Assembly (NCBI GenBank): GCA_965200315.1
Contig: OZ241362.1
Location: forward strand, 4,320,001-4,384,000
Source: Candidatus Latescibacterota bacterium
Lineage (GTDB): Bacteria; Latescibacterota; UBA2968; UBA8231
Direction of reading: 5' to 3'
Length of the DNA stretch: 64,000 nucleotides
A model generated the notes under the pieces. The model was not told where the DNA came from. It made no database searches and saw only the letters and a list, made by a program, of their open reading frames with translations. Shown one piece after another: positions 1 to 64,000 of the stretch (positions are counted from its first letter, which is position 1; each line of letters begins with the position of its first letter). The position numbers and the translations under genes were made by a program.

Positions 1-876
1 GGGCGGCCGCAGGTCTAGGCAGGTATCCATGTGATTGGTGATTAGGTTCTGGACGCGCTTGGATTCCTCCATGTAAGGCAGGTAGATGATGCGCTCGACT
101 TTGGGCAGGGATTGGAAGCCGGCGGTCGCGGCCCACCAATCCGGCCGCAAGTCCCAGATGCGCTGCTGAGGCGTGGATAGCGCCAGCTTGTAAGGCCCGG
201 AAAACACGGGCCAGCCCTTTTGCGGATCGAAGTTGGTAAAGGTGTCTGGCGACTGCCCTTCCCACACGTGCTTGGGCACGATCGGCACCCCATTGCCGAA
301 GTTGTGGGTGAAATACGAAAAGACAAAGCGCGGGTTGGGGGCCGTCAGCGCGATGCGCGCCGTCAGGCTATCGACGGCCACGGCCTCTTGGACCCAGTTT
401 TCCATGTCGGTCGAATAGGATAACAAAGGGGCGTTGTCTTTGAGCATGTTGATCGTAAAAACCAAGTCATGCACTGTCCACGGCTTGCCGTCGCTCCACT
501 GGACCCCCGGGCGAATGGTGATTTCCACTTCGGTATAGTCGTCGTTGAAATGGTGATCTGTGGCGATCCAGGGAATTAGCTGGCCCTTGAAGGCATTGTA
601 AAAATACAGCGGCTCAAAAACGAAATTGTACCCCGTGCGCGAAGTGGTTTCTGGCAGATAGGGGTTGAACGAATTGTAGTCTTGGATCTGCCCGGCACAG
701 GTGCCGCTTTCGGCGCAATCCATGATCAAGGTGCGGTTGCGTGGAACCTCTACAAGCGCCGGTTGTTCGGCATCCCCGCGTTGGCCGGCCGCATCCGATG
801 GCTGTTGGTCGGAAGGGCTATCGCCGCAGCCGCTGATCAGCCACGCACTGAGCAATGTGCAAATGCTGCGTTTCAT
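1..876 (-). CDS. ABC transporter substrate-binding lipoprotein (SBP family 5, peptide/nickel type), 3' end runs off the window
   Basis: Not in the ORF track. Hand translation from ATG 876 gives MKRSICTLLSAWLISGC (lipobox), then FNPYLP..SRTGYNFVFEPLYFYN..WSDGKPWTVHDLVFT, colinear with the neighbouring 931..2658 protein and open to the window edge. Confidence 0.9.
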   Translation of the reverse strand, partial: MKRSICTLLSAWLISGCGDSPSDQQPSDAAGQRGDAEQPALVEVPRNRTLIMDCAESGTCAGQIQDYNSFNPYLPETTSRTGYNFVFEPLYFYNAFKGQLIPWIATDHHFNDDYTEVEITIRPGVQWSDGKPWTVHDLVFTINMLKDNAPLLSYSTDMENWVQEAVAVDSLTARIALTAPNPRFVFSYFTHNFGNGVPIVPKHVWEGQSPDTFTNFDPQKGWPVFSGPYKLALSTPQQRIWDLRPDWWAATAGFQSLPKVERIIYLPYMEESKRVQNLITNHMDTCLDLRPP

Positions 877-930
877 GTTAGACCTCGTATCGGTTTAGAG
901 GGAGATGATACCAGACGCGCCGATTGTTGC

Positions 931-2658
931 TTAACCGCGCGTTGGTTGCAGGTTCAACAATACTAAAAGCCACGTTCGGTGCCAGTAGGCTGTATTGATA
1001 TACGGATTGTCCGCCGATGGCCAGTTGCGCCAATAGGTTTGGTTGTGCGGCAAGCGGTGGTAAAATTGCAACAAGGGTACGGCTGGCAGCGCACGCAGCC
1101 AAATCGCCAGCGCCTCTCTGAACAGGCCCACCAAGCGCGGGTCGTCGGGTGCGGTTTGGCCCATTTGATCGACGAGTGCGTCATACTCGGGGTTTTTCCA
1201 GCGCCAGAAGGTCGGCGTCGCCGTGCCCGTGGGCTGGGCGAAGCGACTGTGGTAGAGGCGCAGCGTAAAATACGGATCGCGCACCGAGCCGCCGTTGCCA
1301 AAGATATAGGCTTTGGCCGCGCCGGTGGTCATCCGCGTGTAGTTGTCTGAGGTCATTCGCATGTGGGCCGCAAAGCCCGCCCGCTGCAACTGCTCGACCA
1401 AGATCGGTGCGATGTCTTGGAAGGTCTGGCTGATGTCGAGCAGCATTTTGGCCTGCACCCCGTCCCGCGTCCAGATGCCTTCGGCGTTCCGCTGCCACCC
1501 AGACTCCTGCATCAGGGCCGCGCTGCGGGCCGGATCGAACAGCCCCACTGGATGTTGTTCCAGCAAGTCTTGGGCTTGGGTCGTGTAGTGCCTGAGCCGC
1601 GGGAAGTCGGGGAACGGCAACAAGGTTGGTCGCCCCGCTCCCTGCCAGCCGACCTCCACTAGCTGCTCGCGGTTGATGGCGTGGTTTACGGCCCAGCGGA
1701 AGGCTGGCTCGTTGTAGGGAGGCTCTTGGGCGTTGAAGCCCAGCGAAATAGGCCACCAGTCGAGATAGCCATAGGGCGGCTCTTGGCCACTCCAAGTCGT
1801 CGCATTGGGGTTTTGCTCTAGAACAGTGCGGATGTTGGGCGGCAGCATGTCGGCGCACAGGTCCATGGCATTGGTCGCGAGGTTCTGGACCTGTTTGGCC
1901 TCTTCCATGTAGGGCAGGTAGATCAGCCGTTCCACTTGCGGCGGCTGGCGGAAGCCGATTTTGGCGGCCCACCAGCCTGTGCGCCGATCCCAGATCCGCT
2001 GCTCTGGGGCCGAGTGCGCTAGGCGGTACGGGCCGCTTACTACGGGCCAGCCCCGCACCAAATCGAAATTGGCAAAGGTCTTTGGGTCGTGGCCCTCCCA
2101 GATGTGCCGGGGCACAATCGGCACGCCATTGTCGAAGTTGTGGGTGAAATACGTGAAGACGAAGCGCGGATTGGGGGCCGTCAATGCAATGTGAGCCGTT
2201 AGGCTGTCGCTGGCTACGGCCGTTTTAACCCAAGTCTGCATATCGACCGCAAAGGTGAGTTCCGGCGCATGGTCGCGGAGCATGTTGATCGTAAAGACCA
2301 CGTCGTGCGCTGTCCACGGCTGCCCGTCGCTCCACTCGACTCCGGGCCGAATTTTTATGGTGACTTCGGTGTAGTCTTCGTTGTACTCGTGCCCCGTGGC
2401 GATCCAAGGGATGATTTCGTCGCGATAGGCGTTGTAAAAGTAGAGCGGCTCGTAGAGGAAGTTGTACCCCGTGCGCGAGACCTTGCCGGGCAGGTAGGGA
2501 TTAAAGGCGTCGTAGTCTTGGAACTGGCCGCTGCACGTGCCTTGATCGACGCAGTCGGTGATCAAGGTGCGCTCGCGCGGCACGTGTTGCAGGCTAGCTT
2601 CGCCGCTACAAGCAGCGCAGACCAAAGCGAGGATTAGCGAGAAAGCGGGGCGCGTCAA
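931..2658 (-). CDS. ABC transporter substrate-binding lipoprotein (SBP family 5)
   Basis: Lipobox CAAC; IRPGVEWSDGQPWTAHDVVFT family-5 signature; FRWAVNHAINR. Confidence 0.9.
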   Translation of the reverse strand: MTRPAFSLILALVCAACSGEASLQHVPRERTLITDCVDQGTCSGQFQDYDAFNPYLPGKVSRTGYNFLYEPLYFYNAYRDEIIPWIATGHEYNEDYTEVTIKIRPGVEWSDGQPWTAHDVVFTINMLRDHAPELTFAVDMQTWVKTAVASDSLTAHIALTAPNPRFVFTYFTHNFDNGVPIVPRHIWEGHDPKTFANFDLVRGWPVVSGPYRLAHSAPEQRIWDRRTGWWAAKIGFRQPPQVERLIYLPYMEEAKQVQNLATNAMDLCADMLPPNIRTVLEQNPNATTWSGQEPPYGYLDWWPISLGFNAQEPPYNEPAFRWAVNHAINREQLVEVGWQGAGRPTLLPFPDFPRLRHYTTQAQDLLEQHPVGLFDPARSAALMQESGWQRNAEGIWTRDGVQAKMLLDISQTFQDIAPILVEQLQRAGFAAHMRMTSDNYTRMTTGAAKAYIFGNGGSVRDPYFTLRLYHSRFAQPTGTATPTFWRWKNPEYDALVDQMGQTAPDDPRLVGLFREALAIWLRALPAVPLLQFYHRLPHNQTYWRNWPSADNPYINTAYWHRTWLLVLLNLQPTRG

Positions 2659-2794
2659 GAGCTTCTCCTTTCGGCGGTGGTCGCCAAAACGTATTAACGC
2701 ACGTTGGGAGGGTCAACCGTCTTGAGCAAAGCCACTAGCCCGCCTATACTACCCTCATTCAATGCCAAACTCCATCAACTACCGAGGAAAAACC

Positions 2795-4414
2795 ATGTAC
2801 GATTTGTTAATCCGCAACGCCCAACTCCTCGACGGCAGCGGCCAGCCGGCTTTCCGCAGCGACATCGCCGTTGAGCAGGGCCGCATCGCGGCTATCGGCA
2901 ACCTTGCTGTCGCCGAAGCGAGTCGCACTATCGACGCCGAGGGCCGCATCACCTGCCCCGGCTTTATCGACATCCACACGCATTCGGACTTGACCATTGC
3001 CCTCGACGGCCGTGCGCTCAGTTCCCTAACGCAGGGCATCACGACCCAAGTCATGGGCAACTGTGGCGTCTCGGCCGCGCCCACCCGCGACTACGAGCCG
3101 TACTACGGTCCGCTCGACCCGGCCATGACCCGTGGTTTGGAGTGCGATTGGACTCATTTTGGCGACTATTTCCAGCGGCTCGAAGCCAATGGATTGGGCA
3201 CGAATACTGCGACCTTAGTAGGCCACGGCAACGTGCGCGTCGCCGCTATGGGTTACGACGACCGCCTGCCGACTGGGGCTGAAATGGAGCAGATGAAGGC
3301 GCTCGTCGCCCGCGCGATGGAAGACGGCGCGATGGGGCTGTCGTCGGGCTTGGCGTACGCGCCCGGCCCGTATGCGGCGCTGGAAGAACTGGTCGAGCTG
3401 GGGAAGGTCGTCGCTGAATACGGCGGCATCTACACCTCGCACATCCGCAACCAGACCGAGTCGATTGCCCAAGCTGTCGGCGAGGTCATGGCCGTCGGCG
3501 AGCAAGCCTCGGTGGCCGCCCACGTCTCGCACATGCAGCCCGGTGCGCCGATGATTGGCGCGACCCGCGACCTGCTTGCGGCCATCGACGAGAAGCGCCG
3601 CGAGGGCTGCGACATTAGCTGCGACGCCATTCCCTATACAGTTGGCAGCACCACCCTCAAATCATTGTTGCCCCCTTGGGCCTTGGCCGGCGGCGACGAG
3701 GCCCTGCTGAGGAGGCTGCAAGACCCAGAGACCCGCGCCAAGATCGAACAGGACACCGCGCAATACGGGGCCGAGAGCGGCGGCAGCCGCAAGCGCAACT
3801 TGGCGCGGGATGGGCAATGGGACAAAATTTGGCTGGGCAGTGCCGAGCAAAACGCCTCCCTAGTCGGTTTGAGCTTCGCCGAGATTGGCCGGCGGCGCAG
3901 TCAAACTCCTCACGACGCGGTTTGCGACATCCTCGTCGAAGAGTGTGCGCGGCCGTGGATGCTGGCCGAGGACGTGTCTGAAGAGGATTTCCTCAACATC
4001 GCCCGGCACTCCACTGGCGGCGTGATCTCCGATGGCTTCTCGCTGGTGCCCGAAGGCACCTTGGCCGAGGGCAAGCACCACCCCCGCTCCTATGGGGCGT
4101 TCCCCTACTTCTTGCGCCGCTTCGTCCGCGAGCAAGGCGCACTGCGCTGGGAAGAGGCCATCCACAAGCTCACTGGTCACCCCGCAGGCCGCTTCCGCTT
4201 GCGCGCACGTGGCCTGTTGCGCGAAGGCTATTGGGCCGACCTCGTGGTCTTTGACCCTGAAGCCATCGGCGAGTGCGCTGACTTTGCCGATCCCTACCGC
4301 TATCCGCAGGGCATCGACTGCGTAATTGTCAATGGACGGGTCACCGTTGAAGGAGGAGAAATAGCCGATAGCCGCGCCGGACAGATCGTCCGGGCCGCGC
4401 CGACTGCGCCCTGA
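2795..4414 (+). CDS. N-acyl-D-amino-acid deacylase (D-aminoacylase, amidohydrolase)
   Basis: PGFIDIHTHSD, MGNCG, HIRN, HPRSYGAFP, GYWADLVVFD motifs. Start placed at ATG 2795 after GAGGAAA. Confidence 0.9.
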   Translation: MYDLLIRNAQLLDGSGQPAFRSDIAVEQGRIAAIGNLAVAEASRTIDAEGRITCPGFIDIHTHSDLTIALDGRALSSLTQGITTQVMGNCGVSAAPTRDYEPYYGPLDPAMTRGLECDWTHFGDYFQRLEANGLGTNTATLVGHGNVRVAAMGYDDRLPTGAEMEQMKALVARAMEDGAMGLSSGLAYAPGPYAALEELVELGKVVAEYGGIYTSHIRNQTESIAQAVGEVMAVGEQASVAAHVSHMQPGAPMIGATRDLLAAIDEKRREGCDISCDAIPYTVGSTTLKSLLPPWALAGGDEALLRRLQDPETRAKIEQDTAQYGAESGGSRKRNLARDGQWDKIWLGSAEQNASLVGLSFAEIGRRRSQTPHDAVCDILVEECARPWMLAEDVSEEDFLNIARHSTGGVISDGFSLVPEGTLAEGKHHPRSYGAFPYFLRRFVREQGALRWEEAIHKLTGHPAGRFRLRARGLLREGYWADLVVFDPEAIGECADFADPYRYPQGIDCVIVNGRVTVEGGEIADSRAGQIVRAAPTAP

Positions 4415-4430
4415 AGCTCAGAGTCGGTAC

Positions 4431-4464
4431 AAGCCCCGTCTCCCTCGTTGGAGCGGGGCTTTTT
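4431..4464 (+). terminator. Rho-independent terminator
   Basis: AAGCCCCGtCTCC-loop-GGAGCGGGGCTT followed by a T-run, just after the deacylase stop. Confidence 0.75.
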
Positions 4465-4493
4465 AGGTACGCGACAAACGACGAGAACAAAAT

Positions 4494-6116
4494 ATGCCTA
4501 ACCAGAGGAAGGCGGTCAAAGTTGCTGTAGCTTCGAGCACACTTGATTTGCACAGCGTTCGCAATCCAACGGAGGTTACTCTGTTTACAGAATTTCGGGC
4601 GGGTGGACGGCTTAGAACTGGTGAGTGTGCTGTCCTACAAATGTGCTATGTGACTGCCTTGCACGGGAATATTTGGAAATTTGTAGGGGTTCAATATTCC
4701 GGTGAATATCCCCACACTTATTTATGGGAGACGGAAAAGGCGATTGGAATACTACTCAGTACCTGTGCAAGAGTTAATCAGGTAAAACAAACATGGCAAA
4801 TCGCCCATGAATGTGTTCATATTCTATCACCAGTGACACGTGGAAATGCAACAGTTCTCGAAGAAGGGATGGCAACTTTATTTCAAATGAAGTATGCAGA
4901 GGATGGTTCTATATGGGTGTCAATTGACGACAACGAGGCGCACTACCTTAAGGTCATAATGGACGAAGTGTTCGGGCGGAAAAACTTCATAACTAATGTG
5001 GTTTGGCGAAAGAATTACGCGCCAAAGTCAAGCGCAAGGCATTTCTCCGAAGACCACGACCATATTCTGGTTTACGCTCGTAATGGGGATGCCTGGATCC
5101 CCAACCCCATGCCGCGTACCGATAAACAAAACAGGGCGTACAGAAATCAGGACAACGACCCGCGAGGGCCTTGGCGGCCCAATAACCTTGCTGCGCGCAA
5201 TTACTATAGCAGAGGGACTTATAGTATTCGCTGCCCCGGCGGACGTTTAATTGAAGGACCACCTGCTGGTTCATATTGGCGAATTTCGGAAGAAAAATTT
5301 GGGGAAATGGATCGCGACGGGCGTATATGGTGGGGTAAGGATGGCAATAACGTCCCTGCCCCCAAGATTTATCTGAGCGAGGTCAAGCAGGGCATAGTTC
5401 CACAGACATTATGGAACTACGAAGATGTTGGTCACACGCAGGACGCAAAAAAGGAAACTGTGAAGCTATTTGGTAGTGAAGTTTTCGGAACACCAAAACC
5501 CGAACGTCTCATTCAACGCATCCTCCACATCGCCACCAACCCCGGCGACCTCGTCCTCGACTCCTTCCTCGGCTCCGGCACCACCGCCGCCGTCGCTCAC
5601 AAGATGGGCCGCCGCTACATCGGCATTGAAATGGGCGAACACGCCGTCACCCATTGCGTCCCGCGCCTGCACAAAGTGATTGACGGCGAACAAGGCGGCA
5701 TCTCCAAAAGCGTCGGCTGGCAAGGCGGCGGTGGCTTCCGCTTCTATCGCCTCGGCCCACCCATATTCGATGAGGAAGGACATATCCGCTCGGACATTAG
5801 CTTTTCCGTGCTCGCCGCCCACGTCTATTTTAGCGAAACCGGACGTCCGTGGCGTGGCCACACCGCTTCTCCCTTCCTCGGCCTGCACGACGGCCGCGCT
5901 TATGCCCTGCTGTACAACGGCATCCTCGGCGACAAAGGCAACGTCTTGACCCGTGCAACGCTCGCTGTGATTCGGGAAGAAATTGCTCACCAGGATGCCC
6001 ATTTCTCCGGGCCGCTCACGATCTACGGTGAACAATCCCGCTTGACGCCAGCGACGCTCGACCAGCAAGGCATCGTCTTCAAACAGACGCCCTACGATAT
6101 CAAAGCACGCACCTGA
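4494..6116 (+). pseudogene. mod: Type III R-M Mod subunit, N-terminally truncated and fused in frame to an HExxH zincin-like fragment
   Basis: From ~4896: AEDGSIWVSIDDNE, TPKPERLIQRI, LDSFLGSGTT (motif I), IGIEMGEHA. No DPPY/NPPY motif IV anywhere. The upstream part contains AHECVH..LEEGMAT. Confidence 0.75.
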
Positions 6117-6132
6117 CGAAGGAGCCAGCCAA

Positions 6133-6270
6133 ATGACAACGGAACGAACCCCATTGGGTCGAGAAATCGGGACGGCGCTGAGAGAAGTGCTCGCCCACGT
6201 GCATGGTGAGATCGATCTTCCCTGCCGAAGCGTCATAGAGGAGACTAGCGAACCTGATCCATGCAGCTAA
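6133..6270 (+). pseudogene. Truncated HigA-like (XRE-HTH) antitoxin N-terminal fragment
   Basis: Hand translation MTTERTPLGREIGTALREVLAHVHGEIDLPCRSV..; RBS GAAGGAG. Resembles the N-terminus of HigA-type antitoxins but stops before any HTH. Confidence 0.5.
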
Positions 6271-7492
6271 AACAATACCAAGCCGATACCCTCTCCGTCC
6301 TGCGCCGCTTCTTCGAGGAAGCGCGTATCGCCGGACCCAAGAACGCCTACGAAACCATACCGTCGAGGCACTCAAAGAAGGATGGGACTGCTCCTTCGCC
6401 TACATTTTCTGCTCAGTATCGCGCATCCAAAGCGCGACAGACGTCGAGCAATTACTCGGCCGCGTACTGCGGATGCCCTACGCCAAGCGGCGTCAAACTG
6501 CTGATCTCAACAGAGCCTACGCTTTCCTGTCTGAGCCGTCTTTTGGCGCGGCGGCACGTGCCTTGGCCGACAAATTGGTGGATATGGGCTTTGAGGAAGA
6601 CGAAGCCCTCGACAACATCGAGCCGGTGGAGCGCACGCTCGATTTTCAAAAAGATTTATTCGGTCCACAGGAAAAGCCGGAACCATTATTCAAATATGCG
6701 ACTCCGGCGACCCCAGAAATCCTGTCTGAACTTAGAGGGTCAGCGCACGATGGAATGCTGGTGCGCGAAACCGCTGAAGGACAGGTCGAAATCGCACTTA
6801 CCGGCTGGATTAATCAGGACCGCGAGCAGGCGATTGCGGAGGCATTGCCCGAGCAAGAGCGAAAAAGTTTTGCTACGGCCGTTACCCAATACCGCGCCGC
6901 AGTCAAGGAGCAAATATCCCCTGCCGAACAGGAGCAGCCATTCAAAAACAAGATCGCGGCCATTCGCCAGCAGGAACGGAGTGGCGTCTATCAACAGTAC
7001 CTCTTGGCACCTCAAGCCAACACAAAGGTTTCGTTCGACACGGCCTTTACATTTGTGGACACCATGTACTGGGATCAACGGCGCTATCGCGGACACTGGA
7101 AACCAAGCAAGCACTTTTTAGGCCAGGATCGCGTTCCCGCCTTTGACGGCGCAGACGACGGCGAGGAAATGCAATGCGCTCAGGTCATCGACAGTCTGAC
7201 GGCGATGAAGTACTGGATTCGCAATGTAGCGCGCCATCCCAATTCGTTTTGGCTGCCAACCGCAACAGACAAATTTTATCCAGACTTCGTCGCTTTGCTA
7301 AACGACGATCGTCTCCTCGTCGTCGAATACAAAGGCGCACATATCGCCGAAGGGACCGACACCAACGAGAAGCGGACCATTGGCGCTCTTTGGGAAAAGT
7401 CGAGCGACGGCAAGGGCCTGTTCCTCATCGCGGAGCAAAAGGTCGATGGCAAAGACGTGCGGCAGCAATTAGTAGAAAAGATCGGAACTTGA
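6261..7492 (+). pseudogene. res: Type III R-M Res subunit with the DEAD-box ATPase core deleted and a frameshift at ~6358
   Basis: MQLKQYQ N-terminus (33 aa), then in another frame from 6359 TVEALKEGWDC..EQLLGRVLR (helicase motifs V/VI) and C-terminal FYPDF..VEYKG PD-(D/E)xK. No Walker A/B. Confidence 0.85.
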
Positions 7493-7616
7493 AAGATCAC
7501 CTCGGCGGACGATTGAAGTTAATCTACACCGCATCGTTACTTTTGCGGGACGTACAACTTTACTACGCTCACCTCGGCAACGCCTTTGTCGCTGCACCTC
7601 ACTTTCGGATGAGCAT

Positions 7617-8891
7617 ATGAGCTATGCTCAGCTAACGCGCTTCATGTTGCCCTTGGTGGTGACAGCGCTGGTGCAAGAGCTCAGTGGCCAGTTCCTCAAC
7701 GGCGGCATGGCGCGGATGCCGCGGGCGGTCGAAACGCTGGCCGCCTTTGGCTTGGCCTTTGGCTTGGCGCTGTTTCTCGCCGGCACCCTGTCTCAGGTGC
7801 GGCAGCTCGGCTTGGTTCTCGTCGAGCACACCCAAGGCTACCGAGTCTGCTGCCGCTTTGTGCTCGTCGCTGGGCTGCTATTGGCCGGCATCTTAGCCAG
7901 CTTGGCACTGACGCCGCTGGGGACTTGGATCATCAACGATCTGCACGGGGTTGATCCTGCGCTCGGCGACGCGGTGCGCCTCGCTCTGCTGTGGCTCGTT
8001 CCCTTTCCCGTGCTGCACGGGATGACGCGCTTTTACAGCGGCGAGCTCATCCGCGTCCGCCGCACGGACATCCCCGCCTACGCCACCACCACCGGGATCG
8101 GGCTCAGCATCCTCGCGGTCTTTGTGCTGTTACCGCTCGGCTTCGTCCGCCAGACTCCCATCTTACTGCCGGTCCTCGCCACGTACACGGGTGTCCTTGC
8201 CGAGCTTGGCGTGGTCGCGTGGGGCCGTAGGTGCTTAGTGTGCTGGCCAGAGCCGGGCAATGCGCCAACCCTAACCTATTTCTACGTCCTGCGCTTCTTT
8301 TGGCCCTTGGCGCTGATCATGGCCGTGCAGGCCGGTACTCGACCGCTGATCAACGTGTTCGTCGCCCGCAGCACCGACGGCACCGAAGCACTAGCCGTGC
8401 TGACCATCGTCTATGCGCTCGGCCACATTCCCTATGGATGGCTCAACGAACTGCGCAACCTGCCGACGGCCTTCCGCCAAGAAGAAGATTTGGCCAAGAT
8501 CCGCCGCTTCTGCTGGGGCTGTTGTCTGTTTTCCTGTGCGTGGATGGTGGCACTGTTTTGGACGCCGGCTGTCGATTACATCCTCGGCACTTGGATCGGC
8601 ATCGGTCCCGAATTGATCGCTTACTGCAAGGTGCCGCTGCTCCTGTTTACGGGCTTTCCCTTTGTCGTCAGCCTACGCAGTTACTGGCACGGCATTGGCT
8701 TACTCCAGCACCGCACCCAAGCTATGGCACCGAGTGCCCCGTCGCGCGTAGCGACCGTCTTACTGATGCTAGCCCTGCTGGCCAATTTCGAGATCCACGG
8801 CGCGACCCAAGCCGTGGGCGCCTTAATCAGCGGCCACACCGTGGAGACCTTGGTCGTCTGGTGGGGCATCGGGCGCGGGCGGCGAGGCTGA
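7617..8891 (+). CDS. ANKH-like (progressive ankylosis family, MOP superfamily) membrane exporter
   Basis: Multi-TM. Motifs colinear with vertebrate ANKH as recalled: [68 protein letters not shown]. Confidence 0.8.
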   Translation: [424 protein letters not shown]

Positions 8892-9044
8892 AGTGCAGGC
8901 CGGGGGAAGCCCAATATCGCACTTGGTCTTGGGATGGCTATCCATTATAATTCAATACACCTACCCCGGGCCACTCCACTGCTGCCGCCAAGCATAAAGT
9001 GAAGATCGGCCAACAGTTGCAGGATTATCTAAAGCAGGCCTGAT

Positions 9045-9539
9045 ATGATGCGCGATGAAGTTTGGAACCAGCTAGTGGACGCAGAACGCCTAGTCCGGTA
9101 TTATGGCGATCTGGCTCAGCATTATAATAGATGTAGTTGGATTCTTCGAGGGATTATTCTTCTGTTCTGCATGGCAGGCATAACTGCACTACTAGAAAGG
9201 ATCCCTGAGTGGGCTAATCTCATAGTATATGCCGTCTTAGCTGGGGCTATTGTTGCGGAAGCCATTATGAATTACGAGAAAAAGGCAGCACTGGTTGGGA
9301 TCATCTATATCCGATGCGATAAACTGCTGGATCAGTGGCGCGATTTGTGGAATGAGATTGATCGCGAAGAGCCTGTGGATGAGGATAGCATACAAGAGAA
9401 ATATCGTCGTCTGAGGAACGAGCTAACGGATGTGACGGGATGGGTTGCCCTATGTGGTATTTCAGAACATAAACGCATTCATAAAAAGGCAACAAAAAAG
9501 GCCTACGAAACTATTCAAGGGTACTATGCTCATGTCTAG
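9045..9539 (+). CDS. Two-TM hairpin plus helical-tail protein (SLATT-like)
   Basis: Two adjacent hydrophobic helices (ILRGIILLFCMAGITALL; LIVYAVLAGAIVAEAIM) followed by a charged helical tail; AT-rich relative to flanks. Confidence 0.55.
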   Translation: MMRDEVWNQLVDAERLVRYYGDLAQHYNRCSWILRGIILLFCMAGITALLERIPEWANLIVYAVLAGAIVAEAIMNYEKKAALVGIIYIRCDKLLDQWRDLWNEIDREEPVDEDSIQEKYRRLRNELTDVTGWVALCGISEHKRIHKKATKKAYETIQGYYAHV

Positions 9540-9660
9540 AGAAGGCCAAACTAGGAATAGCCAGCCACCTCGACCGTCGAATCCGCCGCCGCCGAAGCCA
9601 CCACCGCGCAAGCCACCCCCGAGGAATTCGCCGGCTCGAAAACCTAGGCACTCGAGGTAA
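9532..9660 (+). CDS. Small Pro/Arg/Lys-rich peptide (42 aa)
   Basis: ATG overlaps the end of the upstream gene; MSREGQTRNSQPPRPSNPPPPKPPPRKPPPRN..; the stop is immediately followed by a terminator. Confidence 0.4.
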   Translation: MSREGQTRNSQPPRPSNPPPPKPPPRKPPPRNSPARKPRHSR

Positions 9661-9663
9661 AAC

Positions 9664-9701
9664 AAAAAGTGCCCTGCCTGCAAAGGGTTAGGGCACTTTT
9701 T
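9664..9701. terminator. Bidirectional Rho-independent terminator
   Basis: AAAAAGTGCCCT...AGGGCACTTTTT perfect 12-bp inverted repeat with A/T tails. Confidence 0.8.
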
Positions 9702-9750
9702 ACTGCTCAAAAGAGCCTTTAATTTGTTTGAAACGGAAAAAGGAGATTCC

Positions 9751-11385
9751 ATGAACGGCAACCAAGCCATTGCCCACATCCTCAAGGCCGAAGGCGTCGA
9801 GTGGCTGTCGGCTTTTCCCAACCAGCCGCTGATTGACGAGGCGGCGCGCGCAGGTATCCGCCCCATTATCTGTCGCCAAGAGCGGACGGGCGTCAACATG
9901 GCCGACGGCTTCAGCCGCACGGCTAATGGCCGCCCCTTTGGCGTCTTCACTATGCAGACCGGGCCGGGCGCTGAAAACGCGCTCGGCGGCGCAGCCCAGG
10001 CCTACGCCGATGCCATCCCCTTGCTGCTTTTGCCCGGCGGCGTGTCCACGGCCCGTACGCAAGTGCCGCCCAACTTCGACGCGGTGGACAACTATCGCGG
10101 CATCACCAAATGGGCCGCCAACATCAACCAAGTCGAGCGCATCCCCGAGCTGATGCGCCGCGCCTTTAGCCAGCTCGCCCACGGTCGCCCCGGGCCGGTG
10201 CTGGTGGAAATTCCCAGTGATTTAGGTACTGCCGAGTTCTCAGGCGACCTAGACTACCAACCGGTCAAAGCCTACAAGTCGGGGGCTGACCCAGACGCGG
10301 TGAGCGACTTGGTCGCCGCGCTGGTCAAGGCTGAATGTCCGGTCATTAACGCTGGACACGGCGTGTTATGGGCCGAAGCCACCGACCAACTCGTGGCCCT
10401 CGCCGAGCTGCTCAATGTGCCCGTTATGACCACCTTAGCCGGCAAGAGCGCGTTTCCAGAAAACCATGCGCTCGCGCTGGGCACCGGCGGCCACACTGGC
10501 ACGCTGATGGTTGATCGCTTCTTGCAAAAGACCGACTTCGTCTTGGGCGTAGGCACCAGCTTTACCATCTCAGTATTCAATGCGCCCATGCCCGCCCGCG
10601 CCGTCTTGGCGCAAGTGACCAACTGCGCCGAGGATCTCAACAAGGACTACCGGATCGACTTCGGGGCCGTTGGCGATGCGCGGATTGTGTTGGAGCAGAT
10701 CATCGAGGAAGCCCGTCGGCAGCTCGGGGCTGACGGGCGAGGAGACGGCGGAGTTGCGGCCGAGATCGCAGCCATCCGCGCCGAGTTCAACGCCACATGG
10801 GCGCCGCGATTCCGCTCGGACGAGGTGCCGATAAACCCCTACCGGGCCTTTGCCGAACTCGCCCGCGCCGTGGATGTGCCCAACACCATCGTTACTCACG
10901 ACTCGGGCTATCCCCGCGATCAGCTCGTGCCGTTCTGGCGGCCCCAAAAACCCAGAGGGTACATGGGCTGGGGCAAATCGACCCAGCTCGGCTACGGCTT
11001 GGGTTTGGCCTTGGGGGCCAAGTTAGCCGCGCCGGACAAGCAGGTCATCAACATCATGGGCGACGCGGCTTTTGGCATGGCGGGCCTCGACATTGAGACC
11101 GCAGTGCGCGCAGAGATTCCCATTCTCACAGTGGTGCTCAACAACGGCGTGATGACGCACTACGACCACTACATGCCCTACGCCACCGAGCACTATCAGA
11201 GCCACCAACTCGGCGGCCACTACGCGCAGGTGGCCGAGGCGCTTGGTGCCCACGCCGAGCGCGTTGAAGCGATCGCGGACTTGGCACCGGCCATCCAACG
11301 CGCCCTTGCGGCCAATGGCGAGGGCCGAGCCGCTCTGTTGGAGGTGATGACCAAGGCGGAAGAAAACGTGCCCAAATTTTGGTAA
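9751..11385 (+). CDS. Thiamine pyrophosphate-requiring enzyme (acetolactate synthase-like family)
   Basis: RQERTGVNMADGFSR, GPGAEN, GRPGPVLVEIP, GDAAFGM..VVLNN TPP motif; RBS AAGGAG before ATG 9751. Confidence 0.9.
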   Translation: MNGNQAIAHILKAEGVEWLSAFPNQPLIDEAARAGIRPIICRQERTGVNMADGFSRTANGRPFGVFTMQTGPGAENALGGAAQAYADAIPLLLLPGGVSTARTQVPPNFDAVDNYRGITKWAANINQVERIPELMRRAFSQLAHGRPGPVLVEIPSDLGTAEFSGDLDYQPVKAYKSGADPDAVSDLVAALVKAECPVINAGHGVLWAEATDQLVALAELLNVPVMTTLAGKSAFPENHALALGTGGHTGTLMVDRFLQKTDFVLGVGTSFTISVFNAPMPARAVLAQVTNCAEDLNKDYRIDFGAVGDARIVLEQIIEEARRQLGADGRGDGGVAAEIAAIRAEFNATWAPRFRSDEVPINPYRAFAELARAVDVPNTIVTHDSGYPRDQLVPFWRPQKPRGYMGWGKSTQLGYGLGLALGAKLAAPDKQVINIMGDAAFGMAGLDIETAVRAEIPILTVVLNNGVMTHYDHYMPYATEHYQSHQLGGHYAQVAEALGAHAERVEAIADLAPAIQRALAANGEGRAALLEVMTKAEENVPKFW

Positions 11386-11392
11386 GGATATT

Positions 11393-14335
11393 ATGATTTT
11401 TTTTGCTGGCATTCTCTTCTTTCTTTCCGGTGCTGCCGCTCTGGCGTACGAGGTGGTGTGGGTGAAACTTCTCACCCTCCAGTTCGGCAGCGCGGCGTGG
11501 TCAATTTCGACGGTGGTGGCCAGTTTCATGGCGGGTCTGGGAGCGGGGGGTGCTTGGGCCGGCCGTCGCGCCGACCGCATCCGCAGGCCCCTGAGAGCCT
11601 ATGCCCTCCTAGAGCTGGGCATCGCTTTCTTTGGCCTAGTCTCGGTGCCCCTCCTACGGAACATGGCCGGCGTCCTCGATCCCCTGTACCACCTCACCGA
11701 CGGGTACTTCGCCCTCTTCGTGCTACTGCAGTTTCTCCTCTCCGTCGCCATGCTGGCGGTGCCGACCTTCCTCATGGGTGCCTCCCTACCTCTGCTCATC
11801 GTGGCGGTTACAGAGGAAGCGGCCTTCCGCCGGAGCGTGGCCCTCTTCTACGGAATCAACACCCTTGGGGCGGCGGCCGGCACCCTCGTAGCAGGGCTCG
11901 TCCTGCTGCCCGTTCTCGGGATCTCCGACACGGTGTGGGTCGCCGTGGCCGCAGGCGTCTTGGTTGCTGCCGGGGGTTACCTCCTCGATCTCCGCATGGC
12001 CCCCCGGGACGCGACCGAGGAGCATCCAGCACCGACCGGCGGCACCCAGACCCCCCGGCTGCTGCTGGCTGCGGTGGCCATGGCCGGATGCTTGGGGCTC
12101 TTCTATCAGATCGCTTGGACGCGCCTACTCATCCCGGTGGTGGGATCCTCGGTCTACGCCTTCACCATCATCCTCACGACGGTCCTCCTCGGCATCGGCA
12201 TCGGCTCCCTGCTGGCCGCCGTCCCCTCCTTCCGGGAGAGCTCCTGCTGGCGGGCAGTGGCCGTCACGCTGGGGCTGGGCTCGTGCTCGGTCCTCGCAGG
12301 GCTGTTCGCCGTGAACGAGCTGCCGGCGATGTTCACGGCCATGGCCGAGGGCACGGGCGACCGCACTTGGCTTCTCTTCCTCTCCCAGGGCACTCTGGCG
12401 GCTTCCATCGTCCTCGTTCCCGCCTGCGCCATGGGGGCCGCCCTGCCCTTGGGCATCGCCGCGTGGCGGAACGAGGTGGGATCGAGAGGTTGGGCGGTTG
12501 GAGGCATGTACGCCGCCAACACCATAGGAGCCATTGTCGGCTCTGTATTGGCGGGCTTTGCGTTACTACCGTGGCTTGGAGCGACGGGGTTAATCCGCCT
12601 CGGTGCCACCCTCGGCATGGTGGTCACTGTCGTCCTTTTTCTATTGGACCGCACCAGCCCGCAACGACAGCGGCTCGGCTGGGCGGGCCTCTTCGCCGCA
12701 ATGCTTGCAGCATTCGCCTTCACGCTGCCCCAGACCGATATAAAAAACCTTCAGCGGGGCGTTTTCCGCAGGCTCCAAGCCAGCGAGGAGCGCTCGCCGA
12801 TAGGAAGTTTCCTGCTCTACGCACGGGAGGGGACCAACGCCACAGTTACCGTGTTTCGCACGCCCAACTCTACCGTGCTCAAGGTCAACGGCAAGGCGGA
12901 TGCCTCGACCGGTGGGGATATGGACTCGCAGTATCTGCTCGGACACCTGCCGATGTTCCTCCATCCAAGGCCGAAGGAGATTTGCATCATTGGCTACGGC
13001 AGTGGTGCCACGGTGTACGCAACAGCAACGCACCCGAATGTGACGGCCGTCGACGTGGTCGAAATTGAACAGGCGGTACTCGATGTTTCCGAGTACTTCA
13101 ACTCGGTCAACCACGGCATTCTTAAGGATTCGCGCGTGAGACTGCACACGGAAGATGGGCGCAATTTCCTCCGCCACCAGAAGAAGACGTACGACGTCAT
13201 CCTCTCCCAACCTTCCAACCCCTGGATAGCGGGTATCAGTTCCCTATTTACGACAGAGTACTACCGGGCCGCGTCGGCGCGGCTCAAGCCGGGTGGTCTT
13301 TTTTGCCAGTGGATGCAGGCCTATGAGACCTCTGCGGAGACGGTGCGCGTTGTGCTCCACACCCTAACATCGGAGTTTCCCTACGTGGCGGTGTTCAAAG
13401 TCTCCGATGACCTCATCTGCGTTGCCTCCCACTCCCCCATTGCAGGCTCTGCACGGCGTTACTCGGAGTACTTCTCGTTGCCGGGGGTGCGCAACTCACT
13501 CCGGCGAATCCAGATCGAGACCCCGTTCGACCTTTTCGCAAGTGCCTTCTTGCGATTTCCAGAAAACGCAGACGCGTTCAGGTCGCCGATCAGGAACACG
13601 GACGACAACCTCTGGCTGGAGTATCGAGCACCCATCGAGATGTACCAAGGGATGGAAGAGAACGTCGCGTCTATATTAAGCACCGATTACCTGCGCATGC
13701 TCCAACATCTTTTTCCCGAGCTAGCTCTCCGGGACATCGTCCTTGGGGTCGCCCAAAGCATCGCAACTAAACACTCTAATTTGTGGTATGTCATCCCCGC
13801 CTGGCAGGAGATGTTTGCAGAGGATGAGCCGTTGGCCTTGCGACTTGCGGAACTGGCCGCGCTGGCCGATTCGAGAAAGCGTGCGCTCGACGGCAACGAA
13901 GCACGGGAGAAAGCGGCGTTGCGCCTGATTCAAGAGCAGCGGTATGCCGAGGCGATTCCCATATTTGAGTCCGTACTTGCCGCCGAGCCTGAAAGCGTTT
14001 CCGCCCATCGCATGCTCGCTTGGGCCTTGTCGCATACCGGCGACAACAAAAGGGCGTGGCGGCACTACCTAAAGGCCATCCAGTACAATCCCGACGATTT
14101 TGAGTCGTACACTAATATGGCGGCCATTGCTCTTTCAAACGGCCTTTCCGAGGGAACCAAACTGTTGGACCGCGCACTTGCAGCCAATCCACATCACTTT
14201 ACCGCTTGGCGCGTCTATGTTGAGTACCTCGTGGATCAAAAGCAATACGATCAGGCTCGAGAACTCCTCAAAAAGACCGGGGAATCAATGGAAGGGGAAA
14301 AACTGAAAGCTCTCAAAAGCATGATCCCCGGATGA
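11393..14335 (+). CDS. Fused MFS-like membrane domain / spermidine synthase-like SAM domain with C-terminal TPRs
   Basis: SGAAALAYEVVW, PTFLMGASLP, YAANTIGAIVG membrane repeats; IIGYGSG, VVEIE, EDGRNFL, SQPSNPW; TPR-like helices at the C-terminus. Confidence 0.85.
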   Translation: MIFFAGILFFLSGAAALAYEVVWVKLLTLQFGSAAWSISTVVASFMAGLGAGGAWAGRRADRIRRPLRAYALLELGIAFFGLVSVPLLRNMAGVLDPLYHLTDGYFALFVLLQFLLSVAMLAVPTFLMGASLPLLIVAVTEEAAFRRSVALFYGINTLGAAAGTLVAGLVLLPVLGISDTVWVAVAAGVLVAAGGYLLDLRMAPRDATEEHPAPTGGTQTPRLLLAAVAMAGCLGLFYQIAWTRLLIPVVGSSVYAFTIILTTVLLGIGIGSLLAAVPSFRESSCWRAVAVTLGLGSCSVLAGLFAVNELPAMFTAMAEGTGDRTWLLFLSQGTLAASIVLVPACAMGAALPLGIAAWRNEVGSRGWAVGGMYAANTIGAIVGSVLAGFALLPWLGATGLIRLGATLGMVVTVVLFLLDRTSPQRQRLGWAGLFAAMLAAFAFTLPQTDIKNLQRGVFRRLQASEERSPIGSFLLYAREGTNATVTVFRTPNSTVLKVNGKADASTGGDMDSQYLLGHLPMFLHPRPKEICIIGYGSGATVYATATHPNVTAVDVVEIEQAVLDVSEYFNSVNHGILKDSRVRLHTEDGRNFLRHQKKTYDVILSQPSNPWIAGISSLFTTEYYRAASARLKPGGLFCQWMQAYETSAETVRVVLHTLTSEFPYVAVFKVSDDLICVASHSPIAGSARRYSEYFSLPGVRNSLRRIQIETPFDLFASAFLRFPENADAFRSPIRNTDDNLWLEYRAPIEMYQGMEENVASILSTDYLRMLQHLFPELALRDIVLGVAQSIATKHSNLWYVIPAWQEMFAEDEPLALRLAELAALADSRKRALDGNEAREKAALRLIQEQRYAEAIPIFESVLAAEPESVSAHRMLAWALSHTGDNKRAWRHYLKAIQYNPDDFESYTNMAAIALSNGLSEGTKLLDRALAANPHHFTAWRVYVEYLVDQKQYDQARELLKKTGESMEGEKLKALKSMIPG

Positions 14336-14384
14336 TGCTTTCTTGCGAGGTTATCCCGACAAACCCTTACATCAGGAGCAACGC

Positions 14385-15467
14385 ATGAGCCAATACAAAG
14401 CCGTCCTCATCGGCTGCAGCCGCATGGGGGCTTTCATCGACAACGAAGTTCCGGCCGATATGCGCCCGTACTCCCACGCCGCTGGGTACGAGGCTTGTGA
14501 GCGCACGGACCTCGTCGCCTGTTCGGACTTACGCCCCGAGGTGATGGAACGGGTCGGCGCGCGCTACGGCATCCCCGTGGACAAGCAGTACACTGACTAT
14601 CGCGAAATGCTCGCCCGCGAAAAGCCGGATATCGTCAGCGTCGCCACTCAGCCCGAGCACCGCGCCGAGATCGTCATTGCGGCAGTCGAAGCGGGTGCCC
14701 GCGCCATCTACGCGGAAAAAGCGTTCTCGGCCTCGCTGGAGGAAGCCGACCGCATGGTCGAAGCCTGCCAGCACCACAACATCGCGCTCAACATGGGCAC
14801 CAATCGCCGCTTCTATCCCGGCTACGACCAGATGAAAGCCGTCATCGACTCCGGGGAAATCGGCGCGTTGCAAACCCTCATCATTCACCAGACCAGTGCG
14901 CTGTTCAACGGCGCCAGCCACAGCTTTGACCTGCTCCAGCGCCTCAACTCCGACGCCCCGGCCGCTTGGGTACAGGCGCATTTGCCCAATGGCGACGAGA
15001 TCATCGACGGCCATATCCTGCGCGAGGACCCGACTGGGCACGGCATGATCCAGTTCGCCAATGGGGTTACTGCGTACGCGCTCAATTCGGGTCGGGGATT
15101 GGAAGTGGAGGCCGTCTGCGAAAAAGGCGTGGTGACGGCATTGGGCAATGATAGGGAGTGGCAGTTGCGGGCACCGGTAGCACGCGATCACCGGGGCCGC
15201 AATAAACTGGGCTTGGTGGAATTCCCTGCTTTCGAGCACCGGGCTTCAACGCTCTGCTTGGTCGAGGATTTGGTCCGCGCACTTGATACGGGCGAGCCTC
15301 CGCGCGGCGGTGCCGAGCTGGCGCGGGCTAATACCGAGCTGATTTTCGCGTTTGTCGAGTCGCACCAGCGCGGCGGTGCCCGCGTAGAGTTGCCGCTTGA
15401 CGGGAGCAAGTATCGACTAGAGCGGGATCGCGGGCCGAGGCAGCCCAAGTACGAGCCGGATGCTTAG
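14385..15467 (+). CDS. Gfo/Idh/MocA family oxidoreductase
   Basis: IGCSRMG, DIVSVAT, IYAEKA; RBS AGGAG before ATG 14385. Confidence 0.85.
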   Translation: MSQYKAVLIGCSRMGAFIDNEVPADMRPYSHAAGYEACERTDLVACSDLRPEVMERVGARYGIPVDKQYTDYREMLAREKPDIVSVATQPEHRAEIVIAAVEAGARAIYAEKAFSASLEEADRMVEACQHHNIALNMGTNRRFYPGYDQMKAVIDSGEIGALQTLIIHQTSALFNGASHSFDLLQRLNSDAPAAWVQAHLPNGDEIIDGHILREDPTGHGMIQFANGVTAYALNSGRGLEVEAVCEKGVVTALGNDREWQLRAPVARDHRGRNKLGLVEFPAFEHRASTLCLVEDLVRALDTGEPPRGGAELARANTELIFAFVESHQRGGARVELPLDGSKYRLERDRGPRQPKYEPDA

Positions 15468-16459
15468 GTCCTCAGAGCACGACCGTCGGTTATGCCACAG
15501 CCCTTGAACAAGGTCCGCTGCACGGCGCGGTCGTGCGCGAGGGCAAAGTCCGGCGTCTTTTCGCCGCGGATGCACGCGGCTAGCTCCCGCAACAAGCTCG
15601 GCGGGGCCGGCCCCGGATCGAGCTCCACGTCCTGCCACTCGCCGACTTGGTACCCCTCGGTTTCCTGAGCCAAGAAGACGCGCAGCTTGTTCGAGCCAAT
15701 CGGCTCGTGCAACAGGGTCCCTTGGGTTCCGTGGGCCTCGATCCGCCGGTCCATGCCGATCTGCATGGCGGTCGTGTCCACGATGCCGATTCCATCTCGA
15801 CACTCGTGGACGACCACCGCGTTATCGACTTCGGCCCGCTCCCCGTAGTGCTTGCCCAACACGCCGCGGACGGCCACTGGCTCGCCCATCATCGCCACCA
15901 TTAAATCCACCAAATGCCCGGCCATCTCGAAGTAAACGCCGCCGTGATAGGCGGTAAACTCCCCGTATAGCTGCTTGTGCCAGTTGATCGGTTTGGGAAT
16001 GTGCCCGCGATACATAAAGACCTGCCCTAGGGAGCCTGATCCGACCAAGCGCAACATTTCGGCCACCGCCGGATTGTAGCGCCACATATAGGCCATTTGC
16101 AGCATCAATCCCGCGTCCTCGGCGAGCTTGTGCAGCCGCTCCAATTGGGCTAGATCGACGCCGGCCGGCTTCTCCAACAACACGTGCTTGCCGGCGGCGA
16201 GCGCCCGCTCGGCATAGTCGAGGTTTTGATATACGTGTCCTTCTACGACCACGGCCTCCGCTCGGCTGTTTAACACATCCTCGACGGAGGCAAAAACTGG
16301 AATCCCGTATTCCGCCCACCGCTCCAGATTCTGCTGAATCACTGCGGGATCGGCATCGTACATCCCCACTAGCTCCACTTCGTCCGGCCTTGCCGCGGCC
16401 TCCCGCACGTGCATGGCTGCGTGACTGTGCCAAGCACCTAGGAATGCAAACTTCAACAT
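15464..16459 (-). CDS. Gfo/Idh/MocA family oxidoreductase
   Basis: GKHVLLEKP, YMWRYNP, GHLVD motifs. Confidence 0.85.
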   Translation of the reverse strand: MLKFAFLGAWHSHAAMHVREAAARPDEVELVGMYDADPAVIQQNLERWAEYGIPVFASVEDVLNSRAEAVVVEGHVYQNLDYAERALAAGKHVLLEKPAGVDLAQLERLHKLAEDAGLMLQMAYMWRYNPAVAEMLRLVGSGSLGQVFMYRGHIPKPINWHKQLYGEFTAYHGGVYFEMAGHLVDLMVAMMGEPVAVRGVLGKHYGERAEVDNAVVVHECRDGIGIVDTTAMQIGMDRRIEAHGTQGTLLHEPIGSNKLRVFLAQETEGYQVGEWQDVELDPGPAPPSLLRELAACIRGEKTPDFALAHDRAVQRTLFKGCGITDGRALRT

Positions 16460-16473
16460 GTGTTTGTTTCTCC

Positions 16474-17235
16474 TTACCAGCTATCCACAAATTCGTCCAC
16501 GCCAAAGCCGGCGGGCATTTCGCTGTTAAAGGTGCGCAGGGGCCGGGATTCAAAGTTCGGCGGATCGGCTGCGGGCCGCAGAGAGGCGTACATGTCGCTG
16601 TAGTGCTGGTGGACGCGGGCCTCGTCTTGCTGCAACCGCTCGTTGAGCGCGGCCAAGCGGCTTTGCAGGGCCTCGGCCTCGGCAACGGTAAAACGCCGTG
16701 CCATGTCCTCGGCGTAGTACGCGGGTGGCGATCCGTCGACTAGCGGTTTGCGTTCTTGCACGGACATCTGGGCGATCTCTGGTCGGTGTAGGAAGACGAC
16801 CTTGTTGGCGATCCGGCACAATAGGACCACGCTCACCATGCGGCCGAACTCGCCCGGGTGCAGCTCGGCCAAGCAGGTGCGGAATTTTGGCTCGTCGCGG
16901 GCAATTAGTGCGCGGAAGAGCGTCTCAATCTGGTCGCGTTCCTGATCGTAGCACTCGGTCCAGTGGGCAAACTGGGCCTCGGCCGCGGGCGAGAGGTATT
17001 GCCGGAAGCCGTTGGTCTCGGCGTCAATCGAATTTATGTTCAGCCGCGGATGGATTTTTTCGTACCAAGCACCACCGAGCGGATCGCCGGGTTGGCGTGC
17101 GGCCGCGGAGCGCACCTTTTCTCGGTCCACCATCCACTCGATGGCGAGCCGCATCGCGTCCAACCGCTCGGGCGGCACTACGTGGCGCAAGATCAGATAG
17201 CCTTGGCGGCGGAATTGTTGCAGATCGACGGGCAT
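16474..17235 (-). pseudogene. PhyH (phytanoyl-CoA dioxygenase)-like protein apparently lacking its catalytic core
   Basis: N-terminus QFRRQGYLILRHVVP is typical of PhyH-family proteins, but no HxD..H facial triad follows; the sequence goes straight to a helical C-terminal region after ..IDAET. Confidence 0.5.
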
Positions 17236-17274
17236 GACGTTCTCCTATGGCAATCCTACGCCATTGATAAGATA

Positions 17275-17303
17275 ATCCGCAGGTGGACGCAGATGGACGC
17301 AGA
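17275..17303. repeat. Short 10-bp tandem repeat (GGACGCAGAT-like, ~3 copies)
   Basis: ATCCGCAGGT GGACGCAGAT GGACGCAGA in the intergenic gap. Confidence 0.55.
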
Positions 17304-17336
17304 ATAGCAGAAACAAGACAATTCGCCGCTCCTATA

Positions 17337-18743
17337 TCAGTTGGGAGACCGCCGTGAGGCTTGTTCGATCAAGAGTCGGTCCTGCTGGCTTTGTCGCACC
17401 TGTGCCTCTATCGCGACCGGGTCCCACTCGGACAACAGCCGCTCTTGCAGGTCGGCTAAGGTGGCCGCGTGGGCTGGATGGTCCGCTAGGTCGTCGAATT
17501 CGTTGGGGTCGGCCTCTACGTCGAATAGCTGGGGTGGGTCCCCCAAGCTGTAGTGGAGCTTGTAGCGGCCGCGGCGCAACATGGCCGTGGGCCGCTTCAC
17601 GCCGTGGGCGAGGTATTCGGAAAATGCTTCGTCCTTCCAGTTTGCGTCTTGCCCTTGCAGCAATTTCAGCAGGCTATCGCCGTCCAGCGGACCTGCGCTG
17701 GGCGCGTCGGCCATGTCGACGATGGTCGCTACTAGATCCACTAGCGACACTACTTCGCTGATGCGCCGACCGGCTGGGATATGTCCGGGATAGACCATTT
17801 GCAGCGGCACCCGTGCGGACGCCTCGTACATGCTCGACTTCCGCCACATGCCGTGCTCGCCGTTCATTTCTCCGTGGTCGCTGAAGTGTACTATGAGCGT
17901 GTTGTCGCGCTGTCCGGTTTCCTCTAGGACGGCGAGTAGGCGGCCGATCTTCTCGTCGAGATAAGTAATGAGTCCGTAGTAACCGGCGCGGGCGCGGCGC
18001 ACTTGTTGTGCGGGAAAATCGACTCCCCCGAACATGGCCCGCATCCGCTGGTGGACGGGGTGCTGGCTTTCGAGGTGGCCGGGGGGAATCTCCGGCATGT
18101 CGATTTGGTCGAGGGGATAGAGGTTGAAAAACCGCTCGGGCACTACGAGTGGAAAATGCGGCGCAATAAACGAGACATTCAGCGCCCAAGGCCGCTCCTT
18201 GCGGGCCGCATCGCGTAGATACGCCAACGCTCGTTCCTCCACCAGATCATCGACTTCTATCTCCAAGGTCGTCCCCGGCCCGGCCTCGGCAACCCCACCC
18301 CAAGGCTTGTCGGCTGGTGGCGTACCCTTGCTCCAGTCGGGCGTGCCGCGCAGGACGCCATCTTTGGTCCACAGTTCGGCGTGCAAATCGCGCGCTAGCT
18401 GGGCGCGGAAGCCGTGCAGTTGGTCGGGGCCGCAAAAGTGCTGTTTGCCCGAGAGGACCACATCGTAGCCAACGGCGCGCAGCCGATGCGCCCAAGTGAC
18501 CGCATCCGACGGCAGGGGGCTGGCGTTGTCAAAGGCCCCGATCTGGTTGATGTAGCGGCCGGTCATAAACGACATCCGCGACGGCAGGCAGAGTGGAGAG
18601 TTGCAATAGGCGTTGGCAAAGGTCGCGCCCTCGGCGGCCAATTGATCCATACAGGGCGTCTGCACAAGCGGATGTCCGTAGGGGCCGCTGTACATGGGCG
18701 CGTGCTCGTCGGTCATAATGAGCAGGATGTTGGGGCGGTTCAC
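17337..18743 (-). CDS. Cys-type sulfatase (choline-sulfatase-like)
   Basis: PNILLIMTDEH, CLPSR (CxPxR formylglycine motif), GKQHF, APHFP, SDHGEM; GTG start after GAGGAG. Confidence 0.9.
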   Translation of the reverse strand: MNRPNILLIMTDEHAPMYSGPYGHPLVQTPCMDQLAAEGATFANAYCNSPLCLPSRMSFMTGRYINQIGAFDNASPLPSDAVTWAHRLRAVGYDVVLSGKQHFCGPDQLHGFRAQLARDLHAELWTKDGVLRGTPDWSKGTPPADKPWGGVAEAGPGTTLEIEVDDLVEERALAYLRDAARKERPWALNVSFIAPHFPLVVPERFFNLYPLDQIDMPEIPPGHLESQHPVHQRMRAMFGGVDFPAQQVRRARAGYYGLITYLDEKIGRLLAVLEETGQRDNTLIVHFSDHGEMNGEHGMWRKSSMYEASARVPLQMVYPGHIPAGRRISEVVSLVDLVATIVDMADAPSAGPLDGDSLLKLLQGQDANWKDEAFSEYLAHGVKRPTAMLRRGRYKLHYSLGDPPQLFDVEADPNEFDDLADHPAHAATLADLQERLLSEWDPVAIEAQVRQSQQDRLLIEQASRRSPN

Positions 18744-18806
18744 GGGTTGCTCCTCGGGGGTGTTGAGTGCGGGTGGCGACTCGGAAGATAAACCAACCGC
18801 CCGCAC

Positions 18807-19235
18807 TCAGCCACCGGCCCGGACGCCGAGGCCGTGGACATAGACCAATTCGCCGCCGCAGTACCCCGTCCACAAAACCAAGCCACCGATCACGACGCCG
18901 ACGGCGGTCCACGCATAGAGCGGCCATCCTGCCAGCCGCCCCTTCAGATGCAAGGGCAAGCGCCCGAGAACGGCACCCAACCCCAGCAGCAAGGTCCAAG
19001 TAGCGAGGGATTCGTGCGTGGCTAGCGGCTCGGCGGCTGGCCCGTCCCAAGCCTCGGTTGCGGCCGCATTGCCGCTGAGCACGGCGGCGGTCGCTGATAG
19101 TACGCCTAGCACCAGCAAGGCGTAGGCGAGGTGGTGTCCGGCGCGGCGATCTAGCCACAGTGCGCCTAGATCGCACAGTGGGCTAAGCGACAGGAGCGCG
19201 ATGGGGTAGTGGACGATGAAGGGATGCCAATCCAT
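18807..19235 (-). CDS. DUF2231-like 4TM membrane protein
   Basis: HPFIVHYPIALL, TGYCGGELVYVHGLGV. Confidence 0.75.
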   Translation of the reverse strand: MDWHPFIVHYPIALLSLSPLCDLGALWLDRRAGHHLAYALLVLGVLSATAAVLSGNAAATEAWDGPAAEPLATHESLATWTLLLGLGAVLGRLPLHLKGRLAGWPLYAWTAVGVVIGGLVLWTGYCGGELVYVHGLGVRAGG

Positions 19236-19543
19236 AGTAGCAGTGGTTAGTGGTAGGGGCAGGGGAACGGACTGCGAAGACAGCACGAGGCATTTTGAGA
19301 AGGCTGCTAACGCTAGAACACCCGCTCGAAACGGTTCTTGCCAAGATCGCATTAAGGTGGGTTTTTAACAAACAAGAAACGCAAGCGACCACATCAGAAG
19401 CAGTCTGAGAACGCTAGGGGCCATTCCCCACGGGCAGCCTTGGGATGGGCGGGCGTCGCGCCCGCAAAAAACGGAGCCTCTTGACTACGGAGCAACGCAG
19501 TCCGACGGGGTTTTCAGACCACTTCTCAAACAGGAGAACGACC

Positions 19544-20839
19544 ATGGCTACGGACTTGTGCCAACACATCGCAAACACGCTGCTGATCGACACCCATGAG
19601 CACCTGCGCAAGGAGCACGACTGGGTCGAGAACGGCCCGGACATTTTGCAAGACCTTTTTGGCAACTACGTGCCCGCCGACCTGATTGCGGCCGGCGCTA
19701 CTCCCGAGGACCTGCACAAGCTCAACGACGCTTCCGACCCGGACTTGGGAGTGCGCTTTGACCGCATCCGCTCGGCCTTTGCGGCCATCCGCTTCACTGG
19801 CTACGGCGAGGCCGTGCGCATCCTCGCGCACGCGGTCTATGGCATGGCCGATTTTAGCGAAGACGAGTTGCACAAGGCGCAAGAAAAGCTCAGCGCTTGG
19901 CGGCAGCCCGGCGGGCGGCACGAGCTGCTCAGCCAAGTAGGCCGGCTGGACCACGTGCAGACCGACGACTTTTCTTGGCCCTGCCTGCCCGACGAGTCCG
20001 GCGTGGACTTTTTCCTCTACGACTTGTCGTGGGCCACCTTTTGCAACGGCCAAGTCGATGCCGAGGCGATTGAGCGGGAAACGGGCGTGGCGGTCACCGA
20101 CTTGGCGAGCCTCAAGCAGGGTATGGAGGCGATTTTCGCCGCGCATGGTCCGGGGGCCATCGCGGTCAAAGCGCAACACGCGTACAATCGCACGCTGCGC
20201 TGGGAAGAGCGCGCCGACGCCGACGCCGAGCGCGTGCTCCAACGCCTGCTTCAGGGCGCGGCGCTCGACGAGCCGAGCCGGTTGCTGTTGGGCGACTGGT
20301 GCTGGGCGCGGGGCACCGAACTGGCGATCGAATACGAGTTGCCGTTCAAAATCCACACCGGCTACTATGCTGGCAACGACCGCATGCCCGTCGATCGCAT
20401 CAAAAGCGGCAACCTCTGCCCCTTGCTGGCCCGCTACCTCGATTGCCGCTTTGTGTTGATGCACATTGCCTATCCCTATTCCAACGAATTGGTCGCGCTG
20501 ACCAAGCACTACCGCAATGTGTACGCCGATCTCTGCTGGGCGTGGTCGATTGACCCGTATAGCTCGTGCGACTTTGTGCGCCGCTTTATCCACGCGGCTC
20601 CGGCGTCCAAGCTCTTTGCCTTTGGCGGCGACACTGGTTGGCCGACTAGCTCGGTAGCCTACGCGATTCAGGCGCGGCGCTGGCTCGCCCGCGCCCTGCA
20701 AGGCGAGATAGACGACGGCCTGCTGACCGAGGCCGAAGCTATCGAGTTGGCGACCCGCTTCATGCGCGGCAACCAAGAGGCCTGTTTCGACTTGGCTGGG
20801 ACGCGGCAGGTGCTGCGCCGGTCGCTTTCAGCCGCTTAG
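19544..20839 (+). CDS. Amidohydrolase-family protein
   Basis: IDTHEH, KIHTG, LMHIAYPY, FGGD; RBS AGGAG. Confidence 0.85.
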   Translation: MATDLCQHIANTLLIDTHEHLRKEHDWVENGPDILQDLFGNYVPADLIAAGATPEDLHKLNDASDPDLGVRFDRIRSAFAAIRFTGYGEAVRILAHAVYGMADFSEDELHKAQEKLSAWRQPGGRHELLSQVGRLDHVQTDDFSWPCLPDESGVDFFLYDLSWATFCNGQVDAEAIERETGVAVTDLASLKQGMEAIFAAHGPGAIAVKAQHAYNRTLRWEERADADAERVLQRLLQGAALDEPSRLLLGDWCWARGTELAIEYELPFKIHTGYYAGNDRMPVDRIKSGNLCPLLARYLDCRFVLMHIAYPYSNELVALTKHYRNVYADLCWAWSIDPYSSCDFVRRFIHAAPASKLFAFGGDTGWPTSSVAYAIQARRWLARALQGEIDDGLLTEAEAIELATRFMRGNQEACFDLAGTRQVLRRSLSAA

Positions 20840-20922
20840 GTTGCGCCAGGGTAGATCGGTTGGCGAGAAGAACGGAGCCGACAGAACAGGTCGCGTCGCC
20901 AGTAATCGGAGACAGCAAGTAC

Positions 20923-20977
20923 CGTCATTCCCGTGGAAGAACGTCACCCCGTGCCCCGACACGGGGCGGAAATTCAG
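20923..20977. repeat. REP-like nested palindrome
   Basis: Outer arms ATTCCCG / CGGAAAT (1 mismatch) enclose an inner hairpin CCCCGTG-6nt-CACGGGG; resembles the GTCATTCCCG..CGGGAATCCAG class of extragenic palindromes. Confidence 0.55.
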
Positions 20978-21072
20978 AGTGGTCAAGAGCAAACGCGATC
21001 TAAGAATGTGTCGCTTCGTATGACCGATTACTTGTCTCGTTTTTTCCATTTATAAGTAATTGTTTTCAAATA

Positions 21073-21126
21073 ACTAATATAAATTAGTATCATAAAAAAG
21101 CATAAAAAATGTCAGCAATTTTGACA
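21073..21126. promoter_or_regulatory. AT-rich region with two inverted repeats (possible operators)
   Basis: ACTAAT-ATAA-ATTAGT (21073-21088) and TGTCA-N7-TGACA (21110-21126) upstream of the antitoxin-like gene. Confidence 0.35.
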
Positions 21127-21188
21127 AGAAAAATGACAGCGGTGTCCGGCGTGCTTGACCTATTGAGACCTGCACGGGAGGCAAACAG

Positions 21189-21505
21189 ATGAAGAAGGAA
21201 CAGATGGTCGGCACTAGGCTCCCCTCGGAGTTGGTCCGCGAATTAGCGTTTATCGAGGAGGTTGAGCAGTCCGATCGCTCAACTACTGTGCGCCGGCTAC
21301 TCTCGAAAGCGATCCAGCAATGGCAGCTTGAGCACTACGTCCGGCTGTATGGAGATGGAAAGCTCACGCTGGCGCGAGCTGCGGGCGATGCTGGAGTCTC
21401 CTTGTGAGAAATGATGGATTATGCCCGTGCCAGATGCCTGCCCAATACGATATCGAAGAGCTCCAGCGCGACTTGGGAACCATCCACGGAAGTCTGGACC
21501 AATAA
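21189..21505 (+). pseudogene. UPF0175/RHH-type antitoxin-like pseudogene
   Basis: DRSTTVRRLL..YGDGKLTLARAA..GVSL then TGA (likely TGG>TGA), EMMDYAR, then a frameshift to PAQYDIEELQRDL..*. Confidence 0.65.
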
Positions 21506-21989
21506 ATTATAGCAGTCTGGAATGATTTAAGAGCATGGAACGTTCATCGGCACCGTCTTCTCTGAGTTACCTGCCTGTAGGCCGACGGGCGAGACGCCCT
21601 CGGGTAGTGCGTCAGTTTGAAATTCGACCCTAAAAGATTAAAAATAGGTACAGATGTTGCCTTAGGTGCTGCTAATTTTTTCTTGCACCCTTCTATCCTA
21701 TCCAGTACTTTCCAAGTACACCTCCGCAGGTGAATCAACGGAGAGTAGAGACCAATGGCCACCACCCGCCCACCGACCTCGCTTCCGGTCCGCCGTCCTG
21801 CACGTCGAAAAGCCGATGCGGTTGGCTCTGCCGTCGAGATTGGCCAGATCGCCACCCGCCAGAAGGCCGATCCTTACCCCATAGATCAATCTGAGTCTGT
21901 GCTACACGCCCTTTGTAACGAAGAAAAAAAGCGGAAAAATTCAAACTGAAATAGTTGAGTTTACCCTTGTTTTTTCGTAACTTAGGGAC

Positions 21990-22579
21990 ATGAATAGGCT
22001 GCCGCTACACACCCGTAAAATCCTTTTATCTATGCTTGTGGAAGGCATCGTCGATGCGCTCGATTAGCCGGACACTGGATATATCGTTCAATGTTAAGAA
22101 GATGCTAGTAGATAGCGGAACTGTCTGTGCTACTTACCACGAGTAGACGGTTCGCAACGTGTCTGCTCGCCGTGTTGAGTGTGATGAGATATGGTCATTC
22201 TGTTACGCGAAGGGAAAAATCATAGCGACAGAGGGCCGGTTGGGTCTCCCGAGGCCGGGGATGTGTGGACATGGACGCGATAGACCCGGAAACCAAATTG
22301 CTGATTGCTTGGTACGTTGGGGACCGTTCGATGAAGAGCGGAAAAGTGTTTTTAACCTATCTCCGGTTGAGACTAGCTAATAAGGTTCACTTGACCTCGG
22401 ATCAATATGGAGTTTATATCGAGGCCGTCGATGACGTGTTTGGAGCCGATGTTGAGCACCATCAACTTGCCAAATACGCCGAGGGGCCAACGAAACTTGC
22501 AAGCACGTCCCGCGTCGAACGGCATAACCTGACGATGCGAATGGGGATGCGACGATTCACGCGGCGAAAGAGAATGTAA
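21990..22579 (+). pseudogene. IS1-family DDE transposase, inactivated
   Basis: MNRLPL..SMLVEG / SMRSISR..; in-frame TAG at 22144; VECDEIWSFCYAK; AIDPETKL..LTSD..STSRVERHNLTMRMGMRRFTR spread over several frames; C-terminus missing. Confidence 0.88.
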
Positions 22580-22596
22580 AAGGAGATAACCCCGAA

Positions 22597-22869
22597 ATGT
22601 CCATCTTCGTTGTTGTTCTAAATCAAGAGGCTCCCGAACTCTTTGAGGACAAAATAAATGAGTTATATCCACTTAGTTATAGGTACGCAGATAATGTGTT
22701 TTTTCTTGAGGATGATAATATACCTGAGACCATAGCTAATCGTCTTGGTATAAAAGTAGAAGACGAAAACCAGAGAACGGCTACTGGGGCGGTGTTTGGT
22801 CTCGATGGTTCGTATTCGGGATATACTGCAAAGGCCCTTTGGGACTGGTTGCGGAGGGTAGAAAAATGA
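22597..22869 (+). CDS. IS cargo: small alpha/beta hypothetical protein (90 aa)
   Basis: Strong RBS AAGGAG; intact AT-rich ORF ending YSGYTAKALWDWL; ATGA-coupled to the next gene. Confidence 0.75.
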   Translation: MSIFVVVLNQEAPELFEDKINELYPLSYRYADNVFFLEDDNIPETIANRLGIKVEDENQRTATGAVFGLDGSYSGYTAKALWDWLRRVEK

Positions 22870-23183
22870 GCGACTCTCCAGAGAGAGATATTGGCAGTAA
22901 TCCTCCTGAACCAGGATCGAGAGAAAACGGAGGCCGTAAGGGTGGATTAAATCCTGAACTTGTTGAGCACAGACTTAATCAGATTGAAGGATCTACCAAG
23001 AAAATCGAAGAGGATATTTCTGATCTTAGGGTTTCGGTTGGAAAAATCGAAGAAGGTATGAAGCATGTCGCCACAAGGGGTTGGGTTCTCGGTGGTGTTA
23101 TAGGCGGTATGACTATTGCTGTCGCTATTGCTGGAGCAATACTGAGATTTTGGCCTGTTGTTAGTAGTAGCGGAGGCGGTTAG
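22866..23183 (+). CDS. IS cargo: coiled-coil protein with a C-terminal TM helix
   Basis: ATGA overlap; heptad region RLNQIEGSTKKIEEDISDLRVSVGKIEE, then WVLGGVIGGMTIAVAIAGAIL. Confidence 0.75.
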   Translation: MSDSPERDIGSNPPEPGSRENGGRKGGLNPELVEHRLNQIEGSTKKIEEDISDLRVSVGKIEEGMKHVATRGWVLGGVIGGMTIAVAIAGAILRFWPVVSSSGGG

Positions 23184-23381
23184 ACTCCAATGAATATCAC
23201 AAGCAACCCCCATGCCAAACATGCTGGCACGGGGGTTTTTCGTGTACTTTAGCCCGCCTCAAAAAAATTATTTTCAAACTGACGCACTACCCGCCCTCGC
23301 ACCCATATACGGAAGGAGACGCGAAGGAACAGGTGGTACTTCCGTTTCACTCATGCTGTTATTTCCTCCAAGTCGCGTTCG

Positions 23382-26183
23382 TCACAGACGAGGGTTTTTT
23401 GCACGTCTCTTCTTTCGCTTCCCTATCGCTTCCGCTGCCAACGGTGCTTGCAACTGTTCATACAGCGCAAAGAGATGCTCCACGCGCTCTCGCTCGGCGG
23501 CAAAGCGTGAGCGGCGATAGAGGCTATCCACAGCACGGTCGAGGGCTGAGTGCGCCCGGCGCAAATCGGGCGGCATCGCGTCTGGGTCGTAGAGATCGGC
23601 GAGCGTGGCGTTTGGGTGGTTGGCCCGAGCCGCGAGCACCGCGTCGGCGTGGGGCGCGAGGCGTTGTAGCCTTTTCGTAGGGATTGACGGCAGCGGAAAG
23701 GTATTGTACACGAGACCACTGGAATAGCGATAATCGCTTTTTAGCCGCCCGCCGACATACCTCAGCCAAGCCATGTGCATGGAGGAAGTCAAAATAGCGA
23801 ATTGCCAAAGTTCCGTATTCTCCACGACCAGCAATTGATTGCTCGGAATAGAAGGCGGTTCCAACCAGCCAATCGGGACGTACTGACGGCGCTCCGAACT
23901 GACTTCGGGAATGACCAAAAATTCGGCCTCTGGAATGACGGAGACGTGATACTCAGTAGGACGCTCAGCGAGCGACTGACCTAACCGACCAGCTTGATTC
24001 GCTCGATAATGCCTGACCGCTTGGATTTTGTCCATGACGTTGGGCAGTGAGCGCAGGAGTGTCGGCGATTGACCGGAGACGTGAAGAATCCAGCGCTCCC
24101 TATTGTTAATGTATTCAGCGCCGCCGACAAACGGCCTCAGCAAGCCGGCTGCTCGCGGCTCCCGTGCAACAAGGTCCGCTTTCTCCGTTTCCTCCAGAAT
24201 GTAGTGTCCACCATCAACCGGCTTGGTTCCAACGCCAATTTTTGGAAGATGGCCAATAGAGGCTCGCTCTCTCTTTACCACCAGATGCGAATTCGCCAAA
24301 TGGCCAGCATCAATAAGGTACGGACTGATGGCCGACACTCGAATCTCGTCAGGAGGCTCTGTCGGCTTTGGGTATGTGAATAGACGCCGTTCATTGGATA
24401 TGGAGTTCCTGTCAGATAGCCCGATAACTACAACATGTACGTGCGCGACTCCCCGCGCATCAGAGCCCCAAACGAAGGTGCGGTGCGCGAAGGCGATTTC
24501 CAATTTGTAGCGCTCAAACAAGGCAGGCCATAGTTGGGCGACTTGTTCGCCCTGTGTGATGGAATTAGTCGCCACAAAGCCAACCCGTGCGTGATTCTCG
24601 CGAAGATACTCACCGGCCTTGAGAAACCATCCGGCGACATAATCCAGCCGCGATCCCGATGCGCCAAGTCTCGCCATGAGTGCTTTGGACTGCGTTTGCT
24701 TTTTCCTAGTCCGCATGACAAAGCCACTAAACGGCGGATTGCCGAATACGTACGAACATTCCTCCGGCGGCAGCAGTTCGGCCCAGTCCATTGTTAGCGC
24801 GTCTGCGTTGCGGATGTGCGGCGACTTCTCCAGCGGAATGCGCGCATAGGTCTGGCCGAACTCCAGGCTCAGCCGATTGTTCATGATGTGGTCCATCATC
24901 CACAGCGCGGTCTCAGCGATGCGCACCGGAAACTCGCTAATCTCAATGCCATAGAACTGATCGACGTCGACTACAGAAAGCAACTCGGCGAAGGCCGAAA
25001 GCTGGCCGGATGGGTGCAACTCGCGCAACACCTCGATTTCAAGCTGCCGCAACTCGCGGTAGGCGATGATGAGGAAGTTTCCGCAGCCGCACGCCGGGTC
25101 GAGAAACGTCAACTGCCCTAGTTTTTGTTGGAACGTGTGCAAATCGGGGATGCGGCGGCTGTCTCGTCGGGCCTTCAGCCGTGCAAACTCGGCCCGTAGG
25201 TCGTCTAAGAACAGCGGTTCAAGCACCTTGCGGATATTCTGTTCGGTGGTGTAGTGAGCACCCTGAGCGCGGCGCTCGGCTGGTGCCATCACCGCTTGGA
25301 ACAGGGCGCCGAAGATGGCCGGGGAAATCGCGGTCCAGTCGAACAAGCAAGCGTCGAGCAGACTCTGGCGCATTGCCGCGTCGAAGTCGGGGATGCGCAG
25401 CGGCGCGGCGAACAACTCGCCGTTGATGTATGGGAAGCGCGCCAAGTCCTCGTCGAGCGTAGTCTGCCGCCGCTCCTCTGGCGTGTTCAAGACTTGAAAC
25501 AGCCGCGCTAGATAGGGGCCGAGGTCGCGGCCATCGGGTGCAGTGCGCTCCTCAATGAACTGCAAGAAGATGTCGCGCGGCTCGAAGATGCCGGTGTCGT
25601 CGGCAAACAAGCAAAACACTATGCGGACGAGGAAGATCTCCAAGTCGTGGCCGTTGTAGCCAGACTCCGCGAGCGCGTCGTGCAGGCGAGCAATGCGCTC
25701 GGACGCCTCGATGTTGACCGGGTCTTGGTCGCGGAATGTGCGCCGCTGCACTCCGATGATGAAACCAAACTTTTCGACGTGCTGCGGCAGATCGGCGAGG
25801 GCAAAGCGCGTCTCCTCGCGCTCGTCCCGGTCGAGCAGTTCAAAGGTCTGAAAGTCGCAGAGCAGTTGGTAGCGGGGGCGGTTGCGCTCGGGCAGTGCGT
25901 CGAAATAGGCACCGGCCTGTTTACGTGCGGCGATAAGGTCGCGGCCGGCACTCTTTTGCTCGACTAGCAATACGCCCGGCCAGAACAGGTCAATAAAGCC
26001 GGACGAATCGTCTAAGCGACGAACATGCTCCTCATAGCGTGCAACCGTGCGGCGACGTACGCCGAAGATCTCAAAAAAGTCGTTATAGAAGCTCTGAGTC
26101 TCGCCCCTCTCATAGGTCGCGTCTTTCCATTCTGCGGCGAATCGGGCGGCGCGGGTGCGGATTTCATTCCACGAAAGGCGCAT
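23382..26183 (-). CDS. MmeI-like type IIL/IIG fused restriction endonuclease-methyltransferase
   Basis: N-terminal FIDLFWPGVLLVEQKS nuclease motif, GAHYT, LDPACGCGNFL (motif I), GNPPF (motif IV), NSITQGEQ, GGRLKSDYRYS, ATLADLYDP; 933 aa. Confidence 0.92.
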   Translation of the reverse strand: MRLSWNEIRTRAARFAAEWKDATYERGETQSFYNDFFEIFGVRRRTVARYEEHVRRLDDSSGFIDLFWPGVLLVEQKSAGRDLIAARKQAGAYFDALPERNRPRYQLLCDFQTFELLDRDEREETRFALADLPQHVEKFGFIIGVQRRTFRDQDPVNIEASERIARLHDALAESGYNGHDLEIFLVRIVFCLFADDTGIFEPRDIFLQFIEERTAPDGRDLGPYLARLFQVLNTPEERRQTTLDEDLARFPYINGELFAAPLRIPDFDAAMRQSLLDACLFDWTAISPAIFGALFQAVMAPAERRAQGAHYTTEQNIRKVLEPLFLDDLRAEFARLKARRDSRRIPDLHTFQQKLGQLTFLDPACGCGNFLIIAYRELRQLEIEVLRELHPSGQLSAFAELLSVVDVDQFYGIEISEFPVRIAETALWMMDHIMNNRLSLEFGQTYARIPLEKSPHIRNADALTMDWAELLPPEECSYVFGNPPFSGFVMRTRKKQTQSKALMARLGASGSRLDYVAGWFLKAGEYLRENHARVGFVATNSITQGEQVAQLWPALFERYKLEIAFAHRTFVWGSDARGVAHVHVVVIGLSDRNSISNERRLFTYPKPTEPPDEIRVSAISPYLIDAGHLANSHLVVKRERASIGHLPKIGVGTKPVDGGHYILEETEKADLVAREPRAAGLLRPFVGGAEYINNRERWILHVSGQSPTLLRSLPNVMDKIQAVRHYRANQAGRLGQSLAERPTEYHVSVIPEAEFLVIPEVSSERRQYVPIGWLEPPSIPSNQLLVVENTELWQFAILTSSMHMAWLRYVGGRLKSDYRYSSGLVYNTFPLPSIPTKRLQRLAPHADAVLAARANHPNATLADLYDPDAMPPDLRRAHSALDRAVDSLYRRSRFAAERERVEHLFALYEQLQAPLAAEAIGKRKKRRAKNPRL

Positions 26184-26232
26184 GACGATGGGTTCTACGC
26201 TGGGTTGCTATGTGTTGCTGGTGATGTGGCTT

Positions 26233-26871
26233 CTAGGCGTCATTCACTGGGCGTCCTGCTGGAAACCAAGCTGTTAGGACCCTTTTGAGTTCCAAGAACG
26301 ATGGATCATTGCAGCGGCGCAGGGAAACCTTTTCTGCAAGCTGCCGATACAAGGAGGCACTACGAGGTTTCCGCACTGTGCGTAAAGCCGCTTGTAATGC
26401 TTCCTTGGGGCGTTCGGGTTTGGTTGCTCTTTCTTGTAAATAGCCCTGACTGATCAGCCACCGACGCAGCGGCGGTCGTCGATCCTTCCATCCCACAACG
26501 GCGTCAACATGAGGCGAACTGCTCCAGACCCACGACTCCAGTTCTGGGTCGAGTACGATGGTGCTCGCTCGTTTGCCCCACGCCGAGTTCTCGAACTCAC
26601 GGTTGAGTTCTTGCTGCACTTCTTGGGGCTGCTTCTGTTCCATGCCACTGCCTTCGTGATCGAAAATGAGTAACCCATGACGATACTGTTCCGAGTATCT
26701 GGAAAGAAACTCAACGCCGTTTAGAGCACAGCCGGGATCGTGTTGCGGATGAACGTAAATTTCTTCGTCAATTGGGCGAATACCCAATGCCTTTGGTCGC
26801 CTAAACAACCCAACCAGTGCCTGTTCTATATTGGAGTCGGCTGCGAGAATAACGAGGTCTTGCTCGTTCAT
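26233..26871 (-). CDS. MAD4-like TOPRIM-type nuclease partner of the AAA ATPase
   Basis: DLVILAAD, HPQHDPG, LLIFDHEGSG, PELESWVW, RPKEAL, DPSF; ATGA-coupled to the ATPase. Confidence 0.65.
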   Translation of the reverse strand: MNEQDLVILAADSNIEQALVGLFRRPKALGIRPIDEEIYVHPQHDPGCALNGVEFLSRYSEQYRHGLLIFDHEGSGMEQKQPQEVQQELNREFENSAWGKRASTIVLDPELESWVWSSSPHVDAVVGWKDRRPPLRRWLISQGYLQERATKPERPKEALQAALRTVRKPRSASLYRQLAEKVSLRRCNDPSFLELKRVLTAWFPAGRPVNDA

Positions 26872-28115
26872 CCCAAAACCCCAGAGGCCAGTAGTGTGCC
26901 AAGGTCGGTTTGGCCTTGCCATTGCCTCAGCTTGGGGTGCTCGGTGCCAAGAACAATGTCAGTCGAGCCGTCGTCATTCTTGGCAAAGCACAATACGTCA
27001 TCCATGCTAGCCGCGCTCAGCACTACCGGCGAATGCGTCGCTAACAAGACTTGGGCCTCATACATTGAAGAAAGCGAATCATACACCGTGGCGACCGCTC
27101 GTGGATGTATCCCGTTCTCGGGCTCCTCTATTAGATAGATGCCCTGTAAGTCGGTTAGATATGCGGGTAGCGTGAGTGCCGTCAGCCGCAACGTACCGTC
27201 GGAAACCATCCACGAAGGCACCTTTAGCCCACCTTCATACTCGTAGATCATGTAACAATGCCGGTCCTCTGGGCGCTCGAATGTCTCGATGTTGACCAAG
27301 TCGGTCAGGGCCGTGCGCAGATGTGCAATCCAGTCTTGATGCCGTTGCGGAGCTTTTTCTTGCAAATGAGAGACCACCCAAGGCAGGTTTGAACCGTCCG
27401 GCAAAAAGCCAGCCCCCCTCATTGGAGAACTGGGGCGCTTAATGGCATAACTGTTCAGTACGAACTCTTGGACGCCGCCGGTCAGATACGCTAGAAACCA
27501 TCTGGCAACGGGAAAGCGCTCTATATCAGCAGGCAGGTTGCCGAAAGCCGACGTATGCGGTCCTAACTTGAACGACGGAGACCAGCCTTTATCTGTTTCG
27601 CTATAAAAGCTGTCGTTGCCTCCGGCTGTCTTATTGATGACGACCTTGCTGTCTTTCCGCCTAATGCGCTCCAATAGTGAATTCGGGGCGTCGGCCGGCA
27701 CCGGAAATAAAGTGCGCTGTGGAATTGCAAAATCCGCAGATTTTTTTAGTAAAACCGTCTCAGACTTGAACTCGAATTGGCGGTTTGTTGCGTCAAAGCC
27801 AATCGCCACCTGATACCGCGCTGTGTCCAATTCTGGTCTCATTGTCAGAGGACGCAGGTTGTCGGGGATTCGTGCCTCTACCGCTATCTCTAGCCTATCG
27901 CCCTGACGCCGAAAGAGGAGGTCTTGGGGGTTCTGAGTGCGCTTTGAGATCGCCGTATCCAACCCGTCATACAACAAATCACAGAGAAAACCAATAACGT
28001 CCAAAAAGGTGGTTTTACCAGACGCATTCGGCCCGACGAGGACGTGAAAAGGGCGCAGCGGCCTATGCACATAGCGCAAACAGCGATAATTCAAGGCTTC
28101 AACTAGCGTTATCAT
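26868..28115 (-). CDS. MAD3-like AAA_21/ABC-type ATPase
   Basis: NYRCL, GPNASGKT (Walker A), SDGTLR signature, LIEEPENGIHP (Walker B/D-loop), ATHSP. Confidence 0.85.
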   Translation of the reverse strand: MITLVEALNYRCLRYVHRPLRPFHVLVGPNASGKTTFLDVIGFLCDLLYDGLDTAISKRTQNPQDLLFRRQGDRLEIAVEARIPDNLRPLTMRPELDTARYQVAIGFDATNRQFEFKSETVLLKKSADFAIPQRTLFPVPADAPNSLLERIRRKDSKVVINKTAGGNDSFYSETDKGWSPSFKLGPHTSAFGNLPADIERFPVARWFLAYLTGGVQEFVLNSYAIKRPSSPMRGAGFLPDGSNLPWVVSHLQEKAPQRHQDWIAHLRTALTDLVNIETFERPEDRHCYMIYEYEGGLKVPSWMVSDGTLRLTALTLPAYLTDLQGIYLIEEPENGIHPRAVATVYDSLSSMYEAQVLLATHSPVVLSAASMDDVLCFAKNDDGSTDIVLGTEHPKLRQWQGQTDLGTLLASGVLG

Positions 28116-28159
28116 CCGTCGGTTCTATCTCCGAGGCCGCAGTTAGCCACTCATCCGCC

Positions 28160-28891
28160 CTACTGAAACAACTGCGCCGTCGGCTTGATCACCAACAGGG
28201 GCACGCAGGCGCGGGGAGGGAGCGCGGCGACGAAGAGCGCGGCTTGGGCCAGCTCTTCGGGTTGCAGCATGGCGGCCCGGCGTTGGGCACTGACAGGTTC
28301 GGGCCGCTGGGCCAAAATCGGCGTCTCCACCTCGCCGGGGCAAATCGCGCAGGCGCGGATGCCGGACGCGACTTCCTCCTCGTTGATCGAGTTGGTCAGG
28401 GCCACCGCTCCGTGCTTGGAGGCCGAATACGCGGCACCGGCCAACTTGCTGGCGCGCAGCCCGGCGATGGACGAAATGGTGATGATGAGGCCGTCGTTTT
28501 GTTGCCGCATCCCCGGCAACACCGCCCGCACCATGTTGTACACTCCGGTGAGATTGATGGCGATGGTTTGGTCCCAGTCCTCAGGGGCTACGGTGCCGAC
28601 CGACCGCGGATTGGTGTTGATGCCGGCGTTGTTGACTAGCACATCGACGGCTCCCCACTCGGCCTCGACTGCGGACGCTAGGGCCGCGACCGCGGCGCGG
28701 TCGGATACGTCGCAGGCGTGGAGCAGGACCCGCTCGGCATCGAGACCAGCGGCCGCAGCGGCGAGCGGTTCAGGACGCCGCCCAACAAATGCCACCCGCG
28801 CCCCGGCGTCGGCAAAACCGCGCGCGATGGCCGCGCCGATTCCGGTGCCAGCGCCGGTGACTACCACAACTTTATCGGTGAATTGCCTCAT
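28160..28891 (-). CDS. SDR family oxidoreductase
   Basis: TGAGTGIG, NNAG, YSASK; TAATG overlap with the upstream gene. Confidence 0.92.
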   Translation of the reverse strand: MRQFTDKVVVVTGAGTGIGAAIARGFADAGARVAFVGRRPEPLAAAAAGLDAERVLLHACDVSDRAAVAALASAVEAEWGAVDVLVNNAGINTNPRSVGTVAPEDWDQTIAINLTGVYNMVRAVLPGMRQQNDGLIITISSIAGLRASKLAGAAYSASKHGAVALTNSINEEEVASGIRACAICPGEVETPILAQRPEPVSAQRRAAMLQPEELAQAALFVAALPPRACVPLLVIKPTAQLFQ

Positions 28892-30342
28892 TATTCCGCT
28901 CCCTTTTTGAGTTCCTGCAAGCGCTGAGCTTCCTCGCGCTGCTTGTAAAACGAATCGAGGGGAAAGCAACCCGAAATCATGCCGTTGCGCGGCGCGGTCG
29001 TGCAATCGGAAAACGTGCGGCAGATGACGCGGCGTTGCAAGCGGCCCGTTTGCAGCACGTCGCAGGGCAGGTCGGAATAGGACAAAACCATCCGCCCCAA
29101 GCCGATAAAATCCACCATGCCCGCCCGCACGAGCCCCTGCCCCACGTGCGGCAGGTACTCCTGCAAGTAGGAATAACCCGACCCGACGAATAGGCTGTGC
29201 GGGAAGCGCGCCTTGAGCCGGGCGACCATAGCCACTTGCCGCGCTACCCCGCATAGCGGGTCTTCCGGCGGCAGGTACCCATCGGAAGGGGGAAAGAGCG
29301 CTGGCCGCTGAATGTGCGGATTGTAGTAGGGGCTGCCGCAGGACAAGTTAATTAGGTCCACTCCCAAGCTCTCCAACAAGGCGATGAACTGCTCGGCTTC
29401 GCCTAAGTCCATTTGCCGTGGGTCGCCTTGATCGACGCCAAAGCCGTACTGGTAGGGCAGGCAGTTTTGGTACGGCTCGGGCACCCCGCGTCTGGCGTCT
29501 GGGTCGGGCCGGAAGGGCACGAAGTCGAAAGCACTCAGCCGTACGCCGATGCCGAGCCCGGGTGCTCGGTTGCGGATCCCCTCGATGATGGAGCGGACAA
29601 AGCGCGTGCGGTTGGCAAAGGAGCCGCCAAAGGGGCCGGGCCGCGTAAACGCGCTGAGGAATTCGTGCCCTAGGTATCCGTGGCAATGCTTAATATCTAC
29701 GAAGTGGTAGCCTAGTTCATGGGCGATTTGTGCGCCGGCGACGTAGCGGTCGATCAAGCCCTCGATATAGGCGTCCGTCAGAAGCGGATAGTCAGCGTCA
29801 AGGCCGAATTTGCGGTCCAAGATCGGGTGGTGATAGAGGATAGCCGGCGCGGATTGGTCCTTGCGGTAGGGCCGGCAAAACCGCCCCGAATGCGTCAGTT
29901 GCAGGCCGAGAAGCAGGTCGTCGGTGGTGCCGAACCGCTCGCTGTGCGCCGACAGGAGGATGTCGCGCAGCTCGGCCATGCCGGTGCGGTTTTCCTCGCG
30001 CGCCATGAGCTGGTTCGGGTTGGCGCGGCCCTCGGGCACCACGGCAAACGCCTCTCCACCCCAGATGAGCTTGGCCCCGCTGCGCCCGAAATTCTGCCAA
30101 CGCCGGCGCGTCAAATCGCTCGGCTCGCCGTCTTCCGTCCCGTCCCATCCTTCCATCGGCTGAATGGCAAAGCGGTTGCCGATGCGGTTGCCGCCGCTAT
30201 GGGCTGGTTGGGCCAGCGGAGAAGAGGGAGCGGTTTCGATCTGGTCGTCGCAGGGCATTTCCGCGCCCAAATGGGCCAGATGGGCGCGGAGGTCCGCGGC
30301 TTGCTTAAAGCTGGAGATGCGCGGATAGCGCGTCTTGGCCAT
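28891..30342 (-). CDS. NADH:flavin oxidoreductase (Old Yellow Enzyme-like)
   Basis: [44 protein letters not shown]; TGATG overlap with lgt. Confidence 0.88.
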
Positions 30343-31094
30343 CAAGAGGCCTCCCGGCGTTGCAGATACAGCATCAGCCCCAAGCCGAAGGCGATCATGA
30401 CTATGCTGAGAAGCTGGGCTTGGCTCAGGCCCCACAGTGCGTGTGGATTGATCCGAATGAACTCCACAGCGAACCGCGCCAGCCCGGCGAGGATGAGATA
30501 GAAGCTGAACGACAGGCCCGGAGGCTCGAAGCGAGTGCGCATTTTCCACAAGAAGGCCGCGATCCCCAAGTGGGAGAGGGTTTCGTACACGGGCGCGGGA
30601 TGAACCTTTTCGGTGGTCGGCACCACTCCGTTGGGATAGGCCATGCCCCACGGAAGATCGGTCGGCACCCCATAGTCGCCATCGCCGGCGAGCTGGCAGC
30701 CGATGCGCCCGATCCCGTAGCCCACGGCAAGGGCAATGCCCACCGCGTCGGCGACGTGACCGAGCGGCGCATGGTGGCGGCGAATTTGCCACAGCACGCC
30801 AGCCGCGGCAACGACAAACCCCCCGTACCAAGTCAGGCCATAGCCGGAAAACAGCAGGTCGAACACCTGGTCCCAAGTCTCAGGCGACTCTTCAAATAGC
30901 ACAAAGTAGAGCTTGGCCCCGACTAGCCCGCCGACCATGCAGGTGGTGACGATCGTCGATCCCAACTCGTCGTGCAGCCCTTGGCGCTTGAACTCGCGGT
31001 TGAGCACGTGCAGGGCCGCTAGGAAACCAAGGGCGACCATGAGGCCAAACGTGCCAATGCTAATGGGGCCGATCTCGAATAGGTAGGGGTACAT
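30342..31094 (-). CDS. lgt: Prolipoprotein diacylglyceryl transferase
   Basis: [36 protein letters not shown]. Confidence 0.9.
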
Positions 31095-31096
31095 AA

Positions 31097-34000
31097 TCAG
31101 ATGTTTTTGCGGCCGAGCGCCTCGATCTGTCGCTTGAGCGCTGCGGCGATCTCGTAGTATATCTCATAGGGGCTCAAGGCTTCGGCGGATTCCTTAAAAG
31201 AGGTCGTTTCTAGAGGAGAGCCAAAGAGCAGGCGCAAGGGATGGCGCGATGGCGTGCGCGTCCCCTTGGGCAAGGCTTCGTGGGTGCCGGCAATGTGCAG
31301 GGGCACTACGGGCGCGCCTAGCTCGTAGGCTAAAAGCCCCACGCCCGCCTTAAACGGCTGCAGCTGGCCGTTGACTGAGCGCGTACCTTCGGGAAAGACT
31401 AGCAGCGGGCGGCGCACTCCCACCGATTGCCGCGTCCGCACTAAGCCGGCGGCGAAGTTGTCGTGGCCGTCGAAGGGGATGGCATTGACAAAGGTGGACA
31501 TAAACCAGTGCAGCTCGGAGTCGGCGAGGTAGTGCTCGCTGGTTGCGATATTGAGGTGATCGACATGGGAGTGCACAGCCGCGTACACGCAGGCACCGTC
31601 GAGGTGGCTGGCGTGATTGGAGGCAATCAGGTAGGGCCGATCTTGGGGCAAGTGCTCTAGGCCGCCAGCCCGGAAATCGAAAAAGCGGCGGAACAAAGGG
31701 CCGCCGGTCTCCCACAGGATTTCTTGTAGCATATTTTTGCCGGCCTCGTTCTCTGGCTTGGCATTCGGCTCGGCGTGCAAGATGCTCGACCAGTACGCGG
31801 GCGACTGCTCCACCTCCCAGTCCACCCCGTCTTGCAAGTGAGCCTCTATCCGCGCCAAGACGCTGCGGAGCGTGTCCTGTGGCTGCAAGAGTCCATCGAC
31901 TTGGGTCCCCAGCCGCTGGCCGAGCCACGCGGCGAATTCCACGGCCATCAGTGAATCCAACAAGGTGTTGAGCGGCGCATCTATGTGAGCGGCTACCTCC
32001 TCGGTGCTCAGACCCGCGAGCAGGCCAATTTGGCGCTGGATCGCCCGCTCCCATTCCGGTAGGGCAGTGTCTGGGCAACCTTCGCGCTCGATGACCGACA
32101 ACAGGGCTTGGCGATCCACGGCTCCGTCTTCCAGCCTCGGCAGTGGTCGGGTCCAAAAGTGCAGGCGCTGGATCCGATGATAGCTGGGCAAGGTGCGCGA
32201 GATTTCGTATGAGCGCGCTTGGATGGCCTCTCGTAAGTCCTCGGCCTCGCGGTTGAGTACGGCTACGCCGTGTAACTCTTCACCTCCGATGCGAGCCGAA
32301 GGTACGCCCACCACGCCCAACTCGGCCACGTGCGGTAGGTCTTGGTAGAGCGATTCGACTTCGCGGGGATAGACGTTGTGGCCGGCTCCATTGACGATTA
32401 GGTCTTTGCGCCTCCCCTCGACGAAGAGGTAGCCGTCGTCGTCGAGGCGGCCGAGATCGCCGGTGTGTAGCCACCCGTCGCGCAACACCGCTTGGGTCAG
32501 TTCCTCTTGGGAAAAATAGCCCACCATGACGTTGATACCTCGTACTAAGACCTCGCCGACGCCGCGCTCGTCCGGCTCAGCGATCTGCACTTGTTGCCCG
32601 GGTAGCATCTGCCCTACCGACTGGAATTTGCACTGATCGGGTGGGTTGACCGCCACGACGGAAGCCGCTTCGCTCAGGCCGTAGCCTTGGCAAATTGCCA
32701 CGCCGAGACGCTCGTAAGCGTCGATGAGGTCGTCGGATAGGGCTGCGCCGACGCTGACGACCCGCCTCAGAGCGGCTAGCGCCGCCGTGGCCTCGGCCCC
32801 GAGGCGCTCGACGCGATCGGCCAAGACGCGCAACAGGCGTGGCGCGGTCAACAGTACAGTCGCATTCGTATCGCGCAGGGCGCGGAGCATCTCGCGGCTG
32901 TTGACGGCCTCTACATACGTGATGGTGGCTCCGCCTAAAAGCGGCAGCAGCAAGCCCCCGGTGCATTCGAGGACTTGGTGCAGCGGCAAGGTCGAGAGCA
33001 TGCGGTCGGATTTATAGATGCGCAGGACCTCGCCTTGGGCGAGGACGTTGGAGATGAGGTTGCGATGGCTCAACACCACTCCGCGCGGCTCGAGGACCGA
33101 GGTAAAGATAATCGACGCTGTGGCATCTGGATTGACTCTCGGTCGTTTCCAACGGCCTTTTTGGGCGGACGCGTCTGGCTCGGGAGTGTGCCCGAACGGC
33201 AGCCCCTCGCGATCTACATTGAAAAAGGCCATTTCCTTGTGAGCGGCCACGCCCTCGGGCGAGAGCTGGGAAAAGCGCTTTTCCGCGGCAATCAGTGCCC
33301 GCGCTTGGACAAAGTCGCACAGCCTCCAGATGTCTTCCTCGCGCGTCTGCGGGCTGATGGGCACGACCGCTAGCCCGAGCAAGTTGGCCGCCATATAGGC
33401 GACGACCCATTCCGGCCCATTGTCCCCGCACAGCAGGACCCGCGCACCGGCTGATGCGCCCTGTGCCTGCCAACGGCGCGCCACGCGCTCGGCGCGGGTA
33501 AGCAGCTCGGCGTAGCTGATCCGCGTCCAGCCAGATTGGCGCTCGATTTGCAAGGCCGTGCGGGCGGCGTAGCGGCCGCCGGCCCAGCGCAACAGGTCCG
33601 GGATTGTGCGGATGCTTTCCTCGATGCGCCAGCGCTGCTCCTCGCCCCCCACTTCGCTCGGTGCCGCACTCAGCGGCTCTTGGTCGTCGTTAGCCCCGCC
33701 GAGTTCGTGACGTCGGAGGCCGGGCAGGTGGGTTTTTTGATAGTATTGATACCAGTCAATCCGCCGCACATCCATGTTGAAGATCCGCTGCTCTTCGGGG
33801 GGCAGCGACTCGTAGAGAGCCAACATGCGCTTGGCTTCATAGCGGCAGTCGAGGGTCGTGTACGGGCTGAACAAGTCAGTGAAGTACTGGACGCGCTTGA
33901 GGCGCGTCTTGAGCGCGGCCAAGCGGCGCTTCTTCTGGGGCGGTGCCCAGCGCTCGGGCAGGTAGTCGTAGAGCTTTTGCTTTAGCTCTAGAGGATAGAG

Positions 34001-35284
34001 GTACTTCCAGTTGAAGGCGCGCTGAAAGCGGGCCACGGTCGGGAAGGTCCAATCCACTAGCTCGGGCCGAGAGCCGTCTTTGTTGAGGAGGGGGTATTCC
34101 TCAAAGTAGCCCTTGACGTACTTGAACATCCGGGTATTGGGCAGGGGGTTTTCTCCGCTGGTTGCCGCGTGGAAGACCTCCACTGTGGAAGCCGTGGCCT
34201 GCGTGGCCGCGGCCAGCACGGTATTAACGACGATGTCCACAGGCACCAAGTCCATGGGTGCGCCCATTGCGGCCGGGAAGTTCGGGACGATCCCCCGCCC
34301 GTAGGCCACTATCAGTGGATCGGTTACCTTGAGCCCATGGATCCAGCCTGGATGCGGGTCTTCGAGCGCGCCTTCGGTGACGCTGGGTCGCACGATGGCC
34401 AGCGGCACTTGGCCGCGGTGCTTGACGAGCAACTGCTCGCCCATGGCCTTGGTAAAAGTGTACACGTCATTCCAGCCATGCTGCCGCGCTCGCCGCATCC
34501 CCTCCTCGACTAGCTCGCGCTCGATCCAGCGGCGACAGCGGTCGTTGATCAGCTTTTGCAAGCGGCTGTCCGAGAGCGTACGGCGGTGGCTCTGCTCGAC
34601 GATCTCGCGGCGAAATGCACGCTGTTGCTCGGCGCTTTGCGCTTGGGCGCGGATGGCGCGGCAGAGGGCTTGTGCTTCGGCTATTTCTTCTTCGGGGACG
34701 AAAGGTTGTGGCGGTGCGTTGCCGTCGATTAGGTGCTGAATAGTGCGGTCGATCGGCAGGGTGCGCTCGGGGACAGCACCGGTGCGTTGCCCGTTGACGT
34801 ACGCGGTTGATACGTGGACTAAGACGGGATTTTTGCGGCCTTCGCGGGCCAACCGCAAAAGCTCCTGAGGTGCCAAGGTGTTGAATTGGATCGCCGAGTC
34901 GAGCGGTTCGTCAAAAGTGACGCTGGCCGCGTTGCCAATGATGAGGTCGACTTCGGCCAACAGCTCGTCGCGGGATGCTTCGGCTAGCCCGAGGCCCGGC
35001 TGCTGCATGTCGCAGGCGAGGGCGCGCACCTTCTGCCGCGCCGCGGCAAAGGCGGCTGGCTCCTCTTGGCGAAAGCGGTCGAAGACGACTAGCTTGAAGA
35101 GTTCGTCCAGCCGTTCCTCTACCGGCAGGGCGGCCCCGTTAGGACCCCGACCGGGCCGCAACACGAGGTACAAGCGCCGCACGCCGGGCAAATAGCGCAG
35201 GAGCTTGGCCGTCAGACCCTGCCCGTAAAACCCGGTGCCGCCGGTCAGCAACACGGTGCGGTCCTGATAGAATTCTCTGATCAT
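31097..35284 (-). CDS. Multidomain fatty acyl reductase / AMP-binding / ACP / PlsC acyltransferase (ElbD-like)
   Basis: TGGTGFYG, HVSTAYV, YTFTK (FAR); QGYGLSE, WLHTGDLG, GRRKD (adenylation); LDSL (ACP Ser); NHASHLD, FPEGTRS (PlsC). Confidence 0.88.
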   Translation of the reverse strand: MIREFYQDRTVLLTGGTGFYGQGLTAKLLRYLPGVRRLYLVLRPGRGPNGAALPVEERLDELFKLVVFDRFRQEEPAAFAAARQKVRALACDMQQPGLGLAEASRDELLAEVDLIIGNAASVTFDEPLDSAIQFNTLAPQELLRLAREGRKNPVLVHVSTAYVNGQRTGAVPERTLPIDRTIQHLIDGNAPPQPFVPEEEIAEAQALCRAIRAQAQSAEQQRAFRREIVEQSHRRTLSDSRLQKLINDRCRRWIERELVEEGMRRARQHGWNDVYTFTKAMGEQLLVKHRGQVPLAIVRPSVTEGALEDPHPGWIHGLKVTDPLIVAYGRGIVPNFPAAMGAPMDLVPVDIVVNTVLAAATQATASTVEVFHAATSGENPLPNTRMFKYVKGYFEEYPLLNKDGSRPELVDWTFPTVARFQRAFNWKYLYPLELKQKLYDYLPERWAPPQKKRRLAALKTRLKRVQYFTDLFSPYTTLDCRYEAKRMLALYESLPPEEQRIFNMDVRRIDWYQYYQKTHLPGLRRHELGGANDDQEPLSAAPSEVGGEEQRWRIEESIRTIPDLLRWAGGRYAARTALQIERQSGWTRISYAELLTRAERVARRWQAQGASAGARVLLCGDNGPEWVVAYMAANLLGLAVVPISPQTREEDIWRLCDFVQARALIAAEKRFSQLSPEGVAAHKEMAFFNVDREGLPFGHTPEPDASAQKGRWKRPRVNPDATASIIFTSVLEPRGVVLSHRNLISNVLAQGEVLRIYKSDRMLSTLPLHQVLECTGGLLLPLLGGATITYVEAVNSREMLRALRDTNATVLLTAPRLLRVLADRVERLGAEATAALAALRRVVSVGAALSDDLIDAYERLGVAICQGYGLSEAASVVAVNPPDQCKFQSVGQMLPGQQVQIAEPDERGVGEVLVRGINVMVGYFSQEELTQAVLRDGWLHTGDLGRLDDDGYLFVEGRRKDLIVNGAGHNVYPREVESLYQDLPHVAELGVVGVPSARIGGEELHGVAVLNREAEDLREAIQARSYEISRTLPSYHRIQRLHFWTRPLPRLEDGAVDRQALLSVIEREGCPDTALPEWERAIQRQIGLLAGLSTEEVAAHIDAPLNTLLDSLMAVEFAAWLGQRLGTQVDGLLQPQDTLRSVLARIEAHLQDGVDWEVEQSPAYWSSILHAEPNAKPENEAGKNMLQEILWETGGPLFRRFFDFRAGGLEHLPQDRPYLIASNHASHLDGACVYAAVHSHVDHLNIATSEHYLADSELHWFMSTFVNAIPFDGHDNFAAGLVRTRQSVGVRRPLLVFPEGTRSVNGQLQPFKAGVGLLAYELGAPVVPLHIAGTHEALPKGTRTPSRHPLRLLFGSPLETTSFKESAEALSPYEIYYEIAAALKRQIEALGRKNI

Positions 35285-35585
35285 AGCGGAGACGGACAAA
35301 AGCCCCATCCCGTGTTAGGACAGGGCTCAAAACGTTGTAATATAGAGGGCGGGATGCCCTGCCACAAGGCGGCTTACTGTGCGGGACGCCTAGGCTCGCA
35401 ACCCTTGCCGTCGCGCCGATTTCGGTCTAGTCCTTGCTTGGTGATATAGGGGTGTTTGACCTGTTTTTTTAGTTCTCGGCGCTGGTCAGCCCAATCGATG
35501 TCTCGTTTTCGTTTAGCCATGCTTTGATGTTATCTTTCTATACAATTAATCTACGCGCAAGGCCGCTCATGGGACAACCCAAGCT

Positions 35586-36491
35586 ATGTCCAAACACTGG
35601 GTCTTGATAGCCAATCCAACCGCGGGCAAGGCCCGCGCCCGCAGTGTCGCCGAGCAAGCCGCCTTGGCTATACAAGACGCTGGTCAAGTGGTTGAGTTGC
35701 GCTACACTCGGGCCAAGGGCCACGCAGCCGAGCTGGCTCAGCAGGCCGTGGGTGAGGGCGCTGAGCGGCTGGTGGTCTGCGGCGGCGACGGCACCATCCG
35801 CGAGACGCTCGCGCCTCTCGCTGGCTCGCGCACGGCCTTGGGGCTGCTACCTTGCGGCACCTGCAACGACTTGGCCCGCGCCCTCGCCGTGCCGCTCCGA
35901 GTGAAAGCGGCTATAGACAACCTACTCTGCGGCGAGGTGCGCGCCATAGATTTGGGCCGAGCCGGCGACCGCTTCTTTGCCACAATCGCCGCCTTTGGCT
36001 TTGATGCCGAAGTCAACCGCCGCATGGAAAGCGCCCAAGGGCCTCTATCCGGGCGGATTCGCTATACCTTGGAAGCCTTGCGGCACGTTGTTCGCTACCA
36101 GCCGATCCGGGTTCGTCTCTGCGGCGATTTCGGGGAGATTGAGCAAGAGGTGCTGCAAGTATCTACTGCCAATGCGCGGAATTATGGCGGCAATTTGTGC
36201 GTTGCCCCAGATGCCGACCTCGGCGATGGCCTCTTCGACGTGGTCGTCGTTGATGCGGTGCCGCGGCGGGCTTTTCTGTCGCTGATGCTCCGCCTCTTTT
36301 GGCGAGCACACGTCCGCCATCGAGCTGTGCGCGTCGAGCGCACGGCCCGTCTAGCGCTGCACACGGACGCGCCACACCGCGTGTACGCAGACGGCGACTA
36401 TCTAGGCCAGACGCCACTCGTGCTGGAAATTAGCCCGGCAGCGCTGCGGGTGGCGGTGCCGAGTTTTTGCCCGCAAGGGGTGCGTTGCTGA
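35586..36491 (+). CDS. Diacylglycerol kinase-family lipid kinase (YegS/DagK-like)
   Basis: NPTAG, GGDGT, GTCNDLAR, GFDA, YGG, DGLFD. Confidence 0.9.
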   Translation: MSKHWVLIANPTAGKARARSVAEQAALAIQDAGQVVELRYTRAKGHAAELAQQAVGEGAERLVVCGGDGTIRETLAPLAGSRTALGLLPCGTCNDLARALAVPLRVKAAIDNLLCGEVRAIDLGRAGDRFFATIAAFGFDAEVNRRMESAQGPLSGRIRYTLEALRHVVRYQPIRVRLCGDFGEIEQEVLQVSTANARNYGGNLCVAPDADLGDGLFDVVVVDAVPRRAFLSLMLRLFWRAHVRHRAVRVERTARLALHTDAPHRVYADGDYLGQTPLVLEISPAALRVAVPSFCPQGVRC

Positions 36492-36540
36492 TATTGCCCT
36501 AAGGGGCGGAGCTCAATCACGAATTATTCCACAGCGTCTT

Positions 36541-37518
36541 ATGGCTACCCGAGCACAACAAATACGCCTAGGCATCTTCTTCTTGGTTTCGCTCGCCGTC
36601 CTCGCGCTTTTCTTCATCGTCGTCGCCGGCAGCCATCTGCTGAGCCAGCGCGATACCTATTACATCGAGTTCAACTCGCCCGTCAGCGGCCTCAACAAAG
36701 GCGCGGGCGTCAAGTACTTGGGCTTTAGTATTGGCCGCGTCGAGGACATCGCAATCGCGCAGGATCATCTCTCTACCGTAGTAGTAGAGATTGCGGTCGA
36801 GCGGCGGCTGGCCGAAAATGCGATCCGCACCGATACGCAGGCACGAATGGCCTCGCTGGGGCTCACCGGCCTGAAGTCCATCGAACTTTTCGGGGGCAGC
36901 GACGAGGCCCCGGCCCTCCCACGAGGGTCCACCATTGTTGCGGACGAGACCTTTTTTAGCAGCATGCAAGAGCGCACCGAAGCGCTCAGCGCCAAGGTTG
37001 AACAAACCATCGACAACCTAAACGCGCTGCTCAGCAGCGAAAACCAGCGCACCTTCACTGAACTGCTGAACAACGCGGGCAATCTGCTGGCCACGGCCAA
37101 CGCGCTGGTCGAGGACAACCGCGCCGCATTCGACGAGACCGCGGCCAATATGGTTGCCACCAGTCGCTCGCTCGCCAAAATTAGCGCGACTTTGGCGACG
37201 ACGACCGATTCCCTGCACAGCTTGCTCGTGGGCGCGAAGCTGCAACAGACGGTTGATGACCTGCAAGGGACGATGCACAAGTTGCGCCAGCAAATAGACG
37301 GTCCGGTTCCCCGGCTCGTCGCGCGGATGGATACCGTGATAAGCCATATCGACCGGACTTTTGTGGGCATTGATCAGACCGTAGGGGCCAGCCGGCAGAA
37401 TCTTCTGCGCGCCATGCAGGAATTGGAGGAAACTTTGCAAAATATCCGCGAAACCACCGAACTGATTCGCGAGAATCCCGCGGTACTGATCCGAGGTCGC
37501 AGCGGTGGGGATCAATAG
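36541..37518 (+). CDS. mlaD: MCE/MlaD family protein
   Basis: N-terminal TM, VSGLNKGAGVKYLGFSIGRV MCE motif, long helical tail. Confidence 0.88.
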   Translation: MATRAQQIRLGIFFLVSLAVLALFFIVVAGSHLLSQRDTYYIEFNSPVSGLNKGAGVKYLGFSIGRVEDIAIAQDHLSTVVVEIAVERRLAENAIRTDTQARMASLGLTGLKSIELFGGSDEAPALPRGSTIVADETFFSSMQERTEALSAKVEQTIDNLNALLSSENQRTFTELLNNAGNLLATANALVEDNRAAFDETAANMVATSRSLAKISATLATTTDSLHSLLVGAKLQQTVDDLQGTMHKLRQQIDGPVPRLVARMDTVISHIDRTFVGIDQTVGASRQNLLRAMQELEETLQNIRETTELIRENPAVLIRGRSGGDQ

Positions 37519-38260
37519 CCGAGTGCGCTGCTGCGGTCAGGCCCTCGTTTTGGCCGCAGCTCTATCTGGCTGCGCCCAGTTGCTAGGCGGCGATACTAAG
37601 CTGCCGCAACGGCGCTATTTTAAGCTGCATATCGAACCCTTGCGCGGCAGCGTGGAAGGTTCCGAGCGCCCGTATCCTTTCCGGGTGCAGGTCAAAGGCT
37701 TTGAAGTGCCTCGTGCCTATGACCGCACCCACCTCATCCGCCGCCGCGACCAGTACGAACTACAGCGCGACAATCTCCACCACTGGATGGAGCGCCCCAG
37801 CGACATGATTACCGATGCAGTCAAGCAGTACCTGCGCCAAGCTGATCTCTTTACCTATATCGGCGGGGAGCGCGATTTTTTTGAGCATCGCCCGGATTAC
37901 GTGCTCAGCGGCTCGGTCAAAGCCATTGAGCGCTTCGACAGCGGCGACCTGTGGGCAGCCCATCTGGTTATGACGCTGGAACTGGTAAGGCAGGACGATG
38001 GCAAAGTTATATGGCAGGACGATTTCGACGAGGAAAAACAAGTGTTTTCCCCGGCCATGATACACACAGTAGCCGCGTTGAGCGGGCTTTTGGGCCAGCG
38101 GATGCAAAAGGCGATCGGGGAGATCGACTTCAAGTTCAGCAATAAGCAGCGGCCCGCACCCATCGCGCCCGACGGGGAAACCTCATCAGCGGCCCGAGAT
38201 ACCGTGCTGCAAACCCAAGCCGATCACTACGAACTCATACCGGGAAAACTGGCCCCATAG
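37505..38260 (+). CDS. PqiC-like ABC auxiliary lipoprotein
   Basis: Lipobox LSGC; W..RPSDM, LSGSVKAIE; position directly after the MCE gene. Confidence 0.75.
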   Translation: MGINSRVRCCGQALVLAAALSGCAQLLGGDTKLPQRRYFKLHIEPLRGSVEGSERPYPFRVQVKGFEVPRAYDRTHLIRRRDQYELQRDNLHHWMERPSDMITDAVKQYLRQADLFTYIGGERDFFEHRPDYVLSGSVKAIERFDSGDLWAAHLVMTLELVRQDDGKVIWQDDFDEEKQVFSPAMIHTVAALSGLLGQRMQKAIGEIDFKFSNKQRPAPIAPDGETSSAARDTVLQTQADHYELIPGKLAP

Positions 38261-38268
38261 GACCTGGT

Positions 38269-39777
38269 ATGGACAAGCTATTTTACATCCTGATCGCCCT
38301 GCCGTTGCTCGCTAGCCCAGCCCTAAGCGACAGCGACACTTGGATCGCCCCGCCCGGGCGCGGCCAGCTCGAACAGGATCCAACGCTGATTCCCAAGGGC
38401 AAGGGCTTTCTGTTCGTGCCGACGATGACCGGCTCCCTCAACGAGCCGAGCTTTCTCATCTTACAGGGCAACAAACCCATCCGCGAAGCCTCCCCCGGCA
38501 CTGGCGTGTTGCTATCGCCCGGCAACTACAAATTACTGGTCGGCTCGGGCCCGGACCTCCAAATGATGACCCGCACCTTGCCAGTCCGAGAGGGCATGAC
38601 GACGCTAGTAAAGCCCTTCTGGGCCGGACTAGTCATCAACGTCATGTCTGAGAACCGCACAGCGATCAACGAATCCTATGAACTGTACCGGGAATCCTCA
38701 CAGGAAAACTACGGCATTGGCTATGGAGTCGAAGAAGAGCGCGGCGAAGCGGTCAAGACGTGGCTCTTGCCACCGGGCGTTTACTCGGTCGTGCAAGTCG
38801 GCGACAACATATCAACTACCCGCAAGTTCAGCGTTCGCTTAGAGCCAAGCGAGTTGGTCCAGCGCAACCTAGTAGTGGACAGCAAGGACGATACCTTCAT
38901 CGGCTTCTACCCCCCGGCTCAATATGGCCTCCTCGCTCAAGTAGCGGACTCGAACTGGAAGACCTCCTTGCAGCTAAGCGGCTCGCCCCGGCTCACTTCG
39001 CAGAATACAACCGGCGCAGATCGCTCAATCCTCTCGCTTTCCGCTGAGATCATCGGCAGCAGCGTCTATAACACGGACCGCCATTACGCCAATCTGCGGC
39101 TAGACTTTGAAGAAGGCTTTACCCGCGAAGAGGGCGACGACTTCCGCAAGTCCGTCGATGAGTTTGAGGTCCGCGCTACGTATATCTACCGGCTTTCCAA
39201 GCGAATTGGCCCCTATTTGCGCGGGGTGTTCAACACCAAGCTATTCGCCGAGGAGAAGCGCTTTGAAAAGCCGAAGGAGCTTTTGGTCCGCATCGGTGAC
39301 CAGATCGAGTCCGAGACGGGCATTAGCGAATTTACTCTCTCGCCGTCCTTCAGCCCTCTCGTGCTACGCCAAGGCATCGGCATCAACGCCCAAGTTATCG
39401 GCAGCTTTCCCCTGAACCTCGACATGCGCATTGGTTTTGGGGCGCGCCAGACTTACGTTACGGACACCTTCACCCTTGAGCAGTACGCCGCCCGCACTAT
39501 TGCCCGCAAGTTGGAGGATAAGACCTCCACCGGCTTAGAAGCCGTACTGCTCCTCCAGTCGCGTTTCTCGCGCTTCCCGAGCTTGGACTCGGAGTTTGAC
39601 ATCATTATCCCAAAAACGGCCACCGACACTTGGGAATTCACTTGGGAAAACCGCTTGCGCTTGCCGCTTAGTCGCTTCGCCAACGTGGTCGTCGTCTTCG
39701 ACTTCAAGCGCGAGCAGGCGATCCGGCGGCTGCAATCTGAGCAACAGGTCCTGCTGCGTCTGAACTATTTGCTATGA
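38269..39777 (+). CDS. Exported protein with probable C-terminal outer-membrane beta-barrel
   Basis: Signal peptide; C-terminal half has amphipathic beta strands and ends VLLRLNYLL; ATGA overlap with mlaE. Confidence 0.55.
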   Translation: MDKLFYILIALPLLASPALSDSDTWIAPPGRGQLEQDPTLIPKGKGFLFVPTMTGSLNEPSFLILQGNKPIREASPGTGVLLSPGNYKLLVGSGPDLQMMTRTLPVREGMTTLVKPFWAGLVINVMSENRTAINESYELYRESSQENYGIGYGVEEERGEAVKTWLLPPGVYSVVQVGDNISTTRKFSVRLEPSELVQRNLVVDSKDDTFIGFYPPAQYGLLAQVADSNWKTSLQLSGSPRLTSQNTTGADRSILSLSAEIIGSSVYNTDRHYANLRLDFEEGFTREEGDDFRKSVDEFEVRATYIYRLSKRIGPYLRGVFNTKLFAEEKRFEKPKELLVRIGDQIESETGISEFTLSPSFSPLVLRQGIGINAQVIGSFPLNLDMRIGFGARQTYVTDTFTLEQYAARTIARKLEDKTSTGLEAVLLLQSRFSRFPSLDSEFDIIIPKTATDTWEFTWENRLRLPLSRFANVVVVFDFKREQAIRRLQSEQQVLLRLNYLL

Positions 39778-40883
39778 CTTGGGTGCAGGGCGACGAACAG
39801 GGGATCGCGCTCAAAGGCGCACTTTCGGTGCATACCATCGGCGCACTCGCTCCTCAAGTCCGCGCTCTTATCGCTGCACACCCACGCTCCACATTGCGCA
39901 CTGACTTGCGCCAAGTCGAACACCTCGACACCGCAGGGGCCGTCTTCCTGCGCCGCTTGCCCGCTCTTGCCCTATCCGTGGATAAGGAACTCCGCCTCGA
40001 TGGGCTACCCGCTCACTTGCAGCCCTTTTTCGACTTTGCCACGCCCGCGCCGCCGCCCGCGCCGCCGCCCGCGCCGCCGCCCGCGCCGTCTCGCGCTGCT
40101 CTTGAACGCCTCGGCGCTTGGGTCCGCGCTTGGGGCGTCCGCGCCGCCAGTTTTCTCTACCTGATGGCCGACCTGAGCGTTTTTTCGGTTAGCGCCTTGT
40201 TCCGCCGCGAGCAGATTCGCCGGGGCAGCTTTGGCGAGCAAGCGTACGCGATAGGTGCGCAAGCTTTGCAGATCGTCGGGCTGATCCTCTTTCTCGTCGG
40301 CGCGGTTTCGGCCCTGCAGTCCGCAGCCCAGCTTCGCCAGTTTGGGGCCGATATTTTTGTCGCCAATCTGCTGGGCCTTGGGCTGACCCGCGAGTTGGGG
40401 CCGCTGATGACCGCGATCATGGTATCGGGCCGATCCGGATCGGCTATTGCCGCCGAAATTGCCACCATGAAGTTCACCGAGGAATTGGACGCCCTGCAGA
40501 CTATGGGAATTGACCCACTGCGCTTTGTGGTGGTGCCCAAGCTGTGGGCCATGGTCGTCTGCATGCCGCTTTTGACAGTCATGGCCAATTTCGTTGGTAT
40601 CCTCGGCGGCACCTTCATCGGCTTGGTGTCGCTGGACATCCCGGCTACTGTGTTTCTCAACCAAGTCTTCTCGTCGCTCTTTCTCAAGGATTTGCTCACT
40701 GGGCTGGTTAAAAGCGCGTCCTTTGCGTGGCTTATTGCGATCATCTCGGTGCATCACGGCCTCAATTTCAGCGGTGGGGCGGAGGGCGTTGGCCGGGCGA
40801 CGACTTCGGCGGTCGTGTCGTCGCTGTTTGGTATCATCATCCTCGACGCCTTCTGGGGCATTGTCTTTTATCTCAAATGGTGA
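39774..40883 (+). CDS. mlaE: MlaE-family permease with N-terminal STAS domain
   Basis: HLDTAG (STAS), RELGPLMTAIMVSGRSGSAIAAEIATM, GVGRATTSAVV. Confidence 0.9.
   Translation: MTWVQGDEQGIALKGALSVHTIGALAPQVRALIAAHPRSTLRTDLRQVEHLDTAGAVFLRRLPALALSVDKELRLDGLPAHLQPFFDFATPAPPPAPPPAPPPAPSRAALERLGAWVRAWGVRAASFLYLMADLSVFSVSALFRREQIRRGSFGEQAYAIGAQALQIVGLILFLVGAVSALQSAAQLRQFGADIFVANLLGLGLTRELGPLMTAIMVSGRSGSAIAAEIATMKFTEELDALQTMGIDPLRFVVVPKLWAMVVCMPLLTVMANFVGILGGTFIGLVSLDIPATVFLNQVFSSLFLKDLLTGLVKSASFAWLIAIISVHHGLNFSGGAEGVGRATTSAVVSSLFGIIILDAFWGIVFYLKW
40044..40088. repeat. In-frame 12-bp tandem repeat (CCCGCGCCGCCG x ~3.75) encoding a PAPP linker
   Basis: Directly visible; lies between the STAS and permease domains. 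Confidence 0.9.
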
Positions 40884-41623
40884 CTCGCGTCATTGACATC
40901 CAAAACCTCTGCGTGTCCTACGGCGAGACGGCCGTTCTGCGCGGGATTGACGCGCACGTGGATGAGGGGGAAATCGCCGTCGTGCTCGGGGGCAGCGGCA
41001 GCGGCAAGAGCACCTTGCTCAAGGCGATTATCGGCTTGGTGCAACCCGCCTCGGGCCGCGTCGAAATCCTCGGCCAAGATGCGACCGCCCTCGGCGAGGA
41101 GGAGCTGGCGGCCCTGCGCAAGCGGCTGGGCGTGATGTTCCAATACGGCGCACTGCTCAATTCGTTGACGGTTGAGCAAAACGTGGCCCTGCCCTTGGAA
41201 ATGCACACGGACCTAGAGCGATCTTTGATTGGGGAGATTGCCCGCACCCGCCTCGCCTCGGTGGGCTTAGGGTACGCCTGCGACCGCTATCCCGGCGAGC
41301 TGTCGGGCGGGATGCGCAAACGCGCTGCTCTGGCGCGGGCCATGGTCATGGACCCGGAGATTCTCTTCTGCGACGAGCCGGGCGCGGGCCTCGACCCGGT
41401 CACCGCGGCCGAAATCGACGCGCTGCTCCTCACGCTCAACCGCGAGTTGGGCATCACCATCGCCATTGTCTCGCACGAGCTGCTCAGCATTGAGCGGCTC
41501 GATGGCCGCCTCATCATGCTGGATCAGGGCCAAGTGGCATTTAGTGGCACGGTCGCCGAGGCCAAGCACTCGGAGCATCCGGTCGTCCGCTCCTTCTTTC
41601 ACCCGTCCGATTCGTCCGCATGA
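40877..41623 (+). CDS. mlaF: MlaF-family ABC ATPase
   Basis: GGSGSGKS, FQYGAL, LSGGMRKR, DEPGAGLDP. Confidence 0.9.
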   Translation: MVTRVIDIQNLCVSYGETAVLRGIDAHVDEGEIAVVLGGSGSGKSTLLKAIIGLVQPASGRVEILGQDATALGEEELAALRKRLGVMFQYGALLNSLTVEQNVALPLEMHTDLERSLIGEIARTRLASVGLGYACDRYPGELSGGMRKRAALARAMVMDPEILFCDEPGAGLDPVTAAEIDALLLTLNRELGITIAIVSHELLSIERLDGRLIMLDQGQVAFSGTVAEAKHSEHPVVRSFFHPSDSSA

Positions 41624-42099
41624 AAACCATCATCATCGCCGCTCTGAGCGAAAATAGGGTCATTGGCCGCGACAATGCGATCCCGTGGCACTACCCGGCC
41701 GATATGAAGCACTTCCGCCGCGTCACGCGGGGCCACGCGGTCGTAGCCGGCCGCAAGACCTACGAGACCTTTCAGACGCGCCCCTTGCCCCAGCGCCGCA
41801 ACTTCGTCCTCACTCGCAATCCGGCCTACGCGGTCGCCGAGGGCGTGGTGGTCTGCGCGAGTTGGGCCGAAGTTTTGCAGTGCGCCCGCGCCCACGGCAG
41901 CGAAAAACTCTTCGTGCTTGGCGGTGCCCAAGTCTATGAGCAGGCCCTGTCGTTAGCCGACGAAATGATTCTGACGCACTTGCCCATCCAAGTTGAGGGC
42001 GACGCGTACTTTCCGGCGTGGGACGAAGGCGAATGGGAGGTGGTCGAAAGGCGCGGCCAAGGCGAGCTGGTTTTTGCGACGTACTGCCGCCGCTATTGA
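41620..42099 (+). CDS. folA: Dihydrofolate reductase
   Basis: ENRVIG..IPW..PADMKHF, GRKTYE, RPLP.RRN, LGGAQVY, GDAYFP. Confidence 0.95.
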   Translation: MKTIIIAALSENRVIGRDNAIPWHYPADMKHFRRVTRGHAVVAGRKTYETFQTRPLPQRRNFVLTRNPAYAVAEGVVVCASWAEVLQCARAHGSEKLFVLGGAQVYEQALSLADEMILTHLPIQVEGDAYFPAWDEGEWEVVERRGQGELVFATYCRRY

Positions 42100-42169
42100 G
42101 GGTTTGATTATAAGGACAGGCGGTGTACATTCACCTTTTTAACGTACCTCGTCAGGAGAGGAGGCCATC

Positions 42170-42895
42170 ATGCAACGCAGCCTTTTTTTCGCCCTAATCC
42201 TGTGGGCCTTGCCCGCCGCTGGCGAGGACGGCCTGCTGGGCACTTGGGAAGGTGTTGAGGAAGGAGTCGAGTTGGCCACAGTAGAAGAAAACGGCACCCT
42301 CTACATCGAAACGGCAGAGGGCGAAACCACTCTCCGGGCCACCTTTGCCGAAGACAACTCCTGCCAACTTGACACTGAGATGCGTTTCGTTGGCGTCGAT
42401 GTCTTCGCTATATTGTTACTCTCACTAGAGGGAGCTCCCCGTTTGGTGGACGTCGCCAACGCAGCGGATTCGACTATCGACTTAGATGTCTTGCATCAGC
42501 TAGCTATTAATGCACTTGCAGGTACGCATGGGGGGTATTCGATGAGTTTTGCTTGGATGGGTACCTATAGCACCGAGGGAAACAGTGTGCGGTTGGATAT
42601 TGACGAAGCTGCTCTGTATTTGGGCGATACGGAGGCTGGCGAGTTCTTTATCAACTTCTTTGCTGAGGTACTCGGCGCGGACGAGCTGCCCGACGATTTA
42701 GTGGCAGAGATTACTTCCCACTTCGGCGATACGTCCGAACGGGGATGGACTATCACTGCTAATTTCTCAAGTGACAGTAATAATCTCGTCTTCCCGCATC
42801 CAAACGGCTCTGCCGACACCTTCGAGCTGGCCCGTGTTTCCAGCCCCACAGCCGTGGCCCCCATCAGTTGGGGAGACCTAAAAGATAGGTGGTAG
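42170..42895 (+). CDS. Secreted acidic protein with C-terminal PTAVAPISWGDLK motif
   Basis: Signal peptide (..WALPAAG), LLGTW lipocalin-like start, RBS GGAGG. Confidence 0.7.
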   Translation: MQRSLFFALILWALPAAGEDGLLGTWEGVEEGVELATVEENGTLYIETAEGETTLRATFAEDNSCQLDTEMRFVGVDVFAILLLSLEGAPRLVDVANAADSTIDLDVLHQLAINALAGTHGGYSMSFAWMGTYSTEGNSVRLDIDEAALYLGDTEAGEFFINFFAEVLGADELPDDLVAEITSHFGDTSERGWTITANFSSDSNNLVFPHPNGSADTFELARVSSPTAVAPISWGDLKDRW

Positions 42896-42903
42896 TATAA
42901 AGC

Positions 42904-44088
42904 ATGTTCAAACAATTAACGATGGCGCCGGCCGACCCCATTATGGGGCTGAGCGCGGCGTTCAAAAGCGACCCCAATCCAAACAAAATCAACCTCAGTG
43001 TAGGCGTCTATCAGGACGCGAGCGGCCAGACGCCGGTTTTGGCCTCGGTGCAAACGGCGCAAGAGCGCGTGTTGGCCGCGGAAAAGACCAAGAGCTATTT
43101 GAGCATTGAGGGCAGCGCGGAATACGGCGCGGCCGTGCGGGCGCTAATTTTGGGCGGCGGGCACGAGGCGGCCGAGCGCGCCGTCACCGTGCAAAGCCCC
43201 GGCGGCACCGGCGCCTTGCGCTTGGCTGGCGATTTCCTCGCCCAACAGCTAGGCGACCGGCCCGTGTGGATAAGCGAGCCTACTTGGGCTAATCACCCCA
43301 AGGTCTTTGCCGCGGCCGGCCTACAGGTCGAGACCTATCCCTATTTCGACGGCTGCACCAATAGCCTCGACGCCGACGCCTTGCTCGCCGCGCTCGGGCA
43401 AATCCCCTCCGGCCACGTGGTGTTGCTGCACGGCTGTTGCCACAATCCCACCGGCTGCGACCCTTCCCCGGACACTTGGCGGCAGATCGCTGAGGTCGTC
43501 GTCGAGCGCGGCCTGTTGCCCTTAGTCGATTTTGCCTATCAGGGTTTTGGCGATGGGTTGGACGAGGACGCGACGGGTCTGCGGACGCTCTGCGGCACGG
43601 GCTGCGAGTTGCTGGTGGCCAGTTCCTTTTCCAAGAATTTCGGCCTGTACAACGAGCGCGTCGGCGCCCTGACGTTGATCGGTGCAGACGCCGATGCCGC
43701 GGAAAGGGCCTTGAGCCACCTCAAAATAGCCGCGCGCACCAGTTACTCCAATCCCCCGGCCCACGGCGCGGCCATGGTCCGCGAAATCCTCGGCGACGCG
43801 GTGCTGCGCCGCCAATGGGAAGGCGAATTGGCCCAGATGCGCGAGCGGATCAATCGCGTACGCCAACAGCTCGGCGCTCGGCTCGGCGAGCAGGGCGTGG
43901 AGCGCGACTTTTCGTTTATCAAGCGGCAGCGGGGGATGTTCTCTTTCTCGGGCTTGAACGCCGAACAGGTCGAGGTGCTGCGGGAGCAGTACGCGATCTA
44001 CATCGTCGCGGGAGGGCGCATCAACGTCGCGGGCCTGACCGAAGGCAACCTCGATTACTTCTGCTCTTCGGTGGCCGCTGTCTTGTAG
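42904..44088 (+). CDS. aspC: Aspartate/aromatic amino acid aminotransferase
   Basis: KINLSVGVY, GGTGAL, HNPTG, DFAYQGF, SFSKNFGLYNERVG, GRINVAG. Confidence 0.93.
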   Translation: MFKQLTMAPADPIMGLSAAFKSDPNPNKINLSVGVYQDASGQTPVLASVQTAQERVLAAEKTKSYLSIEGSAEYGAAVRALILGGGHEAAERAVTVQSPGGTGALRLAGDFLAQQLGDRPVWISEPTWANHPKVFAAAGLQVETYPYFDGCTNSLDADALLAALGQIPSGHVVLLHGCCHNPTGCDPSPDTWRQIAEVVVERGLLPLVDFAYQGFGDGLDEDATGLRTLCGTGCELLVASSFSKNFGLYNERVGALTLIGADADAAERALSHLKIAARTSYSNPPAHGAAMVREILGDAVLRRQWEGELAQMRERINRVRQQLGARLGEQGVERDFSFIKRQRGMFSFSGLNAEQVEVLREQYAIYIVAGGRINVAGLTEGNLDYFCSSVAAVL

Positions 44089-45153
44089 CTACTGCACAGA
44101 AAAACTCAGGGCGCGCACCAGCACTGGGGTGCCGGTGAGGATTTCCGCTTGGCTCGACAGGGTGTTGCCGTCGTCGTACACGATGGTCTCTGGCCGGCCT
44201 AGGGAAATATCCTCTTCGCCGCGCAAAACTTCGAGAGGTTCGGGGTGCTGAAGAAATTCGATCAGAGCCTTGTCGAGCTGTTCCAGCCCGGTGAAGCGGT
44301 CGATTTGCCCATCGCGGACCAGCGTGGCGAACTGCTCGAAGAACGGCCCGGCATTCTCGGCCAATAGCCGCGGACCAGCGAGGAAGTACAGGGTGTAGAC
44401 TTGATCAATCTCGTTGAAGGCGATCCAATCGTTCTCCCCGGGGCCGTATTGGACGATGTCCGAATAGACGAATTGTTCGTCAAATACGGTCTCTAACGCG
44501 CCGGTGGAACTGCACAAAAAGGCGTGGACTTCGGCGTCGCGGCTTAGCTTAAAGCGCAGTTGCATCCGGTCGCCTTGCTGCAACTGCACACCCTCCGCTA
44601 GTTCGACGACTTGGGCGACGCCTCCTTCTTCGCGCTTGGCAATCAGGTGCAGTTCCACTTCAATTGGCTCATCGCTCGCACTGGTTCCAAGCTGGCGCGA
44701 GGAAAGTTCCTCGCGCACGTCTCGCGCCAAGATGCGCGTGGTGCGAGACGCCAAGAGCTTGCCGTTGGCTCGCTCGACTAAAAACATCCGCACGTACATC
44801 CACGGGGCGTCTGCTTCGAGCCGCCCCCCCAACGCGACCTCGGCGCTCCCTCCTTGCTTTAGGCCGACTAATTCCTCGCCGCGCCACCGCCTCCCGGTCG
44901 TGTCCGCCAATCCCACCGCGACCTCGGCCCTCATCAGCGCGGACAGCACATAGTCGTCGAGCACCTTGGTCTCCTCGGTCTGCACGCCAGCGGGGTCGCG
45001 CAAGCCCAGCCAGTCAACTGCGCCCTCCCGGGTCTCGGCGATTTCCACGAGGTCTTGGGCCGCACTCGCTAGTTGACGGCTTTGGTCCGGCCCGCCGATA
45101 AAAGGCACACAGCCGCCAAGCGAGAGTGCGAGTGCAATCACCAAGCCAGTCAT
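44089..45153 (-). CDS. Lipoprotein with probable DUF4384-like domain
   Basis: Lipobox LGGC; LQQGDRMQLRFKLSRDAEVHAF. Confidence 0.55.
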   Translation of the reverse strand: MTGLVIALALSLGGCVPFIGGPDQSRQLASAAQDLVEIAETREGAVDWLGLRDPAGVQTEETKVLDDYVLSALMRAEVAVGLADTTGRRWRGEELVGLKQGGSAEVALGGRLEADAPWMYVRMFLVERANGKLLASRTTRILARDVREELSSRQLGTSASDEPIEVELHLIAKREEGGVAQVVELAEGVQLQQGDRMQLRFKLSRDAEVHAFLCSSTGALETVFDEQFVYSDIVQYGPGENDWIAFNEIDQVYTLYFLAGPRLLAENAGPFFEQFATLVRDGQIDRFTGLEQLDKALIEFLQHPEPLEVLRGEEDISLGRPETIVYDDGNTLSSQAEILTGTPVLVRALSFSVQ

Positions 45154-45154
45154 G

Positions 45155-46849
45155 TTACTTCTCCAGCCGCCGCAAAACGGGCAACAGCATATCCTCGGCC
45201 ACGCGCTCCCAACTCATCTTTTGGGCCGCGGCATAGCCTTCGGCGAGCAGTTTTTTGCGGCCAGTCGCGCCCGCAGACAACTGGCTGGCCAAGGCGCTGG
45301 CCACCACCTGACTTTGCAATGCTTCGGCCTGTGTGCGTTCGCGCATTCCAATCGGCTGGTCGGCGCAGAGCTGGGTATAGGCCCCCTCAATAAAGCCGTC
45401 CAAGCCCGCCTCGCCGGCTGCTTGGCGCACAAAGCCGCGGCAACCGCACACATCGCTGACCACGCTGATGGTGCCAGCGCTCAAGCACTCGACTTGAGAA
45501 ATGCCGAAAGGCTCGTAAATCGACTGCCCGAACTCCGCGTCGCTGCCGCGGCGCAAATCGGCAAACTCCGCGTTGGCCGGCAGGAACGCGCAGCTTTGCT
45601 GGTCCCATCCGAATTGGTTGACGAAAAGCACTTTGACGGCGCGTGTGCGCACATTAAAGGCGCGGACTAAAAGGTCGAATGTTAGCTCGCCGCTGCTGAG
45701 GTCGCTTCCTCCCTCGCGATGGACCAACGGCCAACCGGACGCGGCCATGCGCTGGACGTCCGCGGGATCGCGGCGGCCGGTCTCGGTCGCCAACGCGATA
45801 AACAGCGCCCGTTGCCCCCGCTCCCACAGGTGGCGGTCGAGGTGTTCGAGTACCAGCAAGTCGCGCCACAAGCCCTTGCTCTCGACTAAGCGCGCGACGT
45901 GGGTGAAGACCAGATCCGGGGTCCAACCCAAGAGCGCGGCTCCGCTGGCCTGCACCTTTTCCCGCGCTGCTTCGCGCTCGGCTGCGGACAACTCGGCGGC
46001 CGGTACGCCGTTATACACGAGGTCAATGGGACAAGCAGCGAATTCCGGCCCGAGAAAGCGCAGCTCCTCCACCACCCAATCGCCGACGGCGAGGACTGCG
46101 TCGAGACGCCAGGCTTGGCTGACGAGAGCGTGTTTGAAATAGCCGTCTTGCGGGCCGAATAGATCGTGGATGTACTGGCCGTTGGCTCGCGCTTGGCGCA
46201 GGGCATTGTAAAAGGCAATGTCGCGCCCGGGCCGCTCCTCCACCAAGGGCCGCACGGTCGCCACTTCGTGCGCGTAGAACAGGGTCTTACACGCTGCATC
46301 GCTCATCAGGGCCTTGAAGGCGGTTCCTAGCCCCATGAATTCGTGCGCCAACAGCAAGAAGGGCGCGTCCCCAACCAAGGAGCGCACGGCCGCGAAACCC
46401 GGCTCGGCTAGGCGCAGGTATTGCTCGTATTCCCAGTGGTGTTCGTAGCGGTGCGATTCGAGGCCAAAGCGGAGGAATAGGTCGCGTTTGAATTCGTTTA
46501 GCCGCAGAGGCGGGTGGCTTACGTCCACTAGCAGCACTTCGGGCGCGGCGCGGCGTCCGTCTTGGGTCAGCAAACGCCGGCCATAGACCAAGCGCACGCC
46601 AAACTCCCGCTCGACCGAGCCGAGTTGGGCGGCGACGTCGGCGGCGCGGATGCTGCGGCTGGCGTCGTAGAGAATCTTGCCGGCCGGGCCGAGCGGTTGG
46701 GTGTTGTCTGGGTCGGCTAGGGGGCCGAGCAGGATGGTGCGCTGGCAATGGCTCTGGTAGCTGCGGGCCGTGATCAGGCCGCGCAGGACCGTGCCAATTC
46801 CACCGGCTTGCTGCACGGCCTCGTGCGTGACGTGGACGAGCGTGGCCAT
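45155..46849 (-). CDS. GT-B glycosyltransferase, GT3 glycogen-synthase-like
   Basis: THEAVQQAGGIGTV, AHEFMG, AHE.AT, VYNG, SKG, YEPFGIS. Confidence 0.7.
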   Translation of the reverse strand: MATLVHVTHEAVQQAGGIGTVLRGLITARSYQSHCQRTILLGPLADPDNTQPLGPAGKILYDASRSIRAADVAAQLGSVEREFGVRLVYGRRLLTQDGRRAAPEVLLVDVSHPPLRLNEFKRDLFLRFGLESHRYEHHWEYEQYLRLAEPGFAAVRSLVGDAPFLLLAHEFMGLGTAFKALMSDAACKTLFYAHEVATVRPLVEERPGRDIAFYNALRQARANGQYIHDLFGPQDGYFKHALVSQAWRLDAVLAVGDWVVEELRFLGPEFAACPIDLVYNGVPAAELSAAEREAAREKVQASGAALLGWTPDLVFTHVARLVESKGLWRDLLVLEHLDRHLWERGQRALFIALATETGRRDPADVQRMAASGWPLVHREGGSDLSSGELTFDLLVRAFNVRTRAVKVLFVNQFGWDQQSCAFLPANAEFADLRRGSDAEFGQSIYEPFGISQVECLSAGTISVVSDVCGCRGFVRQAAGEAGLDGFIEGAYTQLCADQPIGMRERTQAEALQSQVVASALASQLSAGATGRKKLLAEGYAAAQKMSWERVAEDMLLPVLRRLEK

Positions 46850-46959
46850 ACTAAAAAACATAGATTGCCGGACATTTTCTGTCTAATGTCAGCAGTGCAA
46901 CCAGACTTTGCGTACATTTGCCACACACTGTAAACCAGCAACTTTTTTTGGGAAACAAA

Positions 46960-47817
46960 ATGCTCGCTCCATTGCCCTCCGCCGCGTATGACCAACTCAT
47001 CGACCTAGCCTTGCGGGAAGACCTCGGCTCTGTAGATGTAGAAGCCGATCTGACCGCTGCTTGGACTGTGGAGAGCGATGCCGAGACTCGTGCGCGCATC
47101 ATCGCCCGCCAAGCTGGGGTCGTCGCGGGTATTGAGGTAGCACGCGCGGTTTTCGCCCGTCTCGATCGGAGCATTGCCGCGTGTGCTGAGGTCGCCGACG
47201 GGGACGAGGTCGCAGAAGACCAGACCCTCATCCGCTTGCAGGGGCGCGCTCGTTCGCTCTTGGTGGGGGAGCGCACGGCGCTCAATTTCCTGCAACAGCT
47301 TTCGGGCGTGGCCACTCTGACCCGGTGCTATGTAGAGGCCCTAAGCGGCACGGCTACGCGCATCACCGACACCCGCAAAACCACCCCAGGCTGGCGGCAC
47401 TTACAGAAGTGGGCTGTGCGCTTGGGCGGGGGCGTCAATCACCGCATGGGCCTGTACGACGCCGTGCTGATCAAGGAAAACCACGCTGCCGCTGCGGGCG
47501 GCGTCGGCGCTGCCATCCGCGCGGCCCGTGGCCAATCAGCGCCGATCTACGCGGAAGCCGAAAATCTCGCGGAGGTCGAGGAGGCCCTAGCGGGCGGCCC
47601 GGACCGCATCCTGCTCGACAACATGGACGCGCCGACCCTACGCCGGGCCGTAGTGCTCATTCGCGTTGTCAATCCCGCCGTTGAGATTGAGGCCACCGGC
47701 GGTTATACCTTAGCGACCGTGCGCGAGGCCGCTGCCGCTGGGGTGGACTTCGTCTCGATCGGTGCCCTGACGCATTCGGCACCAGCGCTGGATTTGAGCA
47801 TGCTTTTTGAGGGATAG
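46960..47817 (+). CDS. nadC: Nicotinate-nucleotide pyrophosphorylase (carboxylating)
   Basis: ERTALN, DTRKTTPG, NHRMGLYD, IKENH, LLDN, GALTHSA..DLS. Confidence 0.96.
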   Translation: MLAPLPSAAYDQLIDLALREDLGSVDVEADLTAAWTVESDAETRARIIARQAGVVAGIEVARAVFARLDRSIAACAEVADGDEVAEDQTLIRLQGRARSLLVGERTALNFLQQLSGVATLTRCYVEALSGTATRITDTRKTTPGWRHLQKWAVRLGGGVNHRMGLYDAVLIKENHAAAAGGVGAAIRAARGQSAPIYAEAENLAEVEEALAGGPDRILLDNMDAPTLRRAVVLIRVVNPAVEIEATGGYTLATVREAAAAGVDFVSIGALTHSAPALDLSMLFEG

Positions 47818-47832
47818 AAGCGATCGGATAAT

Positions 47833-48309
47833 CTAACCGTCCCGCCACTTGCCATAGGGATTGCGCACGAGATTGGCGTTGTAATAGCGCGGATCGTCTG
47901 ACACTTCGACACCGGCCCAAGGAGGTTTCTCCACGACTTCTTCTTGGCTGCTCAGTTCGACTTCGGCGAGCACCAATCCTTCGTTTTCGCCAGAAAATAC
48001 GTCAATGGTCCAGACCTTGCCCGCCCAAGGCAAGGTATAGCGCGTCTTTTCAATATGGGGCCGCTGGCACAGGGTCGCTAGGATGCTCTCGGCGTCTTGG
48101 CGCGGGATTTCGTATTCGTACTCGCGGCGCGTGATGCCGCTAGTCTCCCCTTTGAGCGTGAGTACTGACCGCTCGCCCTCGATCCGCACGCGCACTACGC
48201 CGCTGTCTTGGATGGGAATGTAGCCCTGCCGAAAGGCGACACCCGCTAGCTGGTCGATGCAAGAGCGATCGGCCACGAGGTACTTGCGCTCGATTTCCCA
48301 AGACGTCAC
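47833..48309 (-). CDS. CYTH domain protein
   Basis: EIERKYLV, QGY, RVR, LTLKG, EYEYEIP, IEKTRY, AEVEL; GTG start after AAGGAG. Confidence 0.92.
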   Translation of the reverse strand: MTSWEIERKYLVADRSCIDQLAGVAFRQGYIPIQDSGVVRVRIEGERSVLTLKGETSGITRREYEYEIPRQDAESILATLCQRPHIEKTRYTLPWAGKVWTIDVFSGENEGLVLAEVELSSQEEVVEKPPWAGVEVSDDPRYYNANLVRNPYGKWRDG

Positions 48310-48635
48310 GATTCTTGCTCCTTTAGGTGCTTGGCCAACCCACGGGCCAAGTCGCCGCGCAAAACGCCGATTACTTGGGCGTCCTCGCGGCCAAAGCCCT
48401 GAGTCAGCACTTCCATTAGCTGTACTTGAAAGACGCGCGTACCCCCGCGTTCTAGGCGAGCTAATTCGCGCAGCGTCCGCTGCGCTAGGTCGCTGCTGGC
48501 AAAGACAAAGGCCAGCCCCTTGGCGCGGCGCACGGCCGACAGGCCGACGACCGTGGCCCCAAAGCGGCAACCGATTCCCAAGAGCGCGGACAGTTGCGCC
48601 GAGGGGTTGAGGTGAGGCAGCTCTTGTTTAGACAA
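48306..48635 (-). CDS. L7Ae/YlxQ-like RNA-binding protein
   Basis: LSALLGI..G..VVG..AV..FVFASSD..T..GRE..VIGV..LARGL pattern; overlaps both neighbours. Confidence 0.6.
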   Translation of the reverse strand: MSKQELPHLNPSAQLSALLGIGCRFGATVVGLSAVRRAKGLAFVFASSDLAQRTLRELARLERGGTRVFQVQLMEVLTQGFGREDAQVIGVLRGDLARGLAKHLKEQES

Positions 48636-49647
48636 AGGCTGGCGTGATGGGCACCGACCCGCGCGCCGCTGAAATGTTGGCTGCTTCGAGGACGCCGATT
48701 ACCCGGCCTGCGGATTCGGGGGTAATGACGAGGTCGGCGCGGCCCCGCAAATGCGCGAAAACATTTTCGTAGTACGCATCCCAATTGGACTCGGCAAAGG
48801 GCACCTCGGCGCTCATCTGACGGCCGTTGATCATCGTCTTGACGAGGTACTTGCCGCCCGCATCCTCGATCGCGCCCTGCGTGCCCAGCACCCGCCAGCG
48901 CGGCCGCGGACTCATCGACAGGTTGGACATGGTCAGGGTCGCGGTGCAGCCGCTGTGGAAGCGCAGCGTGTATTCGGAGTGATCTTCGTTGTCGTATTTT
49001 TTCCACGCGGGGTTTTTGACTTGGTAGCCGCTGACCGAGGTGATTTTTTCCGGGACGATATTCAAAATCCAATCCGTAAAATGCGCCCCCCAGTCGTAGA
49101 TGGCTCCGCCGGAGATTTTGCGATTGGCGCGCCACCAAGTCCCCTGTTCGCCGTAGCCGTAAAATCCGGCCTCAATGCGGAAGACGCGGCCGATGATTTG
49201 CTCTTTGAGGATTAGATCGCGCAGCACCATGAAATCGCCGTCCCAGCGCCGGTTGTGAAACGTCGAGATCAGGGCCTTGTTCTTTTTGGCCGCCGCCTGC
49301 ATGCGTTTGACTTCGGCACTGGTAATGGCGAGGGGCTTTTCGCAGACGACGTGGATCCCGGCATTGAGGCACTGCACGGCTAGCTTGGCGTGCGTGTTGT
49401 GTGGGGTGATGATGGTTACTAAGTCCAAGTTCGCGCTCCGCAGCATGGTGCCGACGCGGCCATAGGTTTTGCTGCCGGGGAAGTCCTCTTCGGCTACTTG
49501 ACGCCGCTCGGGATCCAACTCGCAAACAGCGGCTACCTCTACGCCCTCGTTTTTGGCCATGGAGGTCAAGTGCAATTGACCCATATTGAATGCGCTGCTA
49601 TAGCCTATGACACCTACTCGGAAATGTTCCTGTTTTTTTGCCGCCAC
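48628..49647 (-). CDS. Gfo/Idh/MocA family oxidoreductase
   Basis: ITPHNTH, HVVCEKP, HNRRWDGDF, GGAIYDWGAH. Confidence 0.9.
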   Translation of the reverse strand: MAAKKQEHFRVGVIGYSSAFNMGQLHLTSMAKNEGVEVAAVCELDPERRQVAEEDFPGSKTYGRVGTMLRSANLDLVTIITPHNTHAKLAVQCLNAGIHVVCEKPLAITSAEVKRMQAAAKKNKALISTFHNRRWDGDFMVLRDLILKEQIIGRVFRIEAGFYGYGEQGTWWRANRKISGGAIYDWGAHFTDWILNIVPEKITSVSGYQVKNPAWKKYDNEDHSEYTLRFHSGCTATLTMSNLSMSPRPRWRVLGTQGAIEDAGGKYLVKTMINGRQMSAEVPFAESNWDAYYENVFAHLRGRADLVITPESAGRVIGVLEAANISAARGSVPITPAFV

Positions 49648-49805
49648 CGTGTGCTCCTCTGTTAAGGGTTTGAGGCCGCGAATCTGCAAAATGCCGCTGT
49701 GCGCGTCAATGTGGCTGTGCGGTTGGTTTGTCCGTACCCTACTCTATCACTATAGTTGAACGAAACGAAATTGTCCTCTACGCAGTTAAAACCCTTCATA
49801 GCCAG

Positions 49806-52800
49806 ATGGAAATAAAACTAACGAAAAAAGACCTAGCCTTCATCGGCGGCTGCGTGCTCATTGCCGCCGTTAGCTTGGCCGTTGGAGTTCACTATTTCTA
49901 CCGGGCCTTTCCCGAAGCCTCGATCGACTTCCGCGTCACCCGCGACGAGGCCAAGGAGCAAGCGGTCGATTTTATCGCCGCCCGCGGCTTTGATCTGGCC
50001 GACTATCGCCACAGCGCCATTTTCCGCTACGACGACCAGACCAAGACCTTTCTCGAGCGCGAGTTGGGTCTGGAGGGGGCCACGCAGGTCATTGGCGATC
50101 CCGTGCAGTTGTGGCGCTGGAGCAACCGCTGGGTGCGGGAGTTGGAAAAGGAGGAGTTTCAGGCCACGGTTACGACGGCTGGCGAACTCGTCAGTTTTAG
50201 TCACCTCGTCGAGGAGGAAGCACCCGGCGCGAGCCTAGAAGAAGCCGAAGCCCGCCGTTTGGCCGAGTCTTTTCTCACCGACGAACTTGGCCGCGACCTC
50301 GCCGCGCTCGAATTCGTAGAGGTGCAGACGCAGGAACGACCCAACCGCATCGACCACACCTTTAGCTGGAAACTGCGCGACTTTGCCGTTAGCGAGGCCT
50401 ACTACCGCTTCTACGTGCGTCTGCAAGGCGACCAGATCGGCGGCTTTGGCGAGTATCTCAAAATCCCCGAGGCTTGGCAGCGCGACTTCGCCGAGTTGCG
50501 GTCGCGCAACGAGACCACGGGCTTGGTGGCTACGACTTTACTCATCCTAACCATACTGGCGATGCTGGTCTCGTTCTTTAGCGGCGTCCGCACCCGAGAC
50601 ATCCGCTGGAAAACTGCGGCGGTCTTCGGGGGCATCGCCGCGGTCCTGACGCTGCTGGCCGAACTCAACAACCTGCCGCTGACCTCGTTTAGCTACGACA
50701 CGACCGATACCTACGGGTCTTTTCTGACACGCCAGTTGCTCAACAGTCTTTTTGCTGCCGCGGCCCAAGGCATCCTCATCTTCTTTCTCACAGCGGCTGC
50801 CGAGCCTTTGTACCGACGCTACTACGCGAACCAAATCCAGATCGGGGGCCAGTTTACGCCAGCGGGCCTGCGCACCAAGCGCTTTCTCCTCGGCACCATT
50901 CTCGGCTTGGCCATGACCCCCGCCTTCTTGGCCTACCAAGTACTATTTTACATCACGGCCGAGCAATTCGGCGCTTGGAGCCCGGCGGACATTCCCTACA
51001 GAGAGATGGTCAACACCTATATCCCGTGGATCATGGTGCTGCTGATCGGCTTTATGCCCGCGGTCTCCGAGGAGTTCATCTCCCGGGCGTTTTCGATTCC
51101 CTTCCTCCACAAATACCTCAAGTCGCGCTGGGCTGCGGTTTTTATTGCGGCTCTTATATGGGGGTTCGCCCATGCCGGCTATCCTCAGCAGCCCTTTTAC
51201 ATTCGCGGCATTGAGGTGGGCATCGCCGGTATTGTCGTCGGCTATATCTTCCTCCGCTTCGGGATTTTGGCTCCTCTCGTATGGCACTACACGATCGACG
51301 CTCTGTACACGTCCCTCATCCTCTTCCGCTCGTCCAACAGCTACTTCGTCGTTTCAGCGGCCTTGTCGGCGGGCCTGATGCTCCTGCCCTTGGCGGTAGC
51401 TCTCGTCCTCTACCTGCGGCAGCGCCGCTTCGCCGACCCAACGCCCTTGCTCAACAAAAGCGCAGCTCCCGCCGAGGCAGTGGTCGCGGACGAGCCTACA
51501 GCGCGACAGCCGGCCGCCCCGGAAGCCACGTTTGCCTACACCCCGCTGTCTAAACGACTCATGGGTTGGGCCGCCGCGGTGGTCGTGGCCTCGCTGGGCT
51601 TTTTTGCCCTCGACTACGACAAGCCGCTCGACTTTGTCGATGTTCGCCTAACTCGGGGCGAGGCCGAGGCCAAGGCCGTTGAGTACCTAAAGGCGACCGG
51701 CGCGGAGCCCTCGGCATACGAGGTGGTCACCTACTATCAAAACCAACCGAATACACTGGCGATTCGCTACATCCTAGAGCGCGACTCGGTGGCCGTCGTC
51801 AATCGCCTATACCAAGAAGAGCTGTTGGCCAGCTTGTGGGTGACGCGCTTTTTCCGCTATGGAGAGAAGGAAGAATACAGGGTAGCCGTCCATCCCGAAG
51901 ACGGCTCCCTCTACAGCATAAACCACCTGCTGGCCGAAGAGGGCGAGGGCGCAGACCTCAAAGAGGCACAAGCTCAGGCAATAGCTGTCCAGCACCTGCG
52001 CTCTTTCGGCCTCGATCCCGAGCGCTTGGACCTGAAGGAAGCCTCGTCGGAAAAGCTGCCCAACCGCCGCGACCACCGCTTTGTTTTCGAGGCTGTCGAG
52101 GGCGACCCGCGCAATGTCGATGAGCTACGCTACCGAGTGCGGGTGGAAATCGCCGGCGACGAGCCGGTTTCTATCTATCGCTTCCTCAAAGTGCCTGAGG
52201 ATTGGCAGCGTGTGCGCCAAGAGAGCACCACGCTCAAAACCGCGCTTTCCGGCCTGCTCATCGTCTTAATTGCGGCCGTGGTGCTCCACGGCCTGTGGCT
52301 GCTCGTGCGCCGCGTGCGGAACGAGGGCATAGTTTGGGCACCGCTGATCAAAATCGCCGCGATTGGTGCGGCCTTCTTCTTACTCGAATTTCTCAATGGA
52401 CTGTCGGTTGTCGAACGCGCTTACGATACCCGCCTCACGCTGTCGATCTTTACCATCACCCAGATACTCAGCATGGCCTTGGTCAGCTTGGGGGTTGGCC
52501 TGATGATTCTCGCGGCTCTCGGCTTGGCCACCAGCCTCTATCCAGACTGGCCGGCGCGCCTGCGGGCTGCGCGGCGCGTACCTGAATTCCGCGACGCGGT
52601 CATCGGGGTCGCGCTGGTCCTCGTGGCCAGCGAGACGTGGCAGCACTTGCGAGGCTACGTAGAGAGCCGATTCATTTCCTCGGACCCGACCCTCGGCTTT
52701 GGATTACCTTCTGGCTTGGACCAGTATTTGCCCTTTTGGGATTCCCTGTCCGACGGCGTGATGAACGCTATCTTCGTCCCGATTCTCGCCGGCTTGGTGC

Positions 52801-53147
52801 TCTACTATAGTCGCGTCATCATAAAAAAGAGGCTCTACGCAGTCGTGGCGGGCTTGGGGATAGGCTTGATTATGTCCGGCGGCAACGCCGTTCACTTCGA
52901 CGAATTCCTCTTTGAATTGTTGACGTTTGGCACCAGCATCGGCTTCGTCGTCGCTGCAATCGTCTTGCTCTTGCGGAACAACCTCCTTGCCTACGTGTTA
53001 CTGGGATTCGTCTCAGTGCTCTCGGAGGTTAGGAGCCTCGGCGCGCTGTCCGCGCCGGCCTATCAGTTGCAAGCCGGCATTCTGTTGCTGCTGACTCTGC
53101 TAGTGGTCTTCTGCTTGTGGTGGCGCTTGGGCGCTGAGTACAGGTGA
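49806..53147 (+). CDS. Large internally duplicated CPBP (CAAX/Abi) intramembrane protease
   Basis: EEFISR, FAH, WHYTID CPBP motifs in the first half; two homologous extracytoplasmic+TM modules. Confidence 0.8.
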   Translation: MEIKLTKKDLAFIGGCVLIAAVSLAVGVHYFYRAFPEASIDFRVTRDEAKEQAVDFIAARGFDLADYRHSAIFRYDDQTKTFLERELGLEGATQVIGDPVQLWRWSNRWVRELEKEEFQATVTTAGELVSFSHLVEEEAPGASLEEAEARRLAESFLTDELGRDLAALEFVEVQTQERPNRIDHTFSWKLRDFAVSEAYYRFYVRLQGDQIGGFGEYLKIPEAWQRDFAELRSRNETTGLVATTLLILTILAMLVSFFSGVRTRDIRWKTAAVFGGIAAVLTLLAELNNLPLTSFSYDTTDTYGSFLTRQLLNSLFAAAAQGILIFFLTAAAEPLYRRYYANQIQIGGQFTPAGLRTKRFLLGTILGLAMTPAFLAYQVLFYITAEQFGAWSPADIPYREMVNTYIPWIMVLLIGFMPAVSEEFISRAFSIPFLHKYLKSRWAAVFIAALIWGFAHAGYPQQPFYIRGIEVGIAGIVVGYIFLRFGILAPLVWHYTIDALYTSLILFRSSNSYFVVSAALSAGLMLLPLAVALVLYLRQRRFADPTPLLNKSAAPAEAVVADEPTARQPAAPEATFAYTPLSKRLMGWAAAVVVASLGFFALDYDKPLDFVDVRLTRGEAEAKAVEYLKATGAEPSAYEVVTYYQNQPNTLAIRYILERDSVAVVNRLYQEELLASLWVTRFFRYGEKEEYRVAVHPEDGSLYSINHLLAEEGEGADLKEAQAQAIAVQHLRSFGLDPERLDLKEASSEKLPNRRDHRFVFEAVEGDPRNVDELRYRVRVEIAGDEPVSIYRFLKVPEDWQRVRQESTTLKTALSGLLIVLIAAVVLHGLWLLVRRVRNEGIVWAPLIKIAAIGAAFFLLEFLNGLSVVERAYDTRLTLSIFTITQILSMALVSLGVGLMILAALGLATSLYPDWPARLRAARRVPEFRDAVIGVALVLVASETWQHLRGYVESRFISSDPTLGFGLPSGLDQYLPFWDSLSDGVMNAIFVPILAGLVLYYSRVIIKKRLYAVVAGLGIGLIMSGGNAVHFDEFLFELLTFGTSIGFVVAAIVLLLRNNLLAYVLLGFVSVLSEVRSLGALSAPAYQLQAGILLLLTLLVVFCLWWRLGAEYR

Positions 53148-54394
53148 TGGAGCTGATTTCCCACGCGGCCTTGCTGTGGGCATGGCTTGAACGCCTAGCG
53201 GCAGGGCTCCCGCGCTTCCTCATCTTCGCCACGGCGACGTACGTCGTCCTCTATTTTGCGACGCTGGCCTTGGTCTCTGGGGTGCATCGGCACTGGTGGC
53301 GCGTCGCTTGGTTCCGCCGTCTGTTCTACTGGCAGTTTCCCCTGACTCTATTAGGCGTGGTGTTCTGCGTCCTGAGCCGCTACCACGATGTGCCTTGGCT
53401 GTGGACCGTCGGCACGAGCCTGTTCTCGGCTCTCACTTTGTATCTCGGCGCGTTCTTCATCGCCGCCCTGCTGGTGACACCGGTCGTCTTGGGCGTCTCG
53501 CTCTACGACCGCTTGCGGCAAGGGGGGACCGAAGGGCCTAGCTCATTTGAGCGGCGGCACTTTCTCAGCCGCGGTCTCGCTGTGGTGCCTGCTCTTGGGG
53601 CGATGGGTGTCAGCCACGGAATCTACACCTCCTATACTCGCACGCGGATGCCCACAGTGCCGCTCCGCTATCCCGACCTGCCCGCCGAGTTAGAGGGCTT
53701 GAAGATTCTCCATCTCAGCGACATCCACATCGGGCCGTACGTCCAACTCGCCGACCTTGAAGCTCTGCTTGTGCAGGCGGCCCAAGCCGCACCGGACCTG
53801 ATTGTGATCACCGGCGATATATGCGACCACAACCCGGCGTACTTAGCTGCGTTGCGCCTGCTCGAAAGTGTACCGACTCGGCTCGGGGCCTACGCCAGCT
53901 TGGGCAACCACGAGTACATGCGCGGCATCCGCCGCATCCGCCGCTACTTCGACCAGACCGCGATTCCCTTGCTCGTGAACGAAGGGCTGTCGGTGCCTGT
54001 GGGCGCGGCGAGCCTCTACCTCGGCGGGGTTGACGATCCGCGCTGGCTGCGTGGCCCAGCTTCCTACGCGCAACTCCGCAACTCAGTGGAAGAGGCCGTA
54101 AGCGCGTCGCCGAGCGATGCCTTTACCTTGCTGCTGAGCCACCGTTCGCAAGCCCTCGACTACGCCGCGCCGCTCGGCAGCACCGACTTGATTTTGGCCG
54201 GCCACACGCATGGTTTTCAGCTAGGCATGGCTGGGCGCAGCTTTTTTGAGCCGTTCTTTCCCGAGCGCTATATCTGGGGACACTACGAAAAGGGAACCAC
54301 TCAGCTCTATACTACGGCCGGAGTTGGGCACTGGCTGCCCTTCCGCTTCGGCTGCCCGCCCGAGGCCCCAATCATCACTCTGCACCGAGCTTAA
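53144..54394 (+). CDS. Membrane-anchored metallophosphoesterase (YkuE-like)
   Basis: SDIH, TGD..D, GNHE, LSH, GHTHG. Confidence 0.9.
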   Translation: MMELISHAALLWAWLERLAAGLPRFLIFATATYVVLYFATLALVSGVHRHWWRVAWFRRLFYWQFPLTLLGVVFCVLSRYHDVPWLWTVGTSLFSALTLYLGAFFIAALLVTPVVLGVSLYDRLRQGGTEGPSSFERRHFLSRGLAVVPALGAMGVSHGIYTSYTRTRMPTVPLRYPDLPAELEGLKILHLSDIHIGPYVQLADLEALLVQAAQAAPDLIVITGDICDHNPAYLAALRLLESVPTRLGAYASLGNHEYMRGIRRIRRYFDQTAIPLLVNEGLSVPVGAASLYLGGVDDPRWLRGPASYAQLRNSVEEAVSASPSDAFTLLLSHRSQALDYAAPLGSTDLILAGHTHGFQLGMAGRSFFEPFFPERYIWGHYEKGTTQLYTTAGVGHWLPFRFGCPPEAPIITLHRA

Positions 54395-54409
54395 AGAAAG
54401 GAAAATGCT

Positions 54410-55108
54410 ATGCGCATACTCGTAACCGGCGCGGCCGGTAGCGTCGGTTCTACTGTAGCCTGCGGTCTCAAGGGTCGCCACGAGGTGCGCGGCCACGACC
54501 GCGTGCCCATGCCCGATTTTGCCGATACGGTCGTCTCCGACCTTACCGACTTCGACGCCATACTAGAGGCTACTCGCGGTATGGACGCCGTTGCCCACAT
54601 TGGGGGCCTGCCCGGCGGCAGCGAGTGGGAGCCCATGATGGAGAGCAACTTCATCGGCACGTACAACGTCTTTGAGGCCGCCCGCCAAAACGGCGTCAAG
54701 CGCGTCGCCTATGCCAGCCGCGCCGGTGTCTTGAGTCTCTATCCGCGCAGCATTCACCGCACGGTTGATATGACTACTACCCCGGTGGGTATCTACACGG
54801 TCAGCAAGATCTTCGGCGAGGCGCTGGCCCACTCTTTTGCCCATCAGCACGATATGGAATTTGTCTGTGTGCGCATCGGCAACTTCAACCTCAAGCGCGA
54901 CCAGCCCGAACACCCGCACCATCTAAGCCACGGCGATTGCGTCCGGGTTTTTGAGCAGGCGCTGATTCATCCGGGCGTGAAGTTTGAAATCGTTTTTGGC
55001 GTGTCGGGTAGCAACTGGCCGCTCTACGATGTCGAACACGGCAAACGGGCGATTGGCTACGAGCCGCAGGATTATTCGGAGGTGCCGGAGGAGGAGTGGG
55101 GGAAGTAG
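54410..55108 (+). CDS. NAD-dependent epimerase/dehydrogenase (uronate dehydrogenase-like)
   Basis: TGAAGSVG, YTVSK, VRIG. Confidence 0.85.
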   Translation: MRILVTGAAGSVGSTVACGLKGRHEVRGHDRVPMPDFADTVVSDLTDFDAILEATRGMDAVAHIGGLPGGSEWEPMMESNFIGTYNVFEAARQNGVKRVAYASRAGVLSLYPRSIHRTVDMTTTPVGIYTVSKIFGEALAHSFAHQHDMEFVCVRIGNFNLKRDQPEHPHHLSHGDCVRVFEQALIHPGVKFEIVFGVSGSNWPLYDVEHGKRAIGYEPQDYSEVPEEEWGK

Positions 55109-55233
55109 GGCTGCTTAGCACCGATTACAGGAAGCCTTGTAACTACTAGAGCTAGTTACTCTTATTGAAGTGGCTGATAGTAATGAGTGCTTCGCTGATT
55201 GGAGCGACAAGCTATGAACACCATTCACACTTC

Positions 55234-55262
55234 TTGACGAGCTTCAGCATTAAGAGTATTAT
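55234..55262 (+). promoter_or_regulatory. Sigma70-type promoter of the dynamin operon
   Basis: TTGACG (55234-39), 17-bp spacer, TATTAT (55257-62), ~85 bp upstream of the ATG. Confidence 0.65.
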
Positions 55263-55348
55263 AAACCTCCAAGTCAAAACCCCGAGCCGAAGAAGCGTTC
55301 TTGAAATCTCTCCTTACTAGCTAATTTTATGAGAAGGAAAGTTGAGCA

Positions 55349-57442
55349 ATGGATTACGAAAAACTCAAATCACATCAGACGGTTTTGCTAGACGTTTATA
55401 CATCCTTGAGTGAAACCCTTGAAGAAAAGGGAGATGAGATCTATTCGGAACTAAAGGCGATGAATGAGAATATAGAGGCGGAAAAATTTTTGCTCGCCGT
55501 CGTTGGAGAAGTAAAAGCAGGAAAATCGACCTTTATTAACGCGCTGCTCGGAGAAGAAATGTTGCCTTTTGATACTTTGCAAGCCACCTCTGAGATAGTT
55601 GAGATTTGTCACTCCGAAAAAAAAGAAGTTCAAGTAACCTTCGCTAATGGCACAACGCAAATAGTTGAGGATGATCCAGAAACGCCCCAAAATGAAGTAG
55701 TGCCATTTCTTAAAGAGATTGCTTCTGTCAACGAGGAATATCGCGACATCCCAATCGTTCAGGTCAATAGATTCTTGATTGATCATTATAGAGAGGCGGA
55801 GAGAAAAGCTGTATTTGAGGAGGTAAAATTAGAGGATTTCATTTCTGATCCTAGGCTTGAAAATACACACAATCTGGGAAAAGAGGAATTTGGAAACAAA
55901 ATTCATGAGTATATCGAGAAAAATATCTCATGTGATGAGATTCCCGAAAGAATCACTCTCGGTTATCCACATACTTTTTCTGAGTTCAAGCACTTTAGGA
56001 TTGTAGATACTCCGGGGATCAATGCGATTGGCGGAATAGAGGACCAAACGAAGGAGTTTATAAACCAAGCTGATGCGGTTATCTATCTGCATAAAGCAGG
56101 TCAGCTAGAAAGTAAAGCACTCCGTGATGCATTAGAAAATGAACTTTCTGAAAGAGTTAAAGATCGTATGATACTCGTCTTGACTCATGGAAGTCAGAGT
56201 GATGAAAATGAACGTAAGAGAATATTAGAGGCGACTGATAGTTATTATTCTAAGATCGGTTCAGATAATATCTTTTTTGTCGATAGTCTGACTGAGTTGT
56301 ATCTGCAAATTTTTTTCTATAACAAATCGATAGACGAAATCAAGGCTATTCGCAGGGAATATCCAGAGATAAGACGTTTAACTGCTGATTGTTTTGAGAT
56401 GGCGGAAGGAGACCAAAACGAGTTTTTCAGATTGTTAGAAAAGCAGGCGAACTTCAATCCGATTCGAGAAAGAATTAAAAAGGATGCACAAAATTCTGCT
56501 TCTATTCAAATGAAGGACTTTGCCGATGCCATACAAGAGCAATATGAAGCTCTTAACAATGAAATGGATGCATACATAGAATTTTTAAAAAGAGAAAATC
56601 AATCCCCTCAGTCTTTTGCATCGGAGATAAAAAAACAGAAATGTGAAATGGAAAGAATGAGAATTGATTACAATGAATTTACATCCAAACTTAGGGAAGA
56701 ATTCTCTCCCCGCGGTATGAATAGCAGGTACTATAAAAAAATAGATAAATTAGTGAAAAAATTTATTAATGAAATCAGTATGAAAGAATTTGACCCCAAC
56801 CAGCATAATGAAAAAACTATCCTGTCTTATTGCGAGAAATTGCGCCAAGATTTTAGTGATAAAATAACCAATTTTGTTGATTCACTAGAGGCAGACTTTA
56901 AAAAAACAATAGTGGATAGAAATGTTGAAGCGCAAAGTGATTACTCAATAACCGTGCCAATAATACCTCTGGGCAAGATATGGAATACCGCGTTCTTTTC
57001 AGCCCAGAATGAGAAAAATAAGCAATTAGACGAAGTAGAGAAGAGTAAAAAATCTTGGTCTGATTATTGGGAGATGCCTTTTGGGACGTCAATTTTAGTT
57101 ATAATAATAGATATAATAAAAAAAGAAAAAATAAAAGACAACATAATAAAAGACTTTCCGCAAAATCTTTGGGATAAAGTGAAGGGAGAACTCAAATCAA
57201 ATATCATAAAGGGTAAAACACGATTACAAGAAGAAATTGATGCGATGGTAGAGAGGTTCTGTGACGAATATAAGTATGGATTCGGTGGAGAACTTAAAAG
57301 GCGAAAACAGGATATGGAGGATATTGAAAAGAAGGAAAAAACAAATGAAGAGTTACATGGGGATATTTTAACTATGGAAGCTGAAAAAAAAAGCATCGAA
57401 GCCAATATCGATAAATGTGTAAGCGTCAAAAGGGAGCTGTGA
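55349..57442 (+). CDS. Bacterial dynamin-like GTPase
   Basis: G1 GEVKAGKS, G2 QAT, G3 DTPG; long helical stalk with a hydrophobic paddle FGTSILVIIIDII. Confidence 0.9.
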   Translation: MDYEKLKSHQTVLLDVYTSLSETLEEKGDEIYSELKAMNENIEAEKFLLAVVGEVKAGKSTFINALLGEEMLPFDTLQATSEIVEICHSEKKEVQVTFANGTTQIVEDDPETPQNEVVPFLKEIASVNEEYRDIPIVQVNRFLIDHYREAERKAVFEEVKLEDFISDPRLENTHNLGKEEFGNKIHEYIEKNISCDEIPERITLGYPHTFSEFKHFRIVDTPGINAIGGIEDQTKEFINQADAVIYLHKAGQLESKALRDALENELSERVKDRMILVLTHGSQSDENERKRILEATDSYYSKIGSDNIFFVDSLTELYLQIFFYNKSIDEIKAIRREYPEIRRLTADCFEMAEGDQNEFFRLLEKQANFNPIRERIKKDAQNSASIQMKDFADAIQEQYEALNNEMDAYIEFLKRENQSPQSFASEIKKQKCEMERMRIDYNEFTSKLREEFSPRGMNSRYYKKIDKLVKKFINEISMKEFDPNQHNEKTILSYCEKLRQDFSDKITNFVDSLEADFKKTIVDRNVEAQSDYSITVPIIPLGKIWNTAFFSAQNEKNKQLDEVEKSKKSWSDYWEMPFGTSILVIIIDIIKKEKIKDNIIKDFPQNLWDKVKGELKSNIIKGKTRLQEEIDAMVERFCDEYKYGFGGELKRRKQDMEDIEKKEKTNEELHGDILTMEAEKKSIEANIDKCVSVKREL

Positions 57443-58086
57443 TGGAACTTATCCACGCTGAGTGCATTTTCGCTGATATAGAATCTCTGATACAAGAAGT
57501 TAAAACGTATTTCAATGATCTTGACTTACAGAATATAGAAAGCGAAATATACGCATCGAGAATCGCTAACGAATTGGCTACCCGTCTCGAAAATATCAAC
57601 GGCGTCATACAGACAACACTGCTGATATATCTGGACAAAGATGCACGAAAAGAGATTTCAGGCTGGAAGCCGGTAGATCAAAATCGCTACTATGATGAGG
57701 GAATCCGGGAAAAGATTTCGTCACAAATACGTGAAACAGATTCCTTTTCTCCTCAAATTTTGCCCAAGAAATACATCAAAATTGCCTCTGGTGTTATTGC
57801 TGCCGGAGGACTTTATCGCGCCTTTTCATCTCCTGTTTCCTTCTATTCTGGGACTTTTATTTTTGGGATGTGTGTTGTGGTTGTGGCAGCAGGTATGTTT
57901 TTTTTCATTCCTCGTGTCGTGGATAAGAGCAATAAGAATAAGACTTTAGAAGAATTAGGTATTTATCTTGATGCAGTCGAGAAGAGATATAAAGAGCAGG
58001 CCCAAAAAATTATTGATGAGTATGTCTCCCTCTTCAACGAAATAACACTTGCAAAGGAAAAAGACGGTGGCAAATCTCAACAATAA
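57442..58086 (+). CDS. Helical protein with two TM/hydrophobic segments
   Basis: TGATG coupling to the dynamin; IASGVIAAGGLY and FIFGMCVVVVAAGMFFFI. Confidence 0.75.
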   Translation: MELIHAECIFADIESLIQEVKTYFNDLDLQNIESEIYASRIANELATRLENINGVIQTTLLIYLDKDARKEISGWKPVDQNRYYDEGIREKISSQIRETDSFSPQILPKKYIKIASGVIAAGGLYRAFSSPVSFYSGTFIFGMCVVVVAAGMFFFIPRVVDKSNKNKTLEELGIYLDAVEKRYKEQAQKIIDEYVSLFNEITLAKEKDGGKSQQ

Positions 58087-61000
58087 ATCATTAGCTCTTG
58101 AAAAACAAAAGGTGCAGGACCGGAAAGAGGGCGCAGAAGAACTCAATAAAATTTTTTCAGACCTTCTACCTTGGACCATTGAATCAAAAGATGCTGATAT
58201 TCTGGCAGAAAATACGATACAGGATTGGGATGGAATCAAGGGATTTCTTGATCCGATTTACTTGTTTCATATCGAAGAAATTTCTATTTCCGCAGATGCC
58301 GAAGATACGGCTGATTTGATCCATAAAAGACACCAGGCAGCAATTGTCGCCGCCTATCGGTCAGGCTATACGCTTACGACGATCATTTCAGGCGATGGGG
58401 GCGGTACTGTTGACATTTTTCTCGGCGTTAGCGGTGAGCAGGACGTGAAGGAGGTATTTGAGAAGCAGTTATTGGGGGTTTATCCCGGCAAAGGCGTCAA
58501 CTTTATGGAGGAATCCCATAACGAAAGAATCATAAGGGACAAAATAAAAAAGAAGCAATATAAACATGGCGGAGTTCTTACAGGGATACCTACACAGAAA
58601 ATAGACGGGGAAAAGCAGACATTCGACCTATCTTCGGTTATAAGAGGCATGAATGGTCAGGAATTTCTCTTGGCGATTGTCTCCCGTCCAGTTAAGAAGT
58701 CTGAGGCAGCACAACAACTCAGCGAATTGATGGAACTAAAAGATCGGTGCCATGAACTGGCAATTAGGAACATCGGTTTTGATGAGAATGTAGGTGTAAA
58801 TCAGAGCCAAGCGGTTCAAGAAACAGTGGGTGAATATGTATCTTTGGCGATATTCGGTTCTATTTCTATGGGACCTATCGGTGGGGGAGGTTCCAAAACA
58901 AAAACAGAATTCTCAAGCCATTCGGAAACAGATACCACCGGCTGGTCGAAAAGCATTGGACAAAGGCTTTCTTACGAGGCGCAGAATACTCTTGCGATGG
59001 AGTTGGAACATATCGCAGATAAGTTGATCACTAGGTTGCGTAATGGTTTGAACACCGGAATTTGGGAAAGTTTTATCACGTATGCGACTACATCCTCTAC
59101 GGCTTCGCAGATTTTATCTGGTACTCTGGCGGGGGAACTCATCAAGGCTGATCCCGAAGCCCTGCCTATGCGAAATGTCGCCGATGAGCTATCTGAAGAA
59201 GTTCCGCTCTTTATTCCCAAGCAGAGAGATGAAAAATCTCTTATAAAGGGGAATAAATTATTGTCGTTCGTGTCGAGCGATGAAGCCGCACTGCTCATGG
59301 CACCGCCGCTTTCTTCTGTGCCTGGTTATGATATCCGTGTCAAACCCGCATTGAGTCTGACAGATACCACAGTCCGATTGGGTCATCCAATTGGTCGTGT
59401 TTCTGAGCATGGAAGAATTGTGGAAGGCTCTGAGTTTAGAATTTCAAGAGAGGATGCCCGGAAACACATTTTCGTTTCTGGTCTTACCGGATCGGGGAAG
59501 ACGACCACAGTCAAGCACATTCTGGATTGCATTGACACGCCTTTCTTGGTGATTGAATCTGCTAAAAAAGAATACCGCAGATTACTATCTGAGGATAAAT
59601 ACAGAGCAAGTTTATACGTATATACTGTTGGAGATTCAAACGTTTCACCGATACGCCACAACCCCTTTATGGTCCTTCCTGGAATATCTATCATCACCCA
59701 TATTGATAATCTCAAGTCTATTTTTTACGCAAGCTTCTCGCTTTATGGGCCGATGCCCTATATACTCGAAAAATGTATTTATAACATCTACAAAGAGCGC
59801 GATTGGAATCTGACTACGGGCAAGCATCACCGCGTTACAATAGAAACTTTCGAGGACTGTCAGAATCATCGCTTTATCTATCCCACCATCAGAGATTTGA
59901 TCGATGAAGTGAACCGATATGTACAGAAAGACCTAGAATATAAGGGAGAACTAAAAGACAATATTCGCAGTGCGATTGTCGCTCGTCTCGAATCGTTAGC
60001 TGTCGGCGCGAAAGGGTTTCTCTTTAACACACACGATGCGATTGACATAGAGGGCTTTCTAGATAGAAACGTTGTGCTTGAACTCGAATCTCTTTCCGAC
60101 GATGATGATAAAGCATTCTTTGTTGGTTTGATGCTCTCTCTGGTGAGCGAATATCGACAATCTTTGACCCGTCAGAGTACTTTGGATGCCAATGATGCTC
60201 TACAGCATGTTCTGGTCATTGAAGAAGCGCACAGGCTGCTTAAAAACGTACAGACCGAGCGCACCAGTGAAATGCTGGGCAATCCCAAAGGGAAAGCCGT
60301 GGAGTCTTTTTGCAACCTCATTGCCGAGATGCGGTCTTACGGCCAAGGCGTAATTGTTGCAGAGCAAATCCCCACGAAAATAGCTCCCGATGTGATCAAG
60401 AATACCAATACAAAAATTATTCACAGGCTCGTTTCTTTGGATGACCAAATCGCCGTAGGCACAGGATTGGGGCTAGAAGAACACGAGTGTCGCTATCTAA
60501 ATCAGCTTTCTGCTGGCACAGCACTTGCACATAAAGAAGGAATGTCAAAACCCGTCGAAATTTCCGTCTTTAATAAACTTCAGAATGAGCCAATGGGAGA
60601 TCTGCGAATCGAGCGTTTGGGCAAGGAAATCAATCCATATTTAGAAACAAAACTTGAACTACACGAGAGCGGCTTGTTAGAAAGCGAACATCTGAAAGCA
60701 ATCGCTCTGAGATTGGTCAATTCGTTTTTCCTCTCAAAATTTGAACTCGACGACCTATTGCCTGATGCAGTAACAACAGTCAAAAAGATAGAGCAACTTA
60801 CGTACGTCGCAGATGAAACCATAATTCGTGCATTGCGCGAATGGTTTTATCGAAGCTTATTTTCTTCAACTTTGGGTTTTGTGAAGGAAAAACCGATTGA
60901 CCAAGAGATTTTAAGTATTGTTAGTCGGCTTTGGGACGATTCTACTCGTTTTGATCGAGGAAGATTTATATATGAATTTGATAAGTGGCTGGGAGATTGT

Positions 61001-61159
61001 AGTCGAGATCGGATCAAGGAGAATATATCGGGCGATGTGATTTCTGAATACAGCGTGAAGAAGACAGAGATAGAGAAGATCGTTGACAAAATGCTGATTG
61101 TCGATGACCGAGAGATTAAACTAAAAATAATGACCGCTGTTAGAAAGAGGATTATGTGA
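58067..61159 (+). CDS. Large HerA/FtsK/VirB4-superfamily (DUF87-like) ATPase
   Basis: HIFVSGLTGSGKT (Walker A), VLVIEEAHRLL (Walker B), AEMRSYG (Arg finger), AEQIP, IKNTNTKIIHRL; ~440-aa N-terminal extension. Confidence 0.9.
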   Translation: MANLNNKSLALEKQKVQDRKEGAEELNKIFSDLLPWTIESKDADILAENTIQDWDGIKGFLDPIYLFHIEEISISADAEDTADLIHKRHQAAIVAAYRSGYTLTTIISGDGGGTVDIFLGVSGEQDVKEVFEKQLLGVYPGKGVNFMEESHNERIIRDKIKKKQYKHGGVLTGIPTQKIDGEKQTFDLSSVIRGMNGQEFLLAIVSRPVKKSEAAQQLSELMELKDRCHELAIRNIGFDENVGVNQSQAVQETVGEYVSLAIFGSISMGPIGGGGSKTKTEFSSHSETDTTGWSKSIGQRLSYEAQNTLAMELEHIADKLITRLRNGLNTGIWESFITYATTSSTASQILSGTLAGELIKADPEALPMRNVADELSEEVPLFIPKQRDEKSLIKGNKLLSFVSSDEAALLMAPPLSSVPGYDIRVKPALSLTDTTVRLGHPIGRVSEHGRIVEGSEFRISREDARKHIFVSGLTGSGKTTTVKHILDCIDTPFLVIESAKKEYRRLLSEDKYRASLYVYTVGDSNVSPIRHNPFMVLPGISIITHIDNLKSIFYASFSLYGPMPYILEKCIYNIYKERDWNLTTGKHHRVTIETFEDCQNHRFIYPTIRDLIDEVNRYVQKDLEYKGELKDNIRSAIVARLESLAVGAKGFLFNTHDAIDIEGFLDRNVVLELESLSDDDDKAFFVGLMLSLVSEYRQSLTRQSTLDANDALQHVLVIEEAHRLLKNVQTERTSEMLGNPKGKAVESFCNLIAEMRSYGQGVIVAEQIPTKIAPDVIKNTNTKIIHRLVSLDDQIAVGTGLGLEEHECRYLNQLSAGTALAHKEGMSKPVEISVFNKLQNEPMGDLRIERLGKEINPYLETKLELHESGLLESEHLKAIALRLVNSFFLSKFELDDLLPDAVTTVKKIEQLTYVADETIIRALREWFYRSLFSSTLGFVKEKPIDQEILSIVSRLWDDSTRFDRGRFIYEFDKWLGDCSRDRIKENISGDVISEYSVKKTEIEKIVDKMLIVDDREIKLKIMTAVRKRIM

Positions 61160-61704
61160 TGGTTATTGAGACCGCCGCAATAGGTACGATTGCCGCGGAA
61201 ACCGCTGAAGTTGCTGTTGTGGAAACCACAGAAGCGACAATTGCTGAGAGCCTCCCTGAAGTAAGTGGGGTAACGGAGTTGAGCGAGACTCTTTCTGCAA
61301 TCCAGAAAGAGGTCCCTCGGGAAATCCTCAACGAGAAGGTTGATACGATGCTCCAAGATGAGGCTTTTCGTGCTAAAATTTTGGAAGCAACATATCCCGA
61401 TTTCTCTGAACATTGTAGCTTTGAGACCTATCTTCCAAAGGAAAAATTCTTGGAAAGCGATTATCAGCATTTCAAATATTCTAACGAACAGTTGCACCAA
61501 GCCTGTGAAAATGGCCATCTCGATTCAGCTCAATTCACAGACAGGCAATTGGAACAGATCCGCAATGGAGATAAGCCCGAAGGATATACCTGGCACCACC
61601 ATGAAGAACCGGGACGCATGCAGTTGGTAGATTCTGAAATACACGCCAGGACCCCGCATACAGGTGGCCGTAGCTTGTGGGGTGGTGGAAGTGAAGCCAG
61701 ATAG
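61159..61704 (+). CDS. WHH-type HNH/EndoVII nuclease toxin with acidic N-terminal leader
   Basis: PEGYTWHHHEEPGRMQLVDSEIH..TPHTGGRSLWGGG; TGATG coupling to the ATPase. Confidence 0.9.
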   Translation: MVIETAAIGTIAAETAEVAVVETTEATIAESLPEVSGVTELSETLSAIQKEVPREILNEKVDTMLQDEAFRAKILEATYPDFSEHCSFETYLPKEKFLESDYQHFKYSNEQLHQACENGHLDSAQFTDRQLEQIRNGDKPEGYTWHHHEEPGRMQLVDSEIHARTPHTGGRSLWGGGSEAR

Positions 61705-61719
61705 CAAAGAGAGCACACT

Positions 61720-62118
61720 ATGAATTTAGAGTGGAAATACGTCGAACCATTGGATGAGAGCCAATTGTCTAAAATTGAGGATCATTTTGGCCTTAGATTG
61801 CCGGAGGATTACAAAAAATTACTTGGGGAATGCAATCGGGGAAAACCTACGTTAGAAAGGTTTGATACAGACCATCTAAAGGAATGTGTCCTCGATTATA
61901 TGATCGACCTTGAAGAAACGGTTGGCACAGCCCAAACGCTATCTTCTGAAAATGGTGTCAGTAACCTGATCCCCGTAGCACGCGATCCATTTGGGAATCT
62001 GATCGCCTTTCAGATAGCAGAGCAGCAGGTGGATGGGGTGGTGTTTTGGGATCACGAGCGAGGTAAAATTTCTAATATATCAGATAGCTTTACTGAATTC
62101 TTGAAGAAGCTATACTAA
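61720..62118 (+). CDS. SMI1/KNR4 (SUKH) immunity protein
   Basis: IEDHFGLRLPEDYKKLL..N.G, LIPVARDPFGNLIAF, VVFWDHE, SFTEFLKKLY; directly after the nuclease. Confidence 0.92.
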   Translation: MNLEWKYVEPLDESQLSKIEDHFGLRLPEDYKKLLGECNRGKPTLERFDTDHLKECVLDYMIDLEETVGTAQTLSSENGVSNLIPVARDPFGNLIAFQIAEQQVDGVVFWDHERGKISNISDSFTEFLKKLY

Positions 62119-62176
62119 GTGCGGATCGTATGATGTAGGATTGCTATCGTCCCCATTCTCCTGTACGCCAGTGCCT

Positions 62177-63316
62177 TCAATCCCACCACACTTCGCCGGG
62201 AGCCAGATGGGCGCGCAACAACTCTTCGTTTAAGTCCACCCCGATCCCCGGCCGGTCGGGCACGGTGATGTACCCGCGATCGACGACCGGTCCCCCCCAA
62301 TTTAGGGCGATATCGTCCCACCAAGGACAGTCGAGACCGTGGTGTTCCAGCGCGAGGAAATTCGGCGCGTTGGCACATACGTGTGCGGAAGCCACGGTCC
62401 CCACCGGTGTGCAGATGTTGTGCGGCGCAAAGGCCAGCGAATGCAGCTCGCATAGCTCGGCCACTTTTTTGCCTTCCTGCACCCCGCCAAAACGGGGGAT
62501 GTCGGGCGTGATAATATCCGCGGCCCGGTCTTCGATCATGGGCCGCAGCCCATGACTCATCCAGTGATTTTCACCACAGGCAATGGGTACAGAGGTGTGG
62601 TCGGTCACGTACTTTAGAGCGTCGAGGTTTTCCGGCGGGGTCGGGTCTTCGAGCCACAGGATGTCGATGTCCTCTAATCGCCGGGCCACCCGGAGCGCGT
62701 CCGCCGGCTGATAACTCCAGTGCATGTCCAAACAGAGTTCGACGTCAGCGGGCAGGGCCTCGTAGGCCGCGTGGCTGACGGCACTCATGTACTCGACCTC
62801 GGCCCTAGACAGGGCGCGGTTGTGGTGATCTTTGCGGTACTCCTCGGGAGCGCTGTTGTCGATATCGACCTTGACGACGGTGTACCCGGCTTCTACCCGC
62901 TGGCGCACCCCGTCGGCATAGGCCGCGGGCGAGCGGTCGCCGGGCCGGGCCGTGTCGGCGTAGATGCGCACTCGATCCCGGTACTGGCCGCCGAGCAACT
63001 GCCACAAGGGCAGGCCCGTCATTTTGCCGTGCAGGTCCCACAGCGCCAGTTCAACCCCGGACAAGGCCAGCACAATACTGCCCCCCGTGGACCCAGCACC
63101 GCTCAGCCCGCGGTAGATCTTTTGCGCCAGCCGGACCGGGTGGCGGGGATCTTCGCCAACGAGTAGTCCTTCAATGCGCGTGAGGATGTCCCGCACGCCA
63201 ATGGGTAACTGGGCTTCGCCAATGCCGTAGATTCCCTCATCCGTTTCCACCTTGACCAGCGTCCACGTCCAGGGAATGCCCTGAATCATGACGGATTTAA
63301 TCCCCGTAATTTTCAC
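62177..63316 (-). CDS. Mandelate racemase/muconate lactonizing enzyme family protein
   Basis: ETDEGIYGIGE, ELALWDL.GK, DMH, WLEDP, GEN, PHN. Confidence 0.92.
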   Translation of the reverse strand: MKITGIKSVMIQGIPWTWTLVKVETDEGIYGIGEAQLPIGVRDILTRIEGLLVGEDPRHPVRLAQKIYRGLSGAGSTGGSIVLALSGVELALWDLHGKMTGLPLWQLLGGQYRDRVRIYADTARPGDRSPAAYADGVRQRVEAGYTVVKVDIDNSAPEEYRKDHHNRALSRAEVEYMSAVSHAAYEALPADVELCLDMHWSYQPADALRVARRLEDIDILWLEDPTPPENLDALKYVTDHTSVPIACGENHWMSHGLRPMIEDRAADIITPDIPRFGGVQEGKKVAELCELHSLAFAPHNICTPVGTVASAHVCANAPNFLALEHHGLDCPWWDDIALNWGGPVVDRGYITVPDRPGIGVDLNEELLRAHLAPGEVWWD

Positions 63317-63369
63317 GTGGTCTGTGTTCCTTTTGTTTTTGCGGTGCCATTGGTTTGGACAAAGGAGGG

Positions 63370-64000
63370 CTAAGGGCGCAGTGCCCGCTCGAGGTCGAGG
63401 CGACCGGCCTCCAAGGAGGTGCGGAAGACTTCGACCGTATCCCGGACTCCTTGGACCAGCGATCGATACTGAAGAGGTCCGAGGGCTTGGTTCAGGGCGC
63501 TGTCATCGGCACTCGAAGGATGCGGTAGCGGCGTCGGGTCGAATCCAATTTTGCCCGCCGACTCGGGGAGAACCTCCTCAATTGCAGCGACGATCTGGGC
63601 CATGGAGACCGTGCTGCCCCCCAGATTGTACACTGGGGCCCCTTCGAGCTTGGTCCTCGCCGCGGCGATAAAGGCGGCGGCGACATCATCGGCGTGGTGA
63701 TAGACGAGGGTGCCGCCATAGGTGATCTCGTACTCGCAACCGAGCGCGGCGGCCAGCATGGCCTTGGTCGGGGTGGAGGTCCAGCCTTGGTCGCGCCCCG
63801 GTCCGTACACTACGCACGGGCGCAGACCAATGCTATGCACCGACTGCTCCCGCCAATAGACCTGAGCGGTCCCTTCATTGCACTGCTTGAACACCCCGTA
63901 GAGAGTCGGAGGTAGCAGTGGAGCATCGTGGGCAAGTGGCCCCGGAGGGTACGCTTCCGGGTCGCCGTACACCCCAAACGAGCTTGCAAAGACCAAGTTC
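63370..64000 (-). CDS. NAD-dependent epimerase/dehydratase, 5' end outside the window
   Basis: ASSFGVYG, YGVFK, LRPCVVYGPG, YNLGG. Confidence 0.85.
   Translation of the reverse strand, partial: NLVFASSFGVYGDPEAYPPGPLAHDAPLLPPTLYGVFKQCNEGTAQVYWREQSVHSIGLRPCVVYGPGRDQGWTSTPTKAMLAAALGCEYEITYGGTLVYHHADDVAAAFIAAARTKLEGAPVYNLGGSTVSMAQIVAAIEEVLPESAGKIGFDPTPLPHPSSADDSALNQALGPLQYRSLVQGVRDTVEVFRTSLEAGRLDLERALRP

Follow-up and report, generated by a model that had tools for sequence, protein, structure and literature searches.

A full-length bacterial member of the ANKH transporter family in a conserved gene run of Candidatus Latescibacterota

The membrane protein ANKH (ANK, SLC62A1) controls tissue mineralisation in animals, and mutations in the human gene lead to chondrocalcinosis and craniometaphyseal dysplasia. 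What ANKH transports became clear only in 2020, with the demonstration (PMC7371198) that the cellular release of citrate and of ATP/nucleoside triphosphates depends on it; the same paper describes L244S as a human loss-of-function mutation. In PMC9333335, a table lists ANKH under TC 2.A.66.9. Bacterial proteins of the kind described here are already labelled in databases. A full-text literature search, covering few subscription journals and no TCDB text, found no published work on prokaryotic ANKH-family proteins, nor the string “PF07260.” Many of its matches to “AnkH” were to an unrelated ankyrin effector of Legionella, and the “Ankh family” of PMC13371769 is a protein language model, not a transporter. 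In a 2026 review, a search by terms found no mention of bacteria, prokaryotes, cryo-EM or AlphaFold.

The gene described here was found in a window of 64,000 nucleotides (the whole stretch of DNA that was analyzed) from the genome of an uncultured, sponge-associated Candidatus Latescibacterota bacterium; the features around it are listed in Table 1. At E ≤ 10, the sole Pfam match of the 424-aa product was PF07260 (ANKH), with an E value of 4.1e-52 and a score of 178 bits (cutoff 22), residues 2 to 295 aligning on profile positions 9 to 312 of 344. At the same threshold, there was no match to MatE, MurJ or Polysacc_synt. NCBIfam gave only two chance-level matches (E 0.13 and 0.28), none to MurJ or polysaccharide transporters, and a sequence search of the PDB produced nothing beyond a chance hit on an antibody chain (E 0.15). 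The PDB copy, searched by sequence and by structure, contained no ANKH chain.

Table 1. Features around the ANKH-like gene (positions within the window)
Feature	Position	Strand	Remarks
Family-5 extracellular solute-binding protein	931..2658	-	PF00496, 177 bits; in the genus, placed divergently ahead of the amidohydrolase (synteny)
Amidohydrolase_3 family gene	2762..4414	+	PF07969; NCBIfam NF006560 at 197 bits, under its cutoff of 340
Decayed type III restriction-modification unit	4494..7492	+	Between the amidohydrolase and the ANKH-like gene; insertion relative to same-genus genomes (synteny)
Mod gene	4494-6116	+	About 122 profile positions missing at the start; PADLOC MTase_III 487 bits (protein 133-539, profile 123-542)
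Res gene pieces, two frames	6261-7121, 6473-7492	+	Only the C-terminal end matches: REase_III profile 737-893 of 898
ANKH-family (PF07260) transporter gene	7617..8891	+	Intact ORF, ATG start, 424 aa; predicted 12-helix MOP fold
164-aa ORF, family not recognised	9045..9539	+	Lies in the 836 bp that separate the ANKH-like and TPP enzyme genes
Thiamine-pyrophosphate-dependent (TPP) enzyme, PRK06154 type	9724..11385	+	NF004807 at 728 bits, cutoff 607
GFO/IDH/MocA-family oxidoreductase	14343..15467	+	PF01408; member of the conserved run

The relationship to the animal proteins extends along the whole molecule. In a phmmer search of 1.84 billion representatives, named animal and choanoflagellate ANKH proteins were matched at E values of 1e-42 to 1e-65 over query residues ~3 to 414. 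The best-scoring eukaryotic match was a protein of the sponge Sycon (39% identity, E 1.1e-65); sturgeon ANKHB was matched at 36% (E 1.0e-58), and further animal matches came from a crinoid, amphioxus, a hemichordate, a brachiopod and a cnidarian. BLASTP against the sturgeon protein (P0143) gave 152 identities in 438 positions (35%, E 1e-71), with query residues 3 to 414 on subject residues 10 to 444, and identity to eukaryotic members was 27 to 37% over aligned columns. These results confirm that the window protein truly belongs to the ANKH family over its full length and is an end-to-end relative of animal ANKH. The sequence-only reading had recognized it as such, and the Pfam profile and the alignment with ANKHB agree. 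That reading had also quoted four segments (residues 227 to 251, 266 to 280, 105 to 113 and 394 to 406) as colinear with vertebrate ANKH. On P0143, they are indeed colinear, with 15 of 25, 11 of 15, 7 of 9 and 8 of 13 residues identical, and the vertebrate strings that it gave agree at almost every position (all counted by eye, and P0143 being a fish ANKHB, not the human protein). The bacterial relatives, which it had supposed to be distant, include hundreds of close ones.

The AlphaFold (AF2) model of the protein is all-helical, with a mean pLDDT of 93.7 and a pTM of 0.87. Foldseek gave 62 PDB matches at E ≤ 0.001 and, among the matches listed, all were MATE, MurJ or Wzx chains; the best were the inward-facing MATE 6fhz (E 2.9e-8), MurJ 7wax (TM 0.75) and WzxE, at 11 to 17% identity. 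On the evidence of this model, the protein is predicted to have the two-lobed fold of the MOP superfamily, as found in MATE, MurJ and Wzx. The model most resembles inward-facing and occluded states, a likeness that has no bearing on the direction of transport. In the phmmer alignments, the N-lobe of the query (~2 to 204) also aligned to the C-lobe (~232 to 437) of distant relatives.

When 36 bacterial and 13 eukaryotic rows were compared, 33 positions were at least 85% conserved in both sets, among them Q25, R242, N246, R251, W275, R354, T367, S373, R377 and E410. The polar residues Q25, R242, N246, R251, R354, R377 and E410 fall almost all in helices 7 to 12, according to the DSSP string of the model. 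The numbering of the human disease sites was checked on P0143, which has P5, M48, L244, S375, F377, G389 and E490. Three of these sites are kept in the window protein (L244 as L231, F377 as F347 and G389 as G359) and two are altered (M48 to T40 and S375 to T345, both residues being common in other members); no residue aligns to P5, and E490 falls in a tail that is missing. The L244 site is a leucine in 35 of the 36 bacterial rows and in all 13 eukaryotic ones. Together, the four conserved arginines, one glutamate and the L244 site suggest an anionic substrate, as far as can be judged from residue conservation.

The gene belongs to a run conserved in its lineage, made up of the amidohydrolase, the ANKH-like gene, the TPP enzyme and the GFO/MocA oxidoreductase. 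The amidohydrolase is a probable operon partner, because its ORF ends exactly at the start of the ANKH-like ORF in 13 of 19 same-genus loci. The TPP enzyme adjoins the ANKH-like gene in all 19 of these loci and in the window; among 61 distant loci, 10 show this neighbor. The oxidoreductase cluster was found in the window and in 18 of the same-genus loci, 19 places out of 20. The gap between the ANKH-like and TPP enzyme genes, 836 bp in the window versus 31 to 214 bp in all 19 same-genus loci, holds a small ORF that matched nothing in Pfam, NCBIfam or PADLOC. Outside the lineage, the neighborhood is not fixed. Among 36 well-flanked distant loci, 6 have a TPP enzyme within 3 kb, against only five such genes in the 5.36 Mb of the window's own genome, an enrichment that is no clean statistic because the loci are related by descent. 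With Zn-ADH and GFO oxidoreductases also counted, 12 of the 36 have at least one of these enzymes within 3 kb, and 24 have none. By NCBIfam, the adjoining TPP enzymes were of the PRK06154 type in the window and of the PRK08266 type in locus L058, with none above cutoff in locus L053. A single fixed operon across phyla was rejected, since the adjoining enzymes come from different subfamilies. As a separate observation, a run combining solute-binding proteins with catabolic enzymes suits an importer equally well.

In this genome, the decayed restriction-modification unit splits the ANKH-like gene from its usual upstream partner. The unit has a lower GC content (0.55 to 0.57), and the same arrangement was present in a contig from an independent study. 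Scanning of positions 4300 to 9800 with a sigma-70-like consensus, which may not fit this phylum, detected no promoter just upstream of the ANKH-like gene on the plus strand. The scan gave five promoter-like sites (shuffled mean 2.8, sd 1.9) and six terminator-like sites (shuffled mean 6.0), the counts lying within the shuffled range. There were no Rfam matches in the window, and no tRNA was found. Two RNA-library runs contained 86 to 90% of the sampled words, and their contigs span the whole 9.1 kb compared; as these include the decayed remnant and intergenic DNA, carry-over of DNA is possible, and we did not accept them as a sign of transcription.

Of 30 other species sampled in the host genus, 29 carry the ANKH-like gene, as do 66 of 168 Latescibacterota genomes. 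The gene was also found in Chloroflexota, Gemmatimonadota and one Opitutales MAG (Verrucomicrobiota), i.e., in at least four bacterial phyla, so that the window gene is one among many bacterial members and not a rarity. Within its genus, the gene is near-universal, vertically inherited and under purifying selection, with a median dN/dS of 0.125 over 16 same-genus loci, versus 0.105 to 0.131 for three neighbors. In the phylogeny, all the eukaryotic ANKH rows formed one clade (support 100/99), and the window protein was placed outside it, within a bacterial subclade (100/98) where several supported nodes separate it from the base. Among the rows on the eukaryote side, P0163 and P0170 have a eukaryotic label by association only, only P0186 is tied to a eukaryote source, by an MMETSP transcript, and no relatives of P0172, P0163 or P0170 were found among metagenome and viral contigs. 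Forcing the bacterial subclade and the eukaryotes together was worse by 32 log-likelihood units, although the AU test did not formally reject this constraint (p 0.081).

This topology does not support the suggestion of the sequence-only reading that the clade is close to the origin of animal ANKH, since the window protein sits deep among bacteria and falls outside the clade of animal and choanoflagellate ANKH. Its other suggestion, transfer between kingdoms, finds no support either if the event is meant to be recent, whichever the direction. That the bacterium gained the gene lately from a sponge host, or animals from such symbionts, would agree with the label of the runs containing the host DNA (sponge metagenome) and with the identity of the top eukaryotic match, the sponge Sycon at 39%. 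Nevertheless, we regard it as scarcely credible, because identity to any eukaryote over aligned columns is 27 to 37%, the divergence of the gene matches that of its neighbors and the family is spread over Latescibacterota, Chloroflexota, Gemmatimonadota and Verrucomicrobiota; the single eukaryotic clade points the same way. An ancient transfer, in either direction, is possible. We tentatively offer one such scenario, as a conjecture rather than an expectation. The ANKH family would be bacterial in origin, and the whole eukaryotic clade (animals, choanoflagellates and a number of marine protists) would go back to an anion exporter of the ANKH type that was acquired once, long ago, from bacteria. 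What now regulates mineralisation in animals would then be a domesticated bacterial metabolite exporter, and the bacterial members would keep the ancestral release of citrate-like or nucleotide anions. If this were true, anion release by a sponge symbiont could feed its host or signal to it.

As for function, we think it probable that the protein is a bacterial ANKH-family secondary transporter, of the 12-helix type of the MOP superfamily, that moves a small anionic metabolite, most likely outward, by alternating access between the N and C lobes. The cargo may be an organic acid (di- or tricarboxylate), a nucleotide or a phosphate compound; an anion seems indicated because the polar set common to animal ANKH has been kept. 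The outward direction is proposed by analogy with MATE efflux pumps and with ANKH, on which the release of citrate and ATP depends, and export could clear an acidic product of the neighboring enzymes. Substrate, direction and coupling are assigned to the bacterial members purely by analogy. An uptake carrier or exchanger for the substrate of the neighboring catabolic enzymes, instead of an exporter, would be at home in the conserved run with the amidohydrolase, TPP enzyme and oxidoreductase, beside family-5 solute-binding proteins. Those solute-binding proteins, however, would point to an ABC importer, distinct from this protein, that is already at work for the cluster, and, to our knowledge, the characterized members of the MOP superfamily, as well as ANKH, all move their substrates outward. 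The ANKH-dependent release described in PMC7371198 also argues for export, and we consider uptake unlikely.

The structural matches bring in two other candidates. The highest TM-scores are to MurJ (7wax, 0.75, and 6nc6, 0.72), with WzxE also matched, and would suit a flippase of a lipid-linked diphosphate precursor. In MurJ, arginines bind the diphosphate, and the conserved arginines of the window protein might do the same. This function appears quite improbable, as identity to MurJ and Wzx is only 12 to 17%, there is no MurJ or Polysacc_synt match in Pfam at E ≤ 10, the neighbors are small-molecule enzymes with no cell envelope genes among them, and the closest characterized relative, ANKH, releases soluble anions (PMC7371198). 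The same fold would be seen in a plain MATE pump, exporting multiple drugs or cations and cross-matching the ANKH profile; an automatic annotation names the top ESM Atlas cluster “MATE family efflux transporter,” and 5 of the 98 representative relatives scanned have marginal MatE matches. But these matches (20.2 to 23.2 bits) are all under the 24.9-bit cutoff. For the window protein, at 178 bits to ANKH and with nothing for MatE at E ≤ 10, generic MATE families do not outscore ANKH. As it also has 35% end-to-end identity to animal ANKH and keeps the ANKH-specific conserved residues, a MATE pump is largely refuted and very improbable.

The window protein could provide a simple stand-in for the animal protein. 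The sequence-only reading had proposed it as a tractable model, and this is plausible because no ANKH chain was present in the PDB copy searched and the key residues are common to animal ANKH. Its value in this role lies in the 35% end-to-end identity and in the retention of the arginine cluster and of the L244, F377 and G389 positions. At 424 aa, the bacterial protein is compact and a practical choice where it is to be over-expressed, solved structurally or assayed in liposomes, all of which is hard to do with its animal counterpart. It is also evident that the family is old and extends widely over several bacterial phyla that have received little study, which prompts questions about the substances exported by these bacteria and about the source of the animal gene.

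Among the known systems, the MurJ and Wzx flippases (PDB 7wax, 6nc6 and 9g9n) give the best superpositions, with a TM-score of up to 0.75 to inward-occluded MurJ, and the window protein differs from them in its low identity (12 to 17%), in the lack of a profile match and in having no cell envelope genes as neighbors. MATE transporters (PF01554; PDB 6fhz, 5xjj and 9r1g) share the two-lobed 6+6 helix fold (TM-score 0.5 to 0.69), and the internal repeat seen in the alignment of the query N-lobe to the C-lobe of distant relatives is typical of their superfamily. At 11 to 17% identity and with no MatE profile match at E ≤ 10, they are nevertheless distinct: MATE proteins have acidic cation-site residues, whereas the conserved residues of the window protein are arginines. 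Animal ANKH is the closest characterized relative. It is longer (451 to 529 aa versus 424 aa), with a cytosolic C-terminal tail past helix 12 that is a feature of the animal subfamily and not part of the Pfam domain; the window protein is without it, the alignment ending at residue 444 of the 496 of ANKHB, and also lacks the extreme N-terminus that carries P5. The window gene, for its part, sits in a bacterial run with catabolic enzymes. Both proteins belong to the same Pfam family, PF07260, are colinear over ~410 residues, are predicted to have a 12-helix MOP fold and have in common Q25, R242, N246, R251, W275, R354, R377 and E410.

The open frame taken in a sequence-only reading for a full-length homologue of vertebrate ANKH encodes just such a protein. 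PF07260 (ANKH) was the sole Pfam-A family matched by its product in a profile search at E ≤ 10 (E 4.1e-52 and 178 bits, where the curated cutoff is 22; residues 2-295 match profile positions 9-312 of 344), with no MatE, MurJ or polysaccharide-transporter profile at that threshold, and a search of NCBIfam gave just two matches, both at chance level. BLASTP aligned it end to end with sturgeon ANKHB (152 of 438 positions identical, E 1e-71; residues 3-414 against 10-444 of the fish protein), and the four motifs quoted in the reading lie where it had placed them, colinear with the fish protein. Using phmmer against 1.84 billion cluster representatives, some of them named through cluster look-ups, we recovered 1191 relatives at E ≤ 0.001, of which 578 also passed 1e-10 and 64 passed 1e-30. 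Among them were a protein of the sponge Sycon (39% identity, E 1.1e-65), sturgeon ANKHB (36%, E 1.0e-58) and proteins of a crinoid, amphioxus, hemichordate, brachiopod, hydrozoan, sea star and bryozoan, together with those of the choanoflagellates Monosiga, Hartaetosiga and Salpingoeca and an MMETSP marine-protist transcript. Named animal proteins with one matched stretch covered query residues ca. 3-414; some rows had two or three stretches, or a shorter span. Two representatives combine the ANKH domain with EGF/fibulin domains (P0156, 1136 aa) or a FATC domain (P0169, 848 aa), joins that are probably the product of gene-model merging in animal assemblies and not true fusions.

The window genome, a single contig of 5.36 Mb, has one PF07260 copy, and none was found in 14 control genomes. 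Leaving the window genome aside, a match was present in 29 of the 30 genomes of its genus (the one miss is 75% complete), in 56/75 of its family, in 9/31 of a second family and in none of 61 genomes from twelve other families of the phylum; with the window genome counted, the whole phylum gives 66/168. Proteins 91-94% identical came mostly from MAGs labelled Candidatus Latescibacterota, and two were labelled Gemmatimonadota. A wider scan with one conserved peptide pattern and one genome per species, a lower bound given the single motif, found at least 81 relatives. The 80 loci retained comprise 26 from Latescibacterota, 39 from Chloroflexota (mostly Caldilineae and Anaerolineae), 7 from Gemmatimonadota, 1 from Opitutales and 7 from unassigned MAGs. 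At least 384 proteins among 8000 candidates of a word-indexed search reached E ≤ 0.001; all 120 among the matches listed contained PF07260, and one source name begins “progressive an...”. When 98 representatives were scanned, 89 matched PF07260 at E ≤ 0.001 and 8 matched nothing, while MatE matches occurred in 5, every one under the MatE cutoff. Bacterial proteins make up the large ESM Atlas clusters nearest to the window protein, and ANKH domain-containing protein is the automatic name of two among the first three. From these counts, scans and names, the bacterial ANKH-like proteins are a populous family that already carries labels in databases. One same-phylum genome (G103) had two PF07260 matches with equal scores (G103:C14:193734-194687 and G103:C23:10431-11384, each in a 524-aa open frame), which are either a duplicate or assembly redundancy. 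Several other genomes encode, in addition, a PF07260-like paralogue (437-487 aa) that matches weakly.

The end of an amidohydrolase frame is the exact start of the ANKH-like frame in 13 of 19 same-genus loci, and in all 19 a gap of 31-214 bp separates the latter from a TPP-dependent enzyme downstream, with a GFO/MocA oxidoreductase next in the run. This order is kept at 72 and 74% identity in loci labelled Latescibacterota (L028) and Gemmatimonadaceae (L029). Against 16 same-genus loci, the ANKH-like gene has a median identity of 92.9% and a dN/dS of 0.125, close to the values of the amidohydrolase, TPP enzyme and oxidoreductase (93.3-93.9% and 0.105-0.131); the gene, which is intact, is therefore under selection and inherited jointly with its neighbours. 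Judged by spacing, the window's 980-aa protein between the TPP enzyme and the oxidoreductase would have a counterpart in only about five same-genus loci. At 36 of the 61 distant loci there was at least 3 kb on either side; within 3 kb, these 36 had a TPP enzyme in 6 cases, a Zn-dependent dehydrogenase in 7 and a GFO oxidoreductase in 3, at least one of the three being present in 12. Four of the Chloroflexota loci have a TPP enzyme directly upstream on the same strand. The window's own genome has only five genes for TPP enzymes in 5.36 Mb, a density at which fewer than 1% of loci would have one adjacent by chance, although kinship among the loci weakens this comparison. A single operon conserved across lineages was rejected because the adjoining TPP enzymes fall into separate NCBIfam subfamilies (PRK06154 in the window, 728 bits; PRK08266 in distant locus L058, 740 bits), and that of another locus (L053) matched no NCBIfam subfamily above cutoff. 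The recurring theme of the neighbourhood is small-molecule oxidation or decarboxylation.

Features of the window around the ANKH-like gene and in the low-GC island
Feature	Position	Strand	Remarks
Decayed type III restriction-modification unit	4494-7492	+	ca. 3 kb, between amidohydrolase and ANKH-like gene
ANKH-like ORF	7617-8891	+	uninterrupted 424 codons, ATG start
164-aa ORF	9045-9539	+	N-terminal half hydrophobic; in 836-bp gap ahead of TPP enzyme
980-aa protein	11393-14335	+	long hydrophobic N-terminal part, spermidine/spermine synthase domain, C-terminal TPR repeats
Low-GC island	55349-62118	+	GC 0.36-0.44 vs ca. 0.6 elsewhere
Dynamin-family GTPase	55349-57442	+	low-GC island
223-aa ORF	within 55349-62118	+	low-GC island; family unassigned
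1036-aa protein	58049-61159	+	weak AAA matches only
WHH/colicin-type DNase domain protein	61156-61704	+	low-GC island
SUKH/SMI1-KNR4 immunity-type protein	61720-62118	+	follows DNase domain protein

The window departs from same-genus loci in two places, upstream and downstream of the ANKH-like gene. By synteny, the upstream restriction-modification unit is an insertion (GC 0.55-0.57 vs 0.61-0.63 in the flanks). Its methyltransferase, Mod, is missing the N-terminal part: the PADLOC MTase_III match starts only at profile position 123, after an unrelated N-terminus of ca. 130 aa, and Res is in pieces in two frames, with the C-terminal end alone matching (profile 737-893 of 898). The downstream DNA bearing the 164-aa frame, which had no Pfam, NCBIfam or PADLOC match, is absent from same-genus loci by spacing. 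Contigs of a second study are identical over 5537-11600 (zero differences), so the arrangement is no assembly artefact. Runs containing the whole stretch came from two studies and had a sponge metagenome label or a coded organism name. Two RNA-library runs contain it too; their contigs span the whole 9.1 kb examined, so this presence is no demonstration of transcription. Farther along, the low-GC island has the look of acquired DNA for conflict or defence, with a toxin-immunity pair.

The sequence-only reading had also suggested that this clade may be close to the origin of animal ANKH, or may reflect interkingdom transfer. We built a quick tree of 69 rows and then a careful one of 51 (LG+C20 PMSF, ultrafast bootstrap and SH-aLRT), for which 18 rows were dropped: the flagged long branches P0144, P0159, P0172 and P0218, and P0150, P0164, P0006, P0018, P0024, P0077, P0121, P0178, P0185, P0199, P0208, P0209, P0221 and P0233. 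All 14 eukaryote-labelled rows (8 animals, 3 choanoflagellates, the MMETSP transcript and two unnamed proteins grouping with it) formed one clade (100/99). The window protein fell outside it, with P0001, P0004, P0012 and P0019 (100/98), joined next by P0086 from a Latescibacterota MAG (93/96). It is thus not specially close to the origin of animal ANKH, and the data speak against recent host-symbiont exchange. Supports along the backbone linking the eukaryotic clade, the bacterial lineages and the distant PF07260-like families were only 22-48. Forcing the six-row window subclade, a group picked after the tree was seen, onto the eukaryotes cost 32 log-likelihood units (AU p 0.081), so that this grouping is disfavoured without rejection by the AU test. 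At least one distant outgroup clade is bacterial, since its rows P0194, P0210 and P0191 (and P0224, outside the trees) are 42-47% identical to a protein from a Latescibacterota genome. The results agree with a long-standing bacterial family from which the eukaryotes branched off once, without proving that direction.

ANKH appears in a 2022 survey as SLC62A1 (TC 2.A.66.9) with a MATE fold (PMC9333335), and a 2024 paper on its evolution states that Ensembl yielded no invertebrate Ankh (PMC11417794). “Bacteria” and “prokaryot” have zero occurrences in a 2020 functional paper (PMC7371198) and a 2026 review (PMC13356900), and full-text literature searches found nothing on prokaryotic members. The window protein is a real, intact and selected bacterial ANKH-family transporter, transport being predicted, and an additional member of a group labelled in databases yet without a study in the literature searched. 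It could be useful as a model, and it raises a fair question about where the animal gene originated.

At 33 positions, conservation reaches 85% or more among the 36 bacterial and also among the 13 eukaryotic rows compared. These positions include polar residues in helices 1 (Q25), 7 (R242 and N246), 8 (W275), 10 (R354), 11 (R377) and 12 (E410), R251 in the turn past helix 7, and T367 and S373 in the helix 10-11 loop. The cluster of buried-helix arginines, common to ANKH, a releaser of citrate and NTPs, suggests by analogy that the substrate may be anionic. The human disease-allele numbering, with names from PMC13356900, PMC5830990 and PMC7198517, fits sturgeon ANKHB, where P5, M48, L244, S375, F377, G389 and E490 are all present. 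Three sites are kept in the window protein (L244 as L231, F377 as F347, G389 as G359); according to PMC7371198, the release of citrate, PPi and ATP-derived AMP that depends on ANKH is abolished by L244S. The M48 and S375 sites are Thr, likewise in many other members, and the P5 and E490 regions of the fish protein are missing.

Searching all PDB chains by sequence returned an antibody chain (E 0.15) and nothing else, so close relatives, animal ANKH included, were without a solved structure in the copy searched. The AlphaFold2 model, built on a 66-row alignment, is all-helical (mean pLDDT 93.7, pTM 0.87), and Foldseek gave 62 PDB matches at E ≤ 0.001, all among those listed being MOP-superfamily transporters at 11-17% identity. 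In many distant phmmer relatives the N-half of the query aligned to the C-half of the target, as expected from the superfamily's internal 6+6 repeat. This fold suggests that the protein would work by alternating access; direction and ion coupling could be proposed by analogy only. The model resembles the inward-facing MATE transporter PfMATE (6fhz; E 2.9e-8, TM 0.69) and MurJ (7wax; TM 0.75), and plant and human MATE proteins, NorM and WzxE were matched as well.

Follow-up and report, generated by a model that had tools for sequence, protein, structure and literature searches.

What would a dynamin-like GTPase do in one operon with a small membrane protein, a ring ATPase, and a nuclease toxin followed by its immunity gene? 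An earlier note had put this combination forward as a candidate undescribed system, from a block within the window, the 64,000-nucleotide stretch of DNA analyzed here. The designation stands, because the five proteins matched no complete system model in PADLOC, NCBIfam, or PHROGs, and no description was found in the literature of a dynamin, a membrane protein, a VirB4-like ATPase, a nuclease, and an immunity protein in combination. ORF calls on the + strand recovered all five genes, intact as had been claimed, at the coordinates below, mutually overlapping except for a 15-nt gap before the last.

55110 to 62176, no strand: low-G+C island between housekeeping genes
55234 to 55262, + strand: sigma-70-like site TTGACG-17-TATTAT, 87 nt before the first ATG
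55349 to 57442, + strand: dynamin-like GTPase, 697 aa (Pfam Dynamin_N, E = 1.1e-19, aa 49 to 279)
57442 to 58086, + strand: small membrane protein (gene 2), 214 aa when started at ATG 57442 (223-aa ORF, open from 57415)
58067 to 61159, + strand: VirB4-like ATPase, 1030 aa when started at GTG 58067 (ORF open from TTG 58049)
61159 to 61704, + strand: small nuclease toxin, 181 aa, with an N-terminal module (about aa 1 to 80) and a Colicin-DNase/WHH domain; the ORF opens at 61156
61720 to 62118, + strand: SUKH (SMI1/KNR4) immunity protein, 132 aa (SUKH_6, E = 2.5e-20; SMI1_KNR4, E = 8.3e-18)

The AT-rich character ascribed to the block is borne out by a G+C content of 0.34 to 0.45 within it, compared with 0.60 to 0.63 on either side. 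The flanking ORFs are an epimerase gene and an MR_MLE enolase-family gene, both housekeeping; no tRNA gene was found in the window, and no flanking direct repeat stood out around the block. The junctions read as described before. A TGATG at positions 57440 to 57444 joins the dynamin gene to gene 2, gene 2 and the ATPase gene, read from its GTG at 58067, share 20 nt, a second TGATG (61157 to 61161) holds both the stop of the ATPase gene and the start of the toxin gene, and 15 nt separate the toxin gene from the immunity ATG at 61720. The promoter claimed ahead of the first gene fared less well: the site exists, with 10 of 12 matches, but promoter-like sites number 15 in the region against 14.6 +/- 3.6 in shuffles, so that the site by itself is no evidence and a promoter at this position is possible.

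The neighborhoods of ATPase homologues, proposed in the note as a check, present the predicted picture: a dynamin and a 2TM gene are conserved ahead of the ATPase, and the toxin-immunity pairs that follow it are interchangeable. Of the 40 related loci with at least 3 kb upstream, 38 have a dynamin homologue no more than five ORFs before the ATPase, and of the 42 with at least 1.2 kb downstream, 41 have a co-oriented ORF of 150 to 300 aa as the next one. Because this order recurs in nearly all informative loci, the five genes belong together far beyond chance; very probably, they constitute one co-functional conserved system. That a toxin-immunity pair landed by chance beside an unrelated dynamin-ATPase operon is barely conceivable. 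The 15-nt spacing ahead of the immunity gene would allow it, but the order is conserved across many phyla, the toxin start is overlapped by the ATPase stop, and the N-terminal module of the toxin is, by profile search, specific to these loci. The carriers are records titled Latescibacterota, Binatia, Bacteroidota, several Pseudomonadota, Planctomycetota, Cloacimonadota, Clostridia, Woesearchaeota, and others. Going by record titles, the five-gene set spans diderms, Clostridia, and archaea; for the archaea and some other taxa, these are titles of metagenome bins.

The first gene encodes a dynamin-type GTPase domain, with a Dynamin_N score of 71.5 bits against a Pfam cutoff of 27. Its closest solved relative is the Nostoc BDLP (2j68; E = 2.1e-10), in the GTPase region only. 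The PADLOC LeoBC model matches at E = 6e-14, and LeoBC, LeoA, and LeoC cover only parts of the GTPase region (aa 17 to 280). The block resembles Eleos/LeoABC and the DynA of Bacillus subtilis in having a bacterial dynamin-like GTPase in a defense-island setting. The two-dynamin Eleos operon is reported to adjoin known defense systems in 60% of its occurrences and to confer protection from jumbo phages (10.1101/2022.05.11.491447). Eleos, however, consists of two dynamin genes alone, whereas the block has a single dynamin, accompanied by genes for an ATPase, a nuclease, and an immunity protein. Membership in Eleos/LeoABC was rejected, as there is one Dynamin_N protein and the Leo models match no further than its GTPase region.

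Gene 2 probably starts at ATG 57442, since this codon lies in the TGATG at the end of the dynamin gene; the corresponding Met is nearly invariant across the family alignment (A6). Its product has a helical N-terminal part, a hydrophobic hairpin, and a helical C-terminal part. The hairpin is a single hydrophobic stretch of about 33 aa (aa 139 to 171 of the 223-aa ORF), and such a stretch occurs at about aa 110 to 175 in 33 of 39 upstream-neighbor proteins of related loci. None of the other four block proteins contains a hydrophobic segment. The protein matched no family in Pfam, NCBIfam, or PADLOC, and an Atlas search retrieved unnamed clusters only.

The third protein had been called HerA-like, which holds for the superfamily but not for the closest relationship. 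It contains the P-loop core, Walker A, and acidic Walker B of the HerA/FtsK/VirB4 ring ATPases, and Walker A (G478 to T485) and E725-E726 are invariant among 67 ATPase sequences. The chain comprises an N-terminal helix (1 to 58), a VirB4-NTD-like domain (59 to 436) with a disordered Ser/Thr/Gly-rich loop at 243 to 296, the core (437 to 847), and a helical C-terminal domain (848 to 1036). Pfam gave only weak P-loop, DUF87, and HerA_C matches, with no VirB4-family entry at an E value of ≤0.1. In an AF2 model (pLDDT, 81.7), the predicted core aligns best with VirB4 (4ag5_A; Z = 31.6, rmsd 3.1, 350 residues), followed by DndH-C (7es4; Z = 30.4), HerA (4d2i; Z = 26.8), and FtsK (Z = 17.3); the predicted fold also matches 8xav, 8wld, 8ziq, and 8j4u with Z values of 21 to 25. 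A separate model of the N-domain (pLDDT, 79.3) aligns with TrwK/VirB4 (7o42_A; Z = 15.6, rmsd 3.5, 256 residues), with the next match at a Z of 8.1, and all 12 Foldseek matches of this model at an E value of ≤0.001 are TrwK chains. The predicted structures place a VirB4-type N-terminal domain ahead of the ATPase domain, and on these models the protein is more aptly termed a structural homologue of VirB4 along its full length, matching in both domains.

VirB4 is a secretion ATPase, held at the membrane by VirB3, a hairpin membrane protein whose gene precedes virB4. The block is like the VirB3-VirB4 pair of type IV secretion systems (TrwM-TrwK of R388) in that its ATPase matches both VirB4 domains, the N-domain strongly matching only TrwK, and in that the gene immediately ahead, which overlaps that of the ATPase, codes for a small hairpin membrane protein. 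It is unlike the pair in several respects. No other type IV secretion gene accompanies it in the window flanks or the neighboring ORFs of related loci scanned, and the ATPase scores 32.5 bits against the cutoff of 590 of the curated model NF045975 VirB4_plasma. It adds the N-terminal helix, the disordered loop, and, at the C terminus, a helical domain of 190 aa; for the hairpin protein, similarity to a named family was detected in none of the four resources searched; and the other operon members include a dynamin and a nuclease.

Nezha (SIR2-HerA and DUF4297-HerA) and HerA-NurA likewise encode a ring ATPase of this superfamily with a nuclease or other effector, and the fold matches with Z values of 21 to 25 (8xav, 8wld, 8ziq, and 8j4u) belong to this comparison. 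PADLOC HerA models match the C-terminal half of the block ATPase, with E values down to 1.3e-13. Its scores are nevertheless far below the curated HerA cutoffs of NCBIfam (HerA_antiphage, 34.3 bits versus 800; HerA_antiphage_2, 19.4 versus 850), and its N-domain is VirB4-like. The block also adds a dynamin and a membrane protein, and its effector is a Colicin-DNase/WHH protein (LHH elsewhere) with dedicated immunity rather than the SIR2 or DUF4297 of Nezha. Membership in MADS was rejected, the mad8 model covering only the ATPase core (E = 5.1e-16, aa 471 to 838); other mad models gave nothing above a weak dynamin match on the five proteins, and the window flanks hold housekeeping genes.

The last two genes have the organization of a polymorphic toxin system, with a C-terminal toxin domain, an immunity gene directly downstream, and joint exchange of the two. 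Pfam finds in the toxin only Colicin-DNase (E = 9.5e-25, aa 80 to 170) and WHH (E = 6.4e-19, aa 138 to 177). In agreement with the claim that it carries no export domain, the Pfam and hydrophobicity scans revealed neither an export-linked N-terminal domain (signal peptide/TPS, WXG/LXG, PAAR, or RHS) nor a hydrophobic N-terminal segment. Among 47 fourth-gene proteins of the related loci, 18 are WHH/Colicin-DNase, 12 are LHH, and 1 is Endonuclea_NS_2, so that all 31 effectors with a family assignment are nucleases; 14 of the remaining 16 belong to one unnamed family (A3), possibly with a restriction-endonuclease fold. The 38 fifth-gene proteins scanned comprise SUKH (25), DUF7832 (8), DUF1232 (1), and 4 without a family. 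The two genes are matched: SUKH_5 is the top immunity family with all 12 LHH toxins, SUKH_6 or SMI1 is the top family with those WHH toxins that had their immunity gene scanned, DUF7832 accompanies the unnamed toxins, and DUF1232 accompanies Endonuclea_NS_2.

Pairs of close relatives illustrate the exchange. Between loci L014 and L019, identity is 76% for the ATPase, 71% for the dynamin, and 66% for gene 2, compared with 54% for the first 70 aa of the toxin, 17% for its last 90 aa, and 19% for the immunity protein; between L029 and L038, the corresponding values are 72, 69, 56, 43, 19, and 24%. In these alignments the three core genes are conserved and the last two are exchanged as matched nuclease-immunity cassettes. 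The N-terminal module, about the first 55 to 80 residues, is common to the WHH, LHH, and unnamed toxins of the related loci. HMM cross-matches between toxin classes reach an E value of 1e-14, and hhalign gives 96% for LHH versus unnamed and 88% for WHH versus unnamed modules. The profile search retrieved 35 proteins, all of 175 to 290 aa, with LHH, WHH, or no family; one has an N terminus 85% identical to that of an LHH-type toxin, yet carries a WHH domain. The swapped cassettes delineate a new toxin-adaptor module, along with a toxin-immunity pair that lacks a family name (the A3 family with DUF7832).

A conserved N-terminal module with swapped toxin ends is a hallmark of exported polymorphic toxins, and the joint swapping of toxin ends and immunity genes follows that architecture. 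The five genes could accordingly be read as a self-contained toxin delivery machine for competition between cells, a reading that we consider somewhat unlikely. The N-terminal module would be an export signal, a membrane-anchored VirB4-like motor would strip the immunity protein and move the DNase out, and the dynamin would make vesicles or tether and fuse membranes to bring the DNase into the cytoplasm of a neighbor, the immunity protein shielding kin. The motor has the predicted fold of a type IV secretion ATPase in both domains, and a hairpin membrane protein precedes it, as virB3 precedes virB4. WHH, LHH, and SUKH are also classic domains of toxins used between bacteria; in the available portion of the survey by Zhang, Iyer and Aravind (2011; PMC3113570), WHH and LHH C-terminal domains are followed directly by SUKH genes, and common N-terminal modules carry exchangeable toxin ends. 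The module of the block is, however, none of the WXG/ESAT-6, LXG, LDXD, TpsA signal, or RHS repeats found in that portion, the block toxins are single small proteins, and neither "dynamin" nor "GTPase" occurs in the paper. For the Leo dynamins of Escherichia coli, the first link reported was with the secretion of toxin and with virulence (cited in 10.1101/2022.05.11.491447).

Several observations stand against delivery. No channel, pilus, outer-membrane, or coupling-protein gene was found in the window flanks or in the 103 + 51 neighboring ORFs of related loci, and the reported absence of T6SS/T7SS genes nearby holds for the five flanking ORFs checked. Orphan toxin or immunity cassettes downstream number 0 among the 154 neighboring ORFs. 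Colicin DNase-immunity pairs share with the block the Colicin-DNase match and an immediately downstream immunity gene, but the toxins here measure only 161 to 290 aa across loci and have no receptor-binding or translocation domain, and the immunity protein is SUKH rather than of the colicin Im family. Exported polymorphic toxins usually show many activities, whereas every assigned effector here is a nuclease. Moreover, the loci lie in neighborhoods rich in defense genes, and the diderm, clostridial, and archaeal record titles are hard to square with envelope-spanning export. In a new type of protein translocation machine, which we regard as clearly unlikely, the VirB4-like motor on a VirB3-like hairpin would read the N-terminal tag, strip the immunity protein, and thread the DNase through a dynamin-made junction, between two cells or with a vesicle; because only a cytoplasmic membrane would be required, the five genes could work in diderms, monoderms, and archaea. 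Delivery would imply a secretion route independent of envelope type.

The ATPase occurs at an E value of ≤1e-30 in 12 of 61 related genomes, including 5 of 30 of the same genus, and among the 46 loci whose flanks could be measured, the block is poorer in G+C than its surroundings in 42, with a difference of 0.03 or more in 28. On these sequence grounds, the block is taken to be horizontally acquired or mobile. Its patchiness and atypical composition would suit a nuclease-immunity pair that maintains a mobile island by addiction, as a toxin-antitoxin cassette, with the core serving DNA uptake or transfer of the island rather than killing. Relatives of the ATPase core do move DNA (VirB4, TrwB, FtsK, and HerA; NCBIfam CedD, E = 5e-17), and toxin and immunity genes outlast the core in two decayed loci. 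In G048, toxin aa 36 to 182 and the full immunity gene remain, and the 14 kb examined contain nothing that matches the dynamin, gene 2, or the ATPase; in L050, the pair adjoins a 173-aa ATPase fragment. Addiction is nonetheless very improbable: the window block has no integrase, relaxase, replication gene, or terminal repeats, it is only 7 kb with no cargo, and the toxin module is conserved jointly with the core, which argues that toxin and core work together.

Between the two functions suggested in the note, a self-contained export machine and a system against mobile elements, the context leans to the latter, because of the defense genes near the loci, the patchiness among relatives, and the spread over diderms, Clostridia, and archaea. 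At an E value of ≤1e-10, 15 of 22 loci have a PADLOC match (PADLOC-DB version of 2023) among the three called ORFs to each side, a count uncalibrated against random genes of these genomes; dropping RtcR-like and IetA-like matches leaves 13 of 22. These neighbors include type I or III RM, GmrSD, Cas1, ZorE, DruE/DruF, NERD-UvrD, PD-Lambda-2, the candidates PDC-S05/S14/S18, and, in six loci, WYL regulators. In Tenacibaculum the module separates a type III mod gene from its res gene, and in a relative with the upstream genes of the window, AbiEi/AbiEii adjoin it.

From this context, we put at even strength the reading that the module is an anti-phage or anti-plasmid defense acting at the membrane. 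The uniformly nucleolytic assigned effectors and the confinement of the hydrophobic segment to gene 2 support it. It is weakened by the housekeeping flanks of the window's own block and the seven loci without a PADLOC neighbor (L017, L021, L024, L030, L037, L041, and L046), by the typical use of WHH, LHH, and SUKH between bacteria, the exported-toxin architecture of the N-terminal module, and the secretion role of VirB4, and because the need for a tight, co-swapped immunity protein is explained by inference only. In such a defense, the hairpin protein would anchor the ATPase ring at the cytoplasmic membrane, by analogy with VirB3 and VirB4, and the N-terminal module of the toxin would dock the immunity-bound DNase onto this core. 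The dynamin may sense or stabilize the place where entering DNA disturbs the membrane. The motor, driven by ATP, could then pull the DNase off its immunity protein, leading to DNA degradation in the infected cell, or it could reel invading DNA in for the tethered DNase.

Defense of this kind would unite dynamin membrane surveillance, ring-ATPase-plus-effector complexes, and immunity-gated polymorphic nucleases, so far studied apart, and would extend the roles of VirB4 homologues beyond conjugation and secretion. As a compact, widespread five-gene unit present in culturable bacteria, the module should have a function accessible by ordinary heterologous expression; the culturable carriers are Halopseudomonas xiamenensis, Advenella alkanexedens, Thiofilum flexile, and Tenacibaculum species.

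Five open reading frames (ORFs) follow one another head to tail at 55349-62118 on the + strand, and the G+C content is 0.34 to 0.45 over exactly this five-gene stretch versus 0.60 to 0.63 outside it, climbing back at about 62.2 kb. The genes and their junctions are as follows:

55349..57442, + strand, dynamin-like GTPase (Pfam Dynamin_N, E 1.1e-19)
57440-57444, + strand, TGATG at the dynamin/gene 2 junction
57442..58086, + strand, gene 2, putative hairpin membrane protein, without any Pfam family
58067, + strand, GTG at the gene 2/ATPase junction, 20 nt within the end of gene 2
58067..61159, + strand, VirB4-like ATPase (1036-aa ORF; weak P-loop matches only: AAA_22, DUF87, HerA_C, T2SSE, TrwB_AAD_bind)
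61157-61161, + strand, TGATG at the ATPase/toxin junction
61159..61704, + strand, nuclease toxin (Colicin-DNase, E 9.5e-25; WHH, E 6.4e-19)
61720, + strand, ATG at the toxin/immunity junction, after a 15-nt spacer
61720..62118, + strand, immunity protein (SUKH_6, E 2.5e-20; SMI1_KNR4, E 8.3e-18)

The junctions agree with those described in the earlier note. Gene 2 probably starts at the ATG at 57442, as this methionine is nearly invariant in the family alignment. The sigma70-like promoter proposed there fared less well: the site is present at 55234, but such sites occur at the frequency found in shuffled sequence (15 versus 14.6 +/- 3.6). The block is single copy in its own genome and is flanked by ordinary metabolism genes. 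Neither a tRNA gene at its borders nor a bracketing pair of direct or inverted repeats above chance-sized matches was found. The island has two ORFs of the epimerase family in its vicinity, one on each strand: 54410-55108 (+) and, past an MR_MLE gene, 63370-63996 (-). One covers profile positions 1-185 of 240 and the other 111-240, and they are probably unrelated genes.

An AlphaFold2 model of the ATPase, built from 67 sequences, has a mean pLDDT of 81.7. Residues 437-847 align with the VirB4 C-terminal domain 4ag5_A (Z 31.6, rmsd 3.1, 350 residues); the values for other folds are Z 30.4 for DndH-C, 26.8 for HerA, 23.3 for TrwB, 17.3 for FtsK and 16.9 for EccC. A search of 48,161 representative chains with the N-terminal 466 residues, modelled separately (pLDDT 79.3), retrieved TrwK/VirB4 of R388 as the single strong match (Z 15.6, rmsd 3.5, 256 residues), with model residues 59-426 placed on chain residues 16-401 and the runner-up at Z 8.1. 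All 12 Foldseek matches at E<=0.001 are TrwK chains. Because the core matches 4ag5_A and the N-terminal domain matches TrwK, the predicted structure makes the ATPase a structural homologue of VirB4 over both domains. Three parts go beyond VirB4: a helix at the N terminus (residues 1-58), a disordered loop rich in Ser/Thr/Gly (243-296) and a C-terminal domain made of helices (848-1036). The N-terminal helix and the C-terminal domain are the least conserved, with 16-17% identity in the distant group versus 56% for the core. The loop, of about 55 residues (58775-58936) and predicted to be disordered, splits the VirB4-like N-terminal domain. A partial match to NCBIfam NF033849 ('serine-rich protein') spans aa 251-811 and therefore starts inside it. 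The ATPase reaches the cutoff of no curated model, scoring 34 bits for HerA_antiphage (cutoff 800) and 32.5 for VirB4_plasma (cutoff 590), and PADLOC returned only partial mad8 and HerA matches. An N-domain search of 1.84 billion entries gave 155 cluster representatives at E<=0.001, of which 24 reach E<=1e-30; nearly all matches covering most of the query are about 900-1130 aa long.

The gene between dynamin and ATPase encodes a protein of about 215 aa, and 33 of 39 such proteins have a hydrophobic stretch around residues 110-175 that is of sufficient length to form a membrane hairpin; the same scan showed no such stretch in the ATPase, toxin or immunity proteins. In type IV systems VirB4 is anchored at the membrane by VirB3, a small protein with a hairpin whose gene often directly precedes virB4. 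By analogy, and with no homology implied, the hairpin protein of the window may be regarded as occupying the VirB3-equivalent position. In the Atlas it falls among unnamed clusters only, the nearest named one being Fzo_mitofusin at 0.77, which is chance level. Complex prediction for the ATPase N-terminal domain (A4) with the hairpin-protein family alignment (A6), a single pair run without controls, scored 0.00, a value that counts neither for nor against an interaction. At two Latescibacterota loci (L007 7044-8943 and L012 6810-8699), ORFs of about 250 and 290 aa, both without a Pfam family, replace the hairpin protein between dynamin and ATPase.

The five genes are inherited and lost together. 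Relatives of the ATPase gave 1964 matches at E<=0.001 among 7997 scored candidates, many of them full-length, and a profile scan with one genome per species recovered 52 ATPase loci, the ORFs of which were called and labelled by BLASTP against the five window proteins. Omitting from the synteny counts five loci with only an ATPase fragment, a dynamin homologue lies at most five ORFs upstream of the ATPase in 38 of 40 loci having at least 3 kb upstream (exceptions L008 and L047), and a co-oriented ORF of 150-300 aa comes next after it in 41 of 42 loci having at least 1.2 kb downstream (exception L051). By record title, and with the proviso that bins may be misassigned, the closest carriers are Latescibacterota (69-78% identity); others include Binatia, Bacteroidota, Beta-, Gamma-, Alpha- and Deltaproteobacteria, Campylobacterales, Planctomycetota, Cloacimonadota, Calditrichaeota, WOR-3 and Clostridia, as well as two archaeal bins (one Woesearchaeota, one 'uncultured archaeon'). 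In a Pseudomonadales locus (L046 13502-15592), a second dynamin-family gene of 696 aa lies two ORFs 3' of the toxin, besides the upstream dynamin.

The core of dynamin, hairpin protein and ATPase is fixed, whereas the toxin joins an N-module specific to the core to a nuclease end that is exchangeable together with its matching immunity protein. Among 47 fourth-gene and 38 fifth-gene proteins scanned, toxin class and partner correspond.

Toxin classes and their partners (class; number; partner)
Colicin-DNase/WHH; 18; SUKH, best family SUKH_6 or SMI1_KNR4 (WHH loci with a scanned fifth gene)
LHH; 12; SUKH, SUKH_5 best family in 12/12
Endonuclea_NS_2; 1; DUF1232
No nuclease family; 16, of which 14 form one family, A3; DUF7832 in 8

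In total, SUKH accounts for 25 of the fifth genes, DUF7832 for 8 and DUF1232 for 1, with no family in 4. Unrelated cassettes can accompany similar cores, whereas in one pair of loci, L016 and L018, similarity is higher in the cassette than in the core.

Percent identity between pairs of related loci (ATPase; dynamin; hairpin protein; first 70 aa of toxin; last 90 aa of toxin; immunity protein)
L014 vs L019: 76; 71; 66; 54; 17; 19
L029 vs L038: 72; 69; 56; 43; 19; 24
L016 vs L018: 83; 58; 64; 67; 97; 92

The N-terminal 55-80 residues of the toxins are homologous between classes: HMMs built from one class match the others with E values down to 1e-14, and in hhalign the unnamed class pairs with LHH at 96% and with WHH at 88%. 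The WHH-LHH comparison reaches only 29%, because the Latescibacterota N termini are divergent. The module alignment features a conserved start methionine followed by one or two hydrophobic residues and a glutamate, and a Ser-Leu-Glu ... Asn-Glu motif. A profile search against longer proteins, of limited sensitivity, retrieved 35 proteins, all of 175-290 aa with LHH, WHH or no family, and no further effector type bearing the module. One of them combines a WHH domain with an N terminus that shows 85% identity to the N terminus of an LHH-type toxin. For the A3 toxins no sequence match was found in the PDB (best E 0.47), nor any Pfam family common to over 2 of the 14 members at E<=1. In the Atlas their top hits are unnamed clusters (best 0.96), and the nearest clusters having a Pfam family are Tox-REase-7 (0.87) and Tox-REase-2 (0.86). 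A restriction-endonuclease fold is only a lead for these toxins, as both scores lie below the 0.9 line; it rests also on conserved acidic motifs in the sequences.

Delivery of the toxin from cell to cell is a rather unlikely role, though three points favour it: toxin and immunity domains of the kind that bacteria use on each other, a polymorphic architecture consistent with such use, and a motor whose nearest structural relative is a secretion ATPase. It would require the dynamin to solve the entry of a 20-kDa DNase into another cell.

The distribution of the module is patchy. Of 61 related genomes, that of the window included, 12 have the ATPase at E<=1e-30; among 30 other members of its genus, 5 do. 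Where the G+C content of the flanks could be measured, in 46 loci, the block lies below it in 42, and by at least 0.03 in 28 (counted from the tabulated values). Relatives with an immunity homologue but without the ATPase are two deletion remnants and one partial match (G008). In the first remnant (G047; L058 6610-7056) a deletion scar joins dynamin aa 1-62 to immunity aa 34-132, its last 99 residues; in the second (G048; L057 6787-7641) toxin residues 36-182 and an intact immunity gene persist with the core lost. At L050 a toxin-immunity pair stands beside a 173-aa fragment, the only part of the ATPase labelled there. Survival of the pair in remnants is what would be left by a small mobile island carrying an addiction cassette, but the core-specific N-module of the toxin does not fit such a cassette, which makes this explanation improbable. 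No additional SUKH or toxin domain, as expected of orphan cassettes, was seen in 103 + 51 neighbouring ORFs. The module is essentially absent from viral contigs, where one distant ATPase relative (25% identity) was found, and four of the five proteins have no PHROG beyond weak core or SUKH matches.

A search for defence genes took in 22 loci that have long flanks and, in each, three called ORFs to either side of the module (103 proteins in total; PADLOC, 2023 library, E<=1e-10). At least one neighbour matched in 15 of the 22 loci and none in 7, an uncalibrated rate, and a Pfam scan of the same neighbourhoods agrees.

Defence-related neighbours (match; loci)
Type I RM; L016, L047
Type III RM and HKD-Snf2 helicase; L029, L039
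GmrSD; L039
Cas1; L035
ZorE; L020
DruE/DruF; L047
NERD-UvrD; L013
PD-Lambda-2; L018
Candidates PDC-S18, PDC-S14 and PDC-S05; L014, L016, L047
WYL regulators; L010, L015, L018, L020, L028, L032

Two weaker matches among the 15 loci, RtcR-like in L011 and IetA-like in L025, are better discounted, which leaves 13 of 22. In two Tenacibaculum genomes (L029 4369-16243, L039 4287-16300) the module sits between the type III mod and res genes, with the HKD-Snf2 helicase and either DUF4391 (L029) or GmrSD (L039) 3' of it. At 15 further loci (10 Latescibacterota, L001 included) the neighbours are mostly housekeeping genes. L001 and the window have three upstream genes in common; 3' of the module L001 carries a nucleotidyltransferase and AbiEi/AbiEii (L001 13114-15115), where the window has the MR_MLE enolase-family gene, so the islands at this one site differ in what they contain.

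A membrane-based defence against phage or plasmid DNA is the favoured reading, to which about an even chance is given. It is favoured because of the many defence genes and WYL regulators in the neighbourhoods, the patchy distribution with frequent decay, the fact that every identifiable effector is a nuclease, the service of the same five genes in quite different cell envelopes, and the constant absence of a channel or outer-membrane part. Whether the role is defence or delivery, the ATPase would form a ring at the cytoplasmic membrane seated on the hairpin protein, and the toxin N-module would dock the immunity-bound DNase onto the core. In a defence, the dynamin could then mark or stabilise disturbed membrane, and the motor could either pull the DNase off its immunity protein or feed incoming DNA to it.

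Built on a base like VirB3/VirB4, the module resembles a HerA-effector complex crossed with the Eleos/DynA dynamin defences and with a polymorphic toxin-immunity pair. It belongs to none of these systems, each of which has a defining feature that was checked for and is lacking here. No paper was found in which a dynamin occurs together with an ATPase of the HerA/FtsK/VirB4 kind and with WHH, LHH, SUKH or polymorphic toxins, although candidate lists in supplements, or subscription journals, may include such a combination. The words 'dynamin' and 'GTPase' are absent from the 2011 SUKH paper (PMC3113570), and the available part of a preprint on 21 new defence systems (10.1101/2022.05.11.491447) contains, of dynamin operons, a two-dynamin one only. 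The module is widespread, compact and present in culturable hosts, among them the non-pathogenic Halopseudomonas xiamenensis (L018), Advenella alkanexedens (L016) and Thiofilum flexile (L017), and the matter is decidable by standard assays.

On plasmids, 43 records have an ATPase match, all distant: none covers 80% of the query and all are below 60% identity. Two plasmid contexts were inspected; neither has an annotated dynamin, and one has the appearance of a conjugation-type gene cluster (PLSDB typing MPF_T). In the other, on a 300-kb plasmid of Photobacterium damselae (L055 3011-10416), a distant ATPase relative with 28% identity over aa 106-836 follows a 1247-aa DUF2357 protein, with csm6 nearby. 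The wider ATPase family may serve other conflict operons.
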